Shown here piece after piece: positions 1-64,000 of a stretch of DNA of 64,000 nucleotides (within the stretch, counting starts at the first letter, position 1; every line of letters starts with the position of its first letter). The stretch is from Lacrimispora sp. Lineage in GTDB: Bacteria > Bacillota > Clostridia > Lachnospirales > Lachnospiraceae. Below the pieces are notes generated by a model, which ran no database searches, was not told the origin of the DNA, and saw nothing but the letters and a program-made list of their open reading frames with translations. The stretch is from NCBI RefSeq assembly GCF_046972725.1, contig NZ_JBKVXF010000003.1, positions 281,735-345,734 on the forward strand. The letters are read 5' to 3'. The position numbers were made by a program, and so were the translations under genes.

Positions 1-416
1 TGGTTATTTTTGCAGTATTAGTTCTTTCTGGAAAAGGACTTAATCCTATAGCGCTTTTATATCTACCTATTATTATGATTGTGGAGTATATACTTTCTTT
101 GAGTGTGGCTTTGATTTCTTCTGCTATAACAGTATATTTAAGGGATGTGGAGTATATTCTCGGAATTGTTACTATGGCATGGCAGTTTCTAACTCCAGTC
201 ATGTATTCTGTTGATATGGTTCCAGAGAAATTTCGTACAATATTTAATTTGAATCCTATGACACCTATAATAGTTGCTTATCGCGATATTTTATATTATA
301 AAAAAGCACCAGAAATAGAAACTTTAGCACATGCATGGTTTTTAGGATTGGCATTGTTATTAATTGGATTGGTGACATTTTCCAAACTAAAAAGACATTT
401 TGCGGAGGAACTATAA
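1..416 (+). CDS. ABC-2 type polysaccharide exporter permease (Wzm/TagG-like), C-terminal part; 5' end lies outside the window
   Basis: The frame is open from base 3 to TAA 414-416. The tail is hydrophobic and multi-TM (LNPMTPIIVAYRDILYY, LGLALLLIGLVTF). The stop overlaps the start of the next ABC ATPase gene (TAATG). Confidence 0.8.
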   Translation, partial: VIFAVLVLSGKGLNPIALLYLPIIMIVEYILSLSVALISSAITVYLRDVEYILGIVTMAWQFLTPVMYSVDMVPEKFRTIFNLNPMTPIIVAYRDILYYKKAPEIETLAHAWFLGLALLLIGLVTFSKLKRHFAEEL

Positions 417-1705
417 TGAAACCAGAGAATGCAATTGAAGTACATGATATAACAAAGAAATTTAAAATATACATGGATAAAGGAAGAACCTTAAAAGAAA
501 TAGCTTTATTTAGTAAACGTAGAAGATATGAGGAACGTGAAGTACTAAAGGGAATAAGCTTTGAGGTGAAGAAAGGAGAAGCAGTTGGCTTAATTGGTCA
601 TAATGGTTGCGGAAAGAGTACAACACTAAAGCTACTAACAAAAATCATGTACCCTGATTCGGGAAGCATTGAGATGAAGGGGAGAGTATCTAGTCTGATT
701 GAGCTTGGCGCTGGTTTTCATCCTGATATGAGTGGAAGGCAGAATATATATACGAATGCTTCTATATTTGGTTTGACAAGGAAAGAAATTGATGATAGGT
801 TAAATGATATTATAGCTTTTTCCGAACTAGAAGAATTTATTGATAACCCAGTAAGAACTTATTCGTCAGGAATGTATATGAGACTGGCATTTTCAGTTGC
901 GATAAATGTTGATGCGGATATTTTGTTAATTGATGAGATTCTTGCGGTGGGAGATACTAATTTTCAAGCTAAGTGCTTTAATAAATTGAGAGAAATAAAG
1001 GCAAATGGAACGACTATTGTAATTGTATCTCATTCATTAGGACAAATTGAACAAATTTGTGAGCGGAGTATTTGGATACAGGATGGTAGAGTGGTACAGG
1101 CTGGAATTTCGAGAGATGTACACTTTGCATATATGGATTTTATGGGAAAAAAGAGGAACGATACTATAGAGATAAAAGAATTAGATTTAGAAGAAAAATT
1201 TCGAAATAAAAATAAAGAAAAAGAAATGAATAAGAGTGAAATTCTTGAGAATAAGAAACAAAGATGGGGAAATGGATATGCAAGAATTGTGAAAATTAAT
1301 AGTTATGATAAAGAACATTCTTTAAAGAATGTTTTTTGCACTGGGGAAGATATTAGTATAAGAATAGAGTATGAAGTTAAAAAAAAGGTTAAAAAAGCAG
1401 TTTTTGGTATTGGTATCTACAGAAGTGATGGGGTGCATTGTTATGGGACTAATACGTGGATTGATAACATGGCAGAATTTGATTTGGAAAAAAAGGGTTG
1501 CTTTGAAATTTTACTTTCTCAAGTTCCATTATTACCTGGGGAATATATTATCGATCTTGCAATTGAAAGTGATATGGGAACGCCTGTTGATTATTTTAAA
1601 GCAGCACATAAAATTCAAATATATTCTGTTTTGAGTGATGTTGGAATCTTTCGAATTAATCATGCTTGGAATATGTTGGAGGAAGAGAATGCAAAAAGAT
1701 ATTGA
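416..1705 (+). CDS. Polysaccharide ABC transporter ATP-binding protein (Wzt/TagH-like) with extra C-terminal glycan-binding-type domain
   Basis: Walker A GHNGCGKST, signature YSSGMYMRL and Walker B ILLIDE are present. I moved the start to ATG 416 (MKPENAIEV) because the 335 start lies inside the permease gene. About 200 residues follow the NBD (QRWGNGYARIV...YGTNTW...LLPGEYIIDL) and resemble the Wzt C-terminal beta-sandwich. Confidence 0.85.
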   Translation: MKPENAIEVHDITKKFKIYMDKGRTLKEIALFSKRRRYEEREVLKGISFEVKKGEAVGLIGHNGCGKSTTLKLLTKIMYPDSGSIEMKGRVSSLIELGAGFHPDMSGRQNIYTNASIFGLTRKEIDDRLNDIIAFSELEEFIDNPVRTYSSGMYMRLAFSVAINVDADILLIDEILAVGDTNFQAKCFNKLREIKANGTTIVIVSHSLGQIEQICERSIWIQDGRVVQAGISRDVHFAYMDFMGKKRNDTIEIKELDLEEKFRNKNKEKEMNKSEILENKKQRWGNGYARIVKINSYDKEHSLKNVFCTGEDISIRIEYEVKKKVKKAVFGIGIYRSDGVHCYGTNTWIDNMAEFDLEKKGCFEILLSQVPLLPGEYIIDLAIESDMGTPVDYFKAAHKIQIYSVLSDVGIFRINHAWNMLEEENAKRY

Positions 1706-2750
1706 AGGTTTCCTTGAATATAAAAAAACACTAGAAAATCTTTTGGAAAATTTAGAAGCTGTTAAAGTTAAAGAAAATAATGAGGTTATAGGTTTTAATT
1801 CTAATAAGTGTTTTATTAATAAATTTTTTATTTTTATCTCACATAAATTACTTATGCCATGGAGGGGAAGGTGGAAAAATAATAATGATATTATTGAGAT
1901 ATTAGAAAAACTGGTTCAGACAGATTATGAAATAATAGATTCAATGATACAACAATTTTATAAAATGAAATTGGAACTAGATTTTCTTCAAAAAGAAAAA
2001 ATAGAACAAGATGCTGTTTTAAAGTATGTCAAAAATAGATTAAACATTTCTTCTGATTTAAAGCTTTTGGAACAAGGGGAAATAGATTATTTTGATTTTG
2101 AAAATAAGTTTAGAGGAAGTAGGGAAGTAATTAAAGTTAGTCAAAGAGAATATGTTAAATTTTATACTAAGTTTGATTCTGGGAACGTTTTGGAAATTGG
2201 CAGTGGACGAGGAGAGTTTTTAGAATTATTGAAAGAAAATGGTGTAAAAGCTGTAGGGATTGATAATTATCAGCCTTTTGTAGATTACTGTAATAATATG
2301 GGACTTCATGTGGTGTATGGAGATGCCCTTTCATATTTAAATAGCTTAGAAGATGATTCTTTAAATGGGATCTTTATGTCTCAAGTTATCGAACATTTAT
2401 CTACCGATTATGCAATTTCTTTAATTAAAAAAGCATACGAAAAAATGAAAAAGGGAAGTTACTTTATAATGGAAACGCCAAATTCTCAAAATTTAAGTAC
2501 GTATTGGAATTTTTATTTGGATGCATCACATATAAAGCCCACTCACATTCTTACTGCAGAATATTGGTTTACAATAGCGGGATTTGAAGAAATAGAAAGA
2601 TATTATAATCCATTTTCAAAAACTCCATTTCAGATACCTGAAGTAATTAGTAATTGTATAGAAAATTTAGAAGATGTTAATCAAAGCATAAAGAAAATCA
2701 ATGATAATATTTTTGGATATTGCGATTACACTTTAATTGTGAGAAAATAA
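1689..2750 (+). CDS. Class I SAM-dependent methyltransferase with N-terminal coiled-coil, O-antigen chain-terminating type
   Basis: SAM-binding motif VLEIGSGRGEFL, and FENKFRGSREVIK as I recall from chain-terminating methyltransferases. The N-terminal 150 aa are heptad-rich. ATG 1689 follows GGAGGAAGAG and overlaps the wzt end by 17 nt. Confidence 0.75.
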   Translation: MQKDIEGFLEYKKTLENLLENLEAVKVKENNEVIGFNSNKCFINKFFIFISHKLLMPWRGRWKNNNDIIEILEKLVQTDYEIIDSMIQQFYKMKLELDFLQKEKIEQDAVLKYVKNRLNISSDLKLLEQGEIDYFDFENKFRGSREVIKVSQREYVKFYTKFDSGNVLEIGSGRGEFLELLKENGVKAVGIDNYQPFVDYCNNMGLHVVYGDALSYLNSLEDDSLNGIFMSQVIEHLSTDYAISLIKKAYEKMKKGSYFIMETPNSQNLSTYWNFYLDASHIKPTHILTAEYWFTIAGFEEIERYYNPFSKTPFQIPEVISNCIENLEDVNQSIKKINDNIFGYCDYTLIVRK

Positions 2751-2818
2751 AATTATATTGTTACTTTTTAAGAGAGGAAAGCCAAACCATATCTTAATGG
2801 AAAGGTACAGGGGAGAAT

Positions 2819-3184
2819 ATGCAAGATAATGGAATTGATGTAAAAAAAATAATGGAAGAGATACGAAAAGAGATACAAGAAAGAGGTTATAATAAAAGTA
2901 TATTAAGTTTTTCGGATGTAGTTATTGAAAAAGTAGAGGAGAAAAATAAGTTTTTATTAAGTGAATGGAAACATAATTTATACATGGCTAATTTAAGTGC
3001 TAATAATTCTTCTTGTAATAATAGTGTGGGAATAAAAAAGGTGTTAAAAAGGATTGTACGGAAAGGATATTATATTATATTTCGCCCAATAATTAATGAT
3101 CAAAAGTTATTCAATTCATATGTTGTTAATTGTTTGAATCAAATCGATAATTATATGGCTAATCAAAAAGATGAAAGCAACTAG
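2819..3184 (+). CDS. Hypothetical small protein (121 aa) of the glycan cluster
   Basis: The ORF is preceded by GGGGAG. It has a charged helical N-terminus (IMEEIRKEIQERG) and a segment (IFRPIINDQKLFNSYVVNCLNQ) resembling the helical part of the neighbouring methyltransferase. No catalytic motif was seen. Confidence 0.5.
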   Translation: MQDNGIDVKKIMEEIRKEIQERGYNKSILSFSDVVIEKVEEKNKFLLSEWKHNLYMANLSANNSSCNNSVGIKKVLKRIVRKGYYIIFRPIINDQKLFNSYVVNCLNQIDNYMANQKDESN

Positions 3185-3197
3185 GAGTAAAGAAAGA

Positions 3198-4274
3198 ATG
3201 ATGAGGATTATTCAGTTATTACCTACGATTTCATATGGAGACGCTGTAAGTAATGATGTATTAGCCATTAAAAATTTATTAATTGAAAGTGGTTATTCAA
3301 CAGAAGTTTATGCGGAAAATATTGATAAAAGATTGTCTCCTACTATTGTGAATCCAATCAAAAAATTAAAAAAGGTTACTAAAAATGATATAATCATTTA
3401 TCATTTATCTACAGGAACGAAACTTAATTATAAGATAAAAACTTTTTCAGCGAGAAAAATTGTTATATACCATAATATTACTCCTTCCCATTTTTTTTGT
3501 GGATATAGTTCTGAACTTGAACAATTATGCAGAGAAGGATTAAAAGAAACAGAATATTTAAATGATAAAGTTGAATATGTATTAGCTGATTCGTCATTTA
3601 ATAAAGAAGAATTGATAAAAATGGGATATAAGATGAATATTGATGTTTTACCTATTATTATTCCTTTCGAAGATTATGACAAAAAGCCTAATGACAATAT
3701 TCTGAATAAATATAAAGACGATGGATATATAAATATTTTATTTACTGGGAGAATGGCACCTAATAAAAAACAAGAAGACGTTATTAAAGCTTTTTATTAT
3801 TATCATAATTATATTAATAAAAAGTCAAGATTATTTTTGGTTGGATCCTGTAACGGATTAGAGAATTATGATAAACAACTAAAACGATATGTGAAACTTT
3901 TAGAATTAGATGGTGTAATATTTACAGGACATGTCAAATTTGATGAGATTTTAGCTTACTATAAAATTGCAGATTTGTTTTTGTGTATGAGCGAGCATGA
4001 AGGGTTTTGTGTTCCTCTCGTAGAAGCCATGTATTTTGAAATCCCGATTATTGCTTATGATAATTGTGCAATTGGAGAAACGTTAGGAGGGGGGGGGATA
4101 TTATTAAAAGAAAAGGATCCGATAATTACGGCTGAATTAATTAATAAAATTATGAAGGATACTGATTTAAAAAGTAGAATTATTATGAATCAAAAAGAAA
4201 GATTAGAATATTTTTCAAATAAAAGAGTAGAAAAATTATTTATGAACTATTTGAAAGAATTTATAGGGGATTGA
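3198..4274 (+). CDS. GT-B fold glycosyltransferase (GT4-like)
   Basis: The N-terminus MRIIQLLPTISYGDAVSN is typical of GT4. The C-terminal E-X7-E region is EHEGFCVPLVEAMYFEIPIIAY. Start chosen at ATG 3198, downstream of TAGGAG. Confidence 0.8.
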   Translation: MMRIIQLLPTISYGDAVSNDVLAIKNLLIESGYSTEVYAENIDKRLSPTIVNPIKKLKKVTKNDIIIYHLSTGTKLNYKIKTFSARKIVIYHNITPSHFFCGYSSELEQLCREGLKETEYLNDKVEYVLADSSFNKEELIKMGYKMNIDVLPIIIPFEDYDKKPNDNILNKYKDDGYINILFTGRMAPNKKQEDVIKAFYYYHNYINKKSRLFLVGSCNGLENYDKQLKRYVKLLELDGVIFTGHVKFDEILAYYKIADLFLCMSEHEGFCVPLVEAMYFEIPIIAYDNCAIGETLGGGGILLKEKDPIITAELINKIMKDTDLKSRIIMNQKERLEYFSNKRVEKLFMNYLKEFIGD

Positions 4275-4275
4275 A

Positions 4276-5475
4276 ATGAAACGTAAAGTTTGTTTTGTAG
4301 TTCAGCGTTATGGCTTGGAAGTTAATGGGGGAGCAGAGCTTCATTGTAGGCAAATTGCAGAACATATAAAAGAAAGTGTTGAACTTGAAGTCATTACAAC
4401 GAAGGCTATTGATTATATGTCATGGAAAGATGAATACGTACATAAATTGGAATATATTAATGGTGTAATGGTAAGACGTTTTTCAGTTAAATGTCAGCGG
4501 AATCAAAAAGAGTTTGATGAAATTAATGGACGATTTTTATATCAGGGTTTAACGGAAGATGAAGAAAAAGATTGGATGGAAAAACAGGGTCCACTAGTAC
4601 CGGATTTATTGAATTATATAATTGAAAACAGAAATAAATATGATGTATTTGTATTTTTCACATATCTTTATTATCAAACTATTTTTGGACTTGAATTTGT
4701 TAAAGATAAAGCTATATTAGTTCCAGATGCGCATGATGAACCTTTTTTAAAAATGAATATAGTTAATAGATTATTCCAATCTCCCCGAGCAATTTTTTAT
4801 AATACTATTGAAGAAAAAAAATTAGTAAATGAAAAATTTAAAAATAGTAATATAAAAAGTGACATTGGGGGTGCTGGGATTGAAATTCCCAATAAGGTTG
4901 ATTCAAAACAGTTTAAGGATAAATATCAATTAGACGAATACATCATTTATGTTGGTCGAATAGATGAAGGAAAAAACTGTCATGAGCTATTTTGCTATTT
5001 TAACGAATATAAAAAAAGGAATTTGAATAATGTTAAATTGGTTTTGATGGGAAAAAGTGTAATTAATGTGCCAGAAAGAGAAGATATTTTAGATTTGGGA
5101 TATGTTAGCGACGAAGAGAAGTTTAATGGTATTAGTGGCGCAAAATTATTGATATTGCCATCAAAATTTGAAAGTTTATCTATAGTGGTTCTGGAAGCTA
5201 TGGCTTTAGGAATTCCTGTTTTGGTTAATGAGTGGTGTGATGTATTAAAAGGTCATTGTATTAAAAGTAATGCAGGCCTTTATTACAATAATTATTTTGA
5301 GTTTGAGGGCAGTTTGAATTTTCTTTTAAAACATTCAGAAATTGCACGTAATATGGGGATTAATGGAAGAAAGTATGTTGCAGATAACTATCAATGGAAT
5401 ATTATTATAAGTAAATTAACAAAGCTTATAAACTATATATCAGAGCTGAATGAACATAGTACTGAAAGGGAGTGA
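4276..5475 (+). CDS. GT-B fold glycosyltransferase (GT4-like), paralogue A
   Basis: VCFVVQRYGLEVNGGAE and ESLSIVVLEAMALGIPVLV are present. It shares long collinear motifs with the next gene. Confidence 0.8.
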   Translation: MKRKVCFVVQRYGLEVNGGAELHCRQIAEHIKESVELEVITTKAIDYMSWKDEYVHKLEYINGVMVRRFSVKCQRNQKEFDEINGRFLYQGLTEDEEKDWMEKQGPLVPDLLNYIIENRNKYDVFVFFTYLYYQTIFGLEFVKDKAILVPDAHDEPFLKMNIVNRLFQSPRAIFYNTIEEKKLVNEKFKNSNIKSDIGGAGIEIPNKVDSKQFKDKYQLDEYIIYVGRIDEGKNCHELFCYFNEYKKRNLNNVKLVLMGKSVINVPEREDILDLGYVSDEEKFNGISGAKLLILPSKFESLSIVVLEAMALGIPVLVNEWCDVLKGHCIKSNAGLYYNNYFEFEGSLNFLLKHSEIARNMGINGRKYVADNYQWNIIISKLTKLINYISELNEHSTERE

Positions 5476-5479
5476 TAGT

Positions 5480-6655
5480 ATGCAGAAAATTGCTTTTGTA
5501 CCTCCTTGGTTTGGTGAAAATATACCAGGAGGTGCTGAAATGGAACTTAGAGGTCTGGCAACACACCTTCATGAAGCCAATATTGATGTTGAGGTAATTA
5601 CAACTTGTGTAAAGGATTTTAATAGTGATTGGAATCAAAATTATTATAAGCAAGGTATAGAATTTGTATATGATATACCAGTAAGACGTTTTCCTGTAAG
5701 AAAAAGAAATGTTAGATTATTTGATCAAGTTAACTACAAATTGATGAATCAAATAGAGATAAGTAAAGCGGAAGAAAAAACATATATAGAAGAAATGATA
5801 AACTCTCCAGAAATGTACCGATATATTAATGAAAACAGTAATAAATATGATGCATTTATTTATATTCCGTATATGTTTGGAACCACATATTATGGTTGCA
5901 AGGCATGTCCAGAGAAAGCTATTTTAATTCCATGTTTTCATGATGAGAGTTATTTGTACTTAGATATATATAAAGATGTATTTGAGCATATTAAAGGGAT
6001 TATTTATCATGCTCAACCTGAATATGATTTAGCAAATAGAGTATTCAATTTTAAAAATGTGAAACAAGCAGTTTTAGGTGAAGGCGTTTATACGGATGTT
6101 AAAGGTAGTGAAACGGCTTTTAGAAAAAAGTATAATATAAATAGTCCGTTTATTGTGTATGCAGGCCGTAAAGATAAAGGAAAAAATGTTGATACATTAG
6201 TGCAATATTTTAATGAATATAAGAAAAGAAATATAAATGAACTTAAACTTATTTTAATTGGTGGTGGAGAAATTGAGATTTCTAAAGATATAAGATCGGA
6301 TGTTATTGATTTAGGATTTGTAAGTATGCAGGAGAAATATGATGCTTTTACTGCCTCACTATGTTTATGTCAACCTTCTAAGAATGAAAGTTTTTCCTTA
6401 GTTATTATGGAAAGCTGGTTATGTAGTCGTCCGATTATTGTACATCAAGATTGTAATGTTACCAGTTATTTTGCGGAACAAGCAGAGGGAGGATTGTATT
6501 TTAAAGATTATTTTGAATTTGAAGGCTGTGTAAATTATTTGATAGACAATGTAGAAAAAGCGAATAGTATGGGAGAAAATGGGAGAAAATTTGTGTTGGA
6601 GAATTATTCTTGGGAAGTGATAACAAAAAAGTATTTGGATTTTATTAAAAGTTAA
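5480..6655 (+). CDS. GT-B fold glycosyltransferase (GT4-like), paralogue B
   Basis: IAFVPPWFGENIPGGAE and ESFSLVIMESWLCSRPIIV are present. YAGRKDKGKNVDTLVQYFNEYKKRN and YFEFEGCVNYLI mirror the previous gene. Start at ATG 5480. Confidence 0.8.
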   Translation: MQKIAFVPPWFGENIPGGAEMELRGLATHLHEANIDVEVITTCVKDFNSDWNQNYYKQGIEFVYDIPVRRFPVRKRNVRLFDQVNYKLMNQIEISKAEEKTYIEEMINSPEMYRYINENSNKYDAFIYIPYMFGTTYYGCKACPEKAILIPCFHDESYLYLDIYKDVFEHIKGIIYHAQPEYDLANRVFNFKNVKQAVLGEGVYTDVKGSETAFRKKYNINSPFIVYAGRKDKGKNVDTLVQYFNEYKKRNINELKLILIGGGEIEISKDIRSDVIDLGFVSMQEKYDAFTASLCLCQPSKNESFSLVIMESWLCSRPIIVHQDCNVTSYFAEQAEGGLYFKDYFEFEGCVNYLIDNVEKANSMGENGRKFVLENYSWEVITKKYLDFIKS

Positions 6656-6743
6656 TTTACTCAATTTTCCCAACCCATGTTTTCAAAAAGAGACTATATA
6701 AATGTGAACCAAGTGTCATAAGAAATGAGAGAGAGGAAATAAA

Positions 6744-7451
6744 ATGGATATTTTGTATGTGGTTATGCCTGCTTATAATGAAGAGGAGAATATTGAGGAG
6801 ACTGTTAAGTCATGGTATACAGTATTAGAGGGAAAGAACGAAAAGTCGAGATTAGTTATTGCAGATAGTGGAAGTCTTGATTTAACACATGATATTTTGC
6901 TTAGACTACAAAAAAAATTTCCGAGATTAGTTATTCTGTCAGATACAGGAAAACAGCATGGACCCAAAGTGATTGCTCTTTATGATTATTCAATTAAAGA
7001 GGGGGCAGATTATATTTTTCAGACAGATTCTGATGGACAGACAAATCCTGATGAGTTTATCGCGTTTTGGAATATGAGAAATCATTATGATGGTATATTT
7101 GGTAAACGTGTTGTTAGAGGTGATGGGAAATCAAGAGCCTTTGTAGAACATGTTGTATGCTTTTTGCTTAAAATATATTTTGGAGTAAAAATTCCGGATG
7201 CGAATGCACCGTTTCGTTTGATGAAGGCCAATATCGTAAAGAAGTATTTGTACAAGATGCCATCAACTTATAATTTGCCTAATATTATGATGACTACATA
7301 CTTTGCATATTACAAAGAAAAGATGACATTTAAGACAATTACCTTTAAACCTCGTCAGGGCGGAGTTAATTCAATTAATATTCCTAAAATTTTGAAAATA
7401 GGCTGGAAATCTTTAGGAGATTTCAAATTACTTAAGAAGGGAATAAAATAG
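6744..7451 (+). CDS. GT2 family glycosyltransferase, short DPM1/GtrB-like form without C-terminal TM segments
   Basis: LYVVMPAYNEEENIEETV and QTDSDGQ (DXD-like) are present. The gene sits immediately upstream of a GtrA-family gene. Confidence 0.8.
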   Translation: MDILYVVMPAYNEEENIEETVKSWYTVLEGKNEKSRLVIADSGSLDLTHDILLRLQKKFPRLVILSDTGKQHGPKVIALYDYSIKEGADYIFQTDSDGQTNPDEFIAFWNMRNHYDGIFGKRVVRGDGKSRAFVEHVVCFLLKIYFGVKIPDANAPFRLMKANIVKKYLYKMPSTYNLPNIMMTTYFAYYKEKMTFKTITFKPRQGGVNSINIPKILKIGWKSLGDFKLLKKGIK

Positions 7452-7455
7452 CAAT

Positions 7456-7914
7456 ATGGATATTAAAAAAATTTATGGTAAATACAAAGATATAATGCCA
7501 TATTTGCTTTTGGGAATTTGTACAACACTAGTCAATGTAGTGATTTACTGGTTGATAGCACATTTGTTGAACGCTTCAACTATGCTCAGTACAATAATTT
7601 CCTGGATTGTAGCAGTTTTATTTGCTTATGTCACTAATAGAAAATGGGTTTTTTATAGTGAAGTAAAAGGAACCTGTGGAATTTTGAGAGAAATGGTTTC
7701 TTTTTTTTGTTGCAGATTAGCAACAGGTGTTTTTGACTGGGCTTGTATGTTCATTTTCGTAGAAATTTTCGTGTTGGATGATGTTTTAGTGAAACTTGTT
7801 GCTAATATAGTTGTGATTATCTTGAATTATTTGGCAAGCAAGCTTGTTATATTTAAGAAAAAAAATAAGTATAGAGAGGGAACGAAGAATGATGAGGTGA
7901 TAATGTCTAGATAA
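7456..7914 (+). CDS. GtrA family membrane protein (polyprenyl-phosphate-sugar translocation family)
   Basis: Four predicted TM helices and the VTNRKWVF motif typical of GtrA-like proteins. It lies 4 nt after the GT2 gene. Confidence 0.8.
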   Translation: MDIKKIYGKYKDIMPYLLLGICTTLVNVVIYWLIAHLLNASTMLSTIISWIVAVLFAYVTNRKWVFYSEVKGTCGILREMVSFFCCRLATGVFDWACMFIFVEIFVLDDVLVKLVANIVVIILNYLASKLVIFKKKNKYREGTKNDEVIMSR

Positions 7915-7938
7915 CGATGATTAGTCATTTAAAATGAA

Positions 7939-8280
7939 GCAGATTATATTTTTAAGATTGATCCCAATGGGCTGATAAAGTGAATAGATTTTAAAGTGTT
8001 TTGGAAAATAAGAACGGAATGCAATGCAGTTATCAGAAAATGTGCTGCTCGTGGAGATTGAAGAGCATATGTGGAGCGTATCGTATGCTTTCTTTTGCAC
8101 TTGTAATTTTGTGTTAAGATACCTGATATAAATGCTCCATTTTCTGATTTAAAAAAATGAAATTTGTTGATATTTCTTTTAGACTAAGACAAGGAGATGT
8201 GAATTTAATAAATGTTCCCCGAATTGTTAAAATTGGCCAGTAGGCACTTTAAGATTTTTGGGTGATTAATAAAGAAATAC
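7939..8280 (+). pseudogene. Decayed, 5'-truncated copy of the GT2 gene at 6744-7451
   Basis: My own translation gives ADYIFKIDPNG..FWKIR..ARGD*RAYVERIVCFLL..VKIPDINAPF..FRLRQGDVNLINVPRIVKIGQ*. This is collinear with ADYIFQTDSDG..FWNMR..VRGDGKSRAFVEHVVCFLL..VKIPDANAPF..FKPRQGGVNSINIPKILKIGW, but it carries stops and deletions. Confidence 0.75.
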
Positions 8281-8297
8281 GTGATTAATATGAATAT

Positions 8298-8690
8298 ATG
8301 AAAGTTATATTAAAAATAAAAGGATATTATTCCCTATTTATTTTCGGTGCTTGCATAACGGTAGTGCATATAGTTGTATATTGGGTGATGGATCATCTGT
8401 TAGGGGCAAGCACAATGGTTAGTACTATTATTGTCTGTGCGATAGCAGTATTCTTTGTCTATGTGATAAATTGAAAAAAGGTTTTTCAAAGTGCGGCTTC
8501 AACTAAAAAAGTACTTATGCACGAACCCATTTCATTCTTTGCATGCAGAACGGGCTAAGGAATAGTAGATTGGCTGTGTATGTGGGGGAGAAAGACTGCT
8601 TATCAATGTTATGGTCGTGAAAATAGTGGCAAATGTCTTGGGCATTATACCTAATCATGTTGCAAGCAAACTTCTGACTTAAAAAAATAT
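8298..8690 (+). pseudogene. Decayed copy of the GtrA-family gene at 7456-7914
   Basis: Translation gives MKVILKIKGYYSLFIFGACITVVHIVVYWVMDHLLGASTMVSTIIVCAIAVFFVYVIN*KKVF. It parallels LLLGICTTLVNVVIYWLIAHLLNASTMLSTIISWIVAVLFAYVTNRKWVF and has several in-frame stops. Confidence 0.75.
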
Positions 8691-8840
8691 AAGTGCAGTT
8701 ATTAAAGGAGACCAGCTATGAAAAGTCAATCATAAATTAGCAAAAAATTCTATTTCGTATCGATGGTAAAATAGGGTAACTTTAATAGAGCTCCCTGAGG
8801 GTGCTTTTTCAAAATCTATCGATATTGGTATACAGACCTC

Positions 8841-10004
8841 TTATTCGAGGTTAAATTCAACTTCGTCAGTGAGCATCTTCCAGATGATTCTGACTAACTT
8901 GCCGGAACAGTGCCCAAGGGCATTATAGTGAGTTCGGCCTTCTGCCCTCTTGGCATCATAATAAGCCTTGAAGGTGTCGTTGTTTCTTACAACGTTCCAA
9001 GCTGCATTTACTAAGGCATATCGCAGTACACGAGAGCCACGTTTGGACATACGAGTTCGTTTAGCCTGAAAGTTTCCAGACTGATATACGGACGGATCTA
9101 AACCAGCAAAAGCAAGCAGCTTGTTAGGACTTAAGAAACGGTGAATATCACCTATTTCACCAAGAATCATTCCGCCATTTATGTATCCGATACCAGGAAT
9201 GGTCATGATGACTGATTCATTGAAATTCATGATGTCCGTCATCTCTGCTTCAATCTTATTTAATTGGCTATCCAGTAACTCGATTTGTTGAATGGTCTGG
9301 GTTATCTGAATAGATATAGCGCTGTCGTTTGCACCGACAGACTTCTGTGCCAGAACTCTTAATTCTTTGGCCTGCTCCTTTGTAAAGTGACCATGAGACT
9401 TCACTTTGAGCAGATTTGCCAGATGAGTCATATGCATGGAAGCAATCTTGTTAGGAGAAGGTGCTTCATTAAGAAGGGCATAGACAGCATTCTGATGCAG
9501 ACCGGATTTAAAGAAGTATTGCAATTCCGGGAAGACCTGATCAACATAGGTTGTCAGTTGGATTTTAAGGCGGGTTCGCTGTTTTATCGTTTTCTGGCGA
9601 AAGCGTCCAAGAGCTTTTAAGTCCATCAGATCAAGATCATAGAAGCTGACGAACCGTAAGGAATCCTGCATCATTAGAGTTTTAGCAATAACGTAAGTGT
9701 CGACCTTATCTGTCTTAGTTTTGCGAATGTTGTTCTTTCGCATCTGAGACGTCTTAATAGGGTTGAGAACACACACTTTGTAAAGATTGGCAACAAGGTA
9801 TCGAACAAGGTTGTCACCGTAGTGTGCCGTGGACTCAAGACCGATGATGGTGCTGTCCTTATCGAATGATTCGATTTTGGAAATCAGCAGTTGGAAGCCA
9901 TCAGCGTCATTAGTGAATTTGAACGGCTCAATGAGTATCTCGCCCTCCGAAGAAACGGCAGCGGCGAAATGGTTAAGTTTGGCAATATCAATACCAACGT
10001 AAAT
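8841..10004 (-). CDS. IS110 family transposase (DEDD/RuvC-like N-domain plus C-terminal Tnp domain)
   Basis: [18 protein letters not shown] is the classic IS110 start. Also present are [19 protein letters not shown], and C-terminal [22 protein letters not shown] and SGNF...[14 protein letters not shown]. Start set at ATG 10004, after GGGAGG. Confidence 0.9.
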
Positions 10005-10009
10005 CATGA

Positions 10010-10210
10010 GGTTGTACCTCCCTTTCGTAAGATCTGATACCGTGATATCCACCAGCGATTATCATCGTAGACTTGATTGAAATAAGTACTCATTGGAACA
10101 AAGTGCTCCGGTACATCCAGCATATAAACAATTCAGATAAAGGTAGCGGCAATACACTCCAGTTGAGTAGTCAAAGCTACAGGAAAAAATCAAAAGTCCA
10201 CAGTATCTGA
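10010..10210 (-). ncRNA. Candidate IS110 bridge (seek) RNA in the 5' non-coding end of the element
   Basis: About 200 nt of non-coding sequence lie upstream of the transposase on its own strand. A TATAAT sits at 10215-10220 (minus). IS110-group elements are known to encode a bridge RNA in this position. I did not verify a fold. Confidence 0.3.
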
Positions 10211-10285
10211 ATGTATTATAACCACGATATTAAAAAGAAAGGAACGTGTGATAATTAACTTCCTAATTATCATACAAGGGAACAT

Positions 10286-12232
10286 ATGAAAATAACTCTT
10301 AAGAGCAACAAATATTCTGTAATATTAATTGTTGTTTTTGTTATCGGAGCGGCATTGCGTTTACTCACTGTTACACCAGGTGTTCAAGGTGATGGTAAAG
10401 AATATATTATGCAGACTGTAGCTTTTCAAAATCATTTTTCATTTGGGATTACAGAAGAAGATTTAAGTAACGCAAAGGAAGAATTTTACAACGAAGCAGA
10501 GGCTCTTGAAGCAGAATATAATAATGAAATTCATATGCATGAAAGCGACAATGCAAGGTACAGCAATCATTATGGTGCTTATTCTGCCTTGGTAACGCCT
10601 GTAAAGAGGGTTATTTTAGCCTTGGGAATATATCCGTTATGGGCATTCAGTATTACTAATTACATTTTATGGCTGGCGGCCATCTTGGTGATATTTTTTT
10701 GTCTAAGAACCGATGCAAAAAGAAAATTATGTATTTTAGCACTTTTGATTTTTAATCCAATAATTTTTTATTTGTGTTGGTCGCATAGTGAGGTGTACAT
10801 ATTTGCATTTGTGGTTATGGGATTGGTTTTTTACTATAATAAACAATATGGCCGATCAATCTTTTTTTTGTCAATAGCAGCCACACAAAATCTAGGTGTT
10901 ATACCTTTTGCTATGATGGTAGGAATTGATTATATTGTTGAGTGTATACAGCGATACATAAGCGAATATAAAAAGTTTGATTTTGCTAATTTTGCAAAAT
11001 TATATTGGAAAAAAGTTATACCTTATGTAATTTTTTATATTCCGGCTTTTCTTCCACTTATTTCAACATATGTTAGGTTTGGGACATATAATCTTGTGGC
11101 AGATGTTGCCATGGAAAATAAATATTTACTTCATAAAGCCCTAGATTATGCGTTTGATTTAAATTTAGGAATTTTACCTTACGAACCAATTGTTCTCATT
11201 AGCTTTATAGTTATGGCTATAACTGGATTAAAGAATAATATGAGATCCGTTATTATAAATTTAGTGGGTGTTTTTGGAATGTTGTATATTATTGCACATC
11301 AATTGCAGATAAACAGCGGAATGCAAAATATTATGAGATATAATGTTTGGATAATACCAGTGCTGATTTTTTTTATTGGAATGAATCTAAATATAGACAA
11401 AGATAATGGAAAGAGGTTAATTGCTGTTTGTTTGTCGGAAGCTGTGTTTACAACAGCAATTGTTGGCTATATTATTTGGGGAGGAGGGGATTTTTCGAGT
11501 AACCAATTTGCTCCATGGACAAAAGCAATCATGAATAATTTTCCAGAGTTGTATAATCCTACACATGGCATTTTCTATTCAAGAACTACTGGAGTGGAGT
11601 TATATGAATCATCTGAACCAGTGGTGTATGTTAACAATGATGGATATATTAGGAAAATTCTACTCAGCGAAGAAGCGGAGGAGGTATTCTACTCGGAAAA
11701 TTGGATGTTGGTTGATTCGCAAGGTAATAGTGTAGATAAAAACAAATTAAAATCAAAAAGCGTTGATGAAGGACAGTATAGATATATAAATGTAAAAGAT
11801 AATTATCGGCATCTGAATGAATATGCACTTGGCGATAAGATATTGTTTTTCTCCGAAAATTATAATGCTGATAATTATGTACAATCAGGTATTTCAGGTA
11901 AAGAAGAACGAATGTCATGGACAGATGCTGATAAATTTAATATGAGTATGCTGTTAAATAGTTCTGCGCCCATGATAAAAGGACATATTGATATTATGGG
12001 GACTTTTTATCAGCCACAAAAGGTGACAATTTTTATTAATGAAAATCAAGTGTTTTGCAATACAATTGAAGGTGAACAAGAAATTAATTTTGTTTTTGAA
12101 AATCCCAAGAATAGAATTGTAAATATGACAATACTTTTACCTGATTCACTGTCGCCTGCAAAGCTTGGATTGTCTGAAGATACAAGAAATCTAGGGATTT
12201 CAATCAGAGAGATGGTGTTTACAGAAAATTGA
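10286..12232 (+). CDS. Large polytopic membrane protein with about 230-aa C-terminal soluble domain; possible GT-C type glycosyl/oligosaccharyl transferase
   Basis: At least 10 hydrophobic segments in residues 1-400, then a hydrophilic tail. It sits in a glycan cluster beside GtrA/GT2 genes. I recognise no diagnostic motif. Confidence 0.45.
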   Translation: MKITLKSNKYSVILIVVFVIGAALRLLTVTPGVQGDGKEYIMQTVAFQNHFSFGITEEDLSNAKEEFYNEAEALEAEYNNEIHMHESDNARYSNHYGAYSALVTPVKRVILALGIYPLWAFSITNYILWLAAILVIFFCLRTDAKRKLCILALLIFNPIIFYLCWSHSEVYIFAFVVMGLVFYYNKQYGRSIFFLSIAATQNLGVIPFAMMVGIDYIVECIQRYISEYKKFDFANFAKLYWKKVIPYVIFYIPAFLPLISTYVRFGTYNLVADVAMENKYLLHKALDYAFDLNLGILPYEPIVLISFIVMAITGLKNNMRSVIINLVGVFGMLYIIAHQLQINSGMQNIMRYNVWIIPVLIFFIGMNLNIDKDNGKRLIAVCLSEAVFTTAIVGYIIWGGGDFSSNQFAPWTKAIMNNFPELYNPTHGIFYSRTTGVELYESSEPVVYVNNDGYIRKILLSEEAEEVFYSENWMLVDSQGNSVDKNKLKSKSVDEGQYRYINVKDNYRHLNEYALGDKILFFSENYNADNYVQSGISGKEERMSWTDADKFNMSMLLNSSAPMIKGHIDIMGTFYQPQKVTIFINENQVFCNTIEGEQEINFVFENPKNRIVNMTILLPDSLSPAKLGLSEDTRNLGISIREMVFTEN

Positions 12233-12458
12233 GAGGTATTATTTGATCCAGACATACGATGTTAAATGCCAATATAGCCCAAAGTAAGTCTCATTGGCTG
12301 AAAGGTTGATTTGCAACTATTTCAATGATAATTAAATATATTTTTTTGGTTTATACATCTTTATATCTATAGTTATTGCTTAAGAAAATTATAATTTGAT
12401 TTTTAGATTTTAACATAGTACAATACCTATAAGATGAAACAAAAGGAGAACCGTATAA

Positions 12459-13529
12459 GTGAACACAACAGCCCTTATCATGGCCGGTGGGCGTGGAGAA
12501 CGTTTCTGGCCTAAAAGCCGTAAAAATATGCCAAAACAGTTTTTATCTCTGACAGATGACGGAAAAACAATGATCCAGTTGACTGTAGATCGTATTTCTT
12601 CAATGGTAAAATTGGAAGATGTATACGTTTCTACTAACAAAGATTATAAAGATTTGGTTTTAAAACAACTTCCAGGTCTTCCAGAACAAAATGTCCTTTG
12701 TGAACCTGTGGGACGCAACACAGCTCCATGTATCGGACTTGGGGCCATGCATATAGCACAAAAGTATAATGATGCTATGATGTTTGTATTTCCGTCAGAT
12801 CATTTAATTAAATTCAATAAAATGTTTATCCGGACATTGCAAGATGCCAGTGATGTGGCTGAAAAGAATGATAATTTAGTTACAATTGGTATTGCTCCAG
12901 ATTACCCAGAGACAGGATATGGATATATTAAATTTGATCCGCAGGTCACTGAGGGACGATCATATAAAGTGGACCGATTTGTAGAAAAACCGAGTTTGGA
13001 AGTGGCGAAAGAGTATTTGTCTTCAGAAGAATATCTGTGGAACAGTGGTATGTTTATCTGGAAAGTATCCTCTATATTAAAAAATATGGAAAAATACATG
13101 CCAGATACCTATAATGCCCTGAAAAGAATTCAGGCAGTTATAGGAACAGAAACGGAAGAGACCGTTCTGGAAAAAGAATTTTATGGAATTCAGTCCCAAT
13201 CCATTGATTATGGCATTATGGAGAAAGCGGATAATATCTACATTCTTCCAGGAACCTTTGGTTGGGATGATGTAGGTTCCTGGCTTGCAGTGGAACGAAT
13301 AAAAAAGACCAATGAGTTCGGTAACGTAGTTAATGGAAATATTATTACAGTAAATACTCATAACTGCATTATTCAGGGAGAAAAAAAGCTGTTAGCGACT
13401 GTTGGTTTGGAAGACATGATTGTAGTTGACACGGAAGATGCCACATTAATTTGTTCCAAGGATCATGCCGGTGATATTAAAAAGGTTCTTGAGAATCTGA
13501 AGATATGCAATCGTGAAGAATATATATAA
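12459..13529 (+). CDS. manC: Mannose-1-phosphate guanylyltransferase
   Basis: ALIMAGGRGERFWPKSRKNMPKQFL, GYGYI and EKP motifs are present. GTG start follows AAAGGAGAA. Followed by gmd. Confidence 0.85.
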   Translation: MNTTALIMAGGRGERFWPKSRKNMPKQFLSLTDDGKTMIQLTVDRISSMVKLEDVYVSTNKDYKDLVLKQLPGLPEQNVLCEPVGRNTAPCIGLGAMHIAQKYNDAMMFVFPSDHLIKFNKMFIRTLQDASDVAEKNDNLVTIGIAPDYPETGYGYIKFDPQVTEGRSYKVDRFVEKPSLEVAKEYLSSEEYLWNSGMFIWKVSSILKNMEKYMPDTYNALKRIQAVIGTETEETVLEKEFYGIQSQSIDYGIMEKADNIYILPGTFGWDDVGSWLAVERIKKTNEFGNVVNGNIITVNTHNCIIQGEKKLLATVGLEDMIVVDTEDATLICSKDHAGDIKKVLENLKICNREEYI

Positions 13530-13537
13530 AAAGCTAA

Positions 13538-14584
<1,047 letters not shown>

Positions 14585-14601
14585 ATATAGAGGAGTGTAC
14601 T

Positions 14602-15549
14602 ATGAAGAAGGCATTAATTATAGGTGCTGCAGGCTTCGTAGGAAACTATTTAATAGACCATATTCAGAAAAACTGCGTATGGTCTATTATAGTTACGAAG
14701 ATGAAGCATGAAGAGATTTATAATACTGATATTGATATTCGGGATTTAAATATTTTGAATTATGAAGAGGTAGAAACTTTAATTACAGAAGTTAAACCGG
14801 ATTATATTTTTCATTTAGCAGCACAAAGTTCTGTTGCATTATCCTGGGAAAAACCTGGACTGACAGTTGATGTAAATATTAAAGGTGTTCTGAATGTTCT
14901 TGATTGTATAAGAAAGTTAGACTATAAACCAGCAATTCTTCTTATCGGATCTGGAGAGGAATATGGACATGTAAAGAAGAATGAAATACCGATTGGTGAG
15001 GATAATACATTAAGACCGGGAAACATTTATGCTGTAACAAAGGCCTGTCAAAATATGATAGGCAGTATTTATGCAAAGGCATATGGAATGAATGTTATGA
15101 TGGTTAGGGCATTCAATCATATCGGTCCGAATCAAATACCTGTATTTGTAGTGCCAGATTTTTGCAAGCAAATAGCGGAGATTGAAAAAGGTCTTCGTGA
15201 CCCGGTTCTTAGGGTTGGGAATCTGGAGGCACGACGGGATTTTACTGATGTTAGAGATGTTGTCAGAGCATATGTATTGCTTATTGAAAAAGGAAAACCA
15301 GGAGAGGTTTATAATATTGGATCTGGACAGTCTGTGTCAATTAAAGACATTTTGAATAAGATAATAAGTTTTTCTATGACTTCTGTATCTATAGAAGTAG
15401 ACCCAGATAAGCTTCGCCCTATTGATGTTCCAATAATAGAAGCTGACATAACAAAGCTTAAAGAATGTACTGGCTGGTCTCCAAATATTTCGTTGGATAC
15501 AACATTAAAAGAAACTCTAGACTATTGGAGAACTGAATTAAACAAATAA
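14602..15549 (+). CDS. rmd: GDP-4-dehydro-6-deoxy-D-mannose reductase (GDP-D-rhamnose forming, Rmd-type)
   Basis: GAAGFVGNYL, IYAVTKAC, VRAFNHIGPNQ, LRVGNLEARRDFTDVRDV and YNIGSGQ align with my recollection of P. aeruginosa Rmd (ARPFNHIGPGQ, LEVGDIDVSRDFLDVQDV, YNVCSGQ), not with Fcl/WcaG. Confidence 0.75.
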   Translation: MKKALIIGAAGFVGNYLIDHIQKNCVWSIIVTKMKHEEIYNTDIDIRDLNILNYEEVETLITEVKPDYIFHLAAQSSVALSWEKPGLTVDVNIKGVLNVLDCIRKLDYKPAILLIGSGEEYGHVKKNEIPIGEDNTLRPGNIYAVTKACQNMIGSIYAKAYGMNVMMVRAFNHIGPNQIPVFVVPDFCKQIAEIEKGLRDPVLRVGNLEARRDFTDVRDVVRAYVLLIEKGKPGEVYNIGSGQSVSIKDILNKIISFSMTSVSIEVDPDKLRPIDVPIIEADITKLKECTGWSPNISLDTTLKETLDYWRTELNK

Positions 15550-15640
15550 ATAAGTAATTTCTGCATTTATAAACATTAACATTTAAAATATATAGGATAT
15601 TTTTTGATAAGTCAATGAAAAGGAGAATTTGCAAAACAAC

Positions 15641-17323
15641 ATGGATAAAAAGATAAGCAGTAAGTGGAATGAATGGAGAAAACAAAATTTAGCTGATCCT
15701 GATTTGATGAATGAACTGGATAGTATCAAACAGAATGAAAGTGAAATTTTTGACCGCTTTTACAGAGAACTGGAATTTGGTACCGGAGGTTTAAGAGGAG
15801 TTATTGGTGCAGGTACAAACCGCATGAATATATATACTGTTGCAAAAGCAACGCAGGGGTATAGCAATTATTTAAAAAAACAGATGAAGTCTCCTTCTGT
15901 TGCCATAGCCTATGATAGCCGTATTAAATCAGATCTGTTTGCAAAAAAGGCAGCAGAGGTATTTGCGGCAAATGGGATACGTGTGTATATATATCCTGAG
16001 TTAATGCCAACACCTTCTTTATCCTTTGCTGTCAGATATTTAAAATGTGCGGGAGGGATTGTAATTACTGCAAGCCATAATCCATCAATATATAATGGTT
16101 ATAAAGTATATGGAAGTGATGGATGTCAGATTACAACAGAAGCAGCTTCCTCTATTTTGTGTGAGATAGAAAAACTTGATATCTTTAACGATATCAAAAG
16201 TATTTCTTTTGAGAAAGCTCTGTTAGAAGAAAAAATATCTTACATTGACGAAAAGGTAGTTACAGCATTTTTAGATGCAGTTTCCGGACAAACATTGTGT
16301 GGAAATGAAATCAATAAGGGAGTATCCATTGTATATACCCCATTAAATGGTTCAGGGTTAAAGTGTGTTACACAAGTATTAAAGGAAAATGGCTTTACGA
16401 ATATATCGGTAGTTCCAGAACAGGAAAATCCAGATGGAAATTTTCCAACCTGTCCTTATCCGAATCCTGAAATGAAGGAGGCATTGGACTTAGGATTAAG
16501 GGAAGCAAAAAGACTGGGAAGTGATTTACTTCTTGCTACAGACCCTGATTGTGACCGTGTAGGCATAGCGGTACTTGATAATGGGAAATATGTGCTTTTA
16601 AGTGGTAACGAGGTAGGGATGCTTCTTTTGGATTATATCTGTAAGCGCAGAATTGCGCTTGGTAAAATGCCAAAGGATCCAGTGTTGGTGAAGACAATAG
16701 TTACTATTGATATGGCTGCCAAAATTGCCGGCGATTATGGAGTAAGAGTAATTGACGTATTGACGGGCTTTAAATTTATTGGTGAGCAGATAGGGCGTCT
16801 GGAAGCAAATGGTCAAGAGGAAAGCTTTATTTTGGGGTTTGAAGAAAGCTATGGCTATTTGACTGGTGGATATGTACGTGATAAAGATGCTGTAGTTGGT
16901 TCTTTAATGATATGTGAAATGTTTGCTTATTATAAAACGCAGGGTCTTAGTCTGGTGGAGGTATTAACTGGTTTATATGAAAAGTATGGTTACTGTTTGA
17001 ATACCTTACACAGTTATACTTTTGAAGGTGCAGAAGGATTTCAGAAAATGCAGACAATTATGCATAGTTTAAGAGAATCCTCTTTAATGCAGATTGGATC
17101 CAGGAATGTTATTGAAGTAAAGGATTATCAGAAGGGGATTGATGATCTTCCTAAATCTAACGTATTAAAATATCTTCTTGATGGAGAAGCTTCCATCGTT
17201 ATAAGACCATCTGGTACTGAACCTAAAATAAAAGTATATCTTTCTGTTAGTGCTGAGAATCGGGAAGAAGCTGAAAAATTAGAAAATAGTATGGCAAAGG
17301 AACTGGAAAAGATATTTGAATAG
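15641..17323 (+). CDS. Phosphomannomutase/phosphoglucomutase (alpha-D-phosphohexomutase superfamily)
   Basis: Active-site loop TASHNPSIYNGYK, metal loop ATDPDCDRVG and sugar loop GFEESYGY are present. I prefer ATG 15641 (AAAGGAGA is 14 nt upstream) over TTG 15629. Confidence 0.9.
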   Translation: MDKKISSKWNEWRKQNLADPDLMNELDSIKQNESEIFDRFYRELEFGTGGLRGVIGAGTNRMNIYTVAKATQGYSNYLKKQMKSPSVAIAYDSRIKSDLFAKKAAEVFAANGIRVYIYPELMPTPSLSFAVRYLKCAGGIVITASHNPSIYNGYKVYGSDGCQITTEAASSILCEIEKLDIFNDIKSISFEKALLEEKISYIDEKVVTAFLDAVSGQTLCGNEINKGVSIVYTPLNGSGLKCVTQVLKENGFTNISVVPEQENPDGNFPTCPYPNPEMKEALDLGLREAKRLGSDLLLATDPDCDRVGIAVLDNGKYVLLSGNEVGMLLLDYICKRRIALGKMPKDPVLVKTIVTIDMAAKIAGDYGVRVIDVLTGFKFIGEQIGRLEANGQEESFILGFEESYGYLTGGYVRDKDAVVGSLMICEMFAYYKTQGLSLVEVLTGLYEKYGYCLNTLHSYTFEGAEGFQKMQTIMHSLRESSLMQIGSRNVIEVKDYQKGIDDLPKSNVLKYLLDGEASIVIRPSGTEPKIKVYLSVSAENREEAEKLENSMAKELEKIFE

Positions 17324-17504
17324 GGATAAGGAGCTATCAGAGTAGTATTACATTATATTTTCTGATTCGATTTATTAAAGTTTCAGATGCTTCTGGTGCT
17401 TTGGGAGAAGATAATTTCTGTTTGCCTTGTTACGCAGCTACTTATAAAATATATAAAAGAACGATCTTCTTAGTATAAATAAAATCGTAAGTGTATGGAT
17501 TGTA

Positions 17505-17872
17505 AAAAAGAAGGGAAAGGAATGCGCCTGTATCTGCTCCGGCGGCCAGCTCCGCCTTTCGGTACTCATTCTGCTGGATCTGCTTATAAAAGGCAGTGTG
17601 TTTATGTTTTATTCCGGGGACTTTGACCCCGACGGTCTTTTGAGTGCACAGAAGCTGGTTTCCCTGTACAAAAGCCGGCTGAAACTTTGGTGCTGTCAGC
17701 CAGAGAACTATATCATAGAGCCATGTATGCCGAAGTAATCAGTCCCAAACGGTTAAAACAGCTTGATAAGCGTTCGCTTGAAAGTCTGGTCATACTTGCA
17801 GTCCAGCTCCTGGAATATACCCCCCGGATATCAGTAAAATGTAATGGATTATTTTTTAAAAATATCATATGA
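17505..17872 (+). pseudogene. 5'-truncated, frameshifted remnant of a DUF2399/TIGR02679 (JetD-like, Toprim) gene
   Basis: My translation gives CACICSGGQLRLSVLILLDLLIKGSVFMFYSGDFDPDGLLSAQKLVSLYKSRLKLWCCQPENY, then a stop. It continues in another frame as AEVISPKRLKQLDKRS. The YSGDFDPxGL and LW motifs match my recollection of the family's C-terminus. The frame opens only at 17505, where composition changes. Confidence 0.55.
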
Positions 17873-17877
17873 CTGAC

Positions 17878-17907
17878 AAAAAATACCTGCTTCGGCAGGT
17901 ATTTTTT
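17878..17907. terminator. Bidirectional rho-independent terminator
   Basis: AAAAAATACCTGC-ttcg-GCAGGTATTTTTT is a perfect hairpin with an A-run on one side and a T-run on the other. It lies between the remnant (+) and the RHH gene (-). Confidence 0.8.
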
Positions 17908-17921
17908 GTCTGAAGCTGAGA

Positions 17922-18092
17922 TCATATCTTTTTGTCTTCTCTCTCTTTGCGAAGTGCTCTGAGTCCCAGACGGATTAGCTCTACCGTAGCTTCAGACCTG
18001 GTCTGGAATCGGTTTTCAAAGCGAAAATCTTCGATTTGCCTGAACAGTTCGTCATCAACAGAAACCGTATATCTTGGTTTGTTCGTAGCCAT
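17922..18092 (-). CDS. Ribbon-helix-helix (CopG/Arc-like) DNA-binding protein, 56 aa (below ORF-track cutoff)
   Basis: My translation of the minus strand gives MATNKPRYTVSVDDELFRQIEDFRFENRFQTRSEATVELIRLGLRALRKEREDKKI. GAGGTG lies 6 nt upstream of the ATG. The pattern is beta-strand, helix, helix. Confidence 0.7.
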   Translation of the reverse strand: MATNKPRYTVSVDDELFRQIEDFRFENRFQTRSEATVELIRLGLRALRKEREDKKI

Positions 18093-18133
18093 ATCAATCA
18101 CCTCATACTATAAAGTAATATAATTATACATCA

Positions 18134-18223
18134 GTGAACCAGAGAAGTAAAGATGAAATCAAACAAAGGTATTGACAGTGAATCGGTGAACCAATATAAT
18201 GGAAAGTAAGGTTCAGTGAACCA
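18134..18223. repeat. Three direct copies of GTGAACCA (18134, 18186, 18216) plus a GTGAATC half-match, candidate operator sites
   Basis: Read directly from the sequence: tcaGTGAACCAgag, tcgGTGAACCAata, tcaGTGAACCActa. The middle copy lies in the spacer of the promoter below. Confidence 0.6.
18172..18200 (+). promoter_or_regulatory. Consensus sigma-A type promoter
   Basis: TTGACA (18172-18177), an exact 17-nt spacer, and TATAAT (18195-18200). It lies 48 nt upstream of the RHH gene at 18248. Confidence 0.65.
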
Positions 18224-18247
18224 CTAAAAAGAAAGGAGAAGGATTTT

Positions 18248-18427
18248 ATGGACTCAGGCTTGAAACGGTTTACAATCTCTCTGACGGCTGATATGGAGGC
18301 TGAGCTGAGAGTGGTAAGGAAAACTTATTTTAATAAAGTTACCCGTAATGAGATGATGAAAGAGTTAATTCGTCGGGGATTGAAAGCCGTGGCTGCAGAT
18401 GGGGGCAGGAGTGAAACTAATACGTAA
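18248..18427 (+). CDS. Ribbon-helix-helix DNA-binding protein, 59 aa (below ORF-track cutoff)
   Basis: My translation gives MDSGLKRFTISLTADMEAELRVVRKTYFNKVTRNEMMKELIRRGLKAVAADGGRSETNT. AAAGGAGAAGG lies upstream. It ends 26 nt before the giant gene. Confidence 0.7.
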   Translation: MDSGLKRFTISLTADMEAELRVVRKTYFNKVTRNEMMKELIRRGLKAVAADGGRSETNT

Positions 18428-18453
18428 GATGAGTGTTCGGGGAGGGACAAAAA

Positions 18454-21400
18454 GTGAAAACCAGAAATTTGGTTCAAAAAACAGTTTGTTTTATGTTGAG
18501 TGCAGCGATGCTTCTGACAGGGCTGCCTGGTGCAGGACCGGTAACCGGTCTGGCTGCCCAGTATGTAATACAGGAAGGGGAGATTCCTGCTAAAGCATCT
18601 TCGCTTGAAGACTTACCGTCTGTAGTGAATTGTGTTGAAGCAGGAGCATCAATTCAGACACCTAAGAATATTACCTGGGAAGCAGAAGAGGGTGGGTCCT
18701 TTTACAATGCAGGCAGTAATGTAAAGGTTACAGGGACAATTACAGAAAATGGGCAGAAGGTAACTGCTACGGTACTGGCGGTTCCGGCAAATGTTGTGTA
18801 TCTTGTGGATGCCAATGTTTATGAGCCGGAGAATTCGGCAGATTTTAAGCGTTATAAGGTAGAGGGGAACACCTCTCTTCTTAAGAACACCGTTCCTGAC
18901 CAGGCATACATTCAGGGGAGCTGGGGAGGTACAGGGAATACCAGGAAAAAGGGTGCCGTGCCGGAACTTAAGGATACGAAAGGCTATACCGGGTACTATA
19001 CCGAAGGAGGGGAGGCAATCTCTTATAAACTTCCTCTGGAAAGCGGAACCTACATAGTAGCTGCTGAATTTGCTGAATGGTGGGGAAATTACAGCAGAAC
19101 AGTGGATATGAAGATTACCTATAATGACAGCAGCGGAAAAGCAGTAACAAAGGTATTGGACACAGCCCGTCTGGGAGCCAGGTTAAGTACGGATACTGCG
19201 GTGGGCAGCTTTACCATTGACAATGGGCAGGAGGTGATGCTTGATTTCCAGAGAAAAGAAGGAACCAGTGAAGCGGCGGTATTGTCAGGCTTTACCGTTA
19301 TAAAAGCCAAAGAGGAACTTCCTGATGCCGAATATATTCCAGTTACAATAGATGGGGATAAGATTGATAAATTTAACACATTTGGTGGATTTGGTTCCGT
19401 TACCTGTAATAATACCTCAAGGCTTCTTATGGACTATAAAGCTCTTCATGAGGAACAGTACTGGAAGATGATGGAGCTTTTATTTGACAGAGAAAAGGGA
19501 GCCGGTTTAAATCACGTAAAAATTGAGTTGGGGGCTGATGTAAATTCCTCATCAGGAACCGAACCGGCAACCATGCGTTCCCCTGATGAGACACCGAATG
19601 TAAGAAGAGGGGCTGGCTTTATGTTTGCGGCAGATGCCAAGTCCATAAATCCTGATATTTCCGTAGAAATTCTCCGGTGGGGAGAACCAAAATGGACGCA
19701 GGAAGGAATTGGTTATGAAGAGTATGACAATCCTAAATTTGAGGCGAGATATCAGTGGTACCGCAAAACCATCGATGCGGTTTATGAAACGTATGGATAC
19801 AAGATTACGGAAGTAAGTCCCGGACAGAATGAACGGAGGAAGGATTATCCAGACAACTTTGCGTGGATCAAATACTGTGCACAAAGGTTTAAGGAAGACG
19901 GAGAGAATGGAGTCGGTGCCTTTGATTATGGGGAGATTAAGATTGTGGCAGCAGATTTGTATCGTGGTATGGGGACTACGGTAGACTATATGATGAAAGA
20001 TCAGGAATTCAGGGATCTGGTGGATGTGATTTCTGATCATTATCAGATCTGGCTGGGAAGCAGGAATCTTGATATCCTGAATCAGGAGTATGGAAAAGAA
20101 GTCTGGTATGGGGAATCCACGGCTCCCATGATCAATGCCAATTATCGTGCCAATGTGGACCCGCTTCGTGGAGGAATCGGAGGTTCCGCAGGGATTGCAG
20201 CTATGGCAGAACGATTGATTTCCGCCTATGCGTATAAGAATGCAGATGGATACACAAGTCATATGACAGAACTGTTATTCCAGCCTGCCATTGGTGCATT
20301 TTATGAAGGAAGTGCATATAGCCCCAAACAGCTGATTGGAGCCTTTGATCCATGGTCCGGTTATTATGAAGCCGACGGTGGAATTCAGATGGCAGAGCAT
20401 TTTATGAAATTTGCAGACAATGACTGGAATTATCTTCCCGATGCATGTTACTCCGATGGAAAGACAGGAGACGGTGATATTGTGGCAGACAGCTCGACGG
20501 ACACCCGCCTTGCGCTCAAGGATCCCGTAACAGATGATTATTCTGTGATATTTGCCAATAATACCTCAGTGGAACGGAAGTATCATCTGACGCTTAAGAA
20601 CCTGAAAACAGTAAAAAATTCTTATAATATATGGGAGACCAGAGGTCCGGATGATGGAGAAGCATATGATGCAAACTGGTTTCAGAAGATTGCAGAGGAG
20701 AGTCAGCCCCATGATAACGGAGATGGCACCACTGCAATTGAACTGGTGGTTAAGCCCTATTCCATAGTAACTCTGACCAGTCTGACCGGCCGGGGAACGA
20801 GCTATACTGCCGGGCAGAATGATTCCGGTGTGGAACGAAAGGTACTTGGACTGCCTTATAGAGATAATTTTGATTATGAAGATTCCTTCATCGAAGAAAG
20901 GGGAGGGACTCCTTACTTTACGACAGATCTGGAAGGGGCATTTGAGGTCTGCAGATCAGAGGATACCGGGTATGTTCTGAAACAGATGATCAATGGAGAA
21001 AACCGCCCTTACAATTGGAATCCTTGGGGGAGCGGAAGTGACGAGAGCAGTCAGACAACCGCTGTTCCGTGGACCGTACTTGGGGATCACCGATGGGCCA
21101 ATTACACAGCAGGAATTGATGTGAAGCTGGATACCAAAGGAAAAGGTTATGGGGATAATTTTGCTGTTCTGGGAGTCAGAGAAGTAGTGCATTCCTCCGG
21201 TGCTGCTTATAGGGCAAAGATATATGACAATGGAAGCTGGGAACTTTTGCGCTTTAATAAAGTTCAAAAGTCCGGAAAACTGGAAAAGTTCATTCCTGAT
21301 CAATGGCACAGGCTGGAGCTTAAGGCAGATGAGAATACAATTACCTTTTATATCGATGGAGAAGAAGCCGGAAGCTTTACAGATGAGTCCAGTCCGGTAA

Positions 21401-24400
21401 TGACTGGGCGTGTTTCTCTCATGAGTGGCTTCTGGAATACCTCATTTGACAACCTTACTGTAACTCCTATAGAAGGAAAAGCCGCTTATGCATCTGAAAA
21501 ACCCGACGATACATCACCGCTTATCCGGTGGACAGGAGAGGTGACCCATAATATTGGTCAGGGCTTTGCTTTTTATAACCGCAGTTATACGGTGATGCTT
21601 CCGGGCTCCGGTATGGAATTTATAGTTCCTGACGGAACGGGATTTGATATTTTCGGAAAGTCAGGTTCGGCGAAGATTAAGGTGACGGTTGACGGCCAGG
21701 AGGAAGATGCAGTTACTCTTAACGGAGGAGACAGGGAAACTACGTTTTGGAAACAGAATTTACCAGCCGGACAGCATAAAGTTAAAATAGAGGTTACTGA
21801 GGGGACCTATCAGGTAGATGGGATTAATTTACTGGCAGAAGATGACACAGGATATAATGAGTTACATACAAAAGAATTGGAAGATATGATCAAGTATGTG
21901 AAGGAACATGAATTTGATTCTGTGAAATATCCGGAAGCTTTAATCAATCAGGTAAAGGCTGCACTTTCCGGCGCAGAGAAGGTACTGGCAGAAGATGCCA
22001 GCCAAAAAGACGTGGATATGGCCAGGATTGCACTTCGAAATGCATTTATAAGGGTAGTTCCGTCAGATACGATTGTAAGTATTAAAGAAGAATTAGGAAC
22101 AAAGATGGTGGTTCAAAATGGTATCCCAGAATTGCCGGATATGGTAACCGTAATCAATGCAGCTGGTGAAGAGAGCTTAAGGAATGTATCTTGGGAGATT
22201 GAGGATAAAGATTTTGGAACCTTGTGGGATACGGTTGAAGTAAGTGGCGAAATTGAAGAAACGGGATTTAAACTCAGTACCAGTGTTGTAGTGATACCCT
22301 ATGGATTGACCTGGTTTATAGACAGCGGGGTTGCAGACGTGGAGGACAGTGAAGGTGAGGCTGGTCATTCGTTGTTCTATGATCTTATTGCAGATTCTGT
22401 TGAATTAGAGAACAAAAGAGCAGATCAAAGGTATACAGAAGGTTCCTGGGGATATGTGGATGATAAAGATGTTGCGGTAAAGGGCAGCGGCAGTATCTCC
22501 TACAATACGGGAATCTATGATACAGGACTTTACGTAGATCATAACAAAGATACAGACATTATATACAAGCTTCCCATGAAAGCAGGAAAGTACAGGTTTA
22601 TGGTGGGCGCACAGGCCTATTGGGATGAGACTCACTCCGGAAAGGTTGAACTGCGCTATGAAACAGCCGATGGCGAAAAGAAAACAGTGGAATTGGGAAC
22701 TGTGACCGTTAGCGTTTCAGATAACAATATTTCTTTCAGCCAGACAGCGGAAATTCCTGTCGATGGCCTGGTAGAAGTCAGGATCAGGAATGCCGGTACA
22801 AAAATTCATTTAATCAGTTGGCTTGCAGTAGCCAGAGAAGCTGATGCAGAGCTTCCGGCTGTTTTGATTACGGAGCAGGGAAAGCTTCCAAAGCTTCCGG
22901 AGACGGTTATGGTGAATGGAGAAGAGCTGGAGGTTGACTGGAAAAAAAGGAAAGAAAGTGATTTCAGTGTACCCTGGACATCCGTAAACATCAGAGGTGA
23001 AGTAGCCGGAATAAATCTTCCGGTAATCATACCTGTAGAAGTCATACCTGAAAAATTGTGCTATTTTATTGACTCGGGAGTTACTGAGAATGAAAAATCA
23101 TCCTTTTATAACGCTGTAAATGAGGCCGTTGGAGGTCTATTAAATGAACTTCCTGACAAAATGTCAGACGGACAGTCCTGGGGATATGCAGACCGGGAGA
23201 GCCTGGGAGGTCCCATGGGGGAAGGAAGTGACAGCCGCAGTAAGACCGGCTGGTGGGCAAAAGAAGGAAAAGAAATCGTGTATAAACTTCCTTTGGAGGC
23301 AGGAACATATCAGTTTACGGGTGGTTTTTATGAGTGGTGGTCCGTAAAGCGTCCCATGGAGGCATATGTGGTTTATGAGAATGAAACTGGTGAGATGATG
23401 ACCGTTTCCCTTGGAAAGATAACCATATCAAAACCCGAAGAAGCCATATTAAAACCTAAAACGGATATCGTCATACCAATGGATCAGATAATTGAATTCC
23501 GGGTAAGGAAAACCGGAGACAGTGATCCTGTCATAAGCTGGATCGCAGTCAATGAAAGATCAGAAGCTGCTCTTCCGGAAGAGGATATTTATCATACAAC
23601 CAATATTAAGGTCACTCAGAAGCCTATTAAAGAACAATATGAGGTTGGTCAGGAGTTGGATAAAACGGGTATGGAGGTAAGGAGGTATGAAAAGGCCAGT
23701 CCCAGCAATGCAGTAAGGGAAGTCGTTCTGGAGGATGACGACTATGAAGTGGAATATGATTTTTCAGAGCCTGGGAAAAAGAAGGTTACCGTATCTTACA
23801 GCGAATGGGATGAGGACGGCACTGAAAAAACATTTACCGATTCCTTTATAGTGACCGTACAGGAAAAACTGATTGAAGAGGAATATTATACGAAAAAAAT
23901 CAGTGTTACCAGGAAACCACGAAAGATAAAATATAAAGTTGGAGAAGACTTGGATCGATCCGGAATGGAGGTTACGGAGTACAGAAAGGCCAGTCCCTCC
24001 AATGCAGTGAGAAAACATATTCTGTCAGAAGAAGAATATGATACGGAATACGATTTTTCAATCTCAGGAACCCGGAAGGTCAAGGTTATTTATTATGGTA
24101 CGGATAAACGGGGAGAAGAAAAGAAATTTACCGATTCATTTACTGTTAATGTAATTGAAGATAAAGATGTTGGCACTCCTGCGTTACCTGGCGATACTTC
24201 TGATGATGAAGATAATTATCATTCGGGCCGTCCGGTGCCGGAACCTGCGTATTATTATGGAACGTGGATACAGGATAAGGCTGGTTGGAGACTGAAAGGT
24301 ACAGACGGGACTTTTCCGAAAAACCGTTGGGCTTTGGTTAAGGAAAAAAATGGAGATGAGTGGTATTTCTTTGATGAAAACGGTTATATGCTGACTGGTT

Positions 24401-24603
24401 GGCTGCAATACGGGAATCAGCAATTTTATCTCAATCCAGTCAGTGACGGAACGAAGGGCCGCATGTTGACTGGTTGGCAGAAAATTGATAACGTTTGGTA
24501 TTACTTTGACAAAACGGAAGGTAAAAACATGGGCTCCATGCTTAAAAATACTGTGACACCAGATGGATACAAAGTAGGCTCGGACGGAGCCTGGGTCCGG
24601 TAA
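18454..24603 (+). CDS. Secreted, cell-wall-anchored multimodular glycoside hydrolase, GH59 (galactocerebrosidase-like) catalytic core
   Basis: GTG 18454 lies 7 nt after GGAGGG. The signal peptide is KTVCFMLSAAMLLTGLPGAG..AAQ. FGGFGSVTCNNTSRLLMDYKALHEEQYWKMMELLFDREKGAGLNHVKIELGADVNSSSGTEPATM parallels human GALC as I recall it ([59 protein letters not shown]). Candidate catalytic Glu residues lie in SPGQNERR and VWYGEST. There are three Ig-like plus CBM-like modules, two Big_3-like domains and C-terminal GW/YYFD cell-wall-binding repeats. Confidence 0.8.
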   Translation: MKTRNLVQKTVCFMLSAAMLLTGLPGAGPVTGLAAQYVIQEGEIPAKASSLEDLPSVVNCVEAGASIQTPKNITWEAEEGGSFYNAGSNVKVTGTITENGQKVTATVLAVPANVVYLVDANVYEPENSADFKRYKVEGNTSLLKNTVPDQAYIQGSWGGTGNTRKKGAVPELKDTKGYTGYYTEGGEAISYKLPLESGTYIVAAEFAEWWGNYSRTVDMKITYNDSSGKAVTKVLDTARLGARLSTDTAVGSFTIDNGQEVMLDFQRKEGTSEAAVLSGFTVIKAKEELPDAEYIPVTIDGDKIDKFNTFGGFGSVTCNNTSRLLMDYKALHEEQYWKMMELLFDREKGAGLNHVKIELGADVNSSSGTEPATMRSPDETPNVRRGAGFMFAADAKSINPDISVEILRWGEPKWTQEGIGYEEYDNPKFEARYQWYRKTIDAVYETYGYKITEVSPGQNERRKDYPDNFAWIKYCAQRFKEDGENGVGAFDYGEIKIVAADLYRGMGTTVDYMMKDQEFRDLVDVISDHYQIWLGSRNLDILNQEYGKEVWYGESTAPMINANYRANVDPLRGGIGGSAGIAAMAERLISAYAYKNADGYTSHMTELLFQPAIGAFYEGSAYSPKQLIGAFDPWSGYYEADGGIQMAEHFMKFADNDWNYLPDACYSDGKTGDGDIVADSSTDTRLALKDPVTDDYSVIFANNTSVERKYHLTLKNLKTVKNSYNIWETRGPDDGEAYDANWFQKIAEESQPHDNGDGTTAIELVVKPYSIVTLTSLTGRGTSYTAGQNDSGVERKVLGLPYRDNFDYEDSFIEERGGTPYFTTDLEGAFEVCRSEDTGYVLKQMINGENRPYNWNPWGSGSDESSQTTAVPWTVLGDHRWANYTAGIDVKLDTKGKGYGDNFAVLGVREVVHSSGAAYRAKIYDNGSWELLRFNKVQKSGKLEKFIPDQWHRLELKADENTITFYIDGEEAGSFTDESSPVMTGRVSLMSGFWNTSFDNLTVTPIEGKAAYASEKPDDTSPLIRWTGEVTHNIGQGFAFYNRSYTVMLPGSGMEFIVPDGTGFDIFGKSGSAKIKVTVDGQEEDAVTLNGGDRETTFWKQNLPAGQHKVKIEVTEGTYQVDGINLLAEDDTGYNELHTKELEDMIKYVKEHEFDSVKYPEALINQVKAALSGAEKVLAEDASQKDVDMARIALRNAFIRVVPSDTIVSIKEELGTKMVVQNGIPELPDMVTVINAAGEESLRNVSWEIEDKDFGTLWDTVEVSGEIEETGFKLSTSVVVIPYGLTWFIDSGVADVEDSEGEAGHSLFYDLIADSVELENKRADQRYTEGSWGYVDDKDVAVKGSGSISYNTGIYDTGLYVDHNKDTDIIYKLPMKAGKYRFMVGAQAYWDETHSGKVELRYETADGEKKTVELGTVTVSVSDNNISFSQTAEIPVDGLVEVRIRNAGTKIHLISWLAVAREADAELPAVLITEQGKLPKLPETVMVNGEELEVDWKKRKESDFSVPWTSVNIRGEVAGINLPVIIPVEVIPEKLCYFIDSGVTENEKSSFYNAVNEAVGGLLNELPDKMSDGQSWGYADRESLGGPMGEGSDSRSKTGWWAKEGKEIVYKLPLEAGTYQFTGGFYEWWSVKRPMEAYVVYENETGEMMTVSLGKITISKPEEAILKPKTDIVIPMDQIIEFRVRKTGDSDPVISWIAVNERSEAALPEEDIYHTTNIKVTQKPIKEQYEVGQELDKTGMEVRRYEKASPSNAVREVVLEDDDYEVEYDFSEPGKKKVTVSYSEWDEDGTEKTFTDSFIVTVQEKLIEEEYYTKKISVTRKPRKIKYKVGEDLDRSGMEVTEYRKASPSNAVRKHILSEEEYDTEYDFSISGTRKVKVIYYGTDKRGEEKKFTDSFTVNVIEDKDVGTPALPGDTSDDEDNYHSGRPVPEPAYYYGTWIQDKAGWRLKGTDGTFPKNRWALVKEKNGDEWYFFDENGYMLTGWLQYGNQQFYLNPVSDGTKGRMLTGWQKIDNVWYYFDKTEGKNMGSMLKNTVTPDGYKVGSDGAWVR
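18604..19310 (+). repeat. Module copy 1 (Ig-like strand set plus about 170-aa carbohydrate-binding-like domain) of the giant protein
   Basis: LPSVVNCVEAG...VTATVLAVPANVVYLVDANV...SWGGTG...ISYKLPLESGTYIVAAEFAEWW...AVLSGFTVIK is collinear with the copies at 22123 and 22880. Confidence 0.6.
22123..23556 (+). repeat. Module copies 2 and 3 in tandem (about 22123-22836 and 22880-23556)
   Basis: Copy 2 reads LPDMVTVINAAGE...VVIPYGLTWFIDSGV...SWGYVDDKD...IIYKLPMKAGKYRFMVGAQAYW...LISWLAVAR. Copy 3 reads LPETVMVNGEE...EVIPEKLCYFIDSGV...SWGYADRES...IVYKLPLEAGTYQFTGGFYEWW...VISWIAVNE. Confidence 0.65.
23596..24156 (+). repeat. Two tandem Big_3-like Ig domains (about 23596-23865 and 23884-24156)
   Basis: IKVTQKPIKEQYEVGQELDKTGMEVRRYEKASPSNAVREVVL..YEVEYDFS versus ISVTRKPRKIKYKVGEDLDRSGMEVTEYRKASPSNAVRKHIL..YDTEYDFS. 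Confidence 0.65.
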
Positions 24604-24608
24604 ACATA

Positions 24609-24642
24609 AAAGGTATGGCAAATCCAACTGCCATACCTTTAT
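24609..24642 (+). terminator. Rho-independent terminator of the giant gene
   Basis: AAAGGTATGGCA-aatccaac-TGCCATACCTTT, a perfect 12-bp stem directly after stop 24601-24603. Confidence 0.65.
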
Positions 24643-24976
24643 CATGCGTTTTACTCATTCTGTGATATGTATCAATTAGGTTGAAAATCTTCTCAATTTA
24701 AAATAAAGGTAAAATAGTGAAATATAGTTCGAAAAAAAAGATTTTTTATACAAATTTCATCGACAATAATATAACAATGGAAATGGCACATCTTGTACCA
24801 GTTTTTTGCGTGCTCAATAGATGTAGTGTTTTAATTCTCTTTTTATAAAAAATTTGAACATTTTAACTAATTTATACAAAAAAATGTCGAATTTTGCGAT
24901 TAATTTTACTTTTCAAACAGTTGGAAACAGCTTATAGTGGTTACTAGAAAAGCAGAAAAAAAGGAGGGTTTTCTAT

Positions 24977-25126
24977 ATGACAGACGCCGAGAAACTGCGG
25001 GTTATAGAGATGGAGAATGAGAGGTTAATGGAAGAAAACATGAAGCTCCATAGAGTGATTGAGAGGTTGAATCAAACGCTGAACAGATTGCTCGGCCGTT
25101 ACATAAGCGTTGACAGGATTGCCTGA
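24977..25126 (+). CDS. Small coiled-coil protein, 49 aa (below ORF-track cutoff)
   Basis: AAGGAGGG lies 8 nt upstream of the ATG. The product is MTDAEKLRVIEMENERLMEENMKLHRVIERLNQTLNRLLGRYISVDRIA. No homology recognised. Confidence 0.4.
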   Translation: MTDAEKLRVIEMENERLMEENMKLHRVIERLNQTLNRLLGRYISVDRIA

Positions 25127-25172
25127 GCAGGGATAGCCGGGGAGTGCGGGGGCACTCCCCGAAATATCCCCG

Positions 25173-25580
25173 TCAGGGGTCAGTCCCTTCATTGAAATTC
25201 GTTGTGTCATCAGGAGCCAGTCCCTTATTTTTGCGAACGAGTTCCCATATTGTCTGGTGCATCCATTCAATGGTCTGATTCAGCTTTTCGTTTTCTATTT
25301 CTAATTCGGTAATGCGCTCACCCATACGGGCGATAATCTCCCGGTTATTATTAACCTTGTGCGGCGCCAGAAGGCGCTGGACATAAGGAGAAGAAGATTC
25401 AATAATATGCCGGGAAAGTAACTCGTCCCTTGCTTCACAGGATAAGTCCATGAAATCCTGGTAGCTGACAGACAGGGCGGTCATCTCAACCTTGCATTTG
25501 GGGCATACTGCATTGCGCTGAAGCTGATAGTATCCATAGTAACCACATTTTGAACAGTAGTACACGGACAATTCTCTCAT
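25173..25580 (-). CDS. Zinc-ribbon protein with C-terminal coiled-coil, function unknown
   Basis: CSKCGYYGYY...CPKCKV forms a CxxC-N17-CxxC ribbon. GGAGGAG lies upstream of the ATG. The C-terminal part ITELEIENEKLNQTIEWMHQTIWEL is heptad-like. Confidence 0.6.
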   Translation of the reverse strand: MRELSVYYCSKCGYYGYYQLQRNAVCPKCKVEMTALSVSYQDFMDLSCEARDELLSRHIIESSSPYVQRLLAPHKVNNNREIIARMGERITELEIENEKLNQTIEWMHQTIWELVRKNKGLAPDDTTNFNEGTDP

Positions 25581-25704
25581 TAGTCTCCTCCTTTTTTTCT
25601 TGATTTAGTATAAAAATGGCCTACTTCTATAATATATAACGTAAATTAGAGAAAAATGTTACGCAAAATTGTAAGTTTTATAAAAAAATATAATAAAGAA
25701 CATA

Positions 25705-25741
25705 CAAAAAAAGCCCGCTGCGCGTAAGAGCGTGCGGACTT
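25705..25741 (-). terminator. Rho-independent terminator downstream of the cell-wall-binding repeat gene
   Basis: The minus-strand RNA reads GUCCGCACGC..GCGCAGCGGGC followed by UUUUUUUG. Confidence 0.6.
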
Positions 25742-25790
25742 CTTTAATTTGAACGGATGAATCTTTTGTAATTTTTAATTAATTGTTATC

Positions 25791-27143
25791 TTACTGAATA
25801 ATACCATTTACATCAACAACAAATACTTTGTCGTTATTATCTTTATAATCCTTGTATCCTGCTCCCAGTTCTGGCTTTACAACAGATTTGGAAGTAGAAG
25901 ATGCGGTCTGAACAACACCGCTTGTATTGACCAGATAATTTACTCCGTTAAGAGATACAGAAGCCAGTCTTAAATCAGAAGATGCTTCTTTTCTTAAACC
26001 GTATTCATAAACTGTTTTGTCCAGAATACCGGTATAGCCCTGTCCCTTTTTGGTTCCGGAAGTATGGAAATACCAGATCTCGTTTTCATCTAAGTCTTCG
26101 TTATAGATTGTTTGCTTTCCTGTATCCATGGTACCGTTGCTTGCGAAGTGGAAGTTTGCAACACTTCCGTCTTCCAGAGTAACGACTTTAAGACCAGTCT
26201 GCATTTCACCTTTTGTATTAAATCCATATTTCTGAGAATTTACAGTAAATAATTCAATTCCCTTTTTCGCATAGTATGGAGCACCGTCTTTAAAGAAGAA
26301 CCAGTGAAGTTCATCTTCTTTGCTGACACCGGAAATGCCTTCGATTTCTCTCCAGCCCTCCACTCTTGTGCCGTTATCAGGATCATAGTACTGGTATCCT
26401 GCTGCGGAATCTGCATTGTCGCTTGTATTTTCGGCCGCTTCTGATGAGGTTGCTTTTACCGGAAGTTTATACCAACCAGTCTGCATTTCTCCGTCTACGA
26501 ACGTATAGTAAGCACCGTTGATTTTTTTATCAACCTGATCTTTTACCATAACGCCGTCCTTATCAAAGTAGTACCAGGAGAGAGGGTTCTCCGAATCTTC
26601 GTTTACACTGTCAAGCTCAAACCAGCCGGTTTTCTGGGCACCGTCGTTTTCGTCTCCAAGATAATAGGTGTTACCGTCGATTTCAACCTTACCGGTCAGC
26701 ATCTGACCCTGCTCGTCAAAATAATACCACTTATCATCGATTTTCTGCCATTTGGATTCAACAGCCTTGCCGTCTTTTCCATAATAATGCCAGAAAACTT
26801 CCGGAGCGTCAGGGGAGTCCCAGTAGTTATCATTGTTTACAGAAATCCACTGATTTGTGACTCTTTTTCCGCTTTCATCAACGTAGTACTCTTCAATTTC
26901 CTGACTTGTTGCGATTTCGCCGTCTTCGTCTAAATAATACCAGTCATCACCATATTTTTTCCATGAATCGGTTGCATAGTAATCACCCTCTTCATAGAAT
27001 TTCCAGGAACCGTTTTCTTCTACCCAGCCAATTGCCTTTGCATAGGCAGTTGAAGCCGTGCTTAAGAAACCCAGCTCTGGAGCTGCGGCTGCTATTACAC
27101 CGGCAGCGGATAATACAGCCATCAATTTTAAGTGCTTTTTCAT
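25791..27143 (-). CDS. Secreted protein made almost entirely of cell-wall/choline-binding type repeats (CW_binding_1-like)
   Basis: Start set at MKKHLKLMAVLSAAGVIAAAAP (signal peptide, AAGGAGAG upstream). It has more than 10 degenerate about 20-aa repeats of the type GW..(D/E)..WYY(F/L)D..G.M. No catalytic domain was seen. Confidence 0.8.
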   Translation of the reverse strand: MKKHLKLMAVLSAAGVIAAAAPELGFLSTASTAYAKAIGWVEENGSWKFYEEGDYYATDSWKKYGDDWYYLDEDGEIATSQEIEEYYVDESGKRVTNQWISVNNDNYWDSPDAPEVFWHYYGKDGKAVESKWQKIDDKWYYFDEQGQMLTGKVEIDGNTYYLGDENDGAQKTGWFELDSVNEDSENPLSWYYFDKDGVMVKDQVDKKINGAYYTFVDGEMQTGWYKLPVKATSSEAAENTSDNADSAAGYQYYDPDNGTRVEGWREIEGISGVSKEDELHWFFFKDGAPYYAKKGIELFTVNSQKYGFNTKGEMQTGLKVVTLEDGSVANFHFASNGTMDTGKQTIYNEDLDENEIWYFHTSGTKKGQGYTGILDKTVYEYGLRKEASSDLRLASVSLNGVNYLVNTSGVVQTASSTSKSVVKPELGAGYKDYKDNNDKVFVVDVNGIIQ

Positions 27144-27344
27144 AAATATGTTCTCTCCTTTTTTGCAATAAGTTTTATCGTGGCCGAAAATCCATAGTTG
27201 CATTACTCTGCGATTATAACCCATCAGAAAGGTTCAAAGATAGTGTGGTTTCATGGCAGATATGGAAGGAGATAACATAATAAGAAAAAAGATGAGATTT
27301 CCAAGGGGTTTCCCACAGGTACAATGCCGGCAGAAAGTAAGAAA

Positions 27345-27380
27345 ACTTTAATAGGAAAATAAAGACTGGTGTGGTATAAT
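27345..27380 (+). promoter_or_regulatory. Candidate extended -10 promoter for the nine-gene glycan operon
   Basis: TGgTATAAT at 27372-27380, 41 nt upstream of ATG 27422. The -35 is weak. Confidence 0.35.
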
Positions 27381-27421
27381 CACAAACAGAAAAAACATTC
27401 CTTAAAAAGGAGCGATGAAAC

Positions 27422-29356
27422 ATGAGAATGAAAGTATCCAACTATATTTCCGGAAAGCTTTTGGAAGCCGGAATCAGCCAGGTATTTACGGTCACAGGCG
27501 GAGGCGCCATGCATTTAAATGATGCACTTGGCCATGAAAAAGGATTGAACTGTCTGTATAATCACCACGAGCAGGCATGTGCCATAGCAGCAGAAGCCTA
27601 TGCCAGAATTCAGGGAAAGCTTGCTGCGGTCTGCGTGACCACGGGCCCTGGCGGGACCAATGCCATCACCGGAGTGCTTGGCGGCTGGCTGGATTCCATT
27701 CCCATGTTGATTCTGTCCGGACAAGTCCGCTATGACACCACAGCCAGATGGTCCGGTGTGGACATACGTGCCATGGGGGATCAGGAATTTGATATAGTAA
27801 AAGCGGTTGGCTGTATGACCAAATACAGCGAGATGGTCATTGATCCCATGAGGGTCCGTTACTGTCTGGAAAAAGCCATATATCTGGCCCTCTCCGGACG
27901 CCCCGGTCCCACCTGGCTGGATATTCCCCTCAATGTTCAGGGCGCTTACATTGAGACAGAAGATTTGATCGGTTTTTCTCCCGAGGATTATGAAAAGGGA
28001 GGTGACGGCTGGGCCGCTGCCAGTGAGGCAAAGATAAAAGAAGACCAGGCTTGTTACGGGGAAAAACGTCAGGCATTGCCAAAGCCTGTGTCAGCAGATA
28101 CAGCCAGAAAGATTCTTGAGAAGATAAAAGCATCTTCCCGTCCGGTCCTCAATGCCGGCAACGGAATCCGGATCGGACAGGCCCATGAAGTATTTCTTCG
28201 CGTATCAGAAAAACTTGGGATTCCGGTGGTTACCGGCTGGAACAGCCAGGACTGTATTTACGAAACGCATCCTCTCTACACCGGAAGAGGGGGAGGCATG
28301 GGCGACCGTGCCGGCAACTTTGCCGTTCAAAACAGTGATCTGGTCCTGTCCCTGGGAAGCCGCTTAAGCATCCGGCAGGTGGGTTATAACTATAAAACAT
28401 GGGCCAGAGGTGCCTATGTGATCGTGAATGATATTGATCCCGAGGAGCTGAAAAAGCCGTCGGTCCATGCAGATATGCGGGTCCATGCAGATGTAAAGGA
28501 TCTTCTTACGGCCTTGGAAGCAGTTTTGGATTCAGAATATCATGCAACTGCAAAAGCACCCCTTTTTAAAGGCGGAAAAGGAATTGATTCCATGAGCTGG
28601 AATGAGACTTGCCGCATGTGGAAAGAGAAGTACCCGGTCGTTCTTCCCAGGCATTACCGGCAGGGAGACGATGAGAATACCAATATTTATGCATTTATCA
28701 ATGAACTCAGCAGCAGAGGAGAAAAAGGGCAGATCACGGTGGTTGGGAACGGTTCTGCCTGTGTAGTAGGAGGGCATGCCTATCTTGTGAAGGAAGGACA
28801 GCGCTTTATTACCAATTCAGCGGTAGCCTCCATGGGCTATGATCTTCCGGCAGCCATCGGAGTCTGTATGGCAGATTCTTCCAAGGATATCATCCTTGTG
28901 ACTGGTGACGGAAGCATTCAGATGAATTTACAGGAATTGCAGACCATTATCCATCATCAGATGCCGATTAAGATATTTTTGATCAACAACGGAGGGTATC
29001 ATTCCATCCGTCAGACCCAGAAGAACTATTTCGGAGAACCGTTGGTGGGCGTGGGAGAGGACAGCAGGGATTTGAGCTTTCCCAGTATGGAAAAGCTTTC
29101 TGCGGCTTATGGATATCCCTATGTTTCCATCCGTCATAACGGAGAGATGAAGCAGGGCATTGAAGCGGCATTTGCCACAAAGGGCCCTGTGATCTGTGAG
29201 GTATTTGTAAGCAGGGACCAGAACTTTGAACCAAAGTCATCGGCAAAGCGTCTTCCGGACGGAACCATGGTATCTCCGCCTTTGGAGGATTTATCTCCGT
29301 TTCTTCCAGAGGAGGAGATGGAGCACAACATGATCATACCAAGAGTGAAAGGGTAA
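27422..29356 (+). CDS. Thiamine-diphosphate-dependent enzyme, acetolactate-synthase/YerE-like
   Basis: The N-terminal Pyr domain is VFTVTGGGAMHLNDAL...HHEQACAIAAEAYAR...TTGPGGTNAITGV. The ThDP motif is GDGSIQMNLQELQT...INNGGY. A roughly 50-aa insert (EDYEKGGDGWAAASEAKIKEDQACYGEKRQ) lies between the N-terminal and central domains. Confidence 0.85.
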   Translation: MRMKVSNYISGKLLEAGISQVFTVTGGGAMHLNDALGHEKGLNCLYNHHEQACAIAAEAYARIQGKLAAVCVTTGPGGTNAITGVLGGWLDSIPMLILSGQVRYDTTARWSGVDIRAMGDQEFDIVKAVGCMTKYSEMVIDPMRVRYCLEKAIYLALSGRPGPTWLDIPLNVQGAYIETEDLIGFSPEDYEKGGDGWAAASEAKIKEDQACYGEKRQALPKPVSADTARKILEKIKASSRPVLNAGNGIRIGQAHEVFLRVSEKLGIPVVTGWNSQDCIYETHPLYTGRGGGMGDRAGNFAVQNSDLVLSLGSRLSIRQVGYNYKTWARGAYVIVNDIDPEELKKPSVHADMRVHADVKDLLTALEAVLDSEYHATAKAPLFKGGKGIDSMSWNETCRMWKEKYPVVLPRHYRQGDDENTNIYAFINELSSRGEKGQITVVGNGSACVVGGHAYLVKEGQRFITNSAVASMGYDLPAAIGVCMADSSKDIILVTGDGSIQMNLQELQTIIHHQMPIKIFLINNGGYHSIRQTQKNYFGEPLVGVGEDSRDLSFPSMEKLSAAYGYPYVSIRHNGEMKQGIEAAFATKGPVICEVFVSRDQNFEPKSSAKRLPDGTMVSPPLEDLSPFLPEEEMEHNMIIPRVKG

Positions 29357-29388
29357 TATACCGTCAGTAAAGTTTGGGAGGAAGGACA

Positions 29389-30330
29389 TTGAACGTAGTT
29401 GTAACAGGGGCTTCCAGTTTCCTTGGAAGAGCACTGGTTGACCGGTTATTAAAAGACGGCAATCAAGTATATGCAGTTGTCCGTCCCGGATCAAAGAACC
29501 TTAATTGTCTTGATACGGGGCGGCAGGGACTGATACGGATCGAGCGGAACCTGGAAGAACTCCACAGGCTTGATGAAGTAATAAAAGAACCATGTCAGGC
29601 ATTTTACCATTTTGGCTGGGATGGTTCGGGCAGTGAGAACCGTTTGAACCGGGAGGTACAGCAGAAGAATACAGAGGATTCCTTAAAGGCTCTGGAGGGC
29701 GCCAGACGCTTAAAATGCAGGCGCTTTCTTTTCAGCGGCTCCCAGGCGGAGTACGGAATCCATAAGGAAGTCATGACAGAGGAGACACCATGCAGTCCTG
29801 TTTCCGAATATGGGCTGGCAAAGCTTGCCTTTTTGGAACAGGCAATGGAACAGACAAGGAAATGGAGGCAGGAAGGAATCTGCAGCATGGAGTATATCCA
29901 TGCAAGAATTTTCAGTGTCTACGGGCCTGGGGACCATCCCTGGTCCCTGGTGGAAAGCTGTGTCCGGGCATTTTCCAGGGGAGAATACATCTCTCTGGGA
30001 GAGTGCACACAAATGTGGAACTTTTTATATCTCGATGATTGCATCCGGGCGCTGATACTTTTGATGGAACAGGAAAAGGAATCGGTTTCCGGAATTTATA
30101 ATGTAGCAGGACCGGAAGAGGAAAACAGGCCTCTGAGGGACTATATCCGGATGATGTATGAGATTTTGGGATTTCACGGAAGCTACAGCTTCGGAAGACG
30201 AAAGCCCAATGCGGAAGGACCGGCCAATCTCATTCCTGATATAAAGAAACTGAAGGCAGCAACCGGTTTTGAGCCGGAGATACCCTTTGCTGAGGGGATT
30301 TTGAGAACTTACGAGGCAGAAAAACATTGA
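29389..30330 (+). CDS. NAD(P)-dependent epimerase/dehydratase family (extended SDR) protein
   Basis: VVVTGASSFLGRALV (Rossmann), SEYGLAKLA (YxxxK) and IFSVYGPGD are present. I prefer TTG 29389, after GGGAGGAAGG. Confidence 0.8.
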   Translation: MNVVVTGASSFLGRALVDRLLKDGNQVYAVVRPGSKNLNCLDTGRQGLIRIERNLEELHRLDEVIKEPCQAFYHFGWDGSGSENRLNREVQQKNTEDSLKALEGARRLKCRRFLFSGSQAEYGIHKEVMTEETPCSPVSEYGLAKLAFLEQAMEQTRKWRQEGICSMEYIHARIFSVYGPGDHPWSLVESCVRAFSRGEYISLGECTQMWNFLYLDDCIRALILLMEQEKESVSGIYNVAGPEEENRPLRDYIRMMYEILGFHGSYSFGRRKPNAEGPANLIPDIKKLKAATGFEPEIPFAEGILRTYEAEKH

Positions 30331-30350
30331 CAGGAAAGGATTTTTGTGGT

Positions 30351-31544
30351 ATGAGAGATAGGATTTGTATTGTATGCGGCAGACCTTTGGGAGAGAAGCC
30401 TTTAATGATTCTGGATCACATGCCGGCTTCCGCACAGGATATTCCGGAGAAAGAGGACCTGGCAGAAGAGAAAGGGATCACTCTCCGTCTTCACCAGTGT
30501 GAAGCATGCGGCCTAGTACAGTTTGACTGTGAGCCGGTGGCATATTATAAAGACGTCATCCGGTCCGGGGGATTCAGCACCACCATGGTGGAGTTAAGAA
30601 GGCGCCAGTACCGGCATTTTATAGATACGTATCACTTAGAAGGAAAGAAACTGATTGAGGTTGGCTGCGGACAGGGGGAATTTCTTTCTGTGCTGTCAGA
30701 ATTTCCTGTGAATGCTTACGGGATTGAGAACCGGGACAGCCTGGTGGATTTGGCAAAGGAAAAGGGCCTTAAGGTCTGGAAGCAGTTTGCGGAGGAAGGA
30801 CAGGTCCTTGCCCCGGCAGATGGAAGTGCAGGCGGACCCTATGACGGCTTTTTGTCCTTTAATTTTCTGGAGCATCAGCCACAGCCTGTTTCCATGCTTC
30901 GCTGCATTGCAGAGAATCTGACGGAAGATGGTGTCGGCCTGATTACGGTCCCGAGTCTGGAGTACATTCTTCAGTATGACGGCTATTACGAACTCATCCG
31001 GGATCATCTGGCTTATTACACCTTTGAGACTCTGCGTTATGCGGTGGAAACAGCCGGCTTTGAAGTTCTGGAAGAGGAGATGGTCAACCGGGATACCCTG
31101 TCCGTAATTGTAAGAAAAAGAAAAGGGACGGCCGGGCAGCAAAGCCATGAAAGAAGAACAGAAAAAATCCATGTATCCGGCCTGATACAAAGCCAGGACA
31201 CCATTGCACGGGAGATGAGCGGGCTGATCCGGGAATTAAAGGACCAGGGAAAGACCCTTGCTGTATGGGGGGCAAGCCATCAGGGCTTTACCCTTGCCTC
31301 CACCACTGAAATCGGAGCGTTTGCTCAGTATATGATAGATTCCGCTCCCTTCAAACAGGGAAAATATGCACCTGCCTCCCATCTTCTTATTGTGCCTCCG
31401 GGCCATTACCACAGTCATCCTGTGGATGCCATATTAATTGTGGCTCCCGGCTACACGGAAGAGATCGCAGGTACCATAAAGGAAAAATTTGGACAGAATA
31501 TCGAGATTCTGGCATTGAAATCCAATCATCTGGAAAGGATATAA
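30351..31544 (+). CDS. NDP-hexose C-methyltransferase family protein (zinc-ribbon N-domain, SAM domain, C-methyltransferase C-domain)
   Basis: CIVCG...CEACGLV form the Zn-ribbon and LIEVGCGQGEFL is the SAM motif. The C-terminal GKTLAVWGASHQGFTLAS...YMIDSAPFKQGKYAPASHLLIVPP...DAILIVAPGYTEEI matches my recollection of the TylC3-type C-terminal domain (GASAKG...DDNPLKQGKYTPGSHIPI). Confidence 0.75.
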   Translation: MRDRICIVCGRPLGEKPLMILDHMPASAQDIPEKEDLAEEKGITLRLHQCEACGLVQFDCEPVAYYKDVIRSGGFSTTMVELRRRQYRHFIDTYHLEGKKLIEVGCGQGEFLSVLSEFPVNAYGIENRDSLVDLAKEKGLKVWKQFAEEGQVLAPADGSAGGPYDGFLSFNFLEHQPQPVSMLRCIAENLTEDGVGLITVPSLEYILQYDGYYELIRDHLAYYTFETLRYAVETAGFEVLEEEMVNRDTLSVIVRKRKGTAGQQSHERRTEKIHVSGLIQSQDTIAREMSGLIRELKDQGKTLAVWGASHQGFTLASTTEIGAFAQYMIDSAPFKQGKYAPASHLLIVPPGHYHSHPVDAILIVAPGYTEEIAGTIKEKFGQNIEILALKSNHLERI

Positions 31545-31553
31545 GAAAAAACT

Positions 31554-32621
31554 ATGAAAGCTTTTGTTTTAATCGAACCGGGAAAAGTGGGCTGGCATGA
31601 TGCGCCGGAACCGGTGCTCACTCCATACGGAGCCATTCTCCGGCCAGTTGCTGTAACCCCTTGTTCCTCTGATGTCCATACCGTATACGGCGGCGGCTCA
31701 AGAAAGGCCCCTAATCTGATCCTGGGCCATGAATGCGTTGCTGAAATCCTGGAAATCGGAGAGCTTGTTCAGGATTTTAAACCGGGGGATGTGGTTGCAG
31801 TTCCTGCCATCACTCCGGACTGGAGAGCCATGGGAATCCAGGAAGGCAATTATAAGCATGCCTCCGCACCTTTTTCCGGTCATCAGCTGGGGCGCTCCAT
31901 GCCAGGGGTGTTTGCCGAAAAATTTTTGATTCCGGATGCGGACACCACATTGGCAAAGATTCCGGAAGGAGTCACACTGGAACAGGCGCTCATGTGTGTG
32001 GATGTGGTGACTACCGGCTTTACTGGCGCAGAATTTGCGGATATTAAGATCGGTGACACGGTGGTGGTATTGGGAATCGGTCCCATCGGCCTTATGGCAG
32101 TGGAAGGTGCCCGCCATCTTGGCGCGGCCAGAATCCTTGCGGTAGGCAGCCGTCCGGTTTGTGTGGAGCTTGCAAAAGAATTTGGTGCCACAGAAGTATT
32201 AAGCTATAAAGACGGGGATGTGGTAGAGCAGGTGATGGCGCGGACGGAGGGCCTTGGGGCAGACAGTGTGATTATCTGCGGCGGCGGAGATGAAGTTTTT
32301 ACCCAGGCGGTTGACATGGTCCGGTATGGCATCGGAACTGTTTCCAATGTAAACTATTACGGCGGAACCGGAAGCCTTTCCTTCCCTAAATTTTCCGGCG
32401 GACGGGGAATGGCTGGAAAAACCATTCATACGGAGCTGGCAAAAGGCGGCAGGGTAAGAATCGGGAGACTGCTTCAGATGGTCCGGTACGGAAGGATCAA
32501 TCCGCAGAAGCTGGTGACCCATCGCCTTTTTGGACTTGATGCAGTGGAGACAGCCCTGCAGATGATGAAGGAAAAGCCCAGGGATTTGATTAAAGTTATG
32601 GTACAGATAGATTGGAAGTGA
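31554..32621 (+). CDS. Zinc-dependent, probably NADP-dependent, secondary-alcohol-dehydrogenase-like enzyme (TbADH/CbADH type)
   Basis: Collinear over its whole length with TbADH/CbADH as I recall them. Zn ligand contexts are PCSSDVHT (Cys37), LGHECV (His59) and CVDVVTTGF (Asp150). GIGPIGL and the NADP-determinant VGSRPVCVE are present, with LIKVMV at the C-terminus. Confidence 0.8.
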   Translation: MKAFVLIEPGKVGWHDAPEPVLTPYGAILRPVAVTPCSSDVHTVYGGGSRKAPNLILGHECVAEILEIGELVQDFKPGDVVAVPAITPDWRAMGIQEGNYKHASAPFSGHQLGRSMPGVFAEKFLIPDADTTLAKIPEGVTLEQALMCVDVVTTGFTGAEFADIKIGDTVVVLGIGPIGLMAVEGARHLGAARILAVGSRPVCVELAKEFGATEVLSYKDGDVVEQVMARTEGLGADSVIICGGGDEVFTQAVDMVRYGIGTVSNVNYYGGTGSLSFPKFSGGRGMAGKTIHTELAKGGRVRIGRLLQMVRYGRINPQKLVTHRLFGLDAVETALQMMKEKPRDLIKVMVQIDWK

Positions 32622-32625
32622 ACGT

Positions 32626-33639
32626 ATGAAAACAATAAGCGTCGTAGTTCCCTGTTACAATGAGGAAGAAAATGTAGAGGCCCTGCACCAGGCCATATCC
32701 GGTGTATTTAAGAAAGAACTGCCGGAGTATTGCTATGAGATCATCTTTATTGACAATGATTCCAGGGACAGGACCAGAGAGATTATAAGGAAGCTTTGTT
32801 CTTTGGATCAGGGGGTAAAAGGAATTTTTAATGCAAAAAATTTCGGTCAGTTCAACTCCCCCTATTATGCCATGCTCCAGTCCACGGGAGACGCCACCAT
32901 TTTAATGGCAGCGGATTTCCAGGACCCGGTGGAGATGATTCCAAAGTATGTGAAGGAATGGGAGAATGGATATAAGATCGTAATCGGTATCAAGAAGTCA
33001 AGCAAGGAAAACAGGATTATGTACTGGCTTCGGAGCTGTTATTACAAATGCATCAAAAAGCTTTCTGATGTGGAACAGATCGAGCATTTTACCGGCTTTG
33101 GACTCTATGATGCCAGGTTTATCAAGGTTTTAAAAGAGCTTGATGATCCCACGCCGTTCTTGCGGGGGATTGTGGCAGAGCTGGGCTTCCGGAGGAAGGA
33201 GATACCCTACGAACAGCCCAAACGGCGTGCCGGAAAAACCAGCAATAATTTTTACCGCCTGTATGATGCCGCCATGTTAAGTATCACTTCCTATACAAAG
33301 GTAGGACTTCGTATTGCCACCATATTCGGAAGCATCTGTTCTTTTGCCAGTATGCTGGTGGCACTGATTTACCTGATTATGAAGCTGATGTATTGGGACC
33401 GTTTCCCGGCAGGCATGGCCCCTCTTTTGATCGGCATGTGCTTTCTTGGTTCTGTGCAGATCTTTTTTATCGGTATGGTGGGAGAATACATTCTTTCCAT
33501 CAATGCACGTATCATGAAACGGCCTTTGGTGATTGAAGAAGAAAGAATTAATTTTACATCCGGGCAGGAAAATGAACCGGAGGAGGATATGCTTCTAACA
33601 GCAGCCTCTATGGAGGATGGGAACAGAGATGAAATATAA
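32626..33639 (+). CDS. GT2 polyprenyl-phosphate glycosyltransferase (GtrB/ArnC/GacI-like) with two C-terminal TM helices
   Basis: ISVVVPCYNEEENV, IFIDNDSRD and AADFQDP are present. C-terminal helices are IATIFGSICSFASMLVALIYL and LLIGMCFLGSVQIFFIGMVGEY. Confidence 0.85.
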   Translation: MKTISVVVPCYNEEENVEALHQAISGVFKKELPEYCYEIIFIDNDSRDRTREIIRKLCSLDQGVKGIFNAKNFGQFNSPYYAMLQSTGDATILMAADFQDPVEMIPKYVKEWENGYKIVIGIKKSSKENRIMYWLRSCYYKCIKKLSDVEQIEHFTGFGLYDARFIKVLKELDDPTPFLRGIVAELGFRRKEIPYEQPKRRAGKTSNNFYRLYDAAMLSITSYTKVGLRIATIFGSICSFASMLVALIYLIMKLMYWDRFPAGMAPLLIGMCFLGSVQIFFIGMVGEYILSINARIMKRPLVIEEERINFTSGQENEPEEDMLLTAASMEDGNRDEI

Positions 33640-35821
33640 GATAGATGTAGCAAGAATCCGTGAAAATTCCATCGTGTTAAATGGCTGGGTCATCGGAAAT
33701 ACACTGGAATCGGAAGCAAGGTTTGAAGTCCTGGACGGTCAGGAGCAAATGGTGGATTTCAAATATGTTCCGGTACGCAGAGACGACGTAAGTCAGATCT
33801 ATTTCAAGAAGACTTCAAAAAAGGACCTGGGATTTGACATAAGGATTCCGTATATCAGAGAGAATAACGAAGACCGGATTCTGGTAATCCACTGTGACGG
33901 AAAGTCTGCCCGGGTGAAATTAAATGCCCGGATCATCGAAAAACAGAACAGCTCTGCCCATAAAAAGACGGTAAAGCTGAAAAGCATGATGAATATGCAG
34001 ACGTTTCATTCCGCAGCAGATTTCTTAAAGGAAAACGGACTCAAAGCCTTTTTGCTCAAATCCAGACATAAGCTTCAGGGAATCGACAGCGATTATGACT
34101 ATCCGGAATGGTATGAGCTGACAAAACCTTCGGAGGAAGAACTGGAAGCACAGAAAAAAGAAGTATTTGATTACAATCCTAAAATGTCTGTTGTCATCCC
34201 TGCCTATAAGACGCCGGAGCGTTTTCTTGCAGCCATGCTGGATTCTCTGCTGGGCCAGACCTACACAAACTGGGAGGTGTGTATCGCAGACGGAAGCCCG
34301 AAAGGAGAAAGTGTGGAACGGGTATTGAAGCGGTACGCATTAAAAGATGAAAGAATCCGCTATCTGATCCTTGGAGAGAATAAAGGGATTTCCGGGAATA
34401 CCAATGCGGCTATTGAGATGGCAACCGGAGATTTTATCGTTTTGGCGGACCATGACGATACCCTGGCCCCCAATGCCTTATATGAATGTGTAAAAGCCAT
34501 TAATTCCGACCCTGAGATCGACGTTGTCTACACCGATGAAGACAAGCTTGATATAGACGGGGGAGAATTATTTGAGCCTCATTTCAAACCTGATTTTAAC
34601 CCTGATCTTTTAACCAGCGTCAACTACATCTGTCATTTATTCGTGGTGAACCACGAACTGCTTTTGGAAGTGGGCGGATTCAGGGAAGAATTTGACGGAG
34701 CACAGGATTATGATTTTATTCTTCGCTGTACGGAAAAGGCCAGAAGGATTTACCATGTGCCAAAGGCACTGTATCACTGGCGCTGCCACCAGAACTCTAC
34801 AGCCAGCAATCCGGAAAGCAAATTATATGCCTTTGAGGCAGGGGCGAGAGCGGTAAAAGCCCATTATGACCGGATCGGAGTAAAGGCTTTGTCTGTTGAA
34901 AAAGGCATTGATTACGGCATTTATCATTCGGTCTTTGAAATCACAGGAGATCCTCTGGTATCTGTCATTATCCCGAACAAGGACCATTCTGCCGATCTGG
35001 ATCTCTGCATGCGCTCGGTGATTGATAAATCAACCTATAAGAATCTGGAGTTCATTGTTGTGGAAAATAACAGTACGGAACCGGAAACCTTTGAATATTA
35101 TGAAAAGATCCAGAAAGAATTTGATTTTGTCCATGTGGTGAAATGGGAGAAGGAATTTAACTATTCTGCCATCAATAACTTTGGCGTCACCTATGCAAAA
35201 GGCGAATATCTTCTGTTTTTAAATAATGATACGGAGATCATTAATCCGGATAGCATTACCGAGATGTTAGGCTTCTGCCAGCGGGAGGACGTGGGAGTTG
35301 TGGGGGTAAGGCTTCTCTATTCGGATGACACCATTCAGCATGCCGGAGTGGTCGTTGGCTTTGGCGGCATTGCAGGACATACCTTTATTGGGCTTCATAA
35401 ATCGGAAAGCAGCTACTTTAACCAGGCCATGTGTGCCAGGAATTACAGCGCCGTAACCGCTGCCTGTATGATGAGCAAGCGTTCCTTATTTGACAAGGTG
35501 GGCGGCTTTTCTGAAGATTTAGCCGTCGCTTTTAATGACATTGATTATTGCATGAAGATCCGTTCCCTGAATAAATTGGTGGTCTATGCGCCTTATGCCT
35601 TGTTCTATCATTATGAATCCAAATCAAGGGGACTGGAGGATACACCGGAAAAGATAGCCCGCTTTAACCGGGAGATCAAAAAATTCTCTGATAAATGGCC
35701 GGATATCTTAAGAGACGGAGACCCCTATTACAATCCAAATCTGACCCTGCGTAAATCCAACTTTGCCCTTCGTGACCTCCGGAAAGAAAAAATCGGAGAA
35801 CCCTATAAACTTGAGGTATGA
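33629..35821 (+). CDS. Bifunctional-type glycosyltransferase with two GT2 domains and an about 180-aa N-terminal domain of unknown function
   Basis: GT2 domain 1 shows MSVVIPAYKTPERFL...LADHDD. GT2 domain 2 shows VSVIIPNKDHSADL...FLNNDTE...QHAGVV. I prefer ATG 33629, which overlaps the previous gene. Confidence 0.8.
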   Translation: MKYKIDVARIRENSIVLNGWVIGNTLESEARFEVLDGQEQMVDFKYVPVRRDDVSQIYFKKTSKKDLGFDIRIPYIRENNEDRILVIHCDGKSARVKLNARIIEKQNSSAHKKTVKLKSMMNMQTFHSAADFLKENGLKAFLLKSRHKLQGIDSDYDYPEWYELTKPSEEELEAQKKEVFDYNPKMSVVIPAYKTPERFLAAMLDSLLGQTYTNWEVCIADGSPKGESVERVLKRYALKDERIRYLILGENKGISGNTNAAIEMATGDFIVLADHDDTLAPNALYECVKAINSDPEIDVVYTDEDKLDIDGGELFEPHFKPDFNPDLLTSVNYICHLFVVNHELLLEVGGFREEFDGAQDYDFILRCTEKARRIYHVPKALYHWRCHQNSTASNPESKLYAFEAGARAVKAHYDRIGVKALSVEKGIDYGIYHSVFEITGDPLVSVIIPNKDHSADLDLCMRSVIDKSTYKNLEFIVVENNSTEPETFEYYEKIQKEFDFVHVVKWEKEFNYSAINNFGVTYAKGEYLLFLNNDTEIINPDSITEMLGFCQREDVGVVGVRLLYSDDTIQHAGVVVGFGGIAGHTFIGLHKSESSYFNQAMCARNYSAVTAACMMSKRSLFDKVGGFSEDLAVAFNDIDYCMKIRSLNKLVVYAPYALFYHYESKSRGLEDTPEKIARFNREIKKFSDKWPDILRDGDPYYNPNLTLRKSNFALRDLRKEKIGEPYKLEV

Positions 35822-35822
35822 G

Positions 35823-36812
35823 ATGCAGAAAAAAGTGACCATCATTATTCCGAATTATAATGGATTAAAATTCATGGAACCCTGTATGAAAGCCCTCGAA
35901 TCTCAAAGTGAGAAAAACTTTGAGCTTCTTGTGGTTGATAACGGTTCTAAAGACGGCAGCGTGGAATGGCTGAAGGAACATAGGATTCCAACGATTTTTC
36001 TGGAAGAAAATACCGGTTTTTCCGGTGCCGTGAATATAGGAATCCGCCAGGCAAAGACTCCTTACGTCATCTTATTGAATAATGATACCGAGCCGCAGCC
36101 GGATTATGTAAAGGAACTGGTCCGCATGATGGACCGGTCTCCGAAGATATTTTCCGCAAGCAGCAAGATGATTCAGCTCCATCATAAGGAACTGATGGAC
36201 GATGCCGGAGATATGTACAGCGTGCTTGGCTGGGCATATCAAAGAGGCGTAGGCCAGAGCAGCCGGGGCTATAAAAAGCCAAGAAGTGTATTTGCAGCCT
36301 GTGCCGGGGCCGCCATCTACCGCAGAGCGGTATTTGATGAGATCGGCGGATTTGATGAAGCCCATTTTGCCTATCTGGAAGATATAGACGTCGGCTACCG
36401 TGCAAAGATCCACGGCTATGAGAATGTATACTGTCCCTCTGCGGTGGTTTACCATGTGGGAAGCGGAACCAGCGGTTCCAAGTACAATTCCTTTAAGGTC
36501 AAACTTGCCGCCAGAAATAATATTTACTTAAATTATAAAAATATGCCTGTTCTGCAGCTTCTTTTGAATCTGCCGCCGCTTATGTTAGGAATATTTGTGA
36601 AATATCTGTTTTTCCGGAAAATCGGATTTGAATCTGATTATTTGGCTGGTTTAAAGGAAGGTCTGCGGACGGTCCGGAGCACAAAAAAGGTCCGGTTTCA
36701 AATGTCCCGGTTTTTCAATTATGTAACAATTGAAATCGAATTGATTCTTGGAACCTTCCTCTATGTTTGGGAATTTTTACGAAGAAAACTAAAAATTGAC
36801 AGGTCATATTAA
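35823..36812 (+). CDS. GT2 glycosyltransferase (WbbL/rhamnosyltransferase-like) with C-terminal membrane-associated tail
   Basis: VTIIIPNYNGLKFM, VVDNGSKDGS, LLNNDTE and AYLEDIDVGYR are present. ATG 35823 lies 1 nt after the previous stop. Confidence 0.8.
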   Translation: MQKKVTIIIPNYNGLKFMEPCMKALESQSEKNFELLVVDNGSKDGSVEWLKEHRIPTIFLEENTGFSGAVNIGIRQAKTPYVILLNNDTEPQPDYVKELVRMMDRSPKIFSASSKMIQLHHKELMDDAGDMYSVLGWAYQRGVGQSSRGYKKPRSVFAACAGAAIYRRAVFDEIGGFDEAHFAYLEDIDVGYRAKIHGYENVYCPSAVVYHVGSGTSGSKYNSFKVKLAARNNIYLNYKNMPVLQLLLNLPPLMLGIFVKYLFFRKIGFESDYLAGLKEGLRTVRSTKKVRFQMSRFFNYVTIEIELILGTFLYVWEFLRRKLKIDRSY

Positions 36813-36910
36813 GAAATATTTTATAGAACTATAACAACATATCATGTATAATAAACGGGAATTATCATGGAGAAATACGGTGCAATGCACGAATGGAAGG
36901 TTTTGCTGCT

Positions 36911-38329
36911 ATGATAAAGGATAATCAGAAAAAATTTAACGGGTTTCATGTAGTGCTGGACGGATTGGTCATTATTCTTTCCTATGTCATTGCCTGGCTG
37001 TTTCTTTTGCTCGGCAACCAGTTGTTCAGCCCCAATAAGGGGGTTCTGCCGCCACAGTACTATTTTGCGGCGCTTCTTGTACTATTGCCGGCCTACCTGC
37101 TGCTTTACGGCTTCTTCCATCTGTATGCGCCGAAAAGGGTTCAGGCAAGGCGGTATGAGTTCGCCAATATTTTAAAAGCCAATTTACTGGGAGTACTGCT
37201 CTTTACCCTGTTTTTATTTTTAGTCAAGAAGAACCCTTATTTCCGTGAGTTTTCCACCCGGATGGTATTTTATTTCTTTGCCGTCAACGTTATCATGGAA
37301 ACGGCGGAACGGAATTTGATCCGCAGCATACTGCGGTCCATGCGCTCGAAGGGTTATAACCAGAAGCACATTCTTTTGATCGGCTACAGCCGTGCGGCAG
37401 AAGGCTTTATTGACCGGGTGCTTTTAAATCCCGAATGGGGGTATCAGATCAAAGGCATTCTGGATAATAAAAAAGAGTGGGGAAGCGGATACAAGGGGGT
37501 GAATGTCATCGGAAAAATCCGGGATCTGGACGAGATTCTGGCTTTAAACTCCTTAGATGAGATTGCCATCACCCTGAGTATCGACGAGTATGCCAATTTA
37601 GAGAAAATCGTGGCCTCCTGTGAAAAATCAGGAGTTCATACCAAATTTATTCCGGATTATAATAACATGATTCCTACAAGACCTTATATCGAGGACTTGC
37701 AGGGACTTCCGGTGGTCAATATCCGCCGGGTGCCCCTCACTGACCCTGTAAATGCAATGGTAAAAAGGGCAGTGGACATCGTAGGAGCAACGGTAGCACT
37801 GATTCTGTTTTCTCCTGTTATGTTGCTGACCGTAGTGCTCATAAAGCTGACAGCTCCGGGTCCGCTTATTTACAAGCAGGACCGTGTAGGCCTTCACAAC
37901 AGGCCCTTTCAAATGTATAAGTTCCGTTCCATGGTGGTCCAGCCGCCATCAGAAGAAAAGAATAAATGGACGACCCCTCATGACTCCAGGGTAACGCCGG
38001 TGGGACGGTTTATCCGAAAGACAAGCATTGATGAGATGCCGCAGTTTTTCAATGTCCTTCGGGGCGATATGAGTCTGGTCGGCCCAAGGCCGGAACGGCC
38101 TCTGTTTGTTGAAAAATTCAAAGAAGAGATTCCCCGCTATATGATCAAACATCAGGTGCGCCCGGGAATTACAGGCTGGGCACAGGTCAATGGTTTAAGG
38201 GGAGACACTTCCATTACAAAACGGATCGAACACGATTTGTATTATATTGAAAACTGGACCCTGGGATATGATTTTAAAATTCTGTTTTTGACAATATTCA
38301 AAGGGTTTGTTAATAAAAACGCGTACTGA
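36911..38329 (+). CDS. Polyprenyl-phosphate hexose-1-phosphate transferase (WbaP/CpsE/WcaJ-type priming enzyme)
   Basis: N-terminal TM bundle plus the C-terminal catalytic domain KRAVDIVGA...LIYKQDRVG...FQMYKFRSM...DEMPQFFNVLRGDMSLVGPRP. The alternative start is ATG 36893. Confidence 0.9.
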   Translation: MIKDNQKKFNGFHVVLDGLVIILSYVIAWLFLLLGNQLFSPNKGVLPPQYYFAALLVLLPAYLLLYGFFHLYAPKRVQARRYEFANILKANLLGVLLFTLFLFLVKKNPYFREFSTRMVFYFFAVNVIMETAERNLIRSILRSMRSKGYNQKHILLIGYSRAAEGFIDRVLLNPEWGYQIKGILDNKKEWGSGYKGVNVIGKIRDLDEILALNSLDEIAITLSIDEYANLEKIVASCEKSGVHTKFIPDYNNMIPTRPYIEDLQGLPVVNIRRVPLTDPVNAMVKRAVDIVGATVALILFSPVMLLTVVLIKLTAPGPLIYKQDRVGLHNRPFQMYKFRSMVVQPPSEEKNKWTTPHDSRVTPVGRFIRKTSIDEMPQFFNVLRGDMSLVGPRPERPLFVEKFKEEIPRYMIKHQVRPGITGWAQVNGLRGDTSITKRIEHDLYYIENWTLGYDFKILFLTIFKGFVNKNAY

Positions 38330-38365
38330 TATTGGATACGAGACGATTAGGATGAGGATAAATAA

Positions 38366-40273
38366 ATGAAAAATGAATTTGATGATGAATTAGACCGTGA
38401 GAAAAGAAAAAGGGGAAGACACGGGGATAATTCAAAACCAGATCCGTCCGATGGAGATTACTACCTGGATGATGACTATGAAGAATTTGAAGAGGAAAAA
38501 ACCGGCGGTGCAAAAACACCACCCCACAGGGCAGAATCCTCCACAGGGAACCGTGCTGCAGGTCAGGGGATACCCCGCCCTGGCAAGGCATCTGGAAATC
38601 AACAAAACAGAAGCCGGTCAGCAGCGGGAAGGCAGATTGTGATCGGAGACGGCGGCACCAGACAGCAGTCAAGAATTCCGGCCAGGGAGAAACCATCGGC
38701 GTCCAGCCGCGGTGCTTCCCATAACGGCAGAAAAAGAAAAATCAAACGGGTCATTCTTCTGGCAATTGCCGAATTATTTACTCTGGCACTTATTTTTTCC
38801 TATGCATATGTTGCAAGAATTATGGGAGCCATCCAGCGCCCGGATAACTTTGATGAAAAGCAGGTCCGGAATGAAGAGATGTCTGCCGAGCAGAAAAAGC
38901 ATATGACCGGATACCGGACCATTGCCGTTTTCGGCGTGGATAGCCGCGACGGGAATGTAAATAAAGGAACCAATGCCGATGTTATTATGATATGTAACAT
39001 TAACAGGGACAACGGAGAGATCCGGCTTGTATCCATATTCCGTGATACATATCTTAATACCAATGATGGGAATACTTATAACAAAATCAATTCCGCCTAT
39101 GCAGTCGGCGGACCTTCCCAGGCACTGGCGGCTTTGAATAAAAATTTGGATTTGGATATTTCTGAATATGTAACCTTTAACTGGAAATCTGTTGCCGATG
39201 GCATCAATATGCTGGGTGGCGTGGATGTAAATATTACAAAGGCAGAATTTCGTTATATTAACGGCTTTATTACCGAGACAGTGAAAAAAACGGGAGTACC
39301 TTCTGTCCATTTAAAGTCAGCAGGGTATAATCATCTTGACGGTGTTCAGGCAGTGGCTTATGCAAGGCTGCGAAAGATGGATACGGATTTTCAGAGAACG
39401 GAACGTCAGCGTCTTATAATCAAGGAGTCGTTTGAAAAGGCAAAAAAATCAGATTTAGGTCTTCTCAACCGCATTCTGTTAATGGAAGTGGAACAGGTGG
39501 GAACCAACCTGACATTTAGTGATTTCACAGAACTTCTTATGGATATCACCAAGTATCATATTGGAGAAACGAAAGGCTTTCCATTTACACTTGGAACATT
39601 AAAGATGGGAAAGAAGGGAGACTGTGTAATTCCGCAGACTCTTGTTACTAATGTTTCAGAACTTCATAATTTCCTTTTTGGTAAGGAAAATTATCAACCT
39701 TCCGATATGGTGAAAAAGATAAGTGCCAAAATAGCTGCAGATTCCGGTATGTACAAAGAAGGTATCGATGCAGACGATAAATCAAGTACAACGAAAGGCA
39801 GCACAAAGAAGAAAACGGAGGAAACGAAAGAAACCAGAGATGTAAAAACCTCTGAAGCGGAAGAATCCTCCACTCAGGAAAGCTCTGAACCGGAGACCGA
39901 TGCCAACGGGAAGCCAATTAAGAACGGTCCGGGAGTCAGCAATGGCGAAACAAAGGAAACCAGACCGACCGAATCCTCGCCCTATGAAACCAGACCGGGA
40001 GAGACCCGGCCGGCTCATTCCGGAGGGAACACAGAAACAACCTCCGGTTCTCATGGACCTGGTAAAAACGAGACAACCACTGCCCACGAGACAACGGCTG
40101 CCCATGAGACAACCACTGCCCACGAGACCACGGCTCCTCATGAGACAAGGGCAGCAGAGACAACAACAGGCAATTCCGCCGGTCCTGGTGAAATAACTTC
40201 CCCACAGCCGGGGAATGGAACTGCCGGAGGGAACACAGAGGCACCCATAGTACCTGCTCCGCCTGCAAGTTAA
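38366..40273 (+). CDS. LytR-CpsA-Psr (LCP) family glycopolymer-peptidoglycan ligase with long disordered N- and C-terminal tails
   Basis: One TM segment (VILLAIAELFTLALIFSYAYV). The LCP core is IAVFGVDSR...NADVIMICNIN...VSIFRDTY...KINSAY...VAYARLRK. Confidence 0.85.
   Translation: MKNEFDDELDREKRKRGRHGDNSKPDPSDGDYYLDDDYEEFEEEKTGGAKTPPHRAESSTGNRAAGQGIPRPGKASGNQQNRSRSAAGRQIVIGDGGTRQQSRIPAREKPSASSRGASHNGRKRKIKRVILLAIAELFTLALIFSYAYVARIMGAIQRPDNFDEKQVRNEEMSAEQKKHMTGYRTIAVFGVDSRDGNVNKGTNADVIMICNINRDNGEIRLVSIFRDTYLNTNDGNTYNKINSAYAVGGPSQALAALNKNLDLDISEYVTFNWKSVADGINMLGGVDVNITKAEFRYINGFITETVKKTGVPSVHLKSAGYNHLDGVQAVAYARLRKMDTDFQRTERQRLIIKESFEKAKKSDLGLLNRILLMEVEQVGTNLTFSDFTELLMDITKYHIGETKGFPFTLGTLKMGKKGDCVIPQTLVTNVSELHNFLFGKENYQPSDMVKKISAKIAADSGMYKEGIDADDKSSTTKGSTKKKTEETKETRDVKTSEAEESSTQESSEPETDANGKPIKNGPGVSNGETKETRPTESSPYETRPGETRPAHSGGNTETTSGSHGPGKNETTTAHETTAAHETTTAHETTAPHETRAAETTTGNSAGPGEITSPQPGNGTAGGNTEAPIVPAPPAS
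40070..40141 (+). repeat. Four tandem 18-nt repeats encoding (E-T-T-x-A-H)4 in the LCP tail
   Basis: GAGACAACCACTGCCCAC / GAGACAACGGCTGCCCAT / GAGACAACCACTGCCCAC / GAGACCACGGCTCCTCAT, read directly from the sequence. Confidence 0.85.
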
Positions 40274-40395
40274 AACAGTACCAGTCTGCTCCTTTTCACA
40301 TATTCAATATATTTTTATCACAAATTGGTCACAATTCATTGATAGACTGTGATTATCAAAAAAATAATGAGTATACAGGAAAGGAGATAGATATT

Positions 40396-41790
40396 ATGTT
40401 TGACGATAACAAAGATACAGGCAGCTTAAATCCTGAAGAGCATAAAGAGAATCCGGTTAATACAAATTTTGTAATGAGGGATCCGGACCCTAAGCCGGCG
40501 CAACAGAACATTCCCCATTATCAGGAATATCAATTCCGCAAGTCAGCAGGGCCGTCCGCTTATGAAGAAGTGCCTCCGCGCAAGAAAGGAGGCTTTGTAA
40601 AGAAAGCAGCAGCTCTTGTCAGCGGAGCCCTTGTATTTGGCGTCATAGCCGGAAGTACTATGGTCGGTATCAACTATGCCGCAGGTGCCTATGGAAATAA
40701 AAATTCCGTTGAGATCAACAAAGCAGAAACCGTTTCTACTACGGCCCCAGCCCCTGCCTCCAACACCTCAGCCATCAGCGGTGTCAATGATGTGTCCGGT
40801 ATTGTAGACAAAGCCATGCCTTCGGTGGTCGCAATTACCAGCAAGGTAGTCTATGAAAGCCAGACCTGGTTCGGCCCCATGCAGAGAGAGGGAGAGGGAA
40901 GCGGCTCCGGTATTATCGTAGGAAAGAATGACAGTGAACTTTTGATTGTAACCAACAATCACGTGGTTGAAGGAGCAGAGGCATTAAAGGTCACTTTTAT
41001 TGACCAGGTTGCTGTTGATGCAGCCATCAAAGGAACCGATGCAGACACCGATCTTGCAGTGATAGCAGTTCCTTTAAAAGACATTGCTTCTGATACCCTT
41101 TCAAAGATTGCAATTGCTTCTCTTGGGAATTCGGATACCCTAAAGGTTGGCCAGGGAGTTGTTGCAATCGGTAATGCTCTTGGCTACGGCCAGTCGGTGA
41201 CTGTCGGATATATCAGTGCCCTTGACCGTTCGGTTCAGACAGAGGACGGGACCAATCAGGACCTTCTCCAGACCGATGCGGCAATCAACCCCGGCAACAG
41301 CGGCGGTGCCCTCTTAAATATGCAGGGAGAGGTAATTGGTATTAATTCTGCAAAATACTCTTCTACTGATGTGGAAGGAATGGGCTATGCAATTCCTATT
41401 TCAAAGGCACAGGCCATTATTGATACCCTGATGACCAGAACCACAAGGACTCAGGTAGCCGATGGAGAACAGGGATATCTTGGAATCCAGTGCAAGAACA
41501 TTGATGCCGCCACCAGCCAGCAGCTCGGTATGCCGCAGGGCGTATTCATCTATAAGATCGTGGAAGGCGGCGCAGCCAGCAAGTCTGACTTAAGAGAAAA
41601 GGATATTATCACAAAGTTTGACGGACAGAGTATTAAGACCTATGACGATCTGACAAATATGCTGAAATATTATAAAGGCGGAACCACAGTGGCTCTTACG
41701 GTTCAGTCTCTGGAAAATGGCCAGTATGTAGAAAGAAATGTAAATATTACACTTGGCAACCGGCCTGCAGAGCCTCAGCCTCAAAATTAA
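40396..41790 (+). CDS. htrA: HtrA/DegP-family serine protease with PDZ domain, membrane anchored
   Basis: The catalytic triad contexts are TNNHVV, DTDLAVI and GNSGGALLN. The PDZ region is LGIQCKNID...KIVEGGAASKSDLREKDIITKFDG. ATG 40396 follows AAAGGAGA. Confidence 0.9.
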   Translation: MFDDNKDTGSLNPEEHKENPVNTNFVMRDPDPKPAQQNIPHYQEYQFRKSAGPSAYEEVPPRKKGGFVKKAAALVSGALVFGVIAGSTMVGINYAAGAYGNKNSVEINKAETVSTTAPAPASNTSAISGVNDVSGIVDKAMPSVVAITSKVVYESQTWFGPMQREGEGSGSGIIVGKNDSELLIVTNNHVVEGAEALKVTFIDQVAVDAAIKGTDADTDLAVIAVPLKDIASDTLSKIAIASLGNSDTLKVGQGVVAIGNALGYGQSVTVGYISALDRSVQTEDGTNQDLLQTDAAINPGNSGGALLNMQGEVIGINSAKYSSTDVEGMGYAIPISKAQAIIDTLMTRTTRTQVADGEQGYLGIQCKNIDAATSQQLGMPQGVFIYKIVEGGAASKSDLREKDIITKFDGQSIKTYDDLTNMLKYYKGGTTVALTVQSLENGQYVERNVNITLGNRPAEPQPQN

Positions 41791-41796
41791 TAAAAA

Positions 41797-41845
41797 GAAG
41801 ACTTCCTGTGTCAAAGGTGTTTGGCATGGGAAGTCTTTCATTCAT
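41797..41845 (+). terminator. Probable terminator after htrA
   Basis: GAAGACTTCC and GGAAGTCTTT pair around a 22-nt loop and are followed by a T-rich tract. Confidence 0.45.
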
Positions 41846-41873
41846 TAAAAAAGTCTAAATTCCCTGCCGGCAC

Positions 41874-41902
41874 TTGTAGGAGCGTTTTAAATGCTTTATA
41901 AT
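41874..41902 (+). promoter_or_regulatory. Candidate sigma-A promoter of clpX
   Basis: TTGTAG, a 17-nt spacer, and TATAAT. Confidence 0.45.
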
Positions 41903-41947
41903 ATTCTTGTATGAAGTATATAACTACAGACAGAAGGAGAATATAGA

Positions 41948-43390
41948 TTGGACGATAAAGATTTACTGGAGGAGAAGATGGAAGATAGTACAGTCCAGGG
42001 CTCTGATGGAGAAGATAAGAAGAAGGAAGAGGATGAATACGAAAAAGTCTGCTATGTATGCCGGAGGCCGGAACGCGTAACAGGCCCCATGGTTTCCATG
42101 CCAGGCTCCATGAATCTGTGTCATGATTGTATGCAGAAGGCTTTTGATTCAGTTACTCAGGGCGGATTTGATATAAGCAAGATTCCCAATATGCCATATA
42201 TGAATTTTAATTTCAGTGATCTTGGAAAGTTAAACAACCAGGACCTTGATATCCCCAAAAAGCAGAAAATCAAAAAGAGGCCGGAAAAGGAACCAAAGCC
42301 GGAGATGAATTTAAAGGATATCCCTGCGCCTCATATCATCCGCCAGAAGCTTGATGAGTATGTCATCGGACAGGAACAGGCCAAGAAGGTCATATCTGTA
42401 GCGGTTTATAATCATTATAAGAGAGTTTATCTGGTGAACGGGAACCAGAAGGATGAAGAGGGGAATGTACAGATTGAAAAATCCAACATTCTGATGATTG
42501 GCCCTACAGGAAGCGGAAAGACTTATCTGGTAAAAACTCTGGCAAAGCTTCTTGATGTTCCCCTGGCTATCGCTGATGCCACCTCATTGACAGAAGCCGG
42601 ATATATCGGTGATGATATAGAAAGCGTTGTATCCAAGCTGTTATCAGCGGCGGACAATGATGTGGACAAGGCAGAACGGGGGATTATTTTTATTGATGAA
42701 ATCGATAAGATTGCAAAGAAAAAAAGTACAAGCAGCAGGGATGTCAGCGGAGAATCTGTGCAGCAGGAGCTGTTAAAGCTGCTGGAAGGAAGCACCGTGG
42801 AGGTTCCCGTAGGCTCCAATCAGAAAAATGCACTTACTCCAATGACCTCTGTGCGGACAGAGAATATACTCTTTATCTGCGGCGGAGCGTTCCCGGACCT
42901 GGAAGACATTATCAAAGAACGTTTGAAAGAAAAATCCTCCATTGGTTTTTCCGCAGAATTAAAAGATCGGTATGAGAAGGATGCGAATATTCTGTCCCGT
43001 GTGACCAATGAAGATTTAAGGAAATTTGGCATGATTCCGGAGTTTCTAGGCCGTCTTCCCATAACGGTCACCTTGGAATCCCTGAACAGGGATTTACTGA
43101 TCCGTGTGCTGAAAGAACCGAAGAATGCTATTTTAAAGCAGTATAAAAAACTTCTGGAGCTTGATGAGGTAGAGCTTGTATTTGAAGACGATGCCTTAGA
43201 GTGGATCGCAGAGGAAGCGCTTCAGAAGAAGACCGGTGCCAGAGCATTACGCGCCATAATCGAAAATTTCATGCTGGATATCATGTATGAGATTCCCAAA
43301 GATCCAAATATTGGCTCCGTTGTCATTACCCGGGCTTATCTGGAAAAAAAGGGAGGCCCTCTTATCCAGATGAGAGGGTTGAATGCTTAA
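41948..43390 (+). CDS. clpX: ATP-dependent Clp protease ATP-binding subunit ClpX (long N-terminal/linker variant)
   Basis: Zinc-binding domain CYVCRR...CHDCMQ, Walker A GPTGSGKT and Walker B IIFIDEIDK are present. The ClpP-docking IGF is present (SSIGFSA), as is the sensor ALRAIIE. TTG 41948 lies 8 nt after AAGGAG. Confidence 0.9.
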   Translation: MDDKDLLEEKMEDSTVQGSDGEDKKKEEDEYEKVCYVCRRPERVTGPMVSMPGSMNLCHDCMQKAFDSVTQGGFDISKIPNMPYMNFNFSDLGKLNNQDLDIPKKQKIKKRPEKEPKPEMNLKDIPAPHIIRQKLDEYVIGQEQAKKVISVAVYNHYKRVYLVNGNQKDEEGNVQIEKSNILMIGPTGSGKTYLVKTLAKLLDVPLAIADATSLTEAGYIGDDIESVVSKLLSAADNDVDKAERGIIFIDEIDKIAKKKSTSSRDVSGESVQQELLKLLEGSTVEVPVGSNQKNALTPMTSVRTENILFICGGAFPDLEDIIKERLKEKSSIGFSAELKDRYEKDANILSRVTNEDLRKFGMIPEFLGRLPITVTLESLNRDLLIRVLKEPKNAILKQYKKLLELDEVELVFEDDALEWIAEEALQKKTGARALRAIIENFMLDIMYEIPKDPNIGSVVITRAYLEKKGGPLIQMRGLNA

Positions 43391-43468
43391 GCCTAGATAA
43401 GGAATTACTGGACGAAGCATAAAAAGTACAGTAAGATGGAGATAATAAGTTCGGAAGGAGTGTACGCC

Positions 43469-43936
43469 ATGATATTTATCGGTCTCATCGTATGTTTGGC
43501 AGCCGTGGACCTTTTTATAAAAAGTTCCATCGAAGAACAGGAAGCCAGTGATTTCCCCAAAGAAATGAAGGGAACCAACGGCAAGGTCCTGTTATACAAG
43601 AATCATAACCCGGGTTTTTCGTTCGGTTATCTGAAAGACCATCCGGAACTGGTCCAGATCATTCCGCTGACCGTGTCTTCCTTTATCGGTGGAATGCTGG
43701 CAGGGCTTCTCCAGAGAAAAGGAAGACTGGCAGAAAAGCTTGCATTATCCATAGCACTTGGAGGTGCCATAAGCAATTTATACGACAGACTTTTCCGTCA
43801 TTATGTGGTTGACTATTTCAGCCTCCAATTTGGAAAGCTCAAAAAGGTTGTATTCAATCTGGGTGATATATTCATCTTCCTGGGAGCTGTGATCCTGTTG
43901 ATTGTAGAACTTATAAGAACATTTCGTGAACGTTGA
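43469..43936 (+). CDS. lspA: Lipoprotein signal peptidase (signal peptidase II)
   Basis: NPGFSFG, VVDYFS and FNLGDIFI motifs and four TM segments. ATG 43469 follows GGAAGGAG. Confidence 0.8.
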   Translation: MIFIGLIVCLAAVDLFIKSSIEEQEASDFPKEMKGTNGKVLLYKNHNPGFSFGYLKDHPELVQIIPLTVSSFIGGMLAGLLQRKGRLAEKLALSIALGGAISNLYDRLFRHYVVDYFSLQFGKLKKVVFNLGDIFIFLGAVILLIVELIRTFRER

Positions 43937-43943
43937 TATGAGA

Positions 43944-43975
43944 AGCGGCTGTTTTCCCGGACAGCTGCTTTTTTT
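43944..43975 (+). terminator. Rho-independent terminator after lspA
   Basis: AGCGGCTGT-tttcccgg-ACAGCTGCT followed by TTTTTT. Confidence 0.7.
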
Positions 43976-44071
43976 GCATTCCTTTTCCAAATTGACATAC
44001 TTTTATTGCCGTGATAGTATAAGGTTAGCAAAGGCTAACTTGTATTCGTCACCACAAAAAGGAGCAGCCAG

Positions 44072-45019
44072 ATGAATGTTATAGACAAGGATTTAGGATT
44101 GCGGATCATTTATGAAAGTTCCCATCAGATCATATATACTATGAATAAGGAAAATTCCAGCAGCCGGATGATTTTATATCATTTATATCCTGGAATAGAT
44201 ATTATACTCAGTGATTTTAAGGAACGGTATGTCTGGTCCGGAGAGTGGAAGCTGAAGGGAAGGGTCTATCAGATTTCTTACAATTGCAGCGGAGTCTATC
44301 AGGCGCAGCTTAAAAAAAATGAGATCTGCTATGCATCTCCGGGAAACGTGGTCATTTTAAACAGCTGCAAGAAAAGTCTGGATTCAAGAATGACAACAGA
44401 CGGTCTGCAGGGATTTAGCATTCTCTTATTTCCCGAATATTTTGACCAGACCTTAATGGAATGGTGGTCCCGGGAATTTGATTTTGATATGAACGGTTTC
44501 CTCGGCATACTGCCCCGGTCAGAGCAGTCGAAGGTATTTGCCTGCGGAGAAGGAATCCTGGGGGTAGCAGAAGAGTTTTATAAGCATCTATACAATCATG
44601 AACTGGGGCTTCTTAAATTGAAGCTGCTGGAATTTTTCCATAAGATCATACAGGAAGACATTCGGATTGAGAATGAGCAGCGGGTCTTTTCCAGTGAACA
44701 GATGGAAAAGACAAGAAGAATCAAGGATTTGATTGTAATGGATCTGTCAAAGCATTATACGGTGCTGGAGCTTTGCAGGAACTTTGGAATATCCTCCACC
44801 ATTTTTAAACAGTGCTTTAAACAGATGTTTCAGTATCCGCCCTATGAGTTTTTGAGAATCACCAGAATGAATCAGGCAGGAGAATACCTGAAGCATTCAG
44901 ATAAGAGCATATTGGAAATCGGAAGAATATTAGGCTATGAAAATCCCAGTAATTTTACAAGGACCTTTAAAGAGATCTACGGGGTTCTTCCCAGCCAGTA
45001 CAGAAGCAGCAGTGATTAA
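44072..45019 (+). CDS. AraC family transcriptional regulator
   Basis: The C-terminal double HTH is LCRNFGISSTIFKQCFKQMF...ILEIGRILGYENPSNFTRTFKEIYGVLPSQYR. The N-terminal domain is a cupin-like sensor. Confidence 0.85.
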   Translation: MNVIDKDLGLRIIYESSHQIIYTMNKENSSSRMILYHLYPGIDIILSDFKERYVWSGEWKLKGRVYQISYNCSGVYQAQLKKNEICYASPGNVVILNSCKKSLDSRMTTDGLQGFSILLFPEYFDQTLMEWWSREFDFDMNGFLGILPRSEQSKVFACGEGILGVAEEFYKHLYNHELGLLKLKLLEFFHKIIQEDIRIENEQRVFSSEQMEKTRRIKDLIVMDLSKHYTVLELCRNFGISSTIFKQCFKQMFQYPPYEFLRITRMNQAGEYLKHSDKSILEIGRILGYENPSNFTRTFKEIYGVLPSQYRSSSD

Positions 45020-45079
45020 AAGATGTCTAAAGTGAGTATTTGTGTCCATATCAGGTAGAAATGAAACAGGAAGTACCTT

Positions 45080-45120
45080 AAAATTGGATTGGTTAGATAA
45101 AACTAACCAATCCAATTTTT
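45080..45120 (+). terminator. Perfect 17-bp inverted repeat with T-run, terminator after the AraC gene
   Basis: AAAATTGGATTGGTTAG-ataaaa-CTAACCAATCCAATTTT followed by T. Confidence 0.65.
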
Positions 45121-45146
45121 ATGGAACAAAGAAGGGAGAAAGTATT

Positions 45147-46886
45147 ATGCTGCGAAAGCTCTTTTATTATGGAAAAGAAAATAATAAGAAAACCGTATGC
45201 TCAGTTTTTATTCTGCTTGCAGCCATTTTCATGGGAGTAATTCCGTTTCTGTTTGCCTATCAGATCCTGCTGCCGGCAATCCGGGGAGAACAGATAAATG
45301 GAACCAGTCTCCTGCTGCAGACCCTTGGAGTGCTTTTAAGTCTGACTCTGCAGGGAGTATTGTATGGAAAAGGTCTGGCGTTATCTCATGAAGCAGCCTA
45401 CGGAACTTTGATGAACCTGCGGATATCCTTGCAGGAAAAGTTAGAAAAGCAGCCTCTTGGTGTGATACAGGCAAAAGGTGTTGGCGTCATGAAAAAGATG
45501 TTTGTCGACGATATTGACAGCCTGGAACTGCTTCTCGCCCACGGACTGCCGGAAGGCATATCAAATGTCATGGGCGTTTTGGTCATTTACCTTGTCATGT
45601 TTCTTGCCGACTGGAAGCTGGCTCTGCTGACGCTGGGCTCTCTGCCCCTTGGAATCCTGTCCATGATGGCTATGTACGCCATTGGAAAAAAGAGAATGGA
45701 TGACTATTACCGTTCCGCACAGATCATGAATAACACCATTATTGAATACATCAACGGAATGGAGGTAGTAAAGGTATTTAATAAAAGCGGGGAATCCTAT
45801 GAAAAATACAAAACAGCAGTAATGAACTACCGGGATTTCACCCTGAGATGGTTCCGTGCCTGCTGGCCCTTTATGGCAGGGTATGGAGTACTGATTCCAA
45901 GCACCCTTTTACTGACGCTCCCCATTGGCTCTTATTTTGTCCTTAAGGGGTACTCCAGCCTGGCAGCGTTTATTCTGATCCTGTGCCTTTCCCTCAGCAT
46001 AGGAATCCCTCTATTGAGAACCATGTCGCTTCTGTCTCTGGCCCCGCAGATCCAGTATAAGATCGTAGCTCTGGAGAATCTTTTGGAACATGAAGAGTTA
46101 AAGGCAGGAAAAGAAAGCTTTCAAGGGACCGATTATAGTGTGAGCTTTACAAATGTCACCTTTGGATACGGTGATACAGAAGTAATCCACAATGTGAATC
46201 TGACGATGAAAGAAAATACCATGACGGCTCTTGTAGGGGAGTCAGGATCAGGCAAAAGTACTCTGGCGAAACTGCTCATCCATTATTATGACGTCAATCA
46301 AGGGACGATTCGTATCGGAGGACAGGACATCTGCCAAATGAGCTTAGAAGCCCTGAATAATCTGATTTCCTATGTCTCTCAGGACAACTTTTTATTTAAT
46401 ATCAGTCTGATGGAGAACATCCGCATAGGAAATCCCGATGCCACCGATGAAGAAGTAAAAGAAGCGGCAAGGCAGGCCCAATGCCTGGATTTCATAAATG
46501 CTTTGCCGGAAGGGTTTCATACCATGGCCGGGGACTGCGGTAATCAGCTGTCCGGCGGAGAAAAGCAGAGAATCACCCTGGCAAGAGCCATTTTAAAAGA
46601 TGCCCCTATTGTGGTGTTAGATGAAGCCACCGCATTTTCCGATCCGGAAAATGAAGAAAAGATGGAAGCAGTCATATCAAGGCTTGTGGAACATAAGACC
46701 CTTCTGGTGATTGCACACCGTCTTTCATCGGTGATTCATGCCAGTCAGATATGTGTCATGGAAAAAGGAAGAGTAGCCGCGGCGGGAACCCACCAGGAGC
46801 TGTTACATCACAGCAAAACATACCAGACCTTATGGAACGCCAATCAAAAGAGCGCAGACTGGAAACTTGGAAGGGAGGAAGCATAA
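45147..46886 (+). CDS. ABC exporter, fused permease/ATPase (type I exporter half-transporter 1)
   Basis: Six-TM domain, then Walker A GESGSGKST, signature LSGGEKQR and Walker B VVLDEATAFSD. ATG 45147 follows AAGGGAG. Confidence 0.9.
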   Translation: MLRKLFYYGKENNKKTVCSVFILLAAIFMGVIPFLFAYQILLPAIRGEQINGTSLLLQTLGVLLSLTLQGVLYGKGLALSHEAAYGTLMNLRISLQEKLEKQPLGVIQAKGVGVMKKMFVDDIDSLELLLAHGLPEGISNVMGVLVIYLVMFLADWKLALLTLGSLPLGILSMMAMYAIGKKRMDDYYRSAQIMNNTIIEYINGMEVVKVFNKSGESYEKYKTAVMNYRDFTLRWFRACWPFMAGYGVLIPSTLLLTLPIGSYFVLKGYSSLAAFILILCLSLSIGIPLLRTMSLLSLAPQIQYKIVALENLLEHEELKAGKESFQGTDYSVSFTNVTFGYGDTEVIHNVNLTMKENTMTALVGESGSGKSTLAKLLIHYYDVNQGTIRIGGQDICQMSLEALNNLISYVSQDNFLFNISLMENIRIGNPDATDEEVKEAARQAQCLDFINALPEGFHTMAGDCGNQLSGGEKQRITLARAILKDAPIVVLDEATAFSDPENEEKMEAVISRLVEHKTLLVIAHRLSSVIHASQICVMEKGRVAAAGTHQELLHHSKTYQTLWNANQKSADWKLGREEA

Positions 46887-48635
46887 ATGATCAAAGAGAT
46901 GCTGTCAAGAATCCTGACCCTGTCAGGAAAATACAAAACAAGGATAAAGACCGCTTTTCTGTTTTCCATACTGGAAGCCATCCTTGCAAAGATGCCCATC
47001 GTCTATGCATTTGTCATATTAAGTAAATTTTATGATGGGACGGTGAAAGGGATGGACTGCATGTATGCAGGCATTGCCATGATCCTTACGGTCAGCCTGC
47101 AGATGATCTTTCATCACATCAGTGACAGGCTGCAAAGCGGAGCCGGATATCTTCTGTTTGCCGATAAAAGAATGGAGCTTGGAGAGCATTTAAGAAAGCT
47201 GCCCATGGGATACTTTACAGAGGGAAACATCGGAAAGATCAGCTCTGTCCTTGCAACAGATATGCTTTTCATAGAAGAAAACATCATGATGAAACTTGCA
47301 AATATCATGACCTATTTATTTTCAGCCATAATCCTGATCCTGTTTATGTTCTACTTAAGCATCCCTCTGGGCCTTATCGTACTTTTCATAACCGCAGCCG
47401 CATATGCTGCCGCAGTAAAAATGAACCATGTATCCTCACAGGAAGCTGCCATCAGGCAGGAGCAAAGCGAAGAACTGACAGAATCCGTTCTGTCATTTAT
47501 TGAAGGGATATCTGTCATAAAAAGCTATAACCTGCTGGGAGAAAAATCAAAAGAGCTAAGCCAGAGCTTCCGAAAATCCAGAGATAAAAACATTACCTTT
47601 GAAGAGCGGATTGCTCCCTGGATGATGGGGCTCAGCACCATTTATGCATTAGGAATGGCAGGAGTTTTTGGAACCTCCGTCTGGCTCTACACCAATCATT
47701 CCTTGTCCCTCCCATATCTGATCGGAGTCCTGTTATTTGTTTTTGAAATGTTCAACCCCTTAAAAGCCCTGTTCCAGGAGTCGGCAAGTCTGAGCATTAT
47801 GAACAGCTGTCTGGACAGAATGGACCAGATTCTTTCAGAACCCCAGCTGCCTGACACAAAAAATAACAACCTGCCCCTTGCAAATAATGCACAAGGCGAG
47901 GTTGAATTTAAAGATGTCAGCTTTTCCTACGGAGGGAAAAACGTTTTAAAGAAGGTCAGCTTCAAGCTCCGGAAAAACACCATGACAGCCATCGTAGGGC
48001 CCAGCGGTTCCGGAAAAACCACCATTGCCAGTCTTCTGGCCAGATTCTGGGACGTAAAAGAGGGGGCCATCTATTACAAAGGAACCGATATCCGCCAGCT
48101 TTCCATGGAAACCCTGATGAGCCAGATCAGCATGGTATTTCAAAGAGTGTATCTTTTTGAAGATACCATATACAATAACATCCGAATGGGGAGACAAGAC
48201 GCAACCAGAGAAGAGGTATACGAAGCTGCCAGAAAAGCCCGGTGCTATGACTTTATCACAAGGCTGCCAAACGGCTTTGACACTCCCGTAGGCGAAGCCG
48301 GAGCAACTCTGTCAGGCGGCGAAAAACAAAGAATTTCCATCGCCCGCTCCATACTAAAGGACGCCCCCATCATCATTTTGGACGAAGCCACAGCCAGCGT
48401 AGACAGCGACAACGAAAGCTATATCCAGGAAGCGATCACTGAGCTCGTCAAAGGAAAGACACTCCTTGTCATCGCCCACCGCCTCCACACCATAAAAAAC
48501 GCCGACCAGATACTTCTGGTAGAAAACGGACAAATCACCGAACGGGGAACCCACGAAGAACTGCTGGCCCTTGGAAAGGTCTACGCCGACTTCATAAACA
48601 AATTAAATAAAAAATCAGAATGGCGTCTGCAATAA
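46887..48635 (+). CDS. ABC exporter, fused permease/ATPase (half-transporter 2, heterodimer partner)
   Basis: GPSGSGKTT, LSGGEKQR and IILDEATASVD are present. The start abuts the previous stop. Confidence 0.9.
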   Translation: MIKEMLSRILTLSGKYKTRIKTAFLFSILEAILAKMPIVYAFVILSKFYDGTVKGMDCMYAGIAMILTVSLQMIFHHISDRLQSGAGYLLFADKRMELGEHLRKLPMGYFTEGNIGKISSVLATDMLFIEENIMMKLANIMTYLFSAIILILFMFYLSIPLGLIVLFITAAAYAAAVKMNHVSSQEAAIRQEQSEELTESVLSFIEGISVIKSYNLLGEKSKELSQSFRKSRDKNITFEERIAPWMMGLSTIYALGMAGVFGTSVWLYTNHSLSLPYLIGVLLFVFEMFNPLKALFQESASLSIMNSCLDRMDQILSEPQLPDTKNNNLPLANNAQGEVEFKDVSFSYGGKNVLKKVSFKLRKNTMTAIVGPSGSGKTTIASLLARFWDVKEGAIYYKGTDIRQLSMETLMSQISMVFQRVYLFEDTIYNNIRMGRQDATREEVYEAARKARCYDFITRLPNGFDTPVGEAGATLSGGEKQRISIARSILKDAPIIILDEATASVDSDNESYIQEAITELVKGKTLLVIAHRLHTIKNADQILLVENGQITERGTHEELLALGKVYADFINKLNKKSEWRLQ

Positions 48636-48676
48636 ATTTACCTTAAAGCCCTGCGTTCCACCATCAAGCTGGCTGG

Positions 48677-48714
48677 AAATGAAATCCCGCGGCCTCCCCG
48701 GGATTTCATTTTTT
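48677..48714. terminator. Bidirectional terminator between convergent genes
   Basis: AAATGAAATCCCG-cggcctcc-CGGGATTTCATTT, a perfect 13-bp stem with a T-run on the + side. Confidence 0.75.
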
Positions 48715-48721
48715 CATATCT

Positions 48722-49081
48722 TCAGCTTAACATCCCCCCTGCAGTCCCGCTGGCCGCGCAGATCGCCATGGTAGTCAGGATCTGATTCATAGATCCGTTA
48801 AGCCCTTTGTTCAGCATAAAGGATACCACCAGCAAAACTGCAAAATACAATAGTCCCAGCAATAGCCCCCAAAAAAATCTTCTCTGCCGTATGCTTTTCC
48901 CCATCAGGATTCCACCGATGAGACAGGTAATAATGTAAACCCCATTCACACCCAGACGGATCTGTCCTTCCTTTAACTGGAATCTATAAAGCGCTAAGGC
49001 CAGGACAACAAGCAGGATTCCGGTCAGTATGTAGGTGATGAGCAGGTTTCTTAATGTGACCTGAAGCTTTGATTTTTCCAT
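48722..49081 (-). CDS. Small four-TM membrane protein, function unknown
   Basis: Starts MEKSKLQVTLRNLLITYILTGILLVVLALALY. Four hydrophobic helices. No motif recognised with confidence. Confidence 0.6.
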   Translation of the reverse strand: MEKSKLQVTLRNLLITYILTGILLVVLALALYRFQLKEGQIRLGVNGVYIITCLIGGILMGKSIRQRRFFWGLLLGLLYFAVLLVVSFMLNKGLNGSMNQILTTMAICAASGTAGGMLS

Positions 49082-49198
49082 TTGATTACACCTCACATCT
49101 TGTCTTATGGTTCAGTATATTCTGCCGGTATGGCGGATATTCTAAGATGTTTGGCTTAAAATAAGGAATCCCTGCCTGTCTTACCCCTCCATTTCATC

Positions 49199-49227
49199 TT
49201 GCACTACGAAAAAACATGTGGTATAAT
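49199..49227 (+). promoter_or_regulatory. Candidate sigma-A promoter with extended -10 for the SCIFF operon
   Basis: TTGCAC, a 17-nt spacer, and TGgTATAAT (TATAAT at 49222-49227). Confidence 0.5.
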
Positions 49228-49264
49228 CTCATGGAATTATGTAAAATACAGGAGGTGTAAGTTT

Positions 49265-49411
49265 ATGAAGCACGTAAAAACATTAAGTTCCAGTACATTA
49301 AAAGAATCCATGAAAAAAGGCGGCTGCGGAGAATGCCAGACTTCCTGCCAGTCAGCCTGCAAGACATCCTGTACAGTAGGAAATCAGAGCTGTGAGAACA
49401 GCAACCGTTAG
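49265..49411 (+). CDS. scfA: SCIFF (six-cysteines-in-forty-five) ranthipeptide precursor
   Basis: MKHVKTLSSSTLKESMKKGGCGECQTSCQSACKTSCTVGNQSCENSNR is essentially the family consensus. GGAGGTG lies upstream. I trimmed the start from the 49199 ORF. Confidence 0.9.
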   Translation: MKHVKTLSSSTLKESMKKGGCGECQTSCQSACKTSCTVGNQSCENSNR

Positions 49412-49436
49412 TTAAAACTGTATAGAGCAGCCATAA

Positions 49437-49497
49437 GGCAGAGAAGCAGATGCCCCCTACGGTCGTTAGACAGTAGGGGTTCCTTCGCTTGTCTGCC
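49437..49497 (+). promoter_or_regulatory. Nested stem-loop between precursor and maturase genes
   Basis: Outer stem GGCAGAGAAGC / GCTTGTCTGCC (one mismatch). Inner stem CCCCTAC / GTAGGGG. No U-run follows. Confidence 0.45.
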
Positions 49498-49540
49498 AAA
49501 ATCAATAAAGGTGTAAACCTTTTCATTAAGGAGAATACAA

Positions 49541-50935
49541 GTGATTCATCAATATATGAATAATGGCTTCCATATTATTATGGATGTCAACAGCGGTTCG
49601 GTCCATTCTGTTGATCCTGTGATGTATGATGCGGTTTCCATCGCACAGGACCTGGTGCCTGAGATGGAGAAACCGGAAAAAATATCAGAACACGCAAAGA
49701 AAGAGATTTTAAGCCGTCTGAGGGAAACCTATGGAGAGGCGGAAGTGATGGAAGCACTGGAGGAGATCCAGTATTTGATCGATGCGGGAGAACTGTTTAC
49801 AAAAGATGTGTACCACGATTATATAGTCGATTTTAAAAAGAGAAAGACGGTTGTCAAAGCCCTTTGTTTACATATTGCTCATGACTGTAATCTGGCATGC
49901 CAGTATTGCTTTGCTGAGGAAGGAGAGTATCACGGCCGCCGCGCCCTCATGTCTTTTGAAGTGGGGAAAAAAGCATTAGACTTCCTGATTGCCAATTCCG
50001 GCAACCGCAGAAACTTAGAAGTGGACTTCTTTGGCGGGGAACCGCTGATGAATTGGGAAGTTGTCAAGCAGCTTGTTGCATACGGCCGCTCAAAAGAGAA
50101 AGAATATAATAAGAACTTTCGTTTTACCATGACCACCAACGGGGTTCTTTTAAATGACGAGATCATGGAATTCTGCAATAAGGAAATGAGCAATGTGGTA
50201 TTGAGTCTTGACGGAAGAAAAGAAGTCAATGACAAGATGCGTCCTTTCCGCAACGGAAAAGGAAGCTATGATCTGATTGTCCCCAAATTCCAGAAGTTTG
50301 CCAGGATTCGCGGAGACAAGGACTATTACATCAGAGGTACCTTTACCAGAGGAAATATGGACTTTGCAAAAGATGTTCTCGAATTTGCAGACCTTGGATT
50401 TGAAAGTATGTCCATCGAGCCTGTGGTTGCCCAGCCGGAAGAATATTACGCCATCAAAGAAGAAGATCTTCCTCAGATCCTTGATGAGTACGATAAACTT
50501 GCCGTGGAGTACATTAAGAGAAAGAAGGAAGGAAAAGGCTTTAACTTCTTTCATTTCAACATTGATCTGCAGCAGGGGCCCTGCGTTGCAAAACGTCTTG
50601 CCGGCTGTGGGTCTGGAACCGAGTATCTGGCAGTAACTCCCTGGGGCGATTTTTATCCGTGCCACCAGTTTGTGGGTCAGGAGAAATTCCTTCTCGGTAA
50701 TGTGGATACCGGTCTGACCAATACGGAAATCCGCGATGAATTCAAGCTCTGCAACGTATACGCAAAAGATAAATGCCGTGATTGTTTTGCCAGATTTTAC
50801 TGCAGCGGCGGCTGTGCAGCCAATTCCTTTAACTTCCATGGCAACATTACCGACGCTTACGATATCGGCTGCGAGATGCAGAAGAAACGGATCGAATGTG
50901 CAATTATGATAAAGGCAGCTCTGGCTGAAGAATGA
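49541..50935 (+). CDS. scfB: SCIFF radical SAM/SPASM thioether-forming maturase
   Basis: The radical SAM site is HDCNLACQYC. The C-terminal SPASM cysteines are GCGSGTEYLAV...YPCHQF...CRDCFARFYCSGGCAANS. It lies directly downstream of the SCIFF precursor. Confidence 0.9.
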   Translation: MIHQYMNNGFHIIMDVNSGSVHSVDPVMYDAVSIAQDLVPEMEKPEKISEHAKKEILSRLRETYGEAEVMEALEEIQYLIDAGELFTKDVYHDYIVDFKKRKTVVKALCLHIAHDCNLACQYCFAEEGEYHGRRALMSFEVGKKALDFLIANSGNRRNLEVDFFGGEPLMNWEVVKQLVAYGRSKEKEYNKNFRFTMTTNGVLLNDEIMEFCNKEMSNVVLSLDGRKEVNDKMRPFRNGKGSYDLIVPKFQKFARIRGDKDYYIRGTFTRGNMDFAKDVLEFADLGFESMSIEPVVAQPEEYYAIKEEDLPQILDEYDKLAVEYIKRKKEGKGFNFFHFNIDLQQGPCVAKRLAGCGSGTEYLAVTPWGDFYPCHQFVGQEKFLLGNVDTGLTNTEIRDEFKLCNVYAKDKCRDCFARFYCSGGCAANSFNFHGNITDAYDIGCEMQKKRIECAIMIKAALAEE

Positions 50936-50993
50936 TCCGGCCCAATTCTGCGAAGTAACTGAAAATACAGGAAACCAAAGTAAGGGACAATCT

Positions 50994-52136
50994 ATGAATT
51001 ATAAGATTATAAAAAAGGACGGCCGTGCCAAGCGTGCAGAGGTGACCACTGTCCATGGAACGATCCAGACTCCGGTGTTCATGAATGTGGGAACCGTAGC
51101 AGCCATCAAAGGAGCGGTATCTACCGATGATCTGCGGGAGATTAAGACCCAGGTGGAATTGTCTAACACCTATCATCTTCATGTCCGCACCGGAGATAAG
51201 GTGATCCGGCAGTTTGGGGGCCTTCATGAATTTATGAACTGGGACAAGCCGATCCTTACGGATTCCGGCGGATTTCAGGTATTTTCCCTGACCGGACTGA
51301 GAAAGATCAAAGAAGAAGGCGTATACTTCCAGTCCCATATCGACGGACGCAGGATATTTATGGGTCCGGAGGAAAGTATGCAGATTCAGTCCAATCTGGC
51401 TTCCACGATTGCAATGGCATTTGACGAATGTCCGCCTCATCCGGCGACCAGGGAATACATGCAAAACAGTGTAGACCGTACTACCAGATGGCTGGAACGC
51501 TGCCGCGTGGAGATGAACAGGCTTAACTCCCTGCCGGACACCATTAATAAGGAACAGCTGTTATTTGGAATCAATCAGGGTGGAACCTATGAAGACATCC
51601 GGATCGCCCATGCAAAGACCATCTCTGCCATGGATTTGGATGGCTATGCCTTAGGAGGGCTTGCCGTTGGAGAAAGCCATTCGGAGATGTACCGGATTTT
51701 GGAAGAGACGATTCCTTATCTTCCGGAAAATAAGCCTACTTATCTGATGGGAGTGGGAACTCCCGCCAATATTTTAGAGTCTGTAGAGCGGGGCGTGGAT
51801 TTCTTTGACTGTGTTTATCCGTCACGAAACGGACGCCATGGACATGTGTATACCAATCAGGGGAAAAGAAACCTGTTTAACAGCAAATATGAACTGGACC
51901 GCAGACCCATTGAAGAAGGCTGTCAGTGTCCGGCCTGCCGTTCTTACAGCAGGGCCTATATCAGGCATTTGTTAAAGGCAAAAGAAATGCTTGGTATGAG
52001 ATTATGTGTCTTGCATAATCTGTATTTTTATAATACAATGATGGAAGAGATTCGTGACGCAATCGATCATCAGCGTTATGGGGAATATAAGGAGAAGAAG
52101 CTTGCCGGCATGATGGAAGCTCAATCCGAAAAGTAG
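50994..52136 (+). CDS. tgt: Queuine tRNA-ribosyltransferase (tRNA-guanine transglycosylase)
   Basis: TPVFMNVGT, LTDSGGFQVFSL and GLAVGE are present. The zinc site is CQCPACRSYSRAYIRHL. Confidence 0.95.
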   Translation: MNYKIIKKDGRAKRAEVTTVHGTIQTPVFMNVGTVAAIKGAVSTDDLREIKTQVELSNTYHLHVRTGDKVIRQFGGLHEFMNWDKPILTDSGGFQVFSLTGLRKIKEEGVYFQSHIDGRRIFMGPEESMQIQSNLASTIAMAFDECPPHPATREYMQNSVDRTTRWLERCRVEMNRLNSLPDTINKEQLLFGINQGGTYEDIRIAHAKTISAMDLDGYALGGLAVGESHSEMYRILEETIPYLPENKPTYLMGVGTPANILESVERGVDFFDCVYPSRNGRHGHVYTNQGKRNLFNSKYELDRRPIEEGCQCPACRSYSRAYIRHLLKAKEMLGMRLCVLHNLYFYNTMMEEIRDAIDHQRYGEYKEKKLAGMMEAQSEK

Positions 52137-52178
52137 GACAGGATACCGCGCAAGGCGGCGGGTCTATATAAGGAGGAA

Positions 52179-52481
52179 ATGGTTATGTTATTAGCAACAG
52201 GCGGTACTATGGGCATGGGTTTCTGGGTTCTTTACATCGCAGTAATCTTTGGCTTTATGTATTTTATTGCAATCAGACCCCAGAAAAAAGAGAAGAAGAG
52301 ACAGCAGGAGATGCTTTCAAACATTGCCATCGGTGACAGTGTTCTGACTACCAGCGGTTTTTACGGAGTCATCATCGATATGACAGACGATACGGTTATC
52401 GTTGAGTTCGGCAATAACAAAAACTGCAGGATTCCTATGCAGAAGTCAGCAGTGGTTGAAGTTGAAAAACCAGAAGTTTAA
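52179..52481 (+). CDS. yajC: Preprotein translocase subunit YajC
   Basis: One TM segment, then RPQKKEKKRQQEML..IAIGDSVLTTSGFYGVI. ATG 52185 is better spaced from AGGAGG, so the true start may be 52185. Confidence 0.85.
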   Translation: MVMLLATGGTMGMGFWVLYIAVIFGFMYFIAIRPQKKEKKRQQEMLSNIAIGDSVLTTSGFYGVIIDMTDDTVIVEFGNNKNCRIPMQKSAVVEVEKPEV

Positions 52482-52502
52482 AAATCAGTTATAAAAAACA
52501 AG

Positions 52503-52538
52503 GCGTTCGGGAAAGAAGTTCTTATCCGAACGCTTTTT
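52503..52538 (+). terminator. Rho-independent terminator after yajC
   Basis: GCGTTCGG..CCGAACGC followed by TTTTT. Confidence 0.75.
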
Positions 52539-52570
52539 ATATAGGAAAGTTCTTCGGACTTCCCGGTACA

Positions 52571-52604
52571 ATAAAAGGCATTCCGTACAGGAGGTACGGA
52601 ACGC
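52571..52604 (-). terminator. Terminator of the minus-strand SDR gene
   Basis: On the minus strand, GCGUUCCGUAC-cuccu-GUACGGAAUGC followed by CUUUUAUU. Confidence 0.6.
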
Positions 52605-52633
52605 TTGACAAAATGATATTAATTTGATATAAT
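52605..52633 (+). promoter_or_regulatory. Orphan consensus sigma-A promoter pointing into the 3' end of the convergent SDR gene
   Basis: TTGACA (52605-52610), an exact 17-nt spacer ending in TGa, and TATAAT (52628-52633). No + strand ORF follows. Confidence 0.5.
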
Positions 52634-52729
52634 TTAATTTGACAAAACCAATACTGCAAATAGTATGTCTTGCCGGTCCAGTGTACAGCATTTCAATTGC
52701 AACATATGATTTAGTAAGGGGTTGTCAGC

Positions 52730-53461
52730 TTATATCCAGCCCCCGTCAAGGCCGATGATCTGTCCGGTCAGGTAAGCGTTTTTATAGCCCAGATGGTAAA
52801 CAAGGTCTGCCACCTCTTCTGCTTTGCCCAGTCTGCCGGTGGGGATTTCATCGATGAGAGCGATCAGTTCGTCTTCTTCTAAGAATTGATTCATCTCAGT
52901 ATCAATGGCACCGCAGGCAATGGCATTGACCTGAATGTTGCTGGGAGCAAGTTCCTTGGCTAAAGCCTTGGTAAAAGCATTGATTCCTCCCTTGGTCGTA
53001 GAATAAGCGACTTCGCAGGAAGCTCCGACCACACCCCATACGGAAGAGATATTGATGATTTTTCCCGATTTCTTTTCCACCATTCCGGGAATAGCCAGCT
53101 TGCAGCAGTTGAACACAGAGGTTAAGTTGGTGCGTATGATACGGTCCCAGGCATCTGTGCTCATCTCCTGCAGCAGTCCGATGTAGGAGATTCCGGCGTT
53201 GTTGACCACAACATCAGGAGTACCGAACTGCTTGCGTATCTGTTCAAACAGTTCCTGGCATTGTGTGATGTCACCCATGTCGCCCATATAGGAAAGGCAG
53301 GAGATCTGATAAGTCTCCAGTTCCTTTTTGGTCTGCAGCAGCCGTTCTTCGTTGTGCAGGCAGTTGATGACCACATTATAACCCTTTTTTGCAAATTTCA
53401 CGGCAATGGCTTTTCCGATTCCCCGGGAAGCGCCGGTGATAAGTACCGTTTTCCTGGACAT
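52730..53461 (-). CDS. Short-chain dehydrogenase/reductase, FabG-like (3-oxoacyl-ACP reductase family)
   Basis: VLITGASRGIGKAIA, NNAG, and S...YSTTKGG (catalytic SYK) are present. Confidence 0.85.
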   Translation of the reverse strand: MSRKTVLITGASRGIGKAIAVKFAKKGYNVVINCLHNEERLLQTKKELETYQISCLSYMGDMGDITQCQELFEQIRKQFGTPDVVVNNAGISYIGLLQEMSTDAWDRIIRTNLTSVFNCCKLAIPGMVEKKSGKIINISSVWGVVGASCEVAYSTTKGGINAFTKALAKELAPSNIQVNAIACGAIDTEMNQFLEEDELIALIDEIPTGRLGKAEEVADLVYHLGYKNAYLTGQIIGLDGGWI

Positions 53462-53657
53462 AAATATTCCCCTTTCTGTCAGTTTTTGATACCGTTATTT
53501 TATCAAATCGGCAGATACATTGCAAGAAAGGCAAAAAAGTCTTTTTATACATTTTCGTTTTCTCATGGATCAGGCATTGCATACTTCATGGCCAGTAAGA
53601 TATAATGAATACAGACAAATAAATATCAGAATGAATTAAGAAAGCAGGTAGATAAAT

Positions 53658-54584
53658 ATGAACGAAATTTATGACGTAGTAATTATCGGCTCCGGGCCGG
53701 CAGGACTTACTGCTGCAGTTTATGGAAAAAGAGCTGAGCTCAAGATGATTGTAATCGAAAAAGAGATGGCAAGCGGCGGCCAGATCCTTAATACCTATGA
53801 AGTGGATAACTATCCGGGACTTCCAGGCATTAACGGTTATGATCTTGGCATAAAATTCAGGGAACATGCCGAGAAGCTGGGAGCAGAATTCGTCAACGAT
53901 GAGGTTCTTCGGATCGAAGCTGCTGACGGGCAGTTTACCGTAGTGGGAGAAGAAAAGACATATGTGACAAAGTCTGTCATCATTGCAACCGGGGCACAGC
54001 ACCGGAAATTAAGCGTAATCGGAGAAGAAGAACTGACGGGTATGGGCGTTTCCTACTGCGCGACCTGTGACGGCGCATTTTTCCGCAATAAGGTGGCTGC
54101 AGTTGTAGGCGGCGGTGATGTAGCCATTGAAGACGCCATCTTTTTAGCCAGAATGTGTAAAAAGGTTTACTTAATTCATAGAAGAAATCAGTTAAGAGGA
54201 GCAAAAACCTTACAGACGCAGCTGTTTAATCAGGATAACGTCGAGATCATCTGGGATACGGTTGTAGAGGAGATCGAAGGCGGAGATCAGGTCGAATCCC
54301 TGACTATAAAGAACGCCAATACAGGAGAAACCAGAAAGCTGGCTGTTGACGGAGTGTTCATTGCGGTAGGCATTAACCCACAAAGTGAAGCATTTAACAA
54401 TCTGGTAGAGATGGATCACGGCTATATCAAAGCAGGAGAAGACTGTGAAACCAATGTTCCCGGAGTTTTTGCAGTAGGTGATGTCCGTACCAAGCAGTTG
54501 AGACAGATATCGACGGCAGTATCTGACGGCGCCAATGCGATTACCAGTGTCGAACGGTATTTAACGAGAATTCAGGCAAATTAA
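53658..54584 (+). CDS. trxB: Thioredoxin-disulfide reductase
   Basis: VVIIGSGPAGLTAA, the redox-active CATCDG, VVGGGDVAIEDA and GVFAVGDV are present. Confidence 0.95.
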   Translation: MNEIYDVVIIGSGPAGLTAAVYGKRAELKMIVIEKEMASGGQILNTYEVDNYPGLPGINGYDLGIKFREHAEKLGAEFVNDEVLRIEAADGQFTVVGEEKTYVTKSVIIATGAQHRKLSVIGEEELTGMGVSYCATCDGAFFRNKVAAVVGGGDVAIEDAIFLARMCKKVYLIHRRNQLRGAKTLQTQLFNQDNVEIIWDTVVEEIEGGDQVESLTIKNANTGETRKLAVDGVFIAVGINPQSEAFNNLVEMDHGYIKAGEDCETNVPGVFAVGDVRTKQLRQISTAVSDGANAITSVERYLTRIQAN

Positions 54585-54620
54585 AAAGCAGCCAGGTTTT
54601 TGTCCTGGCTGCTTTTTTAT
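54585..54620. terminator. Bidirectional terminator between trxB and hpf
   Basis: AAAAAGCAGCCAGG-tttttgt-CCTGGCTGCTTTTTT. Confidence 0.8.
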
Positions 54621-54621
54621 G

Positions 54622-55149
54622 TTAAAATTCCGGTTCAATGAGTCCGTAGGAACCGCCTTTTCTTTTATAGACCACATTGACTTCGTCTGTGTCTGCATTT
54701 AAAAATACGAAAAAGCTGTGTCCCAGAAGCTCCATCTGAACACATGCCTCCTCCGGATCCATTGGCTTAACTGCGAATTTCTTTGATTTCACGATCTCTA
54801 CATGATCATCATTGTTATTCTCTTCCTCAATAAATGCTTTGGAGAAGGAAGGGGTATTCTGTTTCTTGTCGATGAGCTTGTTCTTGTATTTTTTCAACTG
54901 CCGTTCCAGGATCTCCTCCACAAGATCAATGGATACATACATGTCTGTGCTGGATTCCTCTGCCCGGATAAGATGTCCTTTCACTGGAATTGTCACTTCG
55001 ATTTTCTGGATTTCCTTTTGTACGCTGAGTCTTACTGTAGCTTCTGTTGCAGGAGCAAAGAAACGATCTAATTTTCCAAGCTTGTCTTCCACCGCTTCCC
55101 GTAACCCTGATGTGACCTCAATATTCTTTCCTGTAATTGTAAAACGCAT
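54622..55149 (-). CDS. hpf: Ribosome hibernation promoting factor, long form
   Basis: MRFTITGKNIEVTSGLREAVEDKLGKLDRFF and the C-terminal dimerisation domain KPMDPEEA...FFVFLN...VNVVYKRKGGSYGLIEP. Confidence 0.9.
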   Translation of the reverse strand: MRFTITGKNIEVTSGLREAVEDKLGKLDRFFAPATEATVRLSVQKEIQKIEVTIPVKGHLIRAEESSTDMYVSIDLVEEILERQLKKYKNKLIDKKQNTPSFSKAFIEEENNNDDHVEIVKSKKFAVKPMDPEEACVQMELLGHSFFVFLNADTDEVNVVYKRKGGSYGLIEPEF

Positions 55150-55412
55150 AAGTCATCAGCTCCTTTTTCTTAAGATAGTTATAGCATAACATATTTATGA
55201 GAATAATTCAATGACATTGTAAAGTTTTAAGATAATTAATGTGAATTTTTTGTGAAATGTATTTACTTATATTTTATCAATTTATTGAAAAACTATAGAT
55301 GGGACTTAAAAAAAGTCAAGGGAAAAATGGAATTTTCCGTCGAAAAAGGAAATTTTATGACAAGTATACAAAAATCTCAAGCATTGGCAGCTTCCAAGAA
55401 TTTCTGGGAATA

Positions 55413-55540
55413 TGTGGAGAAAAAATGTGGATAATGTGGATAACTTGGTGTATAACTGTTTTTTTCAATATTTATGGGAGGAAATGGTGGGGATAAAAAT
55501 GGGGGGAAAATACACAATTGGATGTGGATAATGTGGAAAA
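55413..55540 (+). promoter_or_regulatory. Cluster of seven same-orientation DnaA-box-like 9-mers
   Basis: TGTGGATAA is the complement of the consensus TTATCCACA, and it occurs perfectly at 55426, 55435 and 55523. One-mismatch boxes are at 55413 (TGTGGAGAA), 55488 (TGGGGATAA) and 55532 (TGTGGAAAA). Two pairs are directly abutting. A two-mismatch box lies at 55448. Confidence 0.6.
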
Positions 55541-55686
55541 TCAAAGAATCGAACATGTTTTTTGTGCAATGTGTCAGGTTGACCATAATTATTTTCTGTT
55601 TTGCCGCTGTTTGCCGTGGAAAAAAAGGGAGGAGCTGGCAGGATATGGTCTTATTATTACCAGAATGTTAATTTTTTATGAATTCA

Positions 55687-55715
55687 TTGAATTAAGGTGC
55701 GGTTAGTGCTACAAT
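55687..55715 (+). promoter_or_regulatory. Candidate secA promoter
   Basis: TTGAAT, a 17-nt spacer ending in TGc, and TACAAT. It lies 50 nt upstream of ATG 55765. Confidence 0.45.
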
Positions 55716-55764
55716 ATACAGGATTATACCGTGTATCTAGTTAAGAAGAGTAGGAGAATGAAAC

Positions 55765-58335
55765 ATGAACCTCGTTCAAAAAATATTTGGAACTCATAGT
55801 GAAAGAGAATTGAAATTGATCAATCCCATTGTGGATAAGATAGAGGCTCTTCGTCCGGCTATGGTTGCCCTTACGGATGAAGAACTTAGGAACAATACAA
55901 AGCTTTTTAAAGAGAGACTGGCTGCAGGCGAGACTCTTGATGATATATTGCCGGAAGCTTTTGCCACCATGAGAGAAGCCGGACGAAGAGTTCTTAATAT
56001 GGAACATTTCCGTGTGCAGCTGATCGGCGGAATCGTTCTTCATCAGGGACGTATTGCAGAGATGAAGACCGGTGAAGGTAAGACCCTGGTTTCTACCTGT
56101 CCGGCGTACTTGAACGCACTTGCAGGCAAAGGTGTTCAGATCGTTACGGTCAATGATTACCTGGCAAAGCGTGATGCGGAATGGATGGGACGGGTCCATG
56201 AGTTCTTGGGTCTTACCGTAGGCGTTGTTTTGAACTCCATGAATTCTGATGAAAGACGGGCTGCCTATAACTGCGACATCACCTATGTAACCAATAATGA
56301 ACTTGGTTTTGATTATTTAAGAGATAATATGGCCATCTATAAAGAACAGATGGTTTTAAGAGATCTGGATTTCTGTATTATTGATGAGGTCGACTCTGTG
56401 CTGATCGATGAAGCCAGAACACCCCTTATTATTTCCGGACAGAGCGGAAAATCCACAAAGTTATATGAAGTTTGTGATATACTTGCCCGTCAGCTGGAGC
56501 GTGGAGAGACCTCCGGTGAATTTTCCAAGATGGCAGCCATCATGGGAGAGGAAATCATAGAGACCGGCGATTTCATCGTGGATGAAAAGGACAAGGTAGT
56601 TAACCTGACCGAGCAGGGTGTGGCAAAAGTAGAACAGTTTTTCCACATTGAAAACTTATCCGATCCTCAGAATCTGGAGATCCAGCATAATATTATTCTG
56701 GCTCTTCGCGCCCATAACCTGATGTTCAGAGACAAGGATTATGTGGTAAAAGACGATGAAGTGTTGATCGTAGATGAATTTACCGGACGTATCATGCCCG
56801 GAAGACGTTACTCTGACGGTCTTCACCAGGCAATCGAAGCAAAAGAACATGTAAATGTCCGCAGAGAAAGCAAGACCCTTGCAACCATTACATTCCAGAA
56901 CTTCTTTAATAAGTATAAAAAGAAATCAGGTATGACCGGTACCGCTCTTACAGAAGAGAAGGAATTCCGTAATACCTACGGCATGGATGCCATTTCCATT
57001 CCGACTAACCGTCCGATTGCCCGTATCGACAGGGAAGACGCCGTGTATAAGACGAAGAAAGAGAAGTTTGAGGCGGTCTGCAATGAAGTTGAGAAGGCTT
57101 ATGAAAAAGGACAGCCGGTTTTAGTTGGTACGATTACCATCGAGACTTCCGAGATGCTCAGCAATATGTTAAAACGCCGGGGCATTCCTCATAAAGTCCT
57201 GAATGCAAAATATCATGAACTGGAAGCGGAAATCGTTGCGGATGCAGGTATTCACAAAGCAGTCACCATTGCTACCAACATGGCAGGCCGTGGTACGGAT
57301 ATTAAGCTTGATGACGAAGCAAAGGCAGCAGGCGGCTTAAAGATCATCGGTACAGAACGCCATGAATCCCGCCGTATTGATAATCAGCTCCGTGGCCGTG
57401 CCGGCCGTCAGGGCGATCCGGGTGAATCCAGATTTTATATTTCTCTGGAAGACGACCTGATGCGTCTCTTCGGTTCTGAACGTCTGGTGAGCATGTTTAA
57501 TGCATTAGGTGTGCCGGAAGGTGAGGAGATCGAGCATAAGATGCTGTCCAACGCCATTGAAAAGGCACAGATGAAGATAGAGACGAACAACTACGGAATC
57601 CGTGAAAACCTTTTAAAATACGATGAGGTCATGAACGACCAGCGTGAAGTTATTTATGCTGAGAGAAGAAAGGTGTTAGACGGAGACAATATGCGTGATG
57701 TCATCTTAAAGATGGTAACTGATATTGTGGAGAATGCAGTGGATCTTTGCGTCAGCGAAGATCAGGCGCCGGAAGAATGGGATCTAAATGAACTGAATAC
57801 CCTTCTTCTTCCCGTGATTCCCTTAAATCCTGTAACACTTCCGGAAGATAAAAAGATTAAGAAAAACGAACTGAAGCACATGCTGAAGGAAGAGGCCATC
57901 AAGCTTTATGAATCCAAAGAAGCAGAGTTCCCCGATGCAGAACAGATCCGTGAGATCGAGCGCGTCATTCTGTTAAAGGTAATCGATAATAAATGGATGT
58001 CCCATATCGATGATATGGACCAGCTGCGCCAGGGCATCGGTCTTCAGGCTTATGGCCAGAGAGACCCGCTGGTGGAATATAAGATGAGCGGATATCAGAT
58101 GTTTGATGAGATGACTGCGGCAATCCGTGAGGAAACCGTAAGAGTCCTGTTCCACATCAGGGTAGAGCAGAAGGTAGAAAGAGAAGCTGCTGCCAAGGTG
58201 ACGGGAACCAATAAGGATGAAAGCGGGCCGAAAGCGCCTGTCAAAAAGATCGAGGCAAAGGTTTATCCCAACGATCCCTGTCCATGCGGTTCCGGTAAAA
58301 AGTACAAGCAGTGCTGCGGACGTAAATTAGTATAG
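55765..58335 (+). CDS. secA: Preprotein translocase ATPase SecA
   Basis: [28 protein letters not shown] and [12 protein letters not shown] are present, with the C-terminal zinc motif [14 protein letters not shown]. Confidence 0.97.
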
Positions 58336-58344
58336 TATTTTTAT

Positions 58345-58388
58345 AAAATTGGAGTTCGCATCTGCATAAGGGCGGACCCCAATTTTGT
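58345..58388 (+). terminator. Probable terminator after secA
   Basis: AAAATTGGAGTTCGC..GCGGACCCCAATTTT, an imperfect 15-bp stem. Confidence 0.5.
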
Positions 58389-58424
58389 ATTTATAAATAA
58401 TATAATCAGAAAGTGGGTGACACA

Positions 58425-59559
58425 GTGGTAGAGTTAGATCAGTACAAATATGAATTATCAACGTTTCAAAAACCATTAGTGGAAGTGAGGGATTCACTTT
58501 GACTTAGATAATAAGTTAAAGAGAATCGATGAGCTGGATAAGTCCATGGAGGAACCGGGCTTCTGGGAAGATCCGGAGAAATCCACGAAGATCGTTCAGC
58601 TTGCCAAGAATTTAAAGGATACGGTCCAGGGATATAAAGATCTGGAGCAGCAATACGAAGATATCGGTGTGATGATTGAGATGGGGAACGAGGAGAATGA
58701 TCCTTCTCTGATTCCGGAAGTGGAAGAGATGCTGGCAGAGTTTAAGGAAAAGCTGGAAGCGATGCGCATAAGCACTCTTTTATCCGGAGAATACGACAGT
58801 CACAATGCGATTCTGAAGTTAAATGCAGGTGCAGGTGGAACCGAATCCTGTGACTGGTGCAGCATGCTGTACCGTATGTTCTGCCGTTGGGCAGAGAAAA
58901 AGGGCTTTCAGACGGAAGTGCTGGATTACCTTGACGGAGATGAGGCCGGTATCAAATCTGTTACCATTCAGGTAAACGGAATCAATGCCTACGGCTATTT
59001 AAAATCCGAAAAGGGGGTTCACCGTCTGGTGCGCATCTCTCCGTTTAATGCGGCAGGCAAACGGCAGACTTCGTTTGTTTCCTGCGATGTTATGCCGGAT
59101 ATTGAAGAAGACCTTGATGTGGAGGTCAACGAAGAGGATTTAAGAATTGATACCTACCGTTCCAGCGGAGCCGGCGGACAGCATATCAACAAAACCTCTT
59201 CTGCCATCCGCATTACCCATCTTCCCACCGGAATCGTGGTTCAGTGCCAGAATGAACGTTCCCAGTTCCAGAACAAGGACAAGGCCATGCAGATGTTAAA
59301 AGCAAAGCTTTATCTGTTGAAGCAACAGGAGAATGCAGAAAAGCTTTCCGGCATCCGGGGCGATGTGACTGAAATCGGCTGGGGAAACCAGATCCGTTCC
59401 TATGTTCTGCAGCCTTATACGATGGTGAAAGACCACAGAACCAATGCGGAAACCGGCAATGTCAACAGCGTTTTAGACGGCGCTCTGGATCCGTTTATGT
59501 ATGCCTATCTGCGCTGGCTGAGCACTGGAGCCAAGGCAAGTGAGGACCAGTCTGAGTAG
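58425..59559 (+). CDS. prfB: Peptide chain release factor 2, requires programmed +1 frameshift at 58497-58503
   Basis: Frame 0 runs from GTG 58425 as VVELDQYKYELSTFQKPLVEVRDSL, then hits TGA at 58500-58502. The +1 frame continues DLDNKLKRIDELDKSMEEPGFWED into the 58546 ORF. The SPF (RISPFNA) and GGQ (SGAGGQHINK) motifs are present. Confidence 0.9.
58487..58503 (+). promoter_or_regulatory. RF2 autoregulatory +1 frameshift site
   Basis: An SD-like GAGGGA, 5 nt, then CTT TGA C, the canonical slippery/stop context. Confidence 0.85.
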
Positions 59560-59696
59560 AAAATTTTCCCTCAGAGGAAAGAAATTGAAAAAAATAAATA
59601 GAAAAATAGTTGCATACCAATCGTAAATATGTTAATATCTTCCCTATGAGCACAGATGTTTCTCTGTTGCGGACACAGAAGGGAAGATATTTTTTT

Positions 59697-60140
59697 ATGG
59701 AAGAAAAAAGTAAATATTTTGTGGTAAAGCAGAAAGCTGTACCTGAAGTATTGCTAAAGGTTGTTGAGGCAAAAAAACTGTTGGAATCGGAGCGTGTCAT
59801 CACCGTCCAGGAGGCGACTGACAGAGTCGGGATCAGCCGCAGTTCCTTTTATAAGTATAAGGATGATATCTTTCCGTTTTATGATAATACGAAAGGGAAA
59901 ACCATTACGCTTGTGATGCAGATGGATGACGAACCGGGTTTGCTGTCCGATCTTCTTCATATTGTAGCGGTATACCGTGCCAATATCCTTACCATCCATC
60001 AGAGTATTCCTGTCAATGGCGTGGCCACTTTGACATTGAGTGTGGAAGTTCTTGAGACCACCGGGAACGTTTCCGGAATGGTTGAGGATTTGGAAGTAAA
60101 AAATGGGGTCCATTACGTAAAAATATTAGCCAGGGAGTAG
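59697..60140 (+). CDS. ACT domain-containing protein (UPF0735/PheB-like)
   Basis: Starts MEEKSKYFVVKQKAVPEVLLKVVEAKKLL. Has an HTH-like segment VQEATDRVGISRSSFYKYKD and the ACT fold TITLVMQMDDEPGLLSDLLHIVAVYRANILTIHQ. I trimmed the start from the 59610 ORF. Confidence 0.75.
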   Translation: MEEKSKYFVVKQKAVPEVLLKVVEAKKLLESERVITVQEATDRVGISRSSFYKYKDDIFPFYDNTKGKTITLVMQMDDEPGLLSDLLHIVAVYRANILTIHQSIPVNGVATLTLSVEVLETTGNVSGMVEDLEVKNGVHYVKILARE

Positions 60141-60146
60141 AAAAAG

Positions 60147-61361
60147 ATGAAGAATGTTGCAGTTATGGGTTATGGTACCATCGGTTCTGGTGTAGTAGAA
60201 ATATTGGAAAGAAATAAAGAAACCATTGCAAAAAAGGTAGGTGATACGGTTTCTGTAAAGTATGTTCTGGATTTAAGGGAATTTCCCGGTACGTCGGTGG
60301 AGGACAAAATCGTTCATGATTTTTCCATCATCGAAAAGGATCCGGAAGTAACCATGGTGATAGAGACGATGGGAGGACTGAAACCGGCTTATGCATTTGT
60401 AAAAGCAAGTCTAGAAGCCGGAAAGCATGTGGCTACCTCCAATAAAGCGCTGGTTGCCGCATACGGCACCGAACTTTTGCAAATTGCCAGAGAGCATAAT
60501 GTGAATTTCCTGTTTGAAGCGAGTGTAGGCGGCGGGATTCCGGTCATACGTCCTCTTTATACCTGTCTGGCAGGAGAGGAGATTGAGGAAATCACCGGCA
60601 TCTTAAACGGTACGACCAACTACATATTGACAAAAATGGACAAAGCAGGCGAAACCTTTGAAGCAGCTTTAAGAGAGGCCCAGGATTTAGGATACGCCGA
60701 ACGTAATCCGGAAGCAGATGTGGAAGGACATGACACCTGCAGAAAAATTGCCATCCTGACAGCCATGGCAACGGGACACGAAGTGAATTACGAGCATATT
60801 TATACAGAAGGGATAACAAAAATAACGGATGTGGATTTTGCTTATGCCGAAAGTCTTGGGACCTCCATTAAGCTCTTAGGTTCCAGCCGTATGGAAAAGG
60901 GAGTTGCTCACGCATTTGTTGCTCCGGTCATGATCGGCAAAGACCATCCCCTGTATTCTGTAAGTGATGTCTATAACGGCATTTTAGTAAAAGGAAATAT
61001 GCTGGGAACTTCCATGTTCTATGGCAGCGGAGCCGGAAAGCTTCCTACCGCCAGTGCAGTCATCGCAGATATCATTGAAGCCCTTGTGAATGAAGACCGG
61101 AATGTGGAACTTGGCTGGGATGATCAGAGCCTTTCCATCTCATCCATGGATACCATGTCCTTCCGCTACTTTGTAAGAATTAAAGGAATTGCAGCAAAGC
61201 GTTTAAAAGAAGTGGAAGAAGTGTTCGGTAAGGTAGAAGGCATTGAACTGGACCACATGGATGAATTTGCATTCTTAACAGAAGTGATGACAGAAAAAGA
61301 ATACAGCAGGAAAGCGAAAGAACTGTCAGGAATCAGACAGCGCATCCGCGCAGAATTTTAA
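60147..61361 (+). CDS. hom: Homoserine dehydrogenase
   Basis: VAVMGYGTIGSGV, ATSNKAL, FEASVGGGIP and ILNGTTNYILT are present, with a C-terminal ACT-like domain. Confidence 0.92.
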   Translation: MKNVAVMGYGTIGSGVVEILERNKETIAKKVGDTVSVKYVLDLREFPGTSVEDKIVHDFSIIEKDPEVTMVIETMGGLKPAYAFVKASLEAGKHVATSNKALVAAYGTELLQIAREHNVNFLFEASVGGGIPVIRPLYTCLAGEEIEEITGILNGTTNYILTKMDKAGETFEAALREAQDLGYAERNPEADVEGHDTCRKIAILTAMATGHEVNYEHIYTEGITKITDVDFAYAESLGTSIKLLGSSRMEKGVAHAFVAPVMIGKDHPLYSVSDVYNGILVKGNMLGTSMFYGSGAGKLPTASAVIADIIEALVNEDRNVELGWDDQSLSISSMDTMSFRYFVRIKGIAAKRLKEVEEVFGKVEGIELDHMDEFAFLTEVMTEKEYSRKAKELSGIRQRIRAEF

Positions 61362-61380
61362 TTTTCGCCAGGAGGCAGCT

Positions 61381-62589
61381 ATGTTAGTAGTAAAAAAATT
61401 TGGCGGCAGCTCCGTCGCAGATAAAGACAGAATTTTCAATGTAGCAAGGCGCTGTATCGAAGAGTATGAAAAAGGCAATCAGGTGGTAGTTGTGCTATCT
61501 GCCATGGGAAAGACCACAGACGGCCTTATTGCCAAAGCCTATGAGATGAATCCCAACCCTCCAAAGAGAGAACTGGATATGCTACTGGCAACCGGAGAGC
61601 AGGTCAGCGTCGCCCTGATGTCCATGGCTTTTCATACTCTTGGAGTTCCTGCTGTTTCATTGAATGCTTCACAGGTAGCCATGCACACCACTTCTGCTTA
61701 CGGCACAGCCAAATTAAAACGGATTGATACAGAACGGATCCGGCATGAACTGGATGCCAGAAAGATCGTTGTTATCACCGGTTTTCAGGGAATTAATAAA
61801 TTTGACGATATAACGACCCTTGGACGGGGCGGCTCAGATACGACTGCAGTTGCTCTTGCCGCTGCCCTTCATGCAGATGCATGTGAGATCTATACCGATG
61901 TGGATGGAGTATACACTGCCGACCCGCGGGTAGTGCCAAACGCCAGAAAAATTCCTGAGGTTTCTTATGATGAGATGCTTGAATTTGCTTCCCTGGGGGC
62001 AAAGGTTCTGCATAACCGGTCCGTGGAAATGGCGAAGCGTTACGGAGTACAGTTAGTTGTCCGGTCGAGCCTGACAAGGGAAGAAGGTACGGTTGTCAAG
62101 GAGGAAGCGAAAATGGAGAGAATGCTGGTCAGCGGTGTTGCCGCAGATAAGAATGTAGCCCGTGTATCCGTTATCGGGGTCAGAAATATGCCGGGAATTG
62201 CTTTTAAGATTTTTAACCTTTTGGCAAAGCATGACATTAATGTTGACATTATCATACAGTCCATCGGAAGGGAAGAGGGAAAAGACATTTCCTTTACGGT
62301 GGCAAAAACGGATTTAAAGGAAACTCTGGATCTGTTAAGAGAAAATAAAGAGACCCTTACGGCCCAGGATGTGACCAGCGAAGAAGGGGTAGCCAAGATC
62401 TCCATCATCGGAGCCGGAATGTCAAGCAATCCAGGCGTGGCAGCCAAGATGTTTGAAGCTCTTTCAAGCGCCAATGTAAATATCAAGATGATTGCAACTT
62501 CTGAGATACGGATAACAGTTTTGATTGATGAAGCAGATGTGGAACGTTCCATGAGAACGGTGCATGATGCCTTTGATCTGGCAGACTAG
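61381..62589 (+). CDS. Aspartate kinase
   Basis: VVKKFGGSSV, TLGRGGSDTTAVALA, DVDGVYTADPR and two C-terminal ACT domains are present. Confidence 0.92.
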   Translation: MLVVKKFGGSSVADKDRIFNVARRCIEEYEKGNQVVVVLSAMGKTTDGLIAKAYEMNPNPPKRELDMLLATGEQVSVALMSMAFHTLGVPAVSLNASQVAMHTTSAYGTAKLKRIDTERIRHELDARKIVVITGFQGINKFDDITTLGRGGSDTTAVALAAALHADACEIYTDVDGVYTADPRVVPNARKIPEVSYDEMLEFASLGAKVLHNRSVEMAKRYGVQLVVRSSLTREEGTVVKEEAKMERMLVSGVAADKNVARVSVIGVRNMPGIAFKIFNLLAKHDINVDIIIQSIGREEGKDISFTVAKTDLKETLDLLRENKETLTAQDVTSEEGVAKISIIGAGMSSNPGVAAKMFEALSSANVNIKMIATSEIRITVLIDEADVERSMRTVHDAFDLAD

Positions 62590-62602
62590 ACAGGTGATTT
62601 GA

Positions 62603-62950
62603 ATGAATTGGTTAAAGAAATTATTAGGATTAGGACTTCCCTGTATGTTCAATACCCTTACCGGACTATACTGTCCTGGGTGCGGAGGAACACGGGCAGT
62701 CCGCTCCTTGTTGCGGGAGGACCTGCGGATGAGTTTTCAGTATCATCCGCTGGTCCTTTATACTGTTTTTGTGATTATTCTGGAAATAATCCTGCGATTC
62801 CTATCCAGGTGTTTCAAGCGTCCCATGGATCACAACAAAAGAGTCCGTTTTTTTATTCTGACAGGGGCGGCTGTTGTAGTAGTCAACTGGATATTTAAGA
62901 ATTATATGCTGGTGATCAAAGGTGTGGATCTGCTTCCTGTTATGAAGTAG
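62603..62950 (+). CDS. DUF2752-like small membrane protein
   Basis: The GLYCPGCGGTRAVRSLL motif near the N-terminus, followed by TM helices. Confidence 0.65.
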   Translation: MNWLKKLLGLGLPCMFNTLTGLYCPGCGGTRAVRSLLREDLRMSFQYHPLVLYTVFVIILEIILRFLSRCFKRPMDHNKRVRFFILTGAAVVVVNWIFKNYMLVIKGVDLLPVMK

Positions 62951-62953
62951 ATG

Positions 62954-63349
62954 TTAATCTCCTGATCCGCGGGTGGGCATAAGTGCCTGAGTGGTCGTTT
63001 CAATGGCATCTCTGAAATACTGTCCCAACGGAGTATTGGTATCCATGGTATCGTAGACAAAGATAATGAAAATTGTCATGAGCAGGCCGCAGACAAGAGA
63101 GATAACAGACAGAATAAGACCAAGCTGAGCCTGCTGTGTCAATGGCTTTCCGTGTTTGGAAAGTACTGCACATGCGATACCGCCCAGACCGAAAAACAGT
63201 CCTGCGGGAAGATTCCATATGGTAAATAAGGGAAGGCAGTCTGTCACCAGACCAAGACCGCCGAGGAACACGGACCAATAGGCCAGAAAGGAACCTGCCG
63301 GAGGAAGCTGAGGCAGCATTCCGTTATTGCTTTTGTTATAATCTTCCAT
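62954..63349 (-). CDS. Small membrane protein (three or four TM segments), function unknown
   Basis: Starts MEDYNKSNNGMLPQLPPAG, then hydrophobic helices. I prefer ATG 63349 to 63394. Confidence 0.55.
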   Translation of the reverse strand: MEDYNKSNNGMLPQLPPAGSFLAYWSVFLGGLGLVTDCLPLFTIWNLPAGLFFGLGGIACAVLSKHGKPLTQQAQLGLILSVISLVCGLLMTIFIIFVYDTMDTNTPLGQYFRDAIETTTQALMPTRGSGD

Positions 63350-63447
63350 TTGAATTATACCTCGTTTGCGTATTTTAAAAAGCAAAGAGCGCATTCTCTC
63401 GCATTTTATGATTGTAGCACGAAACGGGCAGTCTGTCCAGACAGGTC

Positions 63448-63476
63448 TTGCAAACCAAAGTCTGATGAATTATAAT
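63448..63476 (+). promoter_or_regulatory. Candidate promoter of tex
   Basis: TTGCAA, a 17-nt spacer, and TATAAT. It lies 40 nt upstream of ATG 63516. Confidence 0.45.
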
Positions 63477-63515
63477 AATTAAATTGAACGAACTATAAGA
63501 AGTAAGGGGAACAGC

Positions 63516-64000
63516 ATGGATATAATTAATGCATTACAAGAAGAACTTTCCATTGGACGGAGCCAGGTTGAAGCAGCCGTAAAGCTGATTGATGAAGGAA
63601 ATACCATTCCCTTTATTGCCAGATACCGGAAGGAAGTTACCGGTTCCTTAAACGATGAGGTGCTCCGGAATCTGGACGAGCGGCTTCGCTATCTTAGGAA
63701 TCTGGAAGAACGAAAAGAACAGGTCATCTCTTCCATAAAAGAGCAGGAGAAGCTGACCAAAGAACTGGAACAGAAGATTCTGGAAGCGAAAACTCTGGTC
63801 GCAGTCGAGGATCTGTACCGTCCTTACAAACCAAAAAGAAGGACAAGAGCCACCATTGCAAAGGAAAAAGGATTGGAGCCTCTTGCTGATTTGATCCTTC
63901 TTCAGATAATTAAGACCCCCCTTTTAGAAGAAGCGGCCCGGTATATATCCGAAGAAAAAGGAGTTTCTTCTGCAGAAGAAGCCATAGCCGGAGCCAGGGA
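63516..64000 (+). CDS. tex: Tex-like transcription accessory protein (S1 RNA-binding domain protein), N-terminal part; runs off the window
   Basis: MDIINALQEELSIGRSQVEAAVKLIDEGNTIPFIARYRKEVTGSLNDEVLR is the hallmark Tex N-terminus, and DLYRPYKPKRRTRA is also present. Confidence 0.9.
   Translation, partial: MDIINALQEELSIGRSQVEAAVKLIDEGNTIPFIARYRKEVTGSLNDEVLRNLDERLRYLRNLEERKEQVISSIKEQEKLTKELEQKILEAKTLVAVEDLYRPYKPKRRTRATIAKEKGLEPLADLILLQIIKTPLLEEAARYISEEKGVSSAEEAIAGAR

Follow-up and report, generated by a model that had tools for sequence, protein, structure and literature searches.

A conserved four-enzyme cassette in a Lacrimispora wall-polysaccharide operon probably serves the synthesis of a carbon-branched sugar

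Four closely spaced enzyme genes at the head of a wall-polysaccharide operon in Lacrimispora sp. raise the question of what they contribute to the polymer. The window, i.e. the whole stretch of 64,000 nucleotides analysed here, carries on its plus strand a putative ThDP carboligase gene (27422-29356, 644 aa), followed by genes for an extended SDR of the NADP(H) type (SDR1; 29374-30330, 318 aa), a C-methyltransferase of the TcaB9/TylC3 NDP-sugar type (30327-31544, 405 aa) and an NADP-dependent zinc MDR reductase (ADH; 31554-32621, 355 aa). All four reading frames lie where the original prediction had placed them, with a 17-nt gap between the first two, a 4-nt overlap between SDR1 and the methyltransferase, a 9-nt gap before the ADH and 4 nt between the ADH and the next gene. 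Profile searches also recovered the set expected downstream on the same strand, namely three GT2 genes, a priming transferase and an LCP ligase. Next to the first GT2 gene (GT2a, 32626-33639), there is one encoding a glycosyltransferase with two GT2 domains, probably acting in polymer synthesis (33617-35821; Pfam Glycos_transf_2 in two stretches, 4.1e-47), which keeps 67-94% identity in related loci, and a third one (35763-36812; Pfam 1.2e-30) that is conserved there as well. These are followed by a WcaJ-type priming undecaprenyl-phosphate hexose-1-phosphate transferase (36893-38329; TIGR03023, 497 bits with a cut-off of 411) and an LCP-family enzyme predicted to ligate the glycopolymer to peptidoglycan (38366-40273; Pfam LytR_cpsA_psr 5.7e-33, TIGR00350 above cut-off). 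From homology and gene order, we consider it reasonably probable that the genes from 27422 to 32621 form a nucleotide-sugar tailoring line, which would provide the wall polysaccharide of this operon with a carbon-branched sugar.

The ThDP enzyme shares the fold and the three ThDP domains of AHAS (Pfam TPP_enzyme_N, M and C, about 1e-30 apiece), and public annotations label its homologues 'acetolactate synthase'. However, it scores below the cut-off of every NCBIfam acetolactate synthase model (310 bits for the top model, TIGR00118, with a cut-off of 538) and, unlike AHAS (IlvB/IlvI/IlvG), it has no small-subunit gene. Its closest solved relative is JanthE from Janthinobacterium sp. HH01 (PDB 8rph; 2.7e-118, 399 bits, nearly full length), ahead of PpYerE (5ahk; 6.7e-62, 213 bits) and the plant AHAS (at most 197 bits). 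It is 38% identical to JanthE, 31% to PpYerE and 27% to both IlvB and IlvI, and in a neighbour-joining tree it groups with JanthE, in a clade separate from E. coli IlvB/IlvI. The failed cut-offs, the ranking of the solved structures and the tree all set the enzyme apart from ordinary AHAS, as had been supposed, and together with the gene context this homology supports its assignment to the YerE/JanthE/ErwE-type carboligase family. JanthE itself is a characterised ketone-accepting YerE-like lyase (PMC12188165, PMC12247030), although it is an in vitro carboligase whose physiological substrate is not known (PMC12188165). The AHAS-type middle domain binds FAD in JanthE and YerE. In the window protein, the catalytic Glu lies in HHEQ and the ThDP motif is a canonical GDG-X24-NN, whereas JanthE has an unusual CDG; the protein also differs from JanthE by about 40 extra residues that separate its N-terminal from its middle domain.

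More than 150 clusters (50% identity) match this ThDP family at E < 1e-104, and the surroundings of some relatives are informative. One of them (locus L085) is accompanied by an NTP-transferase, a 4,6-dehydratase, DegT and a C-methyltransferase, another one (L086) by an NTP-transferase, a dehydratase, an SDR and a GT2. A third locus (L094) holds the full ErwE-type set of DegT, NTP-transferase, 4,6-dehydratase, HpcH aldolase and SDRs, together with an acetaldehyde dehydrogenase and a DmpG aldolase, and this gene set agrees with the published unifying scheme for acyl-branched sugars (PMC9306805). The scheme covers YerE/YerF from the yersiniose A pathway of Yersinia pseudotuberculosis and ErwE/ErwF from that of erwiniose (PMC9306805, PMC12247030). 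The cassette resembles these systems in that an AHAS-like ThDP enzyme lies beside an NAD(P)H reductase within a surface-glycan locus, and its ThDP family also occurs in clusters that combine donor aldolases with the complete set of genes for CDP/NDP-4-keto-3,6-dideoxyhexoses (L094, L085). In contrast to them, the host is a Gram-positive member of the Lachnospiraceae and the product would be an LCP-anchored wall polymer and not LPS. The operon also lacks ddh/E1/E3, the 4,6-dehydratase and the donor aldolase, possesses an extra TylC3-type C-methyltransferase and a second reductase, and appears to hand its product to a polyprenyl-phosphate glycosyltransferase. Moreover, its ThDP sequence is nearer to JanthE than to PpYerE.

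The same gene order is found in at least 80 species-level genomes of Lacrimispora, Hungatella and Enterocloster, and such repetition shows that the juxtaposition of these genes is not a result of chance. Comparison of the 80 related loci reveals a core module of the ThDP enzyme, an NADPH-type SDR and a GtrB/ArnC-like GT2, as well as an accessory module of the C-methyltransferase and a second reductase. This reductase is the ADH in 29 loci and a paralogous SDR in 38, and the accessory unit is absent from seven loci. Replacement of the ADH by a paralogous NADPH-type SDR is a case of non-orthologous displacement, affecting a simple reduction step. Two single loci do not fit well: in L052 the ThDP gene is directly followed by GT2a without the SDR, and in L034 the ThDP-SDR pair has no glycosyltransferases nearby. 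Homology and this gene context support the participation of all four enzymes in one pathway, and on the same grounds the original prediction of a branched-sugar pathway combining a YerE-type carboligase with a TylC3-type C-methyltransferase holds.

The methyltransferase shows the architecture known from TcaB9, TylC3 and EryBIII, with a CxxC...CxxC (Cys4) zinc module, a SAM domain (Pfam Methyltransf_23, 1.7e-19) and a C-terminal domain. The latter, whose absence would have spoken against a C-methyltransferase, exceeds its cut-off clearly (Methyltransf_14, 54.6 bits with a cut-off of 23.5), while the zinc domain stays below threshold (Methyltransf_13, 22.3 bits with a cut-off of 31.3). Residues 13-383 align with TcaB9, however with low similarity (2e-19); His181 and His225 have equivalents in the window enzyme and Glu224 is replaced by Asp, but the active-site residues Tyr76 and Tyr222 have no counterpart. 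Identity reaches 33% with a C-methyltransferase from a Zoogloeaceae NDP-sugar cluster in which a ThDP homologue is also encoded. Unlike the antibiotic cluster enzymes, the window methyltransferase is encoded in a primary wall-glycan operon, and in 11 loci it is fused with SDR1 or with the paralogous SDR (SDR2) to a single reading frame (SDR1-CMT, CMT-SDR2). Homology and gene context thus support an NDP-ketosugar methyltransferase of the TcaB9/TylC3 type.

The ADH possesses the domains ADH_N and ADH_zinc_N (Pfam) and belongs to the family of TbADH from Thermoanaerobacter brockii and CbADH from Clostridium beijerinckii (1e-114 against the solved structures, 51% identity to TbADH). The zinc ligands C37/H59/E60/D150 and the NADP determinants G198/S199/R200/Y218 of these enzymes are retained, in line with what had been read from the sequence before. 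The substrate pocket is another matter. Seven changes relative to TbADH (M106P, L107F, W110H, K111Q, N114R, C283R and C295A) lie at or beside it, among them the classical substrate-scope residues W110 and C295 as well as new arginines at positions 114 and 283. Six of the seven are shared by the window enzyme and every one of the 31 orthologues, and K111Q alone varies, with Arg in one orthologue (L075). The enzyme also differs from TbADH and CbADH in being encoded in a glycan operon and not in a context of solvent metabolism. It is clearly a predicted ketoreductase of the cassette pathway. The original prediction went further and made it the enzyme that reduces the acetyl branch; this special role is not established, since the ADH belongs to the optional unit, gives way to an SDR paralogue in 38 of the 80 loci and is missing from seven, and it is SDR1 that forms the constant partner of the ThDP gene.

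This constant partner is found across phyla in a position that matches that of yerF and erwF (PMC9306805). In SDR1 (Pfam Epimerase, 1.6e-35), strand beta-2 is followed by an Arg (VVRPGS) that does not vary among 6 homologues, all of which also carry the Ser-Tyr-Lys triad. SDR1 and its homologues do not have the Asp that characterises enzymes binding NAD+ tightly. Orthologues adjoin the ThDP gene in L016 (64% identity), L036 (49%), L034 (33%) and L084 (34%, E 4e-45). Homology and gene context support an NADPH-type enzyme for SDR1 as well as for the ADH, and its neighbouring position makes SDR1 a candidate YerF-like reductase. The best solved relatives, on the other hand, are MoeE5, UDP-Glc(A) 4-epimerases and UXS (1e-19 to 1e-14), compared with only 2e-10 for a dedicated GDP-4-keto reductase.

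All three GT2 genes of the original prediction are present, but it overlooked the type of the first one. GT2a matches PgfS (2.3e-50) and ArnC (1.8e-30) over its full length and carries two C-terminal hydrophobic helices, as do the glycosyltransferases of the three-component systems GtrB/CsbB-YfhO, ArnC-ArnT and PgfS. Homology and context support a polyprenyl-phosphate glycosyltransferase, which changes the probable route of the sugar to the polymer. Both NCBIfam matches stay below the equivalog cut-offs, so the cargo sugar is probably none of those known. Unlike in the three-component systems, no GT-C transferase or small flippase was found beside the operon, nor any GT-C partner of the YfhO or ArnT type in the window, and such a partner is present in only one of the related loci. 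In L084, a ThDP-SDR-GT2a trio (54%, 34% and 60% identity) directly precedes a YfhO GT-C gene, and this locus also contains a separate 4,6-dehydratase-like gene in addition to the SDR1 orthologue.

Taken together, the most likely product is a nucleotide sugar with acyl and methyl branching. It would be loaded onto undecaprenyl phosphate and decorate the wall polymer. The ThDP enzyme would decarboxylate a simple 2-keto acid, most likely pyruvate, since the operon offers neither an aldolase nor a NeuB-type gene that could supply a longer donor. The resulting acyl anion would attack the carbonyl group of an NDP-keto-sugar made elsewhere in the genome, giving an acetyl-branched tertiary alcohol. 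SDR1 might then reduce a carbonyl with NADPH in the role of YerF. In this genome, the methyltransferase of the optional unit would then add a C-methyl group beside a carbonyl in a SAM-dependent reaction and the TbADH-like enzyme would perform a second NADPH-dependent ketoreduction. GT2a would transfer the finished sugar to undecaprenyl phosphate, and after flipping the sugar might become a side-chain substituent of the polymer. Assembly of this polymer would fall to the priming transferase and the other two GT2s, and its anchoring to peptidoglycan to the LCP enzyme. However, one carboligation creates only one new ketone, but there are two NADPH reductases, which means that at least one step of this scheme is missing or misassigned. 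The operon is conserved in many gut Lachnospiraceae, a group without a reported carbon-branched sugar of this kind: in the literature searched we found none for the Lacrimispora/Hungatella/Enterocloster clade, and the one structure that turned up there belongs to the capsule of C. bolteae, with a plain Man-D-Rha disaccharide (PMC7040508).

As predicted, the Pfam and NCBIfam matches within the operon include no nucleotidyltransferase, no 4,6-dehydratase and no other obvious keto-sugar source. The only such route in the window is formed by manC, gmd and an Rmd-like SDR (12459-15549, plus strand), with a phosphomannomutase in the neighbourhood. The gmd gene proposed earlier as a donor source (13550-14584) is genuine (TIGR01472, 484 bits with an equivalog cut-off of 415), and its product GDP-4-keto-6-deoxymannose is a possible acceptor for the ThDP enzyme. 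However, a role of its own is obvious for gmd, as a partner of manC and the Rmd-like gene in a pathway of the GDP-D-rhamnose type, and only 3 of the 80 related loci have gmd at a distance of up to 10 kb from the cassette.

A self-contained pathway would need no such source: SDR1 might oxidise a common NDP-sugar, for instance at C4, to the acceptor ketone, the ThDP enzyme would trap it irreversibly, and the ADH, or SDR2 in other genera, would reduce the acyl branch. We regard this as possible but doubtful. It would explain why a dehydratase or keto-sugar source is absent from the operon and most of the 80 related loci, it gives a single step to each reductase and leaves the redox balance neutral, it matches the role originally given to the ADH, and the solved relatives of SDR1 named above use a transient C4 ketone on UDP-sugars. 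Loci with only the ThDP enzyme and SDR1 would then produce an unreduced acetyl branch. The NADP(H) reductase signature of SDR1 and all its homologues argues against such an oxidation, as do the coexistence of a dehydratase-like gene with the SDR1 orthologue in L084 and the position of yerF and erwF, which adjoin yerE and erwE as reductases (PMC9306805).

It is considerably less probable that a free sugar or a sugar phosphate is branched first and activated later, or that the cassette makes a teichoic-acid-like polyol unit with a TarJ-like ADH. MDR zinc reductases do make polyols for wall polymers, the precedent being the ribulose-5-phosphate reductase TarJ, and distant ThDP relatives are fused to or lie beside a PMI-type cupin isomerase domain, HAD phosphatases, NeuB or an HldE-like kinase/nucleotidyltransferase. 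However, these partners occur neither in the operon nor in the 80 related loci, and the HAD and NeuB partners can equally be explained by the supply of a long 2-keto-acid donor (PMC9306805). In addition, both SDRs, like the methyltransferase, belong to nucleotide-sugar enzyme types, and the ADH is interchangeable with an extended SDR of this kind.

An ordinary anabolic or catabolic acetolactate synthase that serves branched-chain amino acids or, with the ADH, acetoin/2,3-butanediol formation and has glycan neighbours by chance is already disfavoured and highly improbable: the names of the top NCBIfam models and the reduction of small methyl ketones by TbADH-like enzymes would fit, but all cut-offs are missed by far, identity to JanthE exceeds that to IlvB/IlvI, the adjacent genes include neither a regulatory small subunit nor an acetolactate decarboxylase or an ilv gene, the linkage to glycosyltransferases is strict in at least 80 genomes, and the ADH has a remodelled pocket and can be replaced by a sugar-type SDR.

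Upstream of the operon and transcribed divergently from it (25791-27224, minus strand), there is a gene for a cell-wall-binding repeat protein of the choline-binding/CROP type, with repeat matches (Pfam Choline_bind_1/2/3) over the whole length. A divergent gene of this kind is present upstream of the operon in 74 of the 80 related loci, and its product may bind the polymer.

The cassette at the head of the wall-polysaccharide operon can best be regarded as the counterpart, in a Gram-positive wall polysaccharide, of the scheme by which the published ThDP enzyme/reductase pair YerE/YerF builds acyl-branched sugars. It differs from that scheme by an additional C-methyltransferase of the TylC3 type and by a second reductase, which in Lacrimispora is a recruited homolog of secondary alcohol dehydrogenases. 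The four genes predicted for positions 27422-32621 were found exactly there, all on the plus strand. They encode a ThDP-dependent carboligase (27422-29356, 644 aa; Pfam TPP_enzyme_N, M and C, each approximately 1e-30), a protein with the extended-SDR 'Epimerase' domain of Pfam (SDR1; 29374-30330, 318 aa), the C-methyltransferase (CMT; 30327-31544, 405 aa; Methyltransf_23 and Methyltransf_14, with Methyltransf_13 below the threshold) and a TbADH-like reductase (ADH; 31554-32621, 355 aa; ADH_N and ADH_zinc_N). A gap of 17 nt separates the ThDP gene from SDR1, SDR1 and CMT overlap by 4 nt, CMT and ADH are 9 nt apart and ADH is followed after 4 nt by the first GT2 gene (GT2a). According to Pfam and NCBIfam, the 3' part of the operon consists, as had been claimed, of three GT2 genes, a WcaJ-type priming phosphotransferase (above the NCBIfam cut-off) and an LCP ligase, with housekeeping genes downstream of the latter, and the same searches agreed with the original prediction that the operon contains neither a nucleotidyltransferase nor a 4,6-dehydratase. 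An Rfam scan of the whole window revealed no riboswitch or other RNA element, and the scan for promoters and terminators gave no signal clearly above shuffled expectation.

The assignment to this scheme starts from the ThDP enzyme. Its translation contains the catalytic glutamate in an HHEQ motif and the canonical GDG-X24-NN motif, whereas JanthE, a YerE-like carboligase that accepts ketones, has a CDG motif instead. Compared with solved structures, the enzyme scores by far highest against 8rph (399 bits, E 2.7e-118), followed by 5ahk, the structure of PpYerE, with 213 bits and plant AHAS with at most 197 bits; PpYerE, the one YerE in this comparison, exceeds AHAS by a small margin. Sequence identity amounts to 38% with JanthE, 31% with PpYerE and 27% with both IlvI and IlvB. 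In a neighbor-joining tree, calculated without bootstrap and with JanthE and PpYerE sequences rebuilt from their aligned regions only, the enzyme groups with JanthE and the library representatives, apart from IlvB and IlvI of E. coli, and PpYerE is the sister of this clade. The structure 8rph is that of JanthE itself, described as 'YerE-like', which joins 2-keto acids to ketones and whose physiological substrate is unknown (PMC12188165). The proposed grouping with YerE-type enzymes rather than with AHAS is thus borne out by the structure scores, led by JanthE, and by the phylogeny.

An ordinary biosynthetic acetolactate synthase is one alternative. The best NCBIfam match is indeed TIGR00118, but its score of 310 bits stays below the cut-off (538); all other acetolactate synthase models lie far below their thresholds, and none of the called ORFs next to the ThDP gene resembles the small subunits IlvN or IlvH. 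The enzyme is not an ordinary acetolactate synthase. Roles as phosphonopyruvate decarboxylase, sulfoacetaldehyde acetyltransferase or glyoxylate carboligase were rejected, since the corresponding scores are below those of the acetolactate synthase-type models and far below that of JanthE.

The NADP-type reductase SDR1 adjoins the ThDP gene, a pairing that recurs in the related loci L016, L034, L036 and L084, and by this position it resembles the NAD(P)H-dependent reductases YerF and ErwF of the published YerE/YerF and ErwE/ErwF pairs. In many other genomes the place of ADH is taken by a second extended SDR (SDR2), which is 38% identical to SDR1. Both have kept the Ser-Tyr-Lys triad and an invariant arginine immediately after strand beta-2 (VVRPGS). 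An arginine at this site is characteristic of NADP(H)-dependent reductases and not of epimerases with tightly bound NAD+, and SDR1 and SDR2 are predicted to be such reductases. SDR1 may alternatively act in the oxidative direction and produce the keto-sugar acceptor, as its closest solved relatives are UDP-sugar C4 epimerases and decarboxylases (1e-19 to 1e-14); however, the arginine after beta-2 speaks for a reductase.

CMT reaches 54.6 bits with Methyltransf_14 (cut-off 23.5) and 70.6 bits with Methyltransf_23, next to 22.3 bits with Methyltransf_13 (cut-off 31.3), so that the expected C-terminal domain of C-methyltransferases is present. It aligns with TcaB9 over residues 13-383, both CxxC pairs match the zinc site of TcaB9, and the architecture of an N-terminal Cys4 zinc module, a SAM domain and a C-terminal Methyltransf_14 domain is common to CMT, TcaB9 and TylC3. 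In the active site, numbered as in the TcaB9 mutant structures (Tyr76, His181, Tyr222, Glu224, His225), CMT retains counterparts of His181 and His225 but has aspartate in place of Glu224 and isoleucine in place of both Tyr76 and Tyr222.

ADH is 51% identical to TbADH, and its alignment contains the anticipated zinc site (C37/H59/E60/D150) as well as the NADP determinants (G198/S199/R200/Y218). The substrate pocket is different. TbADH has a small hydrophobic pocket formed by Ile86, Leu107, Trp110 and Cys295, whereas the cassette ADH carries L107F, W110H and C295A; all 31 cassette orthologs share these three exchanges together with M106P, N114R and C283R, and position K111 is glutamine in all of them but one, which has arginine. 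W110 and C295 are the classical positions for altering the substrate scope in TbADH/TeSADH engineering. The mechanism of ADH is probably that of TbADH, but the protein is probably not an acetone/2-propanol enzyme, and the new histidine and arginine residues would fit a substrate that is polar and anionic.

The annotated sources of close homologs (80-91% identity) are Lacrimispora species, and in L. xylanolytica synteny extends over the whole neighborhood, from the GH59 gene upstream of the operon to the LCP gene. The conservation scan, with one genome per species, gave 593 confirmed stretches, and the best 80 of them (66-90% identity), which come from Lacrimispora, Hungatella, Enterocloster, Ventrimonas and unnamed Lachnospiraceae, were analyzed. 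Nearly all of these 80 loci show the conserved operon that had been postulated, in the order of a divergent gene for a cell-wall-binding-repeat (CWB) protein, the ThDP gene, the tailoring genes, GT2a, the two further GT2 genes, the priming transferase and LCP. The tailoring segment is variable: among the best 80 of 593, the window type ThDP-SDR1-CMT-ADH is present in 29 loci and the type ThDP-SDR1-CMT-SDR2 in 38, including H. hathewayi DSM 13479 and Enterocloster, while seven loci have ThDP-SDR1 alone; L. xylanolytica belongs to the first of these types and H. hathewayi WAL-18680 to the last. Single loci have an SDR1-CMT fusion without a second reductase (L082), the ThDP gene directly followed by GT2a (L052) or a ThDP-SDR1 pair remote from any glycosyltransferase (L034), and three contigs are truncated. 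Fusions into one ORF occur between SDR1 and CMT in seven of the 80 loci, mostly Hungatella MAGs, and between CMT and SDR2 in four; examples of the one or the other are L047 11894-14182, L082 11903-14104, L019 12769-15132 and L065 13178-15403. Since these enzymes can be fused and ADH can be exchanged for a reductase of an unrelated fold, the four enzymes should act on one substrate line and the step of ADH should be a plain ketoreduction. The idea of a branched sugar in this wall operon therefore held with regard to the grouping of the ThDP enzyme, the conservation of the operon and the C-terminal domain of CMT.

Some of these loci deserve separate mention. In L034 (10001-12863), a Lachnospiraceae MAG, the ThDP and SDR genes (73% and 33% identity) stand in another context, with no glycosyltransferases nearby, and are flanked by a topoisomerase gene on one side and by an AraC regulator, an MDR dehydrogenase, a DHquinase-like gene and GH31 on the other. 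Four contigs labelled as Bacteroides thetaiotaomicron MAG, Prevotella sp. or Paenibacillaceae MAGs (L031, L074, L008, L011) contain the operon at 68-81% identity and are probably mis-binned or mislabelled rather than cases of real transfer. In H. hathewayi DSM 13479 (L016), a phage-integrase-family gene (8974-9783) lies between the CWB-repeat and ThDP genes, which hints at the operon head as a recombination hot spot, in keeping with the cassette variants.

One carboligation creates one ketone, and two NADPH-dependent reductases therefore imply another one; this further ketone could be the one that CMT would require for enolate chemistry. As there is no aldolase or NeuB-type gene, pyruvate or 2-oxobutyrate is the more plausible donor. 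Upstream of the GH59 gene there are pmm, an Rmd-like SDR, a genuine gmd and manC, followed by an IS110 transposase and a Wzt/GT4 cluster of low GC content. The gmd gene, a possible source of the acceptor, is located 13 kb upstream of the cassette; with manC, rmd and pmm it forms a separate set in a part of the window where the GC content differs, and only three of the best 80 of 593 related loci have gmd within 10 kb of the cassette. The capsule of C. bolteae is a Man-D-Rha disaccharide (PMC7040508), and a capsule of this kind would already account for genes of the manC-gmd-rmd-pmm type.

Genes for acceptor synthesis (NTP-transferase, dehydratase), which are absent from the window operon, are present in distant relatives. 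An exhaustive search showed that the ThDP family comprises 2480 clusters at 50% identity with E-values up to 1e-30, more than 150 of them with E below 1e-104. In L085 (Zoogloeaceae), whose ThDP enzyme is 42% identical by alignment, genes for an NTP-transferase, a 4,6-dehydratase, a DegT/E1-like protein, the ThDP enzyme, a HAD protein, radical-SAM enzymes and a C-methyltransferase with 33% identity to CMT are found together, and L086 (Roizmanbacteria) combines an NTP-transferase, a dehydratase, NeuB, the ThDP enzyme, an SDR, methyltransferases and a GT2. In L094 the ErwE-type set is complete, with DegT, NTP-transferase, 4,6-dehydratase, acetaldehyde dehydrogenase and DmpG aldolase, HpcH aldolase, ThDP enzyme, SDRs and Wzx, which matches the published layout for erwiniose (PMC9306805). 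These nucleotide-sugar clusters fit the published unifying scheme, in which an NDP-keto-sugar is branched by a ThDP-dependent enzyme and the side chain is then reduced by NAD(P)H, with aldolases providing longer donors where needed (PMC9306805, PMC12247030). Other distant members (P0140, P0156, P0236, P0198, L083, L090 8499-12433 and L091 366-2936) have an N-terminal PMI-type cupin (KPWGYE...HCH...DLxRLxDxYGRE), a C-terminal HAD phosphatase or a C-terminal methyltransferase as fusion partner, and in L090 a NeuB-cupin fusion precedes the ThDP-HAD fusion. Such fusions suggest ulosonic-acid-type or sugar-phosphate substrates in those lineages. The metagenomic locus L091, with a ThDP-methyltransferase fusion, a C-methyltransferase and an MDR ADH, is only analogous to the cassette, since the ADHs are 26% identical and the methyltransferases give no BLAST match.

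GT2a (32626-33639) matches the NCBIfam models of PgfS (2.3e-50; residues 4-305 on model positions 3-304 of 308) and ArnC (1.8e-30) over their full length, and an N-terminal GT2 domain and two hydrophobic C-terminal helices can be seen in its sequence. It therefore looks like a polyprenyl-phosphate glycosyltransferase of the GtrB/ArnC type and not like a polymerizing enzyme, and since it scores below the equivalog cut-offs of PgfS and ArnC, it should be a different member of this family. L084, whose ThDP enzyme, SDR and GT2 are 54%, 34% and 60% identical to those of the window, has a YfhO-family GT-C gene immediately 3' of this trio, and its ThDP protein belongs to a cluster of 2133 members. 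A search with this YfhO protein detected no homolog in the window and a single weak one among the related loci (L051). A polytopic membrane protein of 648 aa with a large C-terminal soluble domain (10286-12232, plus strand), encoded directly upstream of manC-gmd, has no match in Pfam, NCBIfam or PDB and no homolog in the best 80 of 593 related loci; it is possibly an unrecognized GT-C-type transferase or polymerase. The cassette is probably coupled to a route of lipid-carrier glycosylation. The most economical reading is that its product would be loaded onto undecaprenyl phosphate and then decorate, outside the membrane, a separately built polymer, which would be primed by the WcaJ-type enzyme, assembled by the two other GT2s and attached by the LCP ligase.

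Taken further, the cassette sugar might combine a two-carbon branch of acyl origin with a C-methyl branch and be transferred via undecaprenyl phosphate to form the characteristic side chain on the main wall polysaccharide of the Lacrimispora/Hungatella/Enterocloster clade, with genus variants that have the acetyl-derived branch only or the methyl branch as well, of the ADH or the SDR type. We put this forward tentatively and consider it, in its entirety, less likely than not. Our literature search yielded no natural sugar with both branches. The YerE-type acyl-branched sugars known so far are constituents of antibiotics or of lipoglycans from Gram-negative bacteria and mycobacteria (PMC4753412, PMC12247030). 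The accessible portions of the literature on Clostridium, Lachnospiraceae and Gram-positive wall polymers mention no branched sugar, and a survey of more than 200 YerE-like clusters, cited in PMC12247030, could include this locus type. This type of locus occurs widely among gut Lachnospiraceae, and no counterpart of the predicted sugar has been described. The locus sets the JanthE-like family in a defined and experimentally tractable pathway of culturable gut commensals and opportunists (Hungatella hathewayi, Enterocloster, Lacrimispora). The variants offer natural 'knock-outs' of the cassette for comparison, which makes the proposal directly testable. If it is true, the Gram-positive cell-wall repertoire would gain a new sugar and JanthE-like biocatalysts a natural substrate. 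The secondary-ADH scaffold would then serve an unexpected use, on a substrate that is a nucleotide sugar or is linked to a lipid, and abundant gut Clostridia would have a candidate species- or genus-specific surface antigen.

The CWB protein (25791-27224, minus strand; 477 aa) consists over its full length of choline-binding/CROP-type repeats according to Pfam and repeat matches, has a homolog with 47-92% identity at the same position in 74 of the best 80 of 593 related loci and may be a binder of the operon's polymer. An extension of the proposal, less likely than the branched side chain itself, is that the decorated polymer serves as ligand of the CWB-repeat proteins beside the operon, as phosphocholine does in pneumococci. 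The secreted GH59 (galactocerebrosidase-like) protein (18433-24603, plus strand; 2056 aa), with Big_3, CE2_N and C-terminal cell-wall-binding repeats, is kept at 66-73% identity in the closest Lacrimispora loci (L001-L004) and could be a hydrolase of the same or a competing glycan.

At its start, the window contains a further set of glycan genes. Positions 1-10052 have a GC content of 27-31%, compared to approximately 45% elsewhere, and encode a Wzt ABC-transporter ATPase with glycan-binding C-domain, a methyltransferase, three GT4s, a GT2 and GtrA, followed by an IS110-family transposase (8841-10052, minus strand). This block seems to be a second polysaccharide cluster that was acquired by horizontal transfer.
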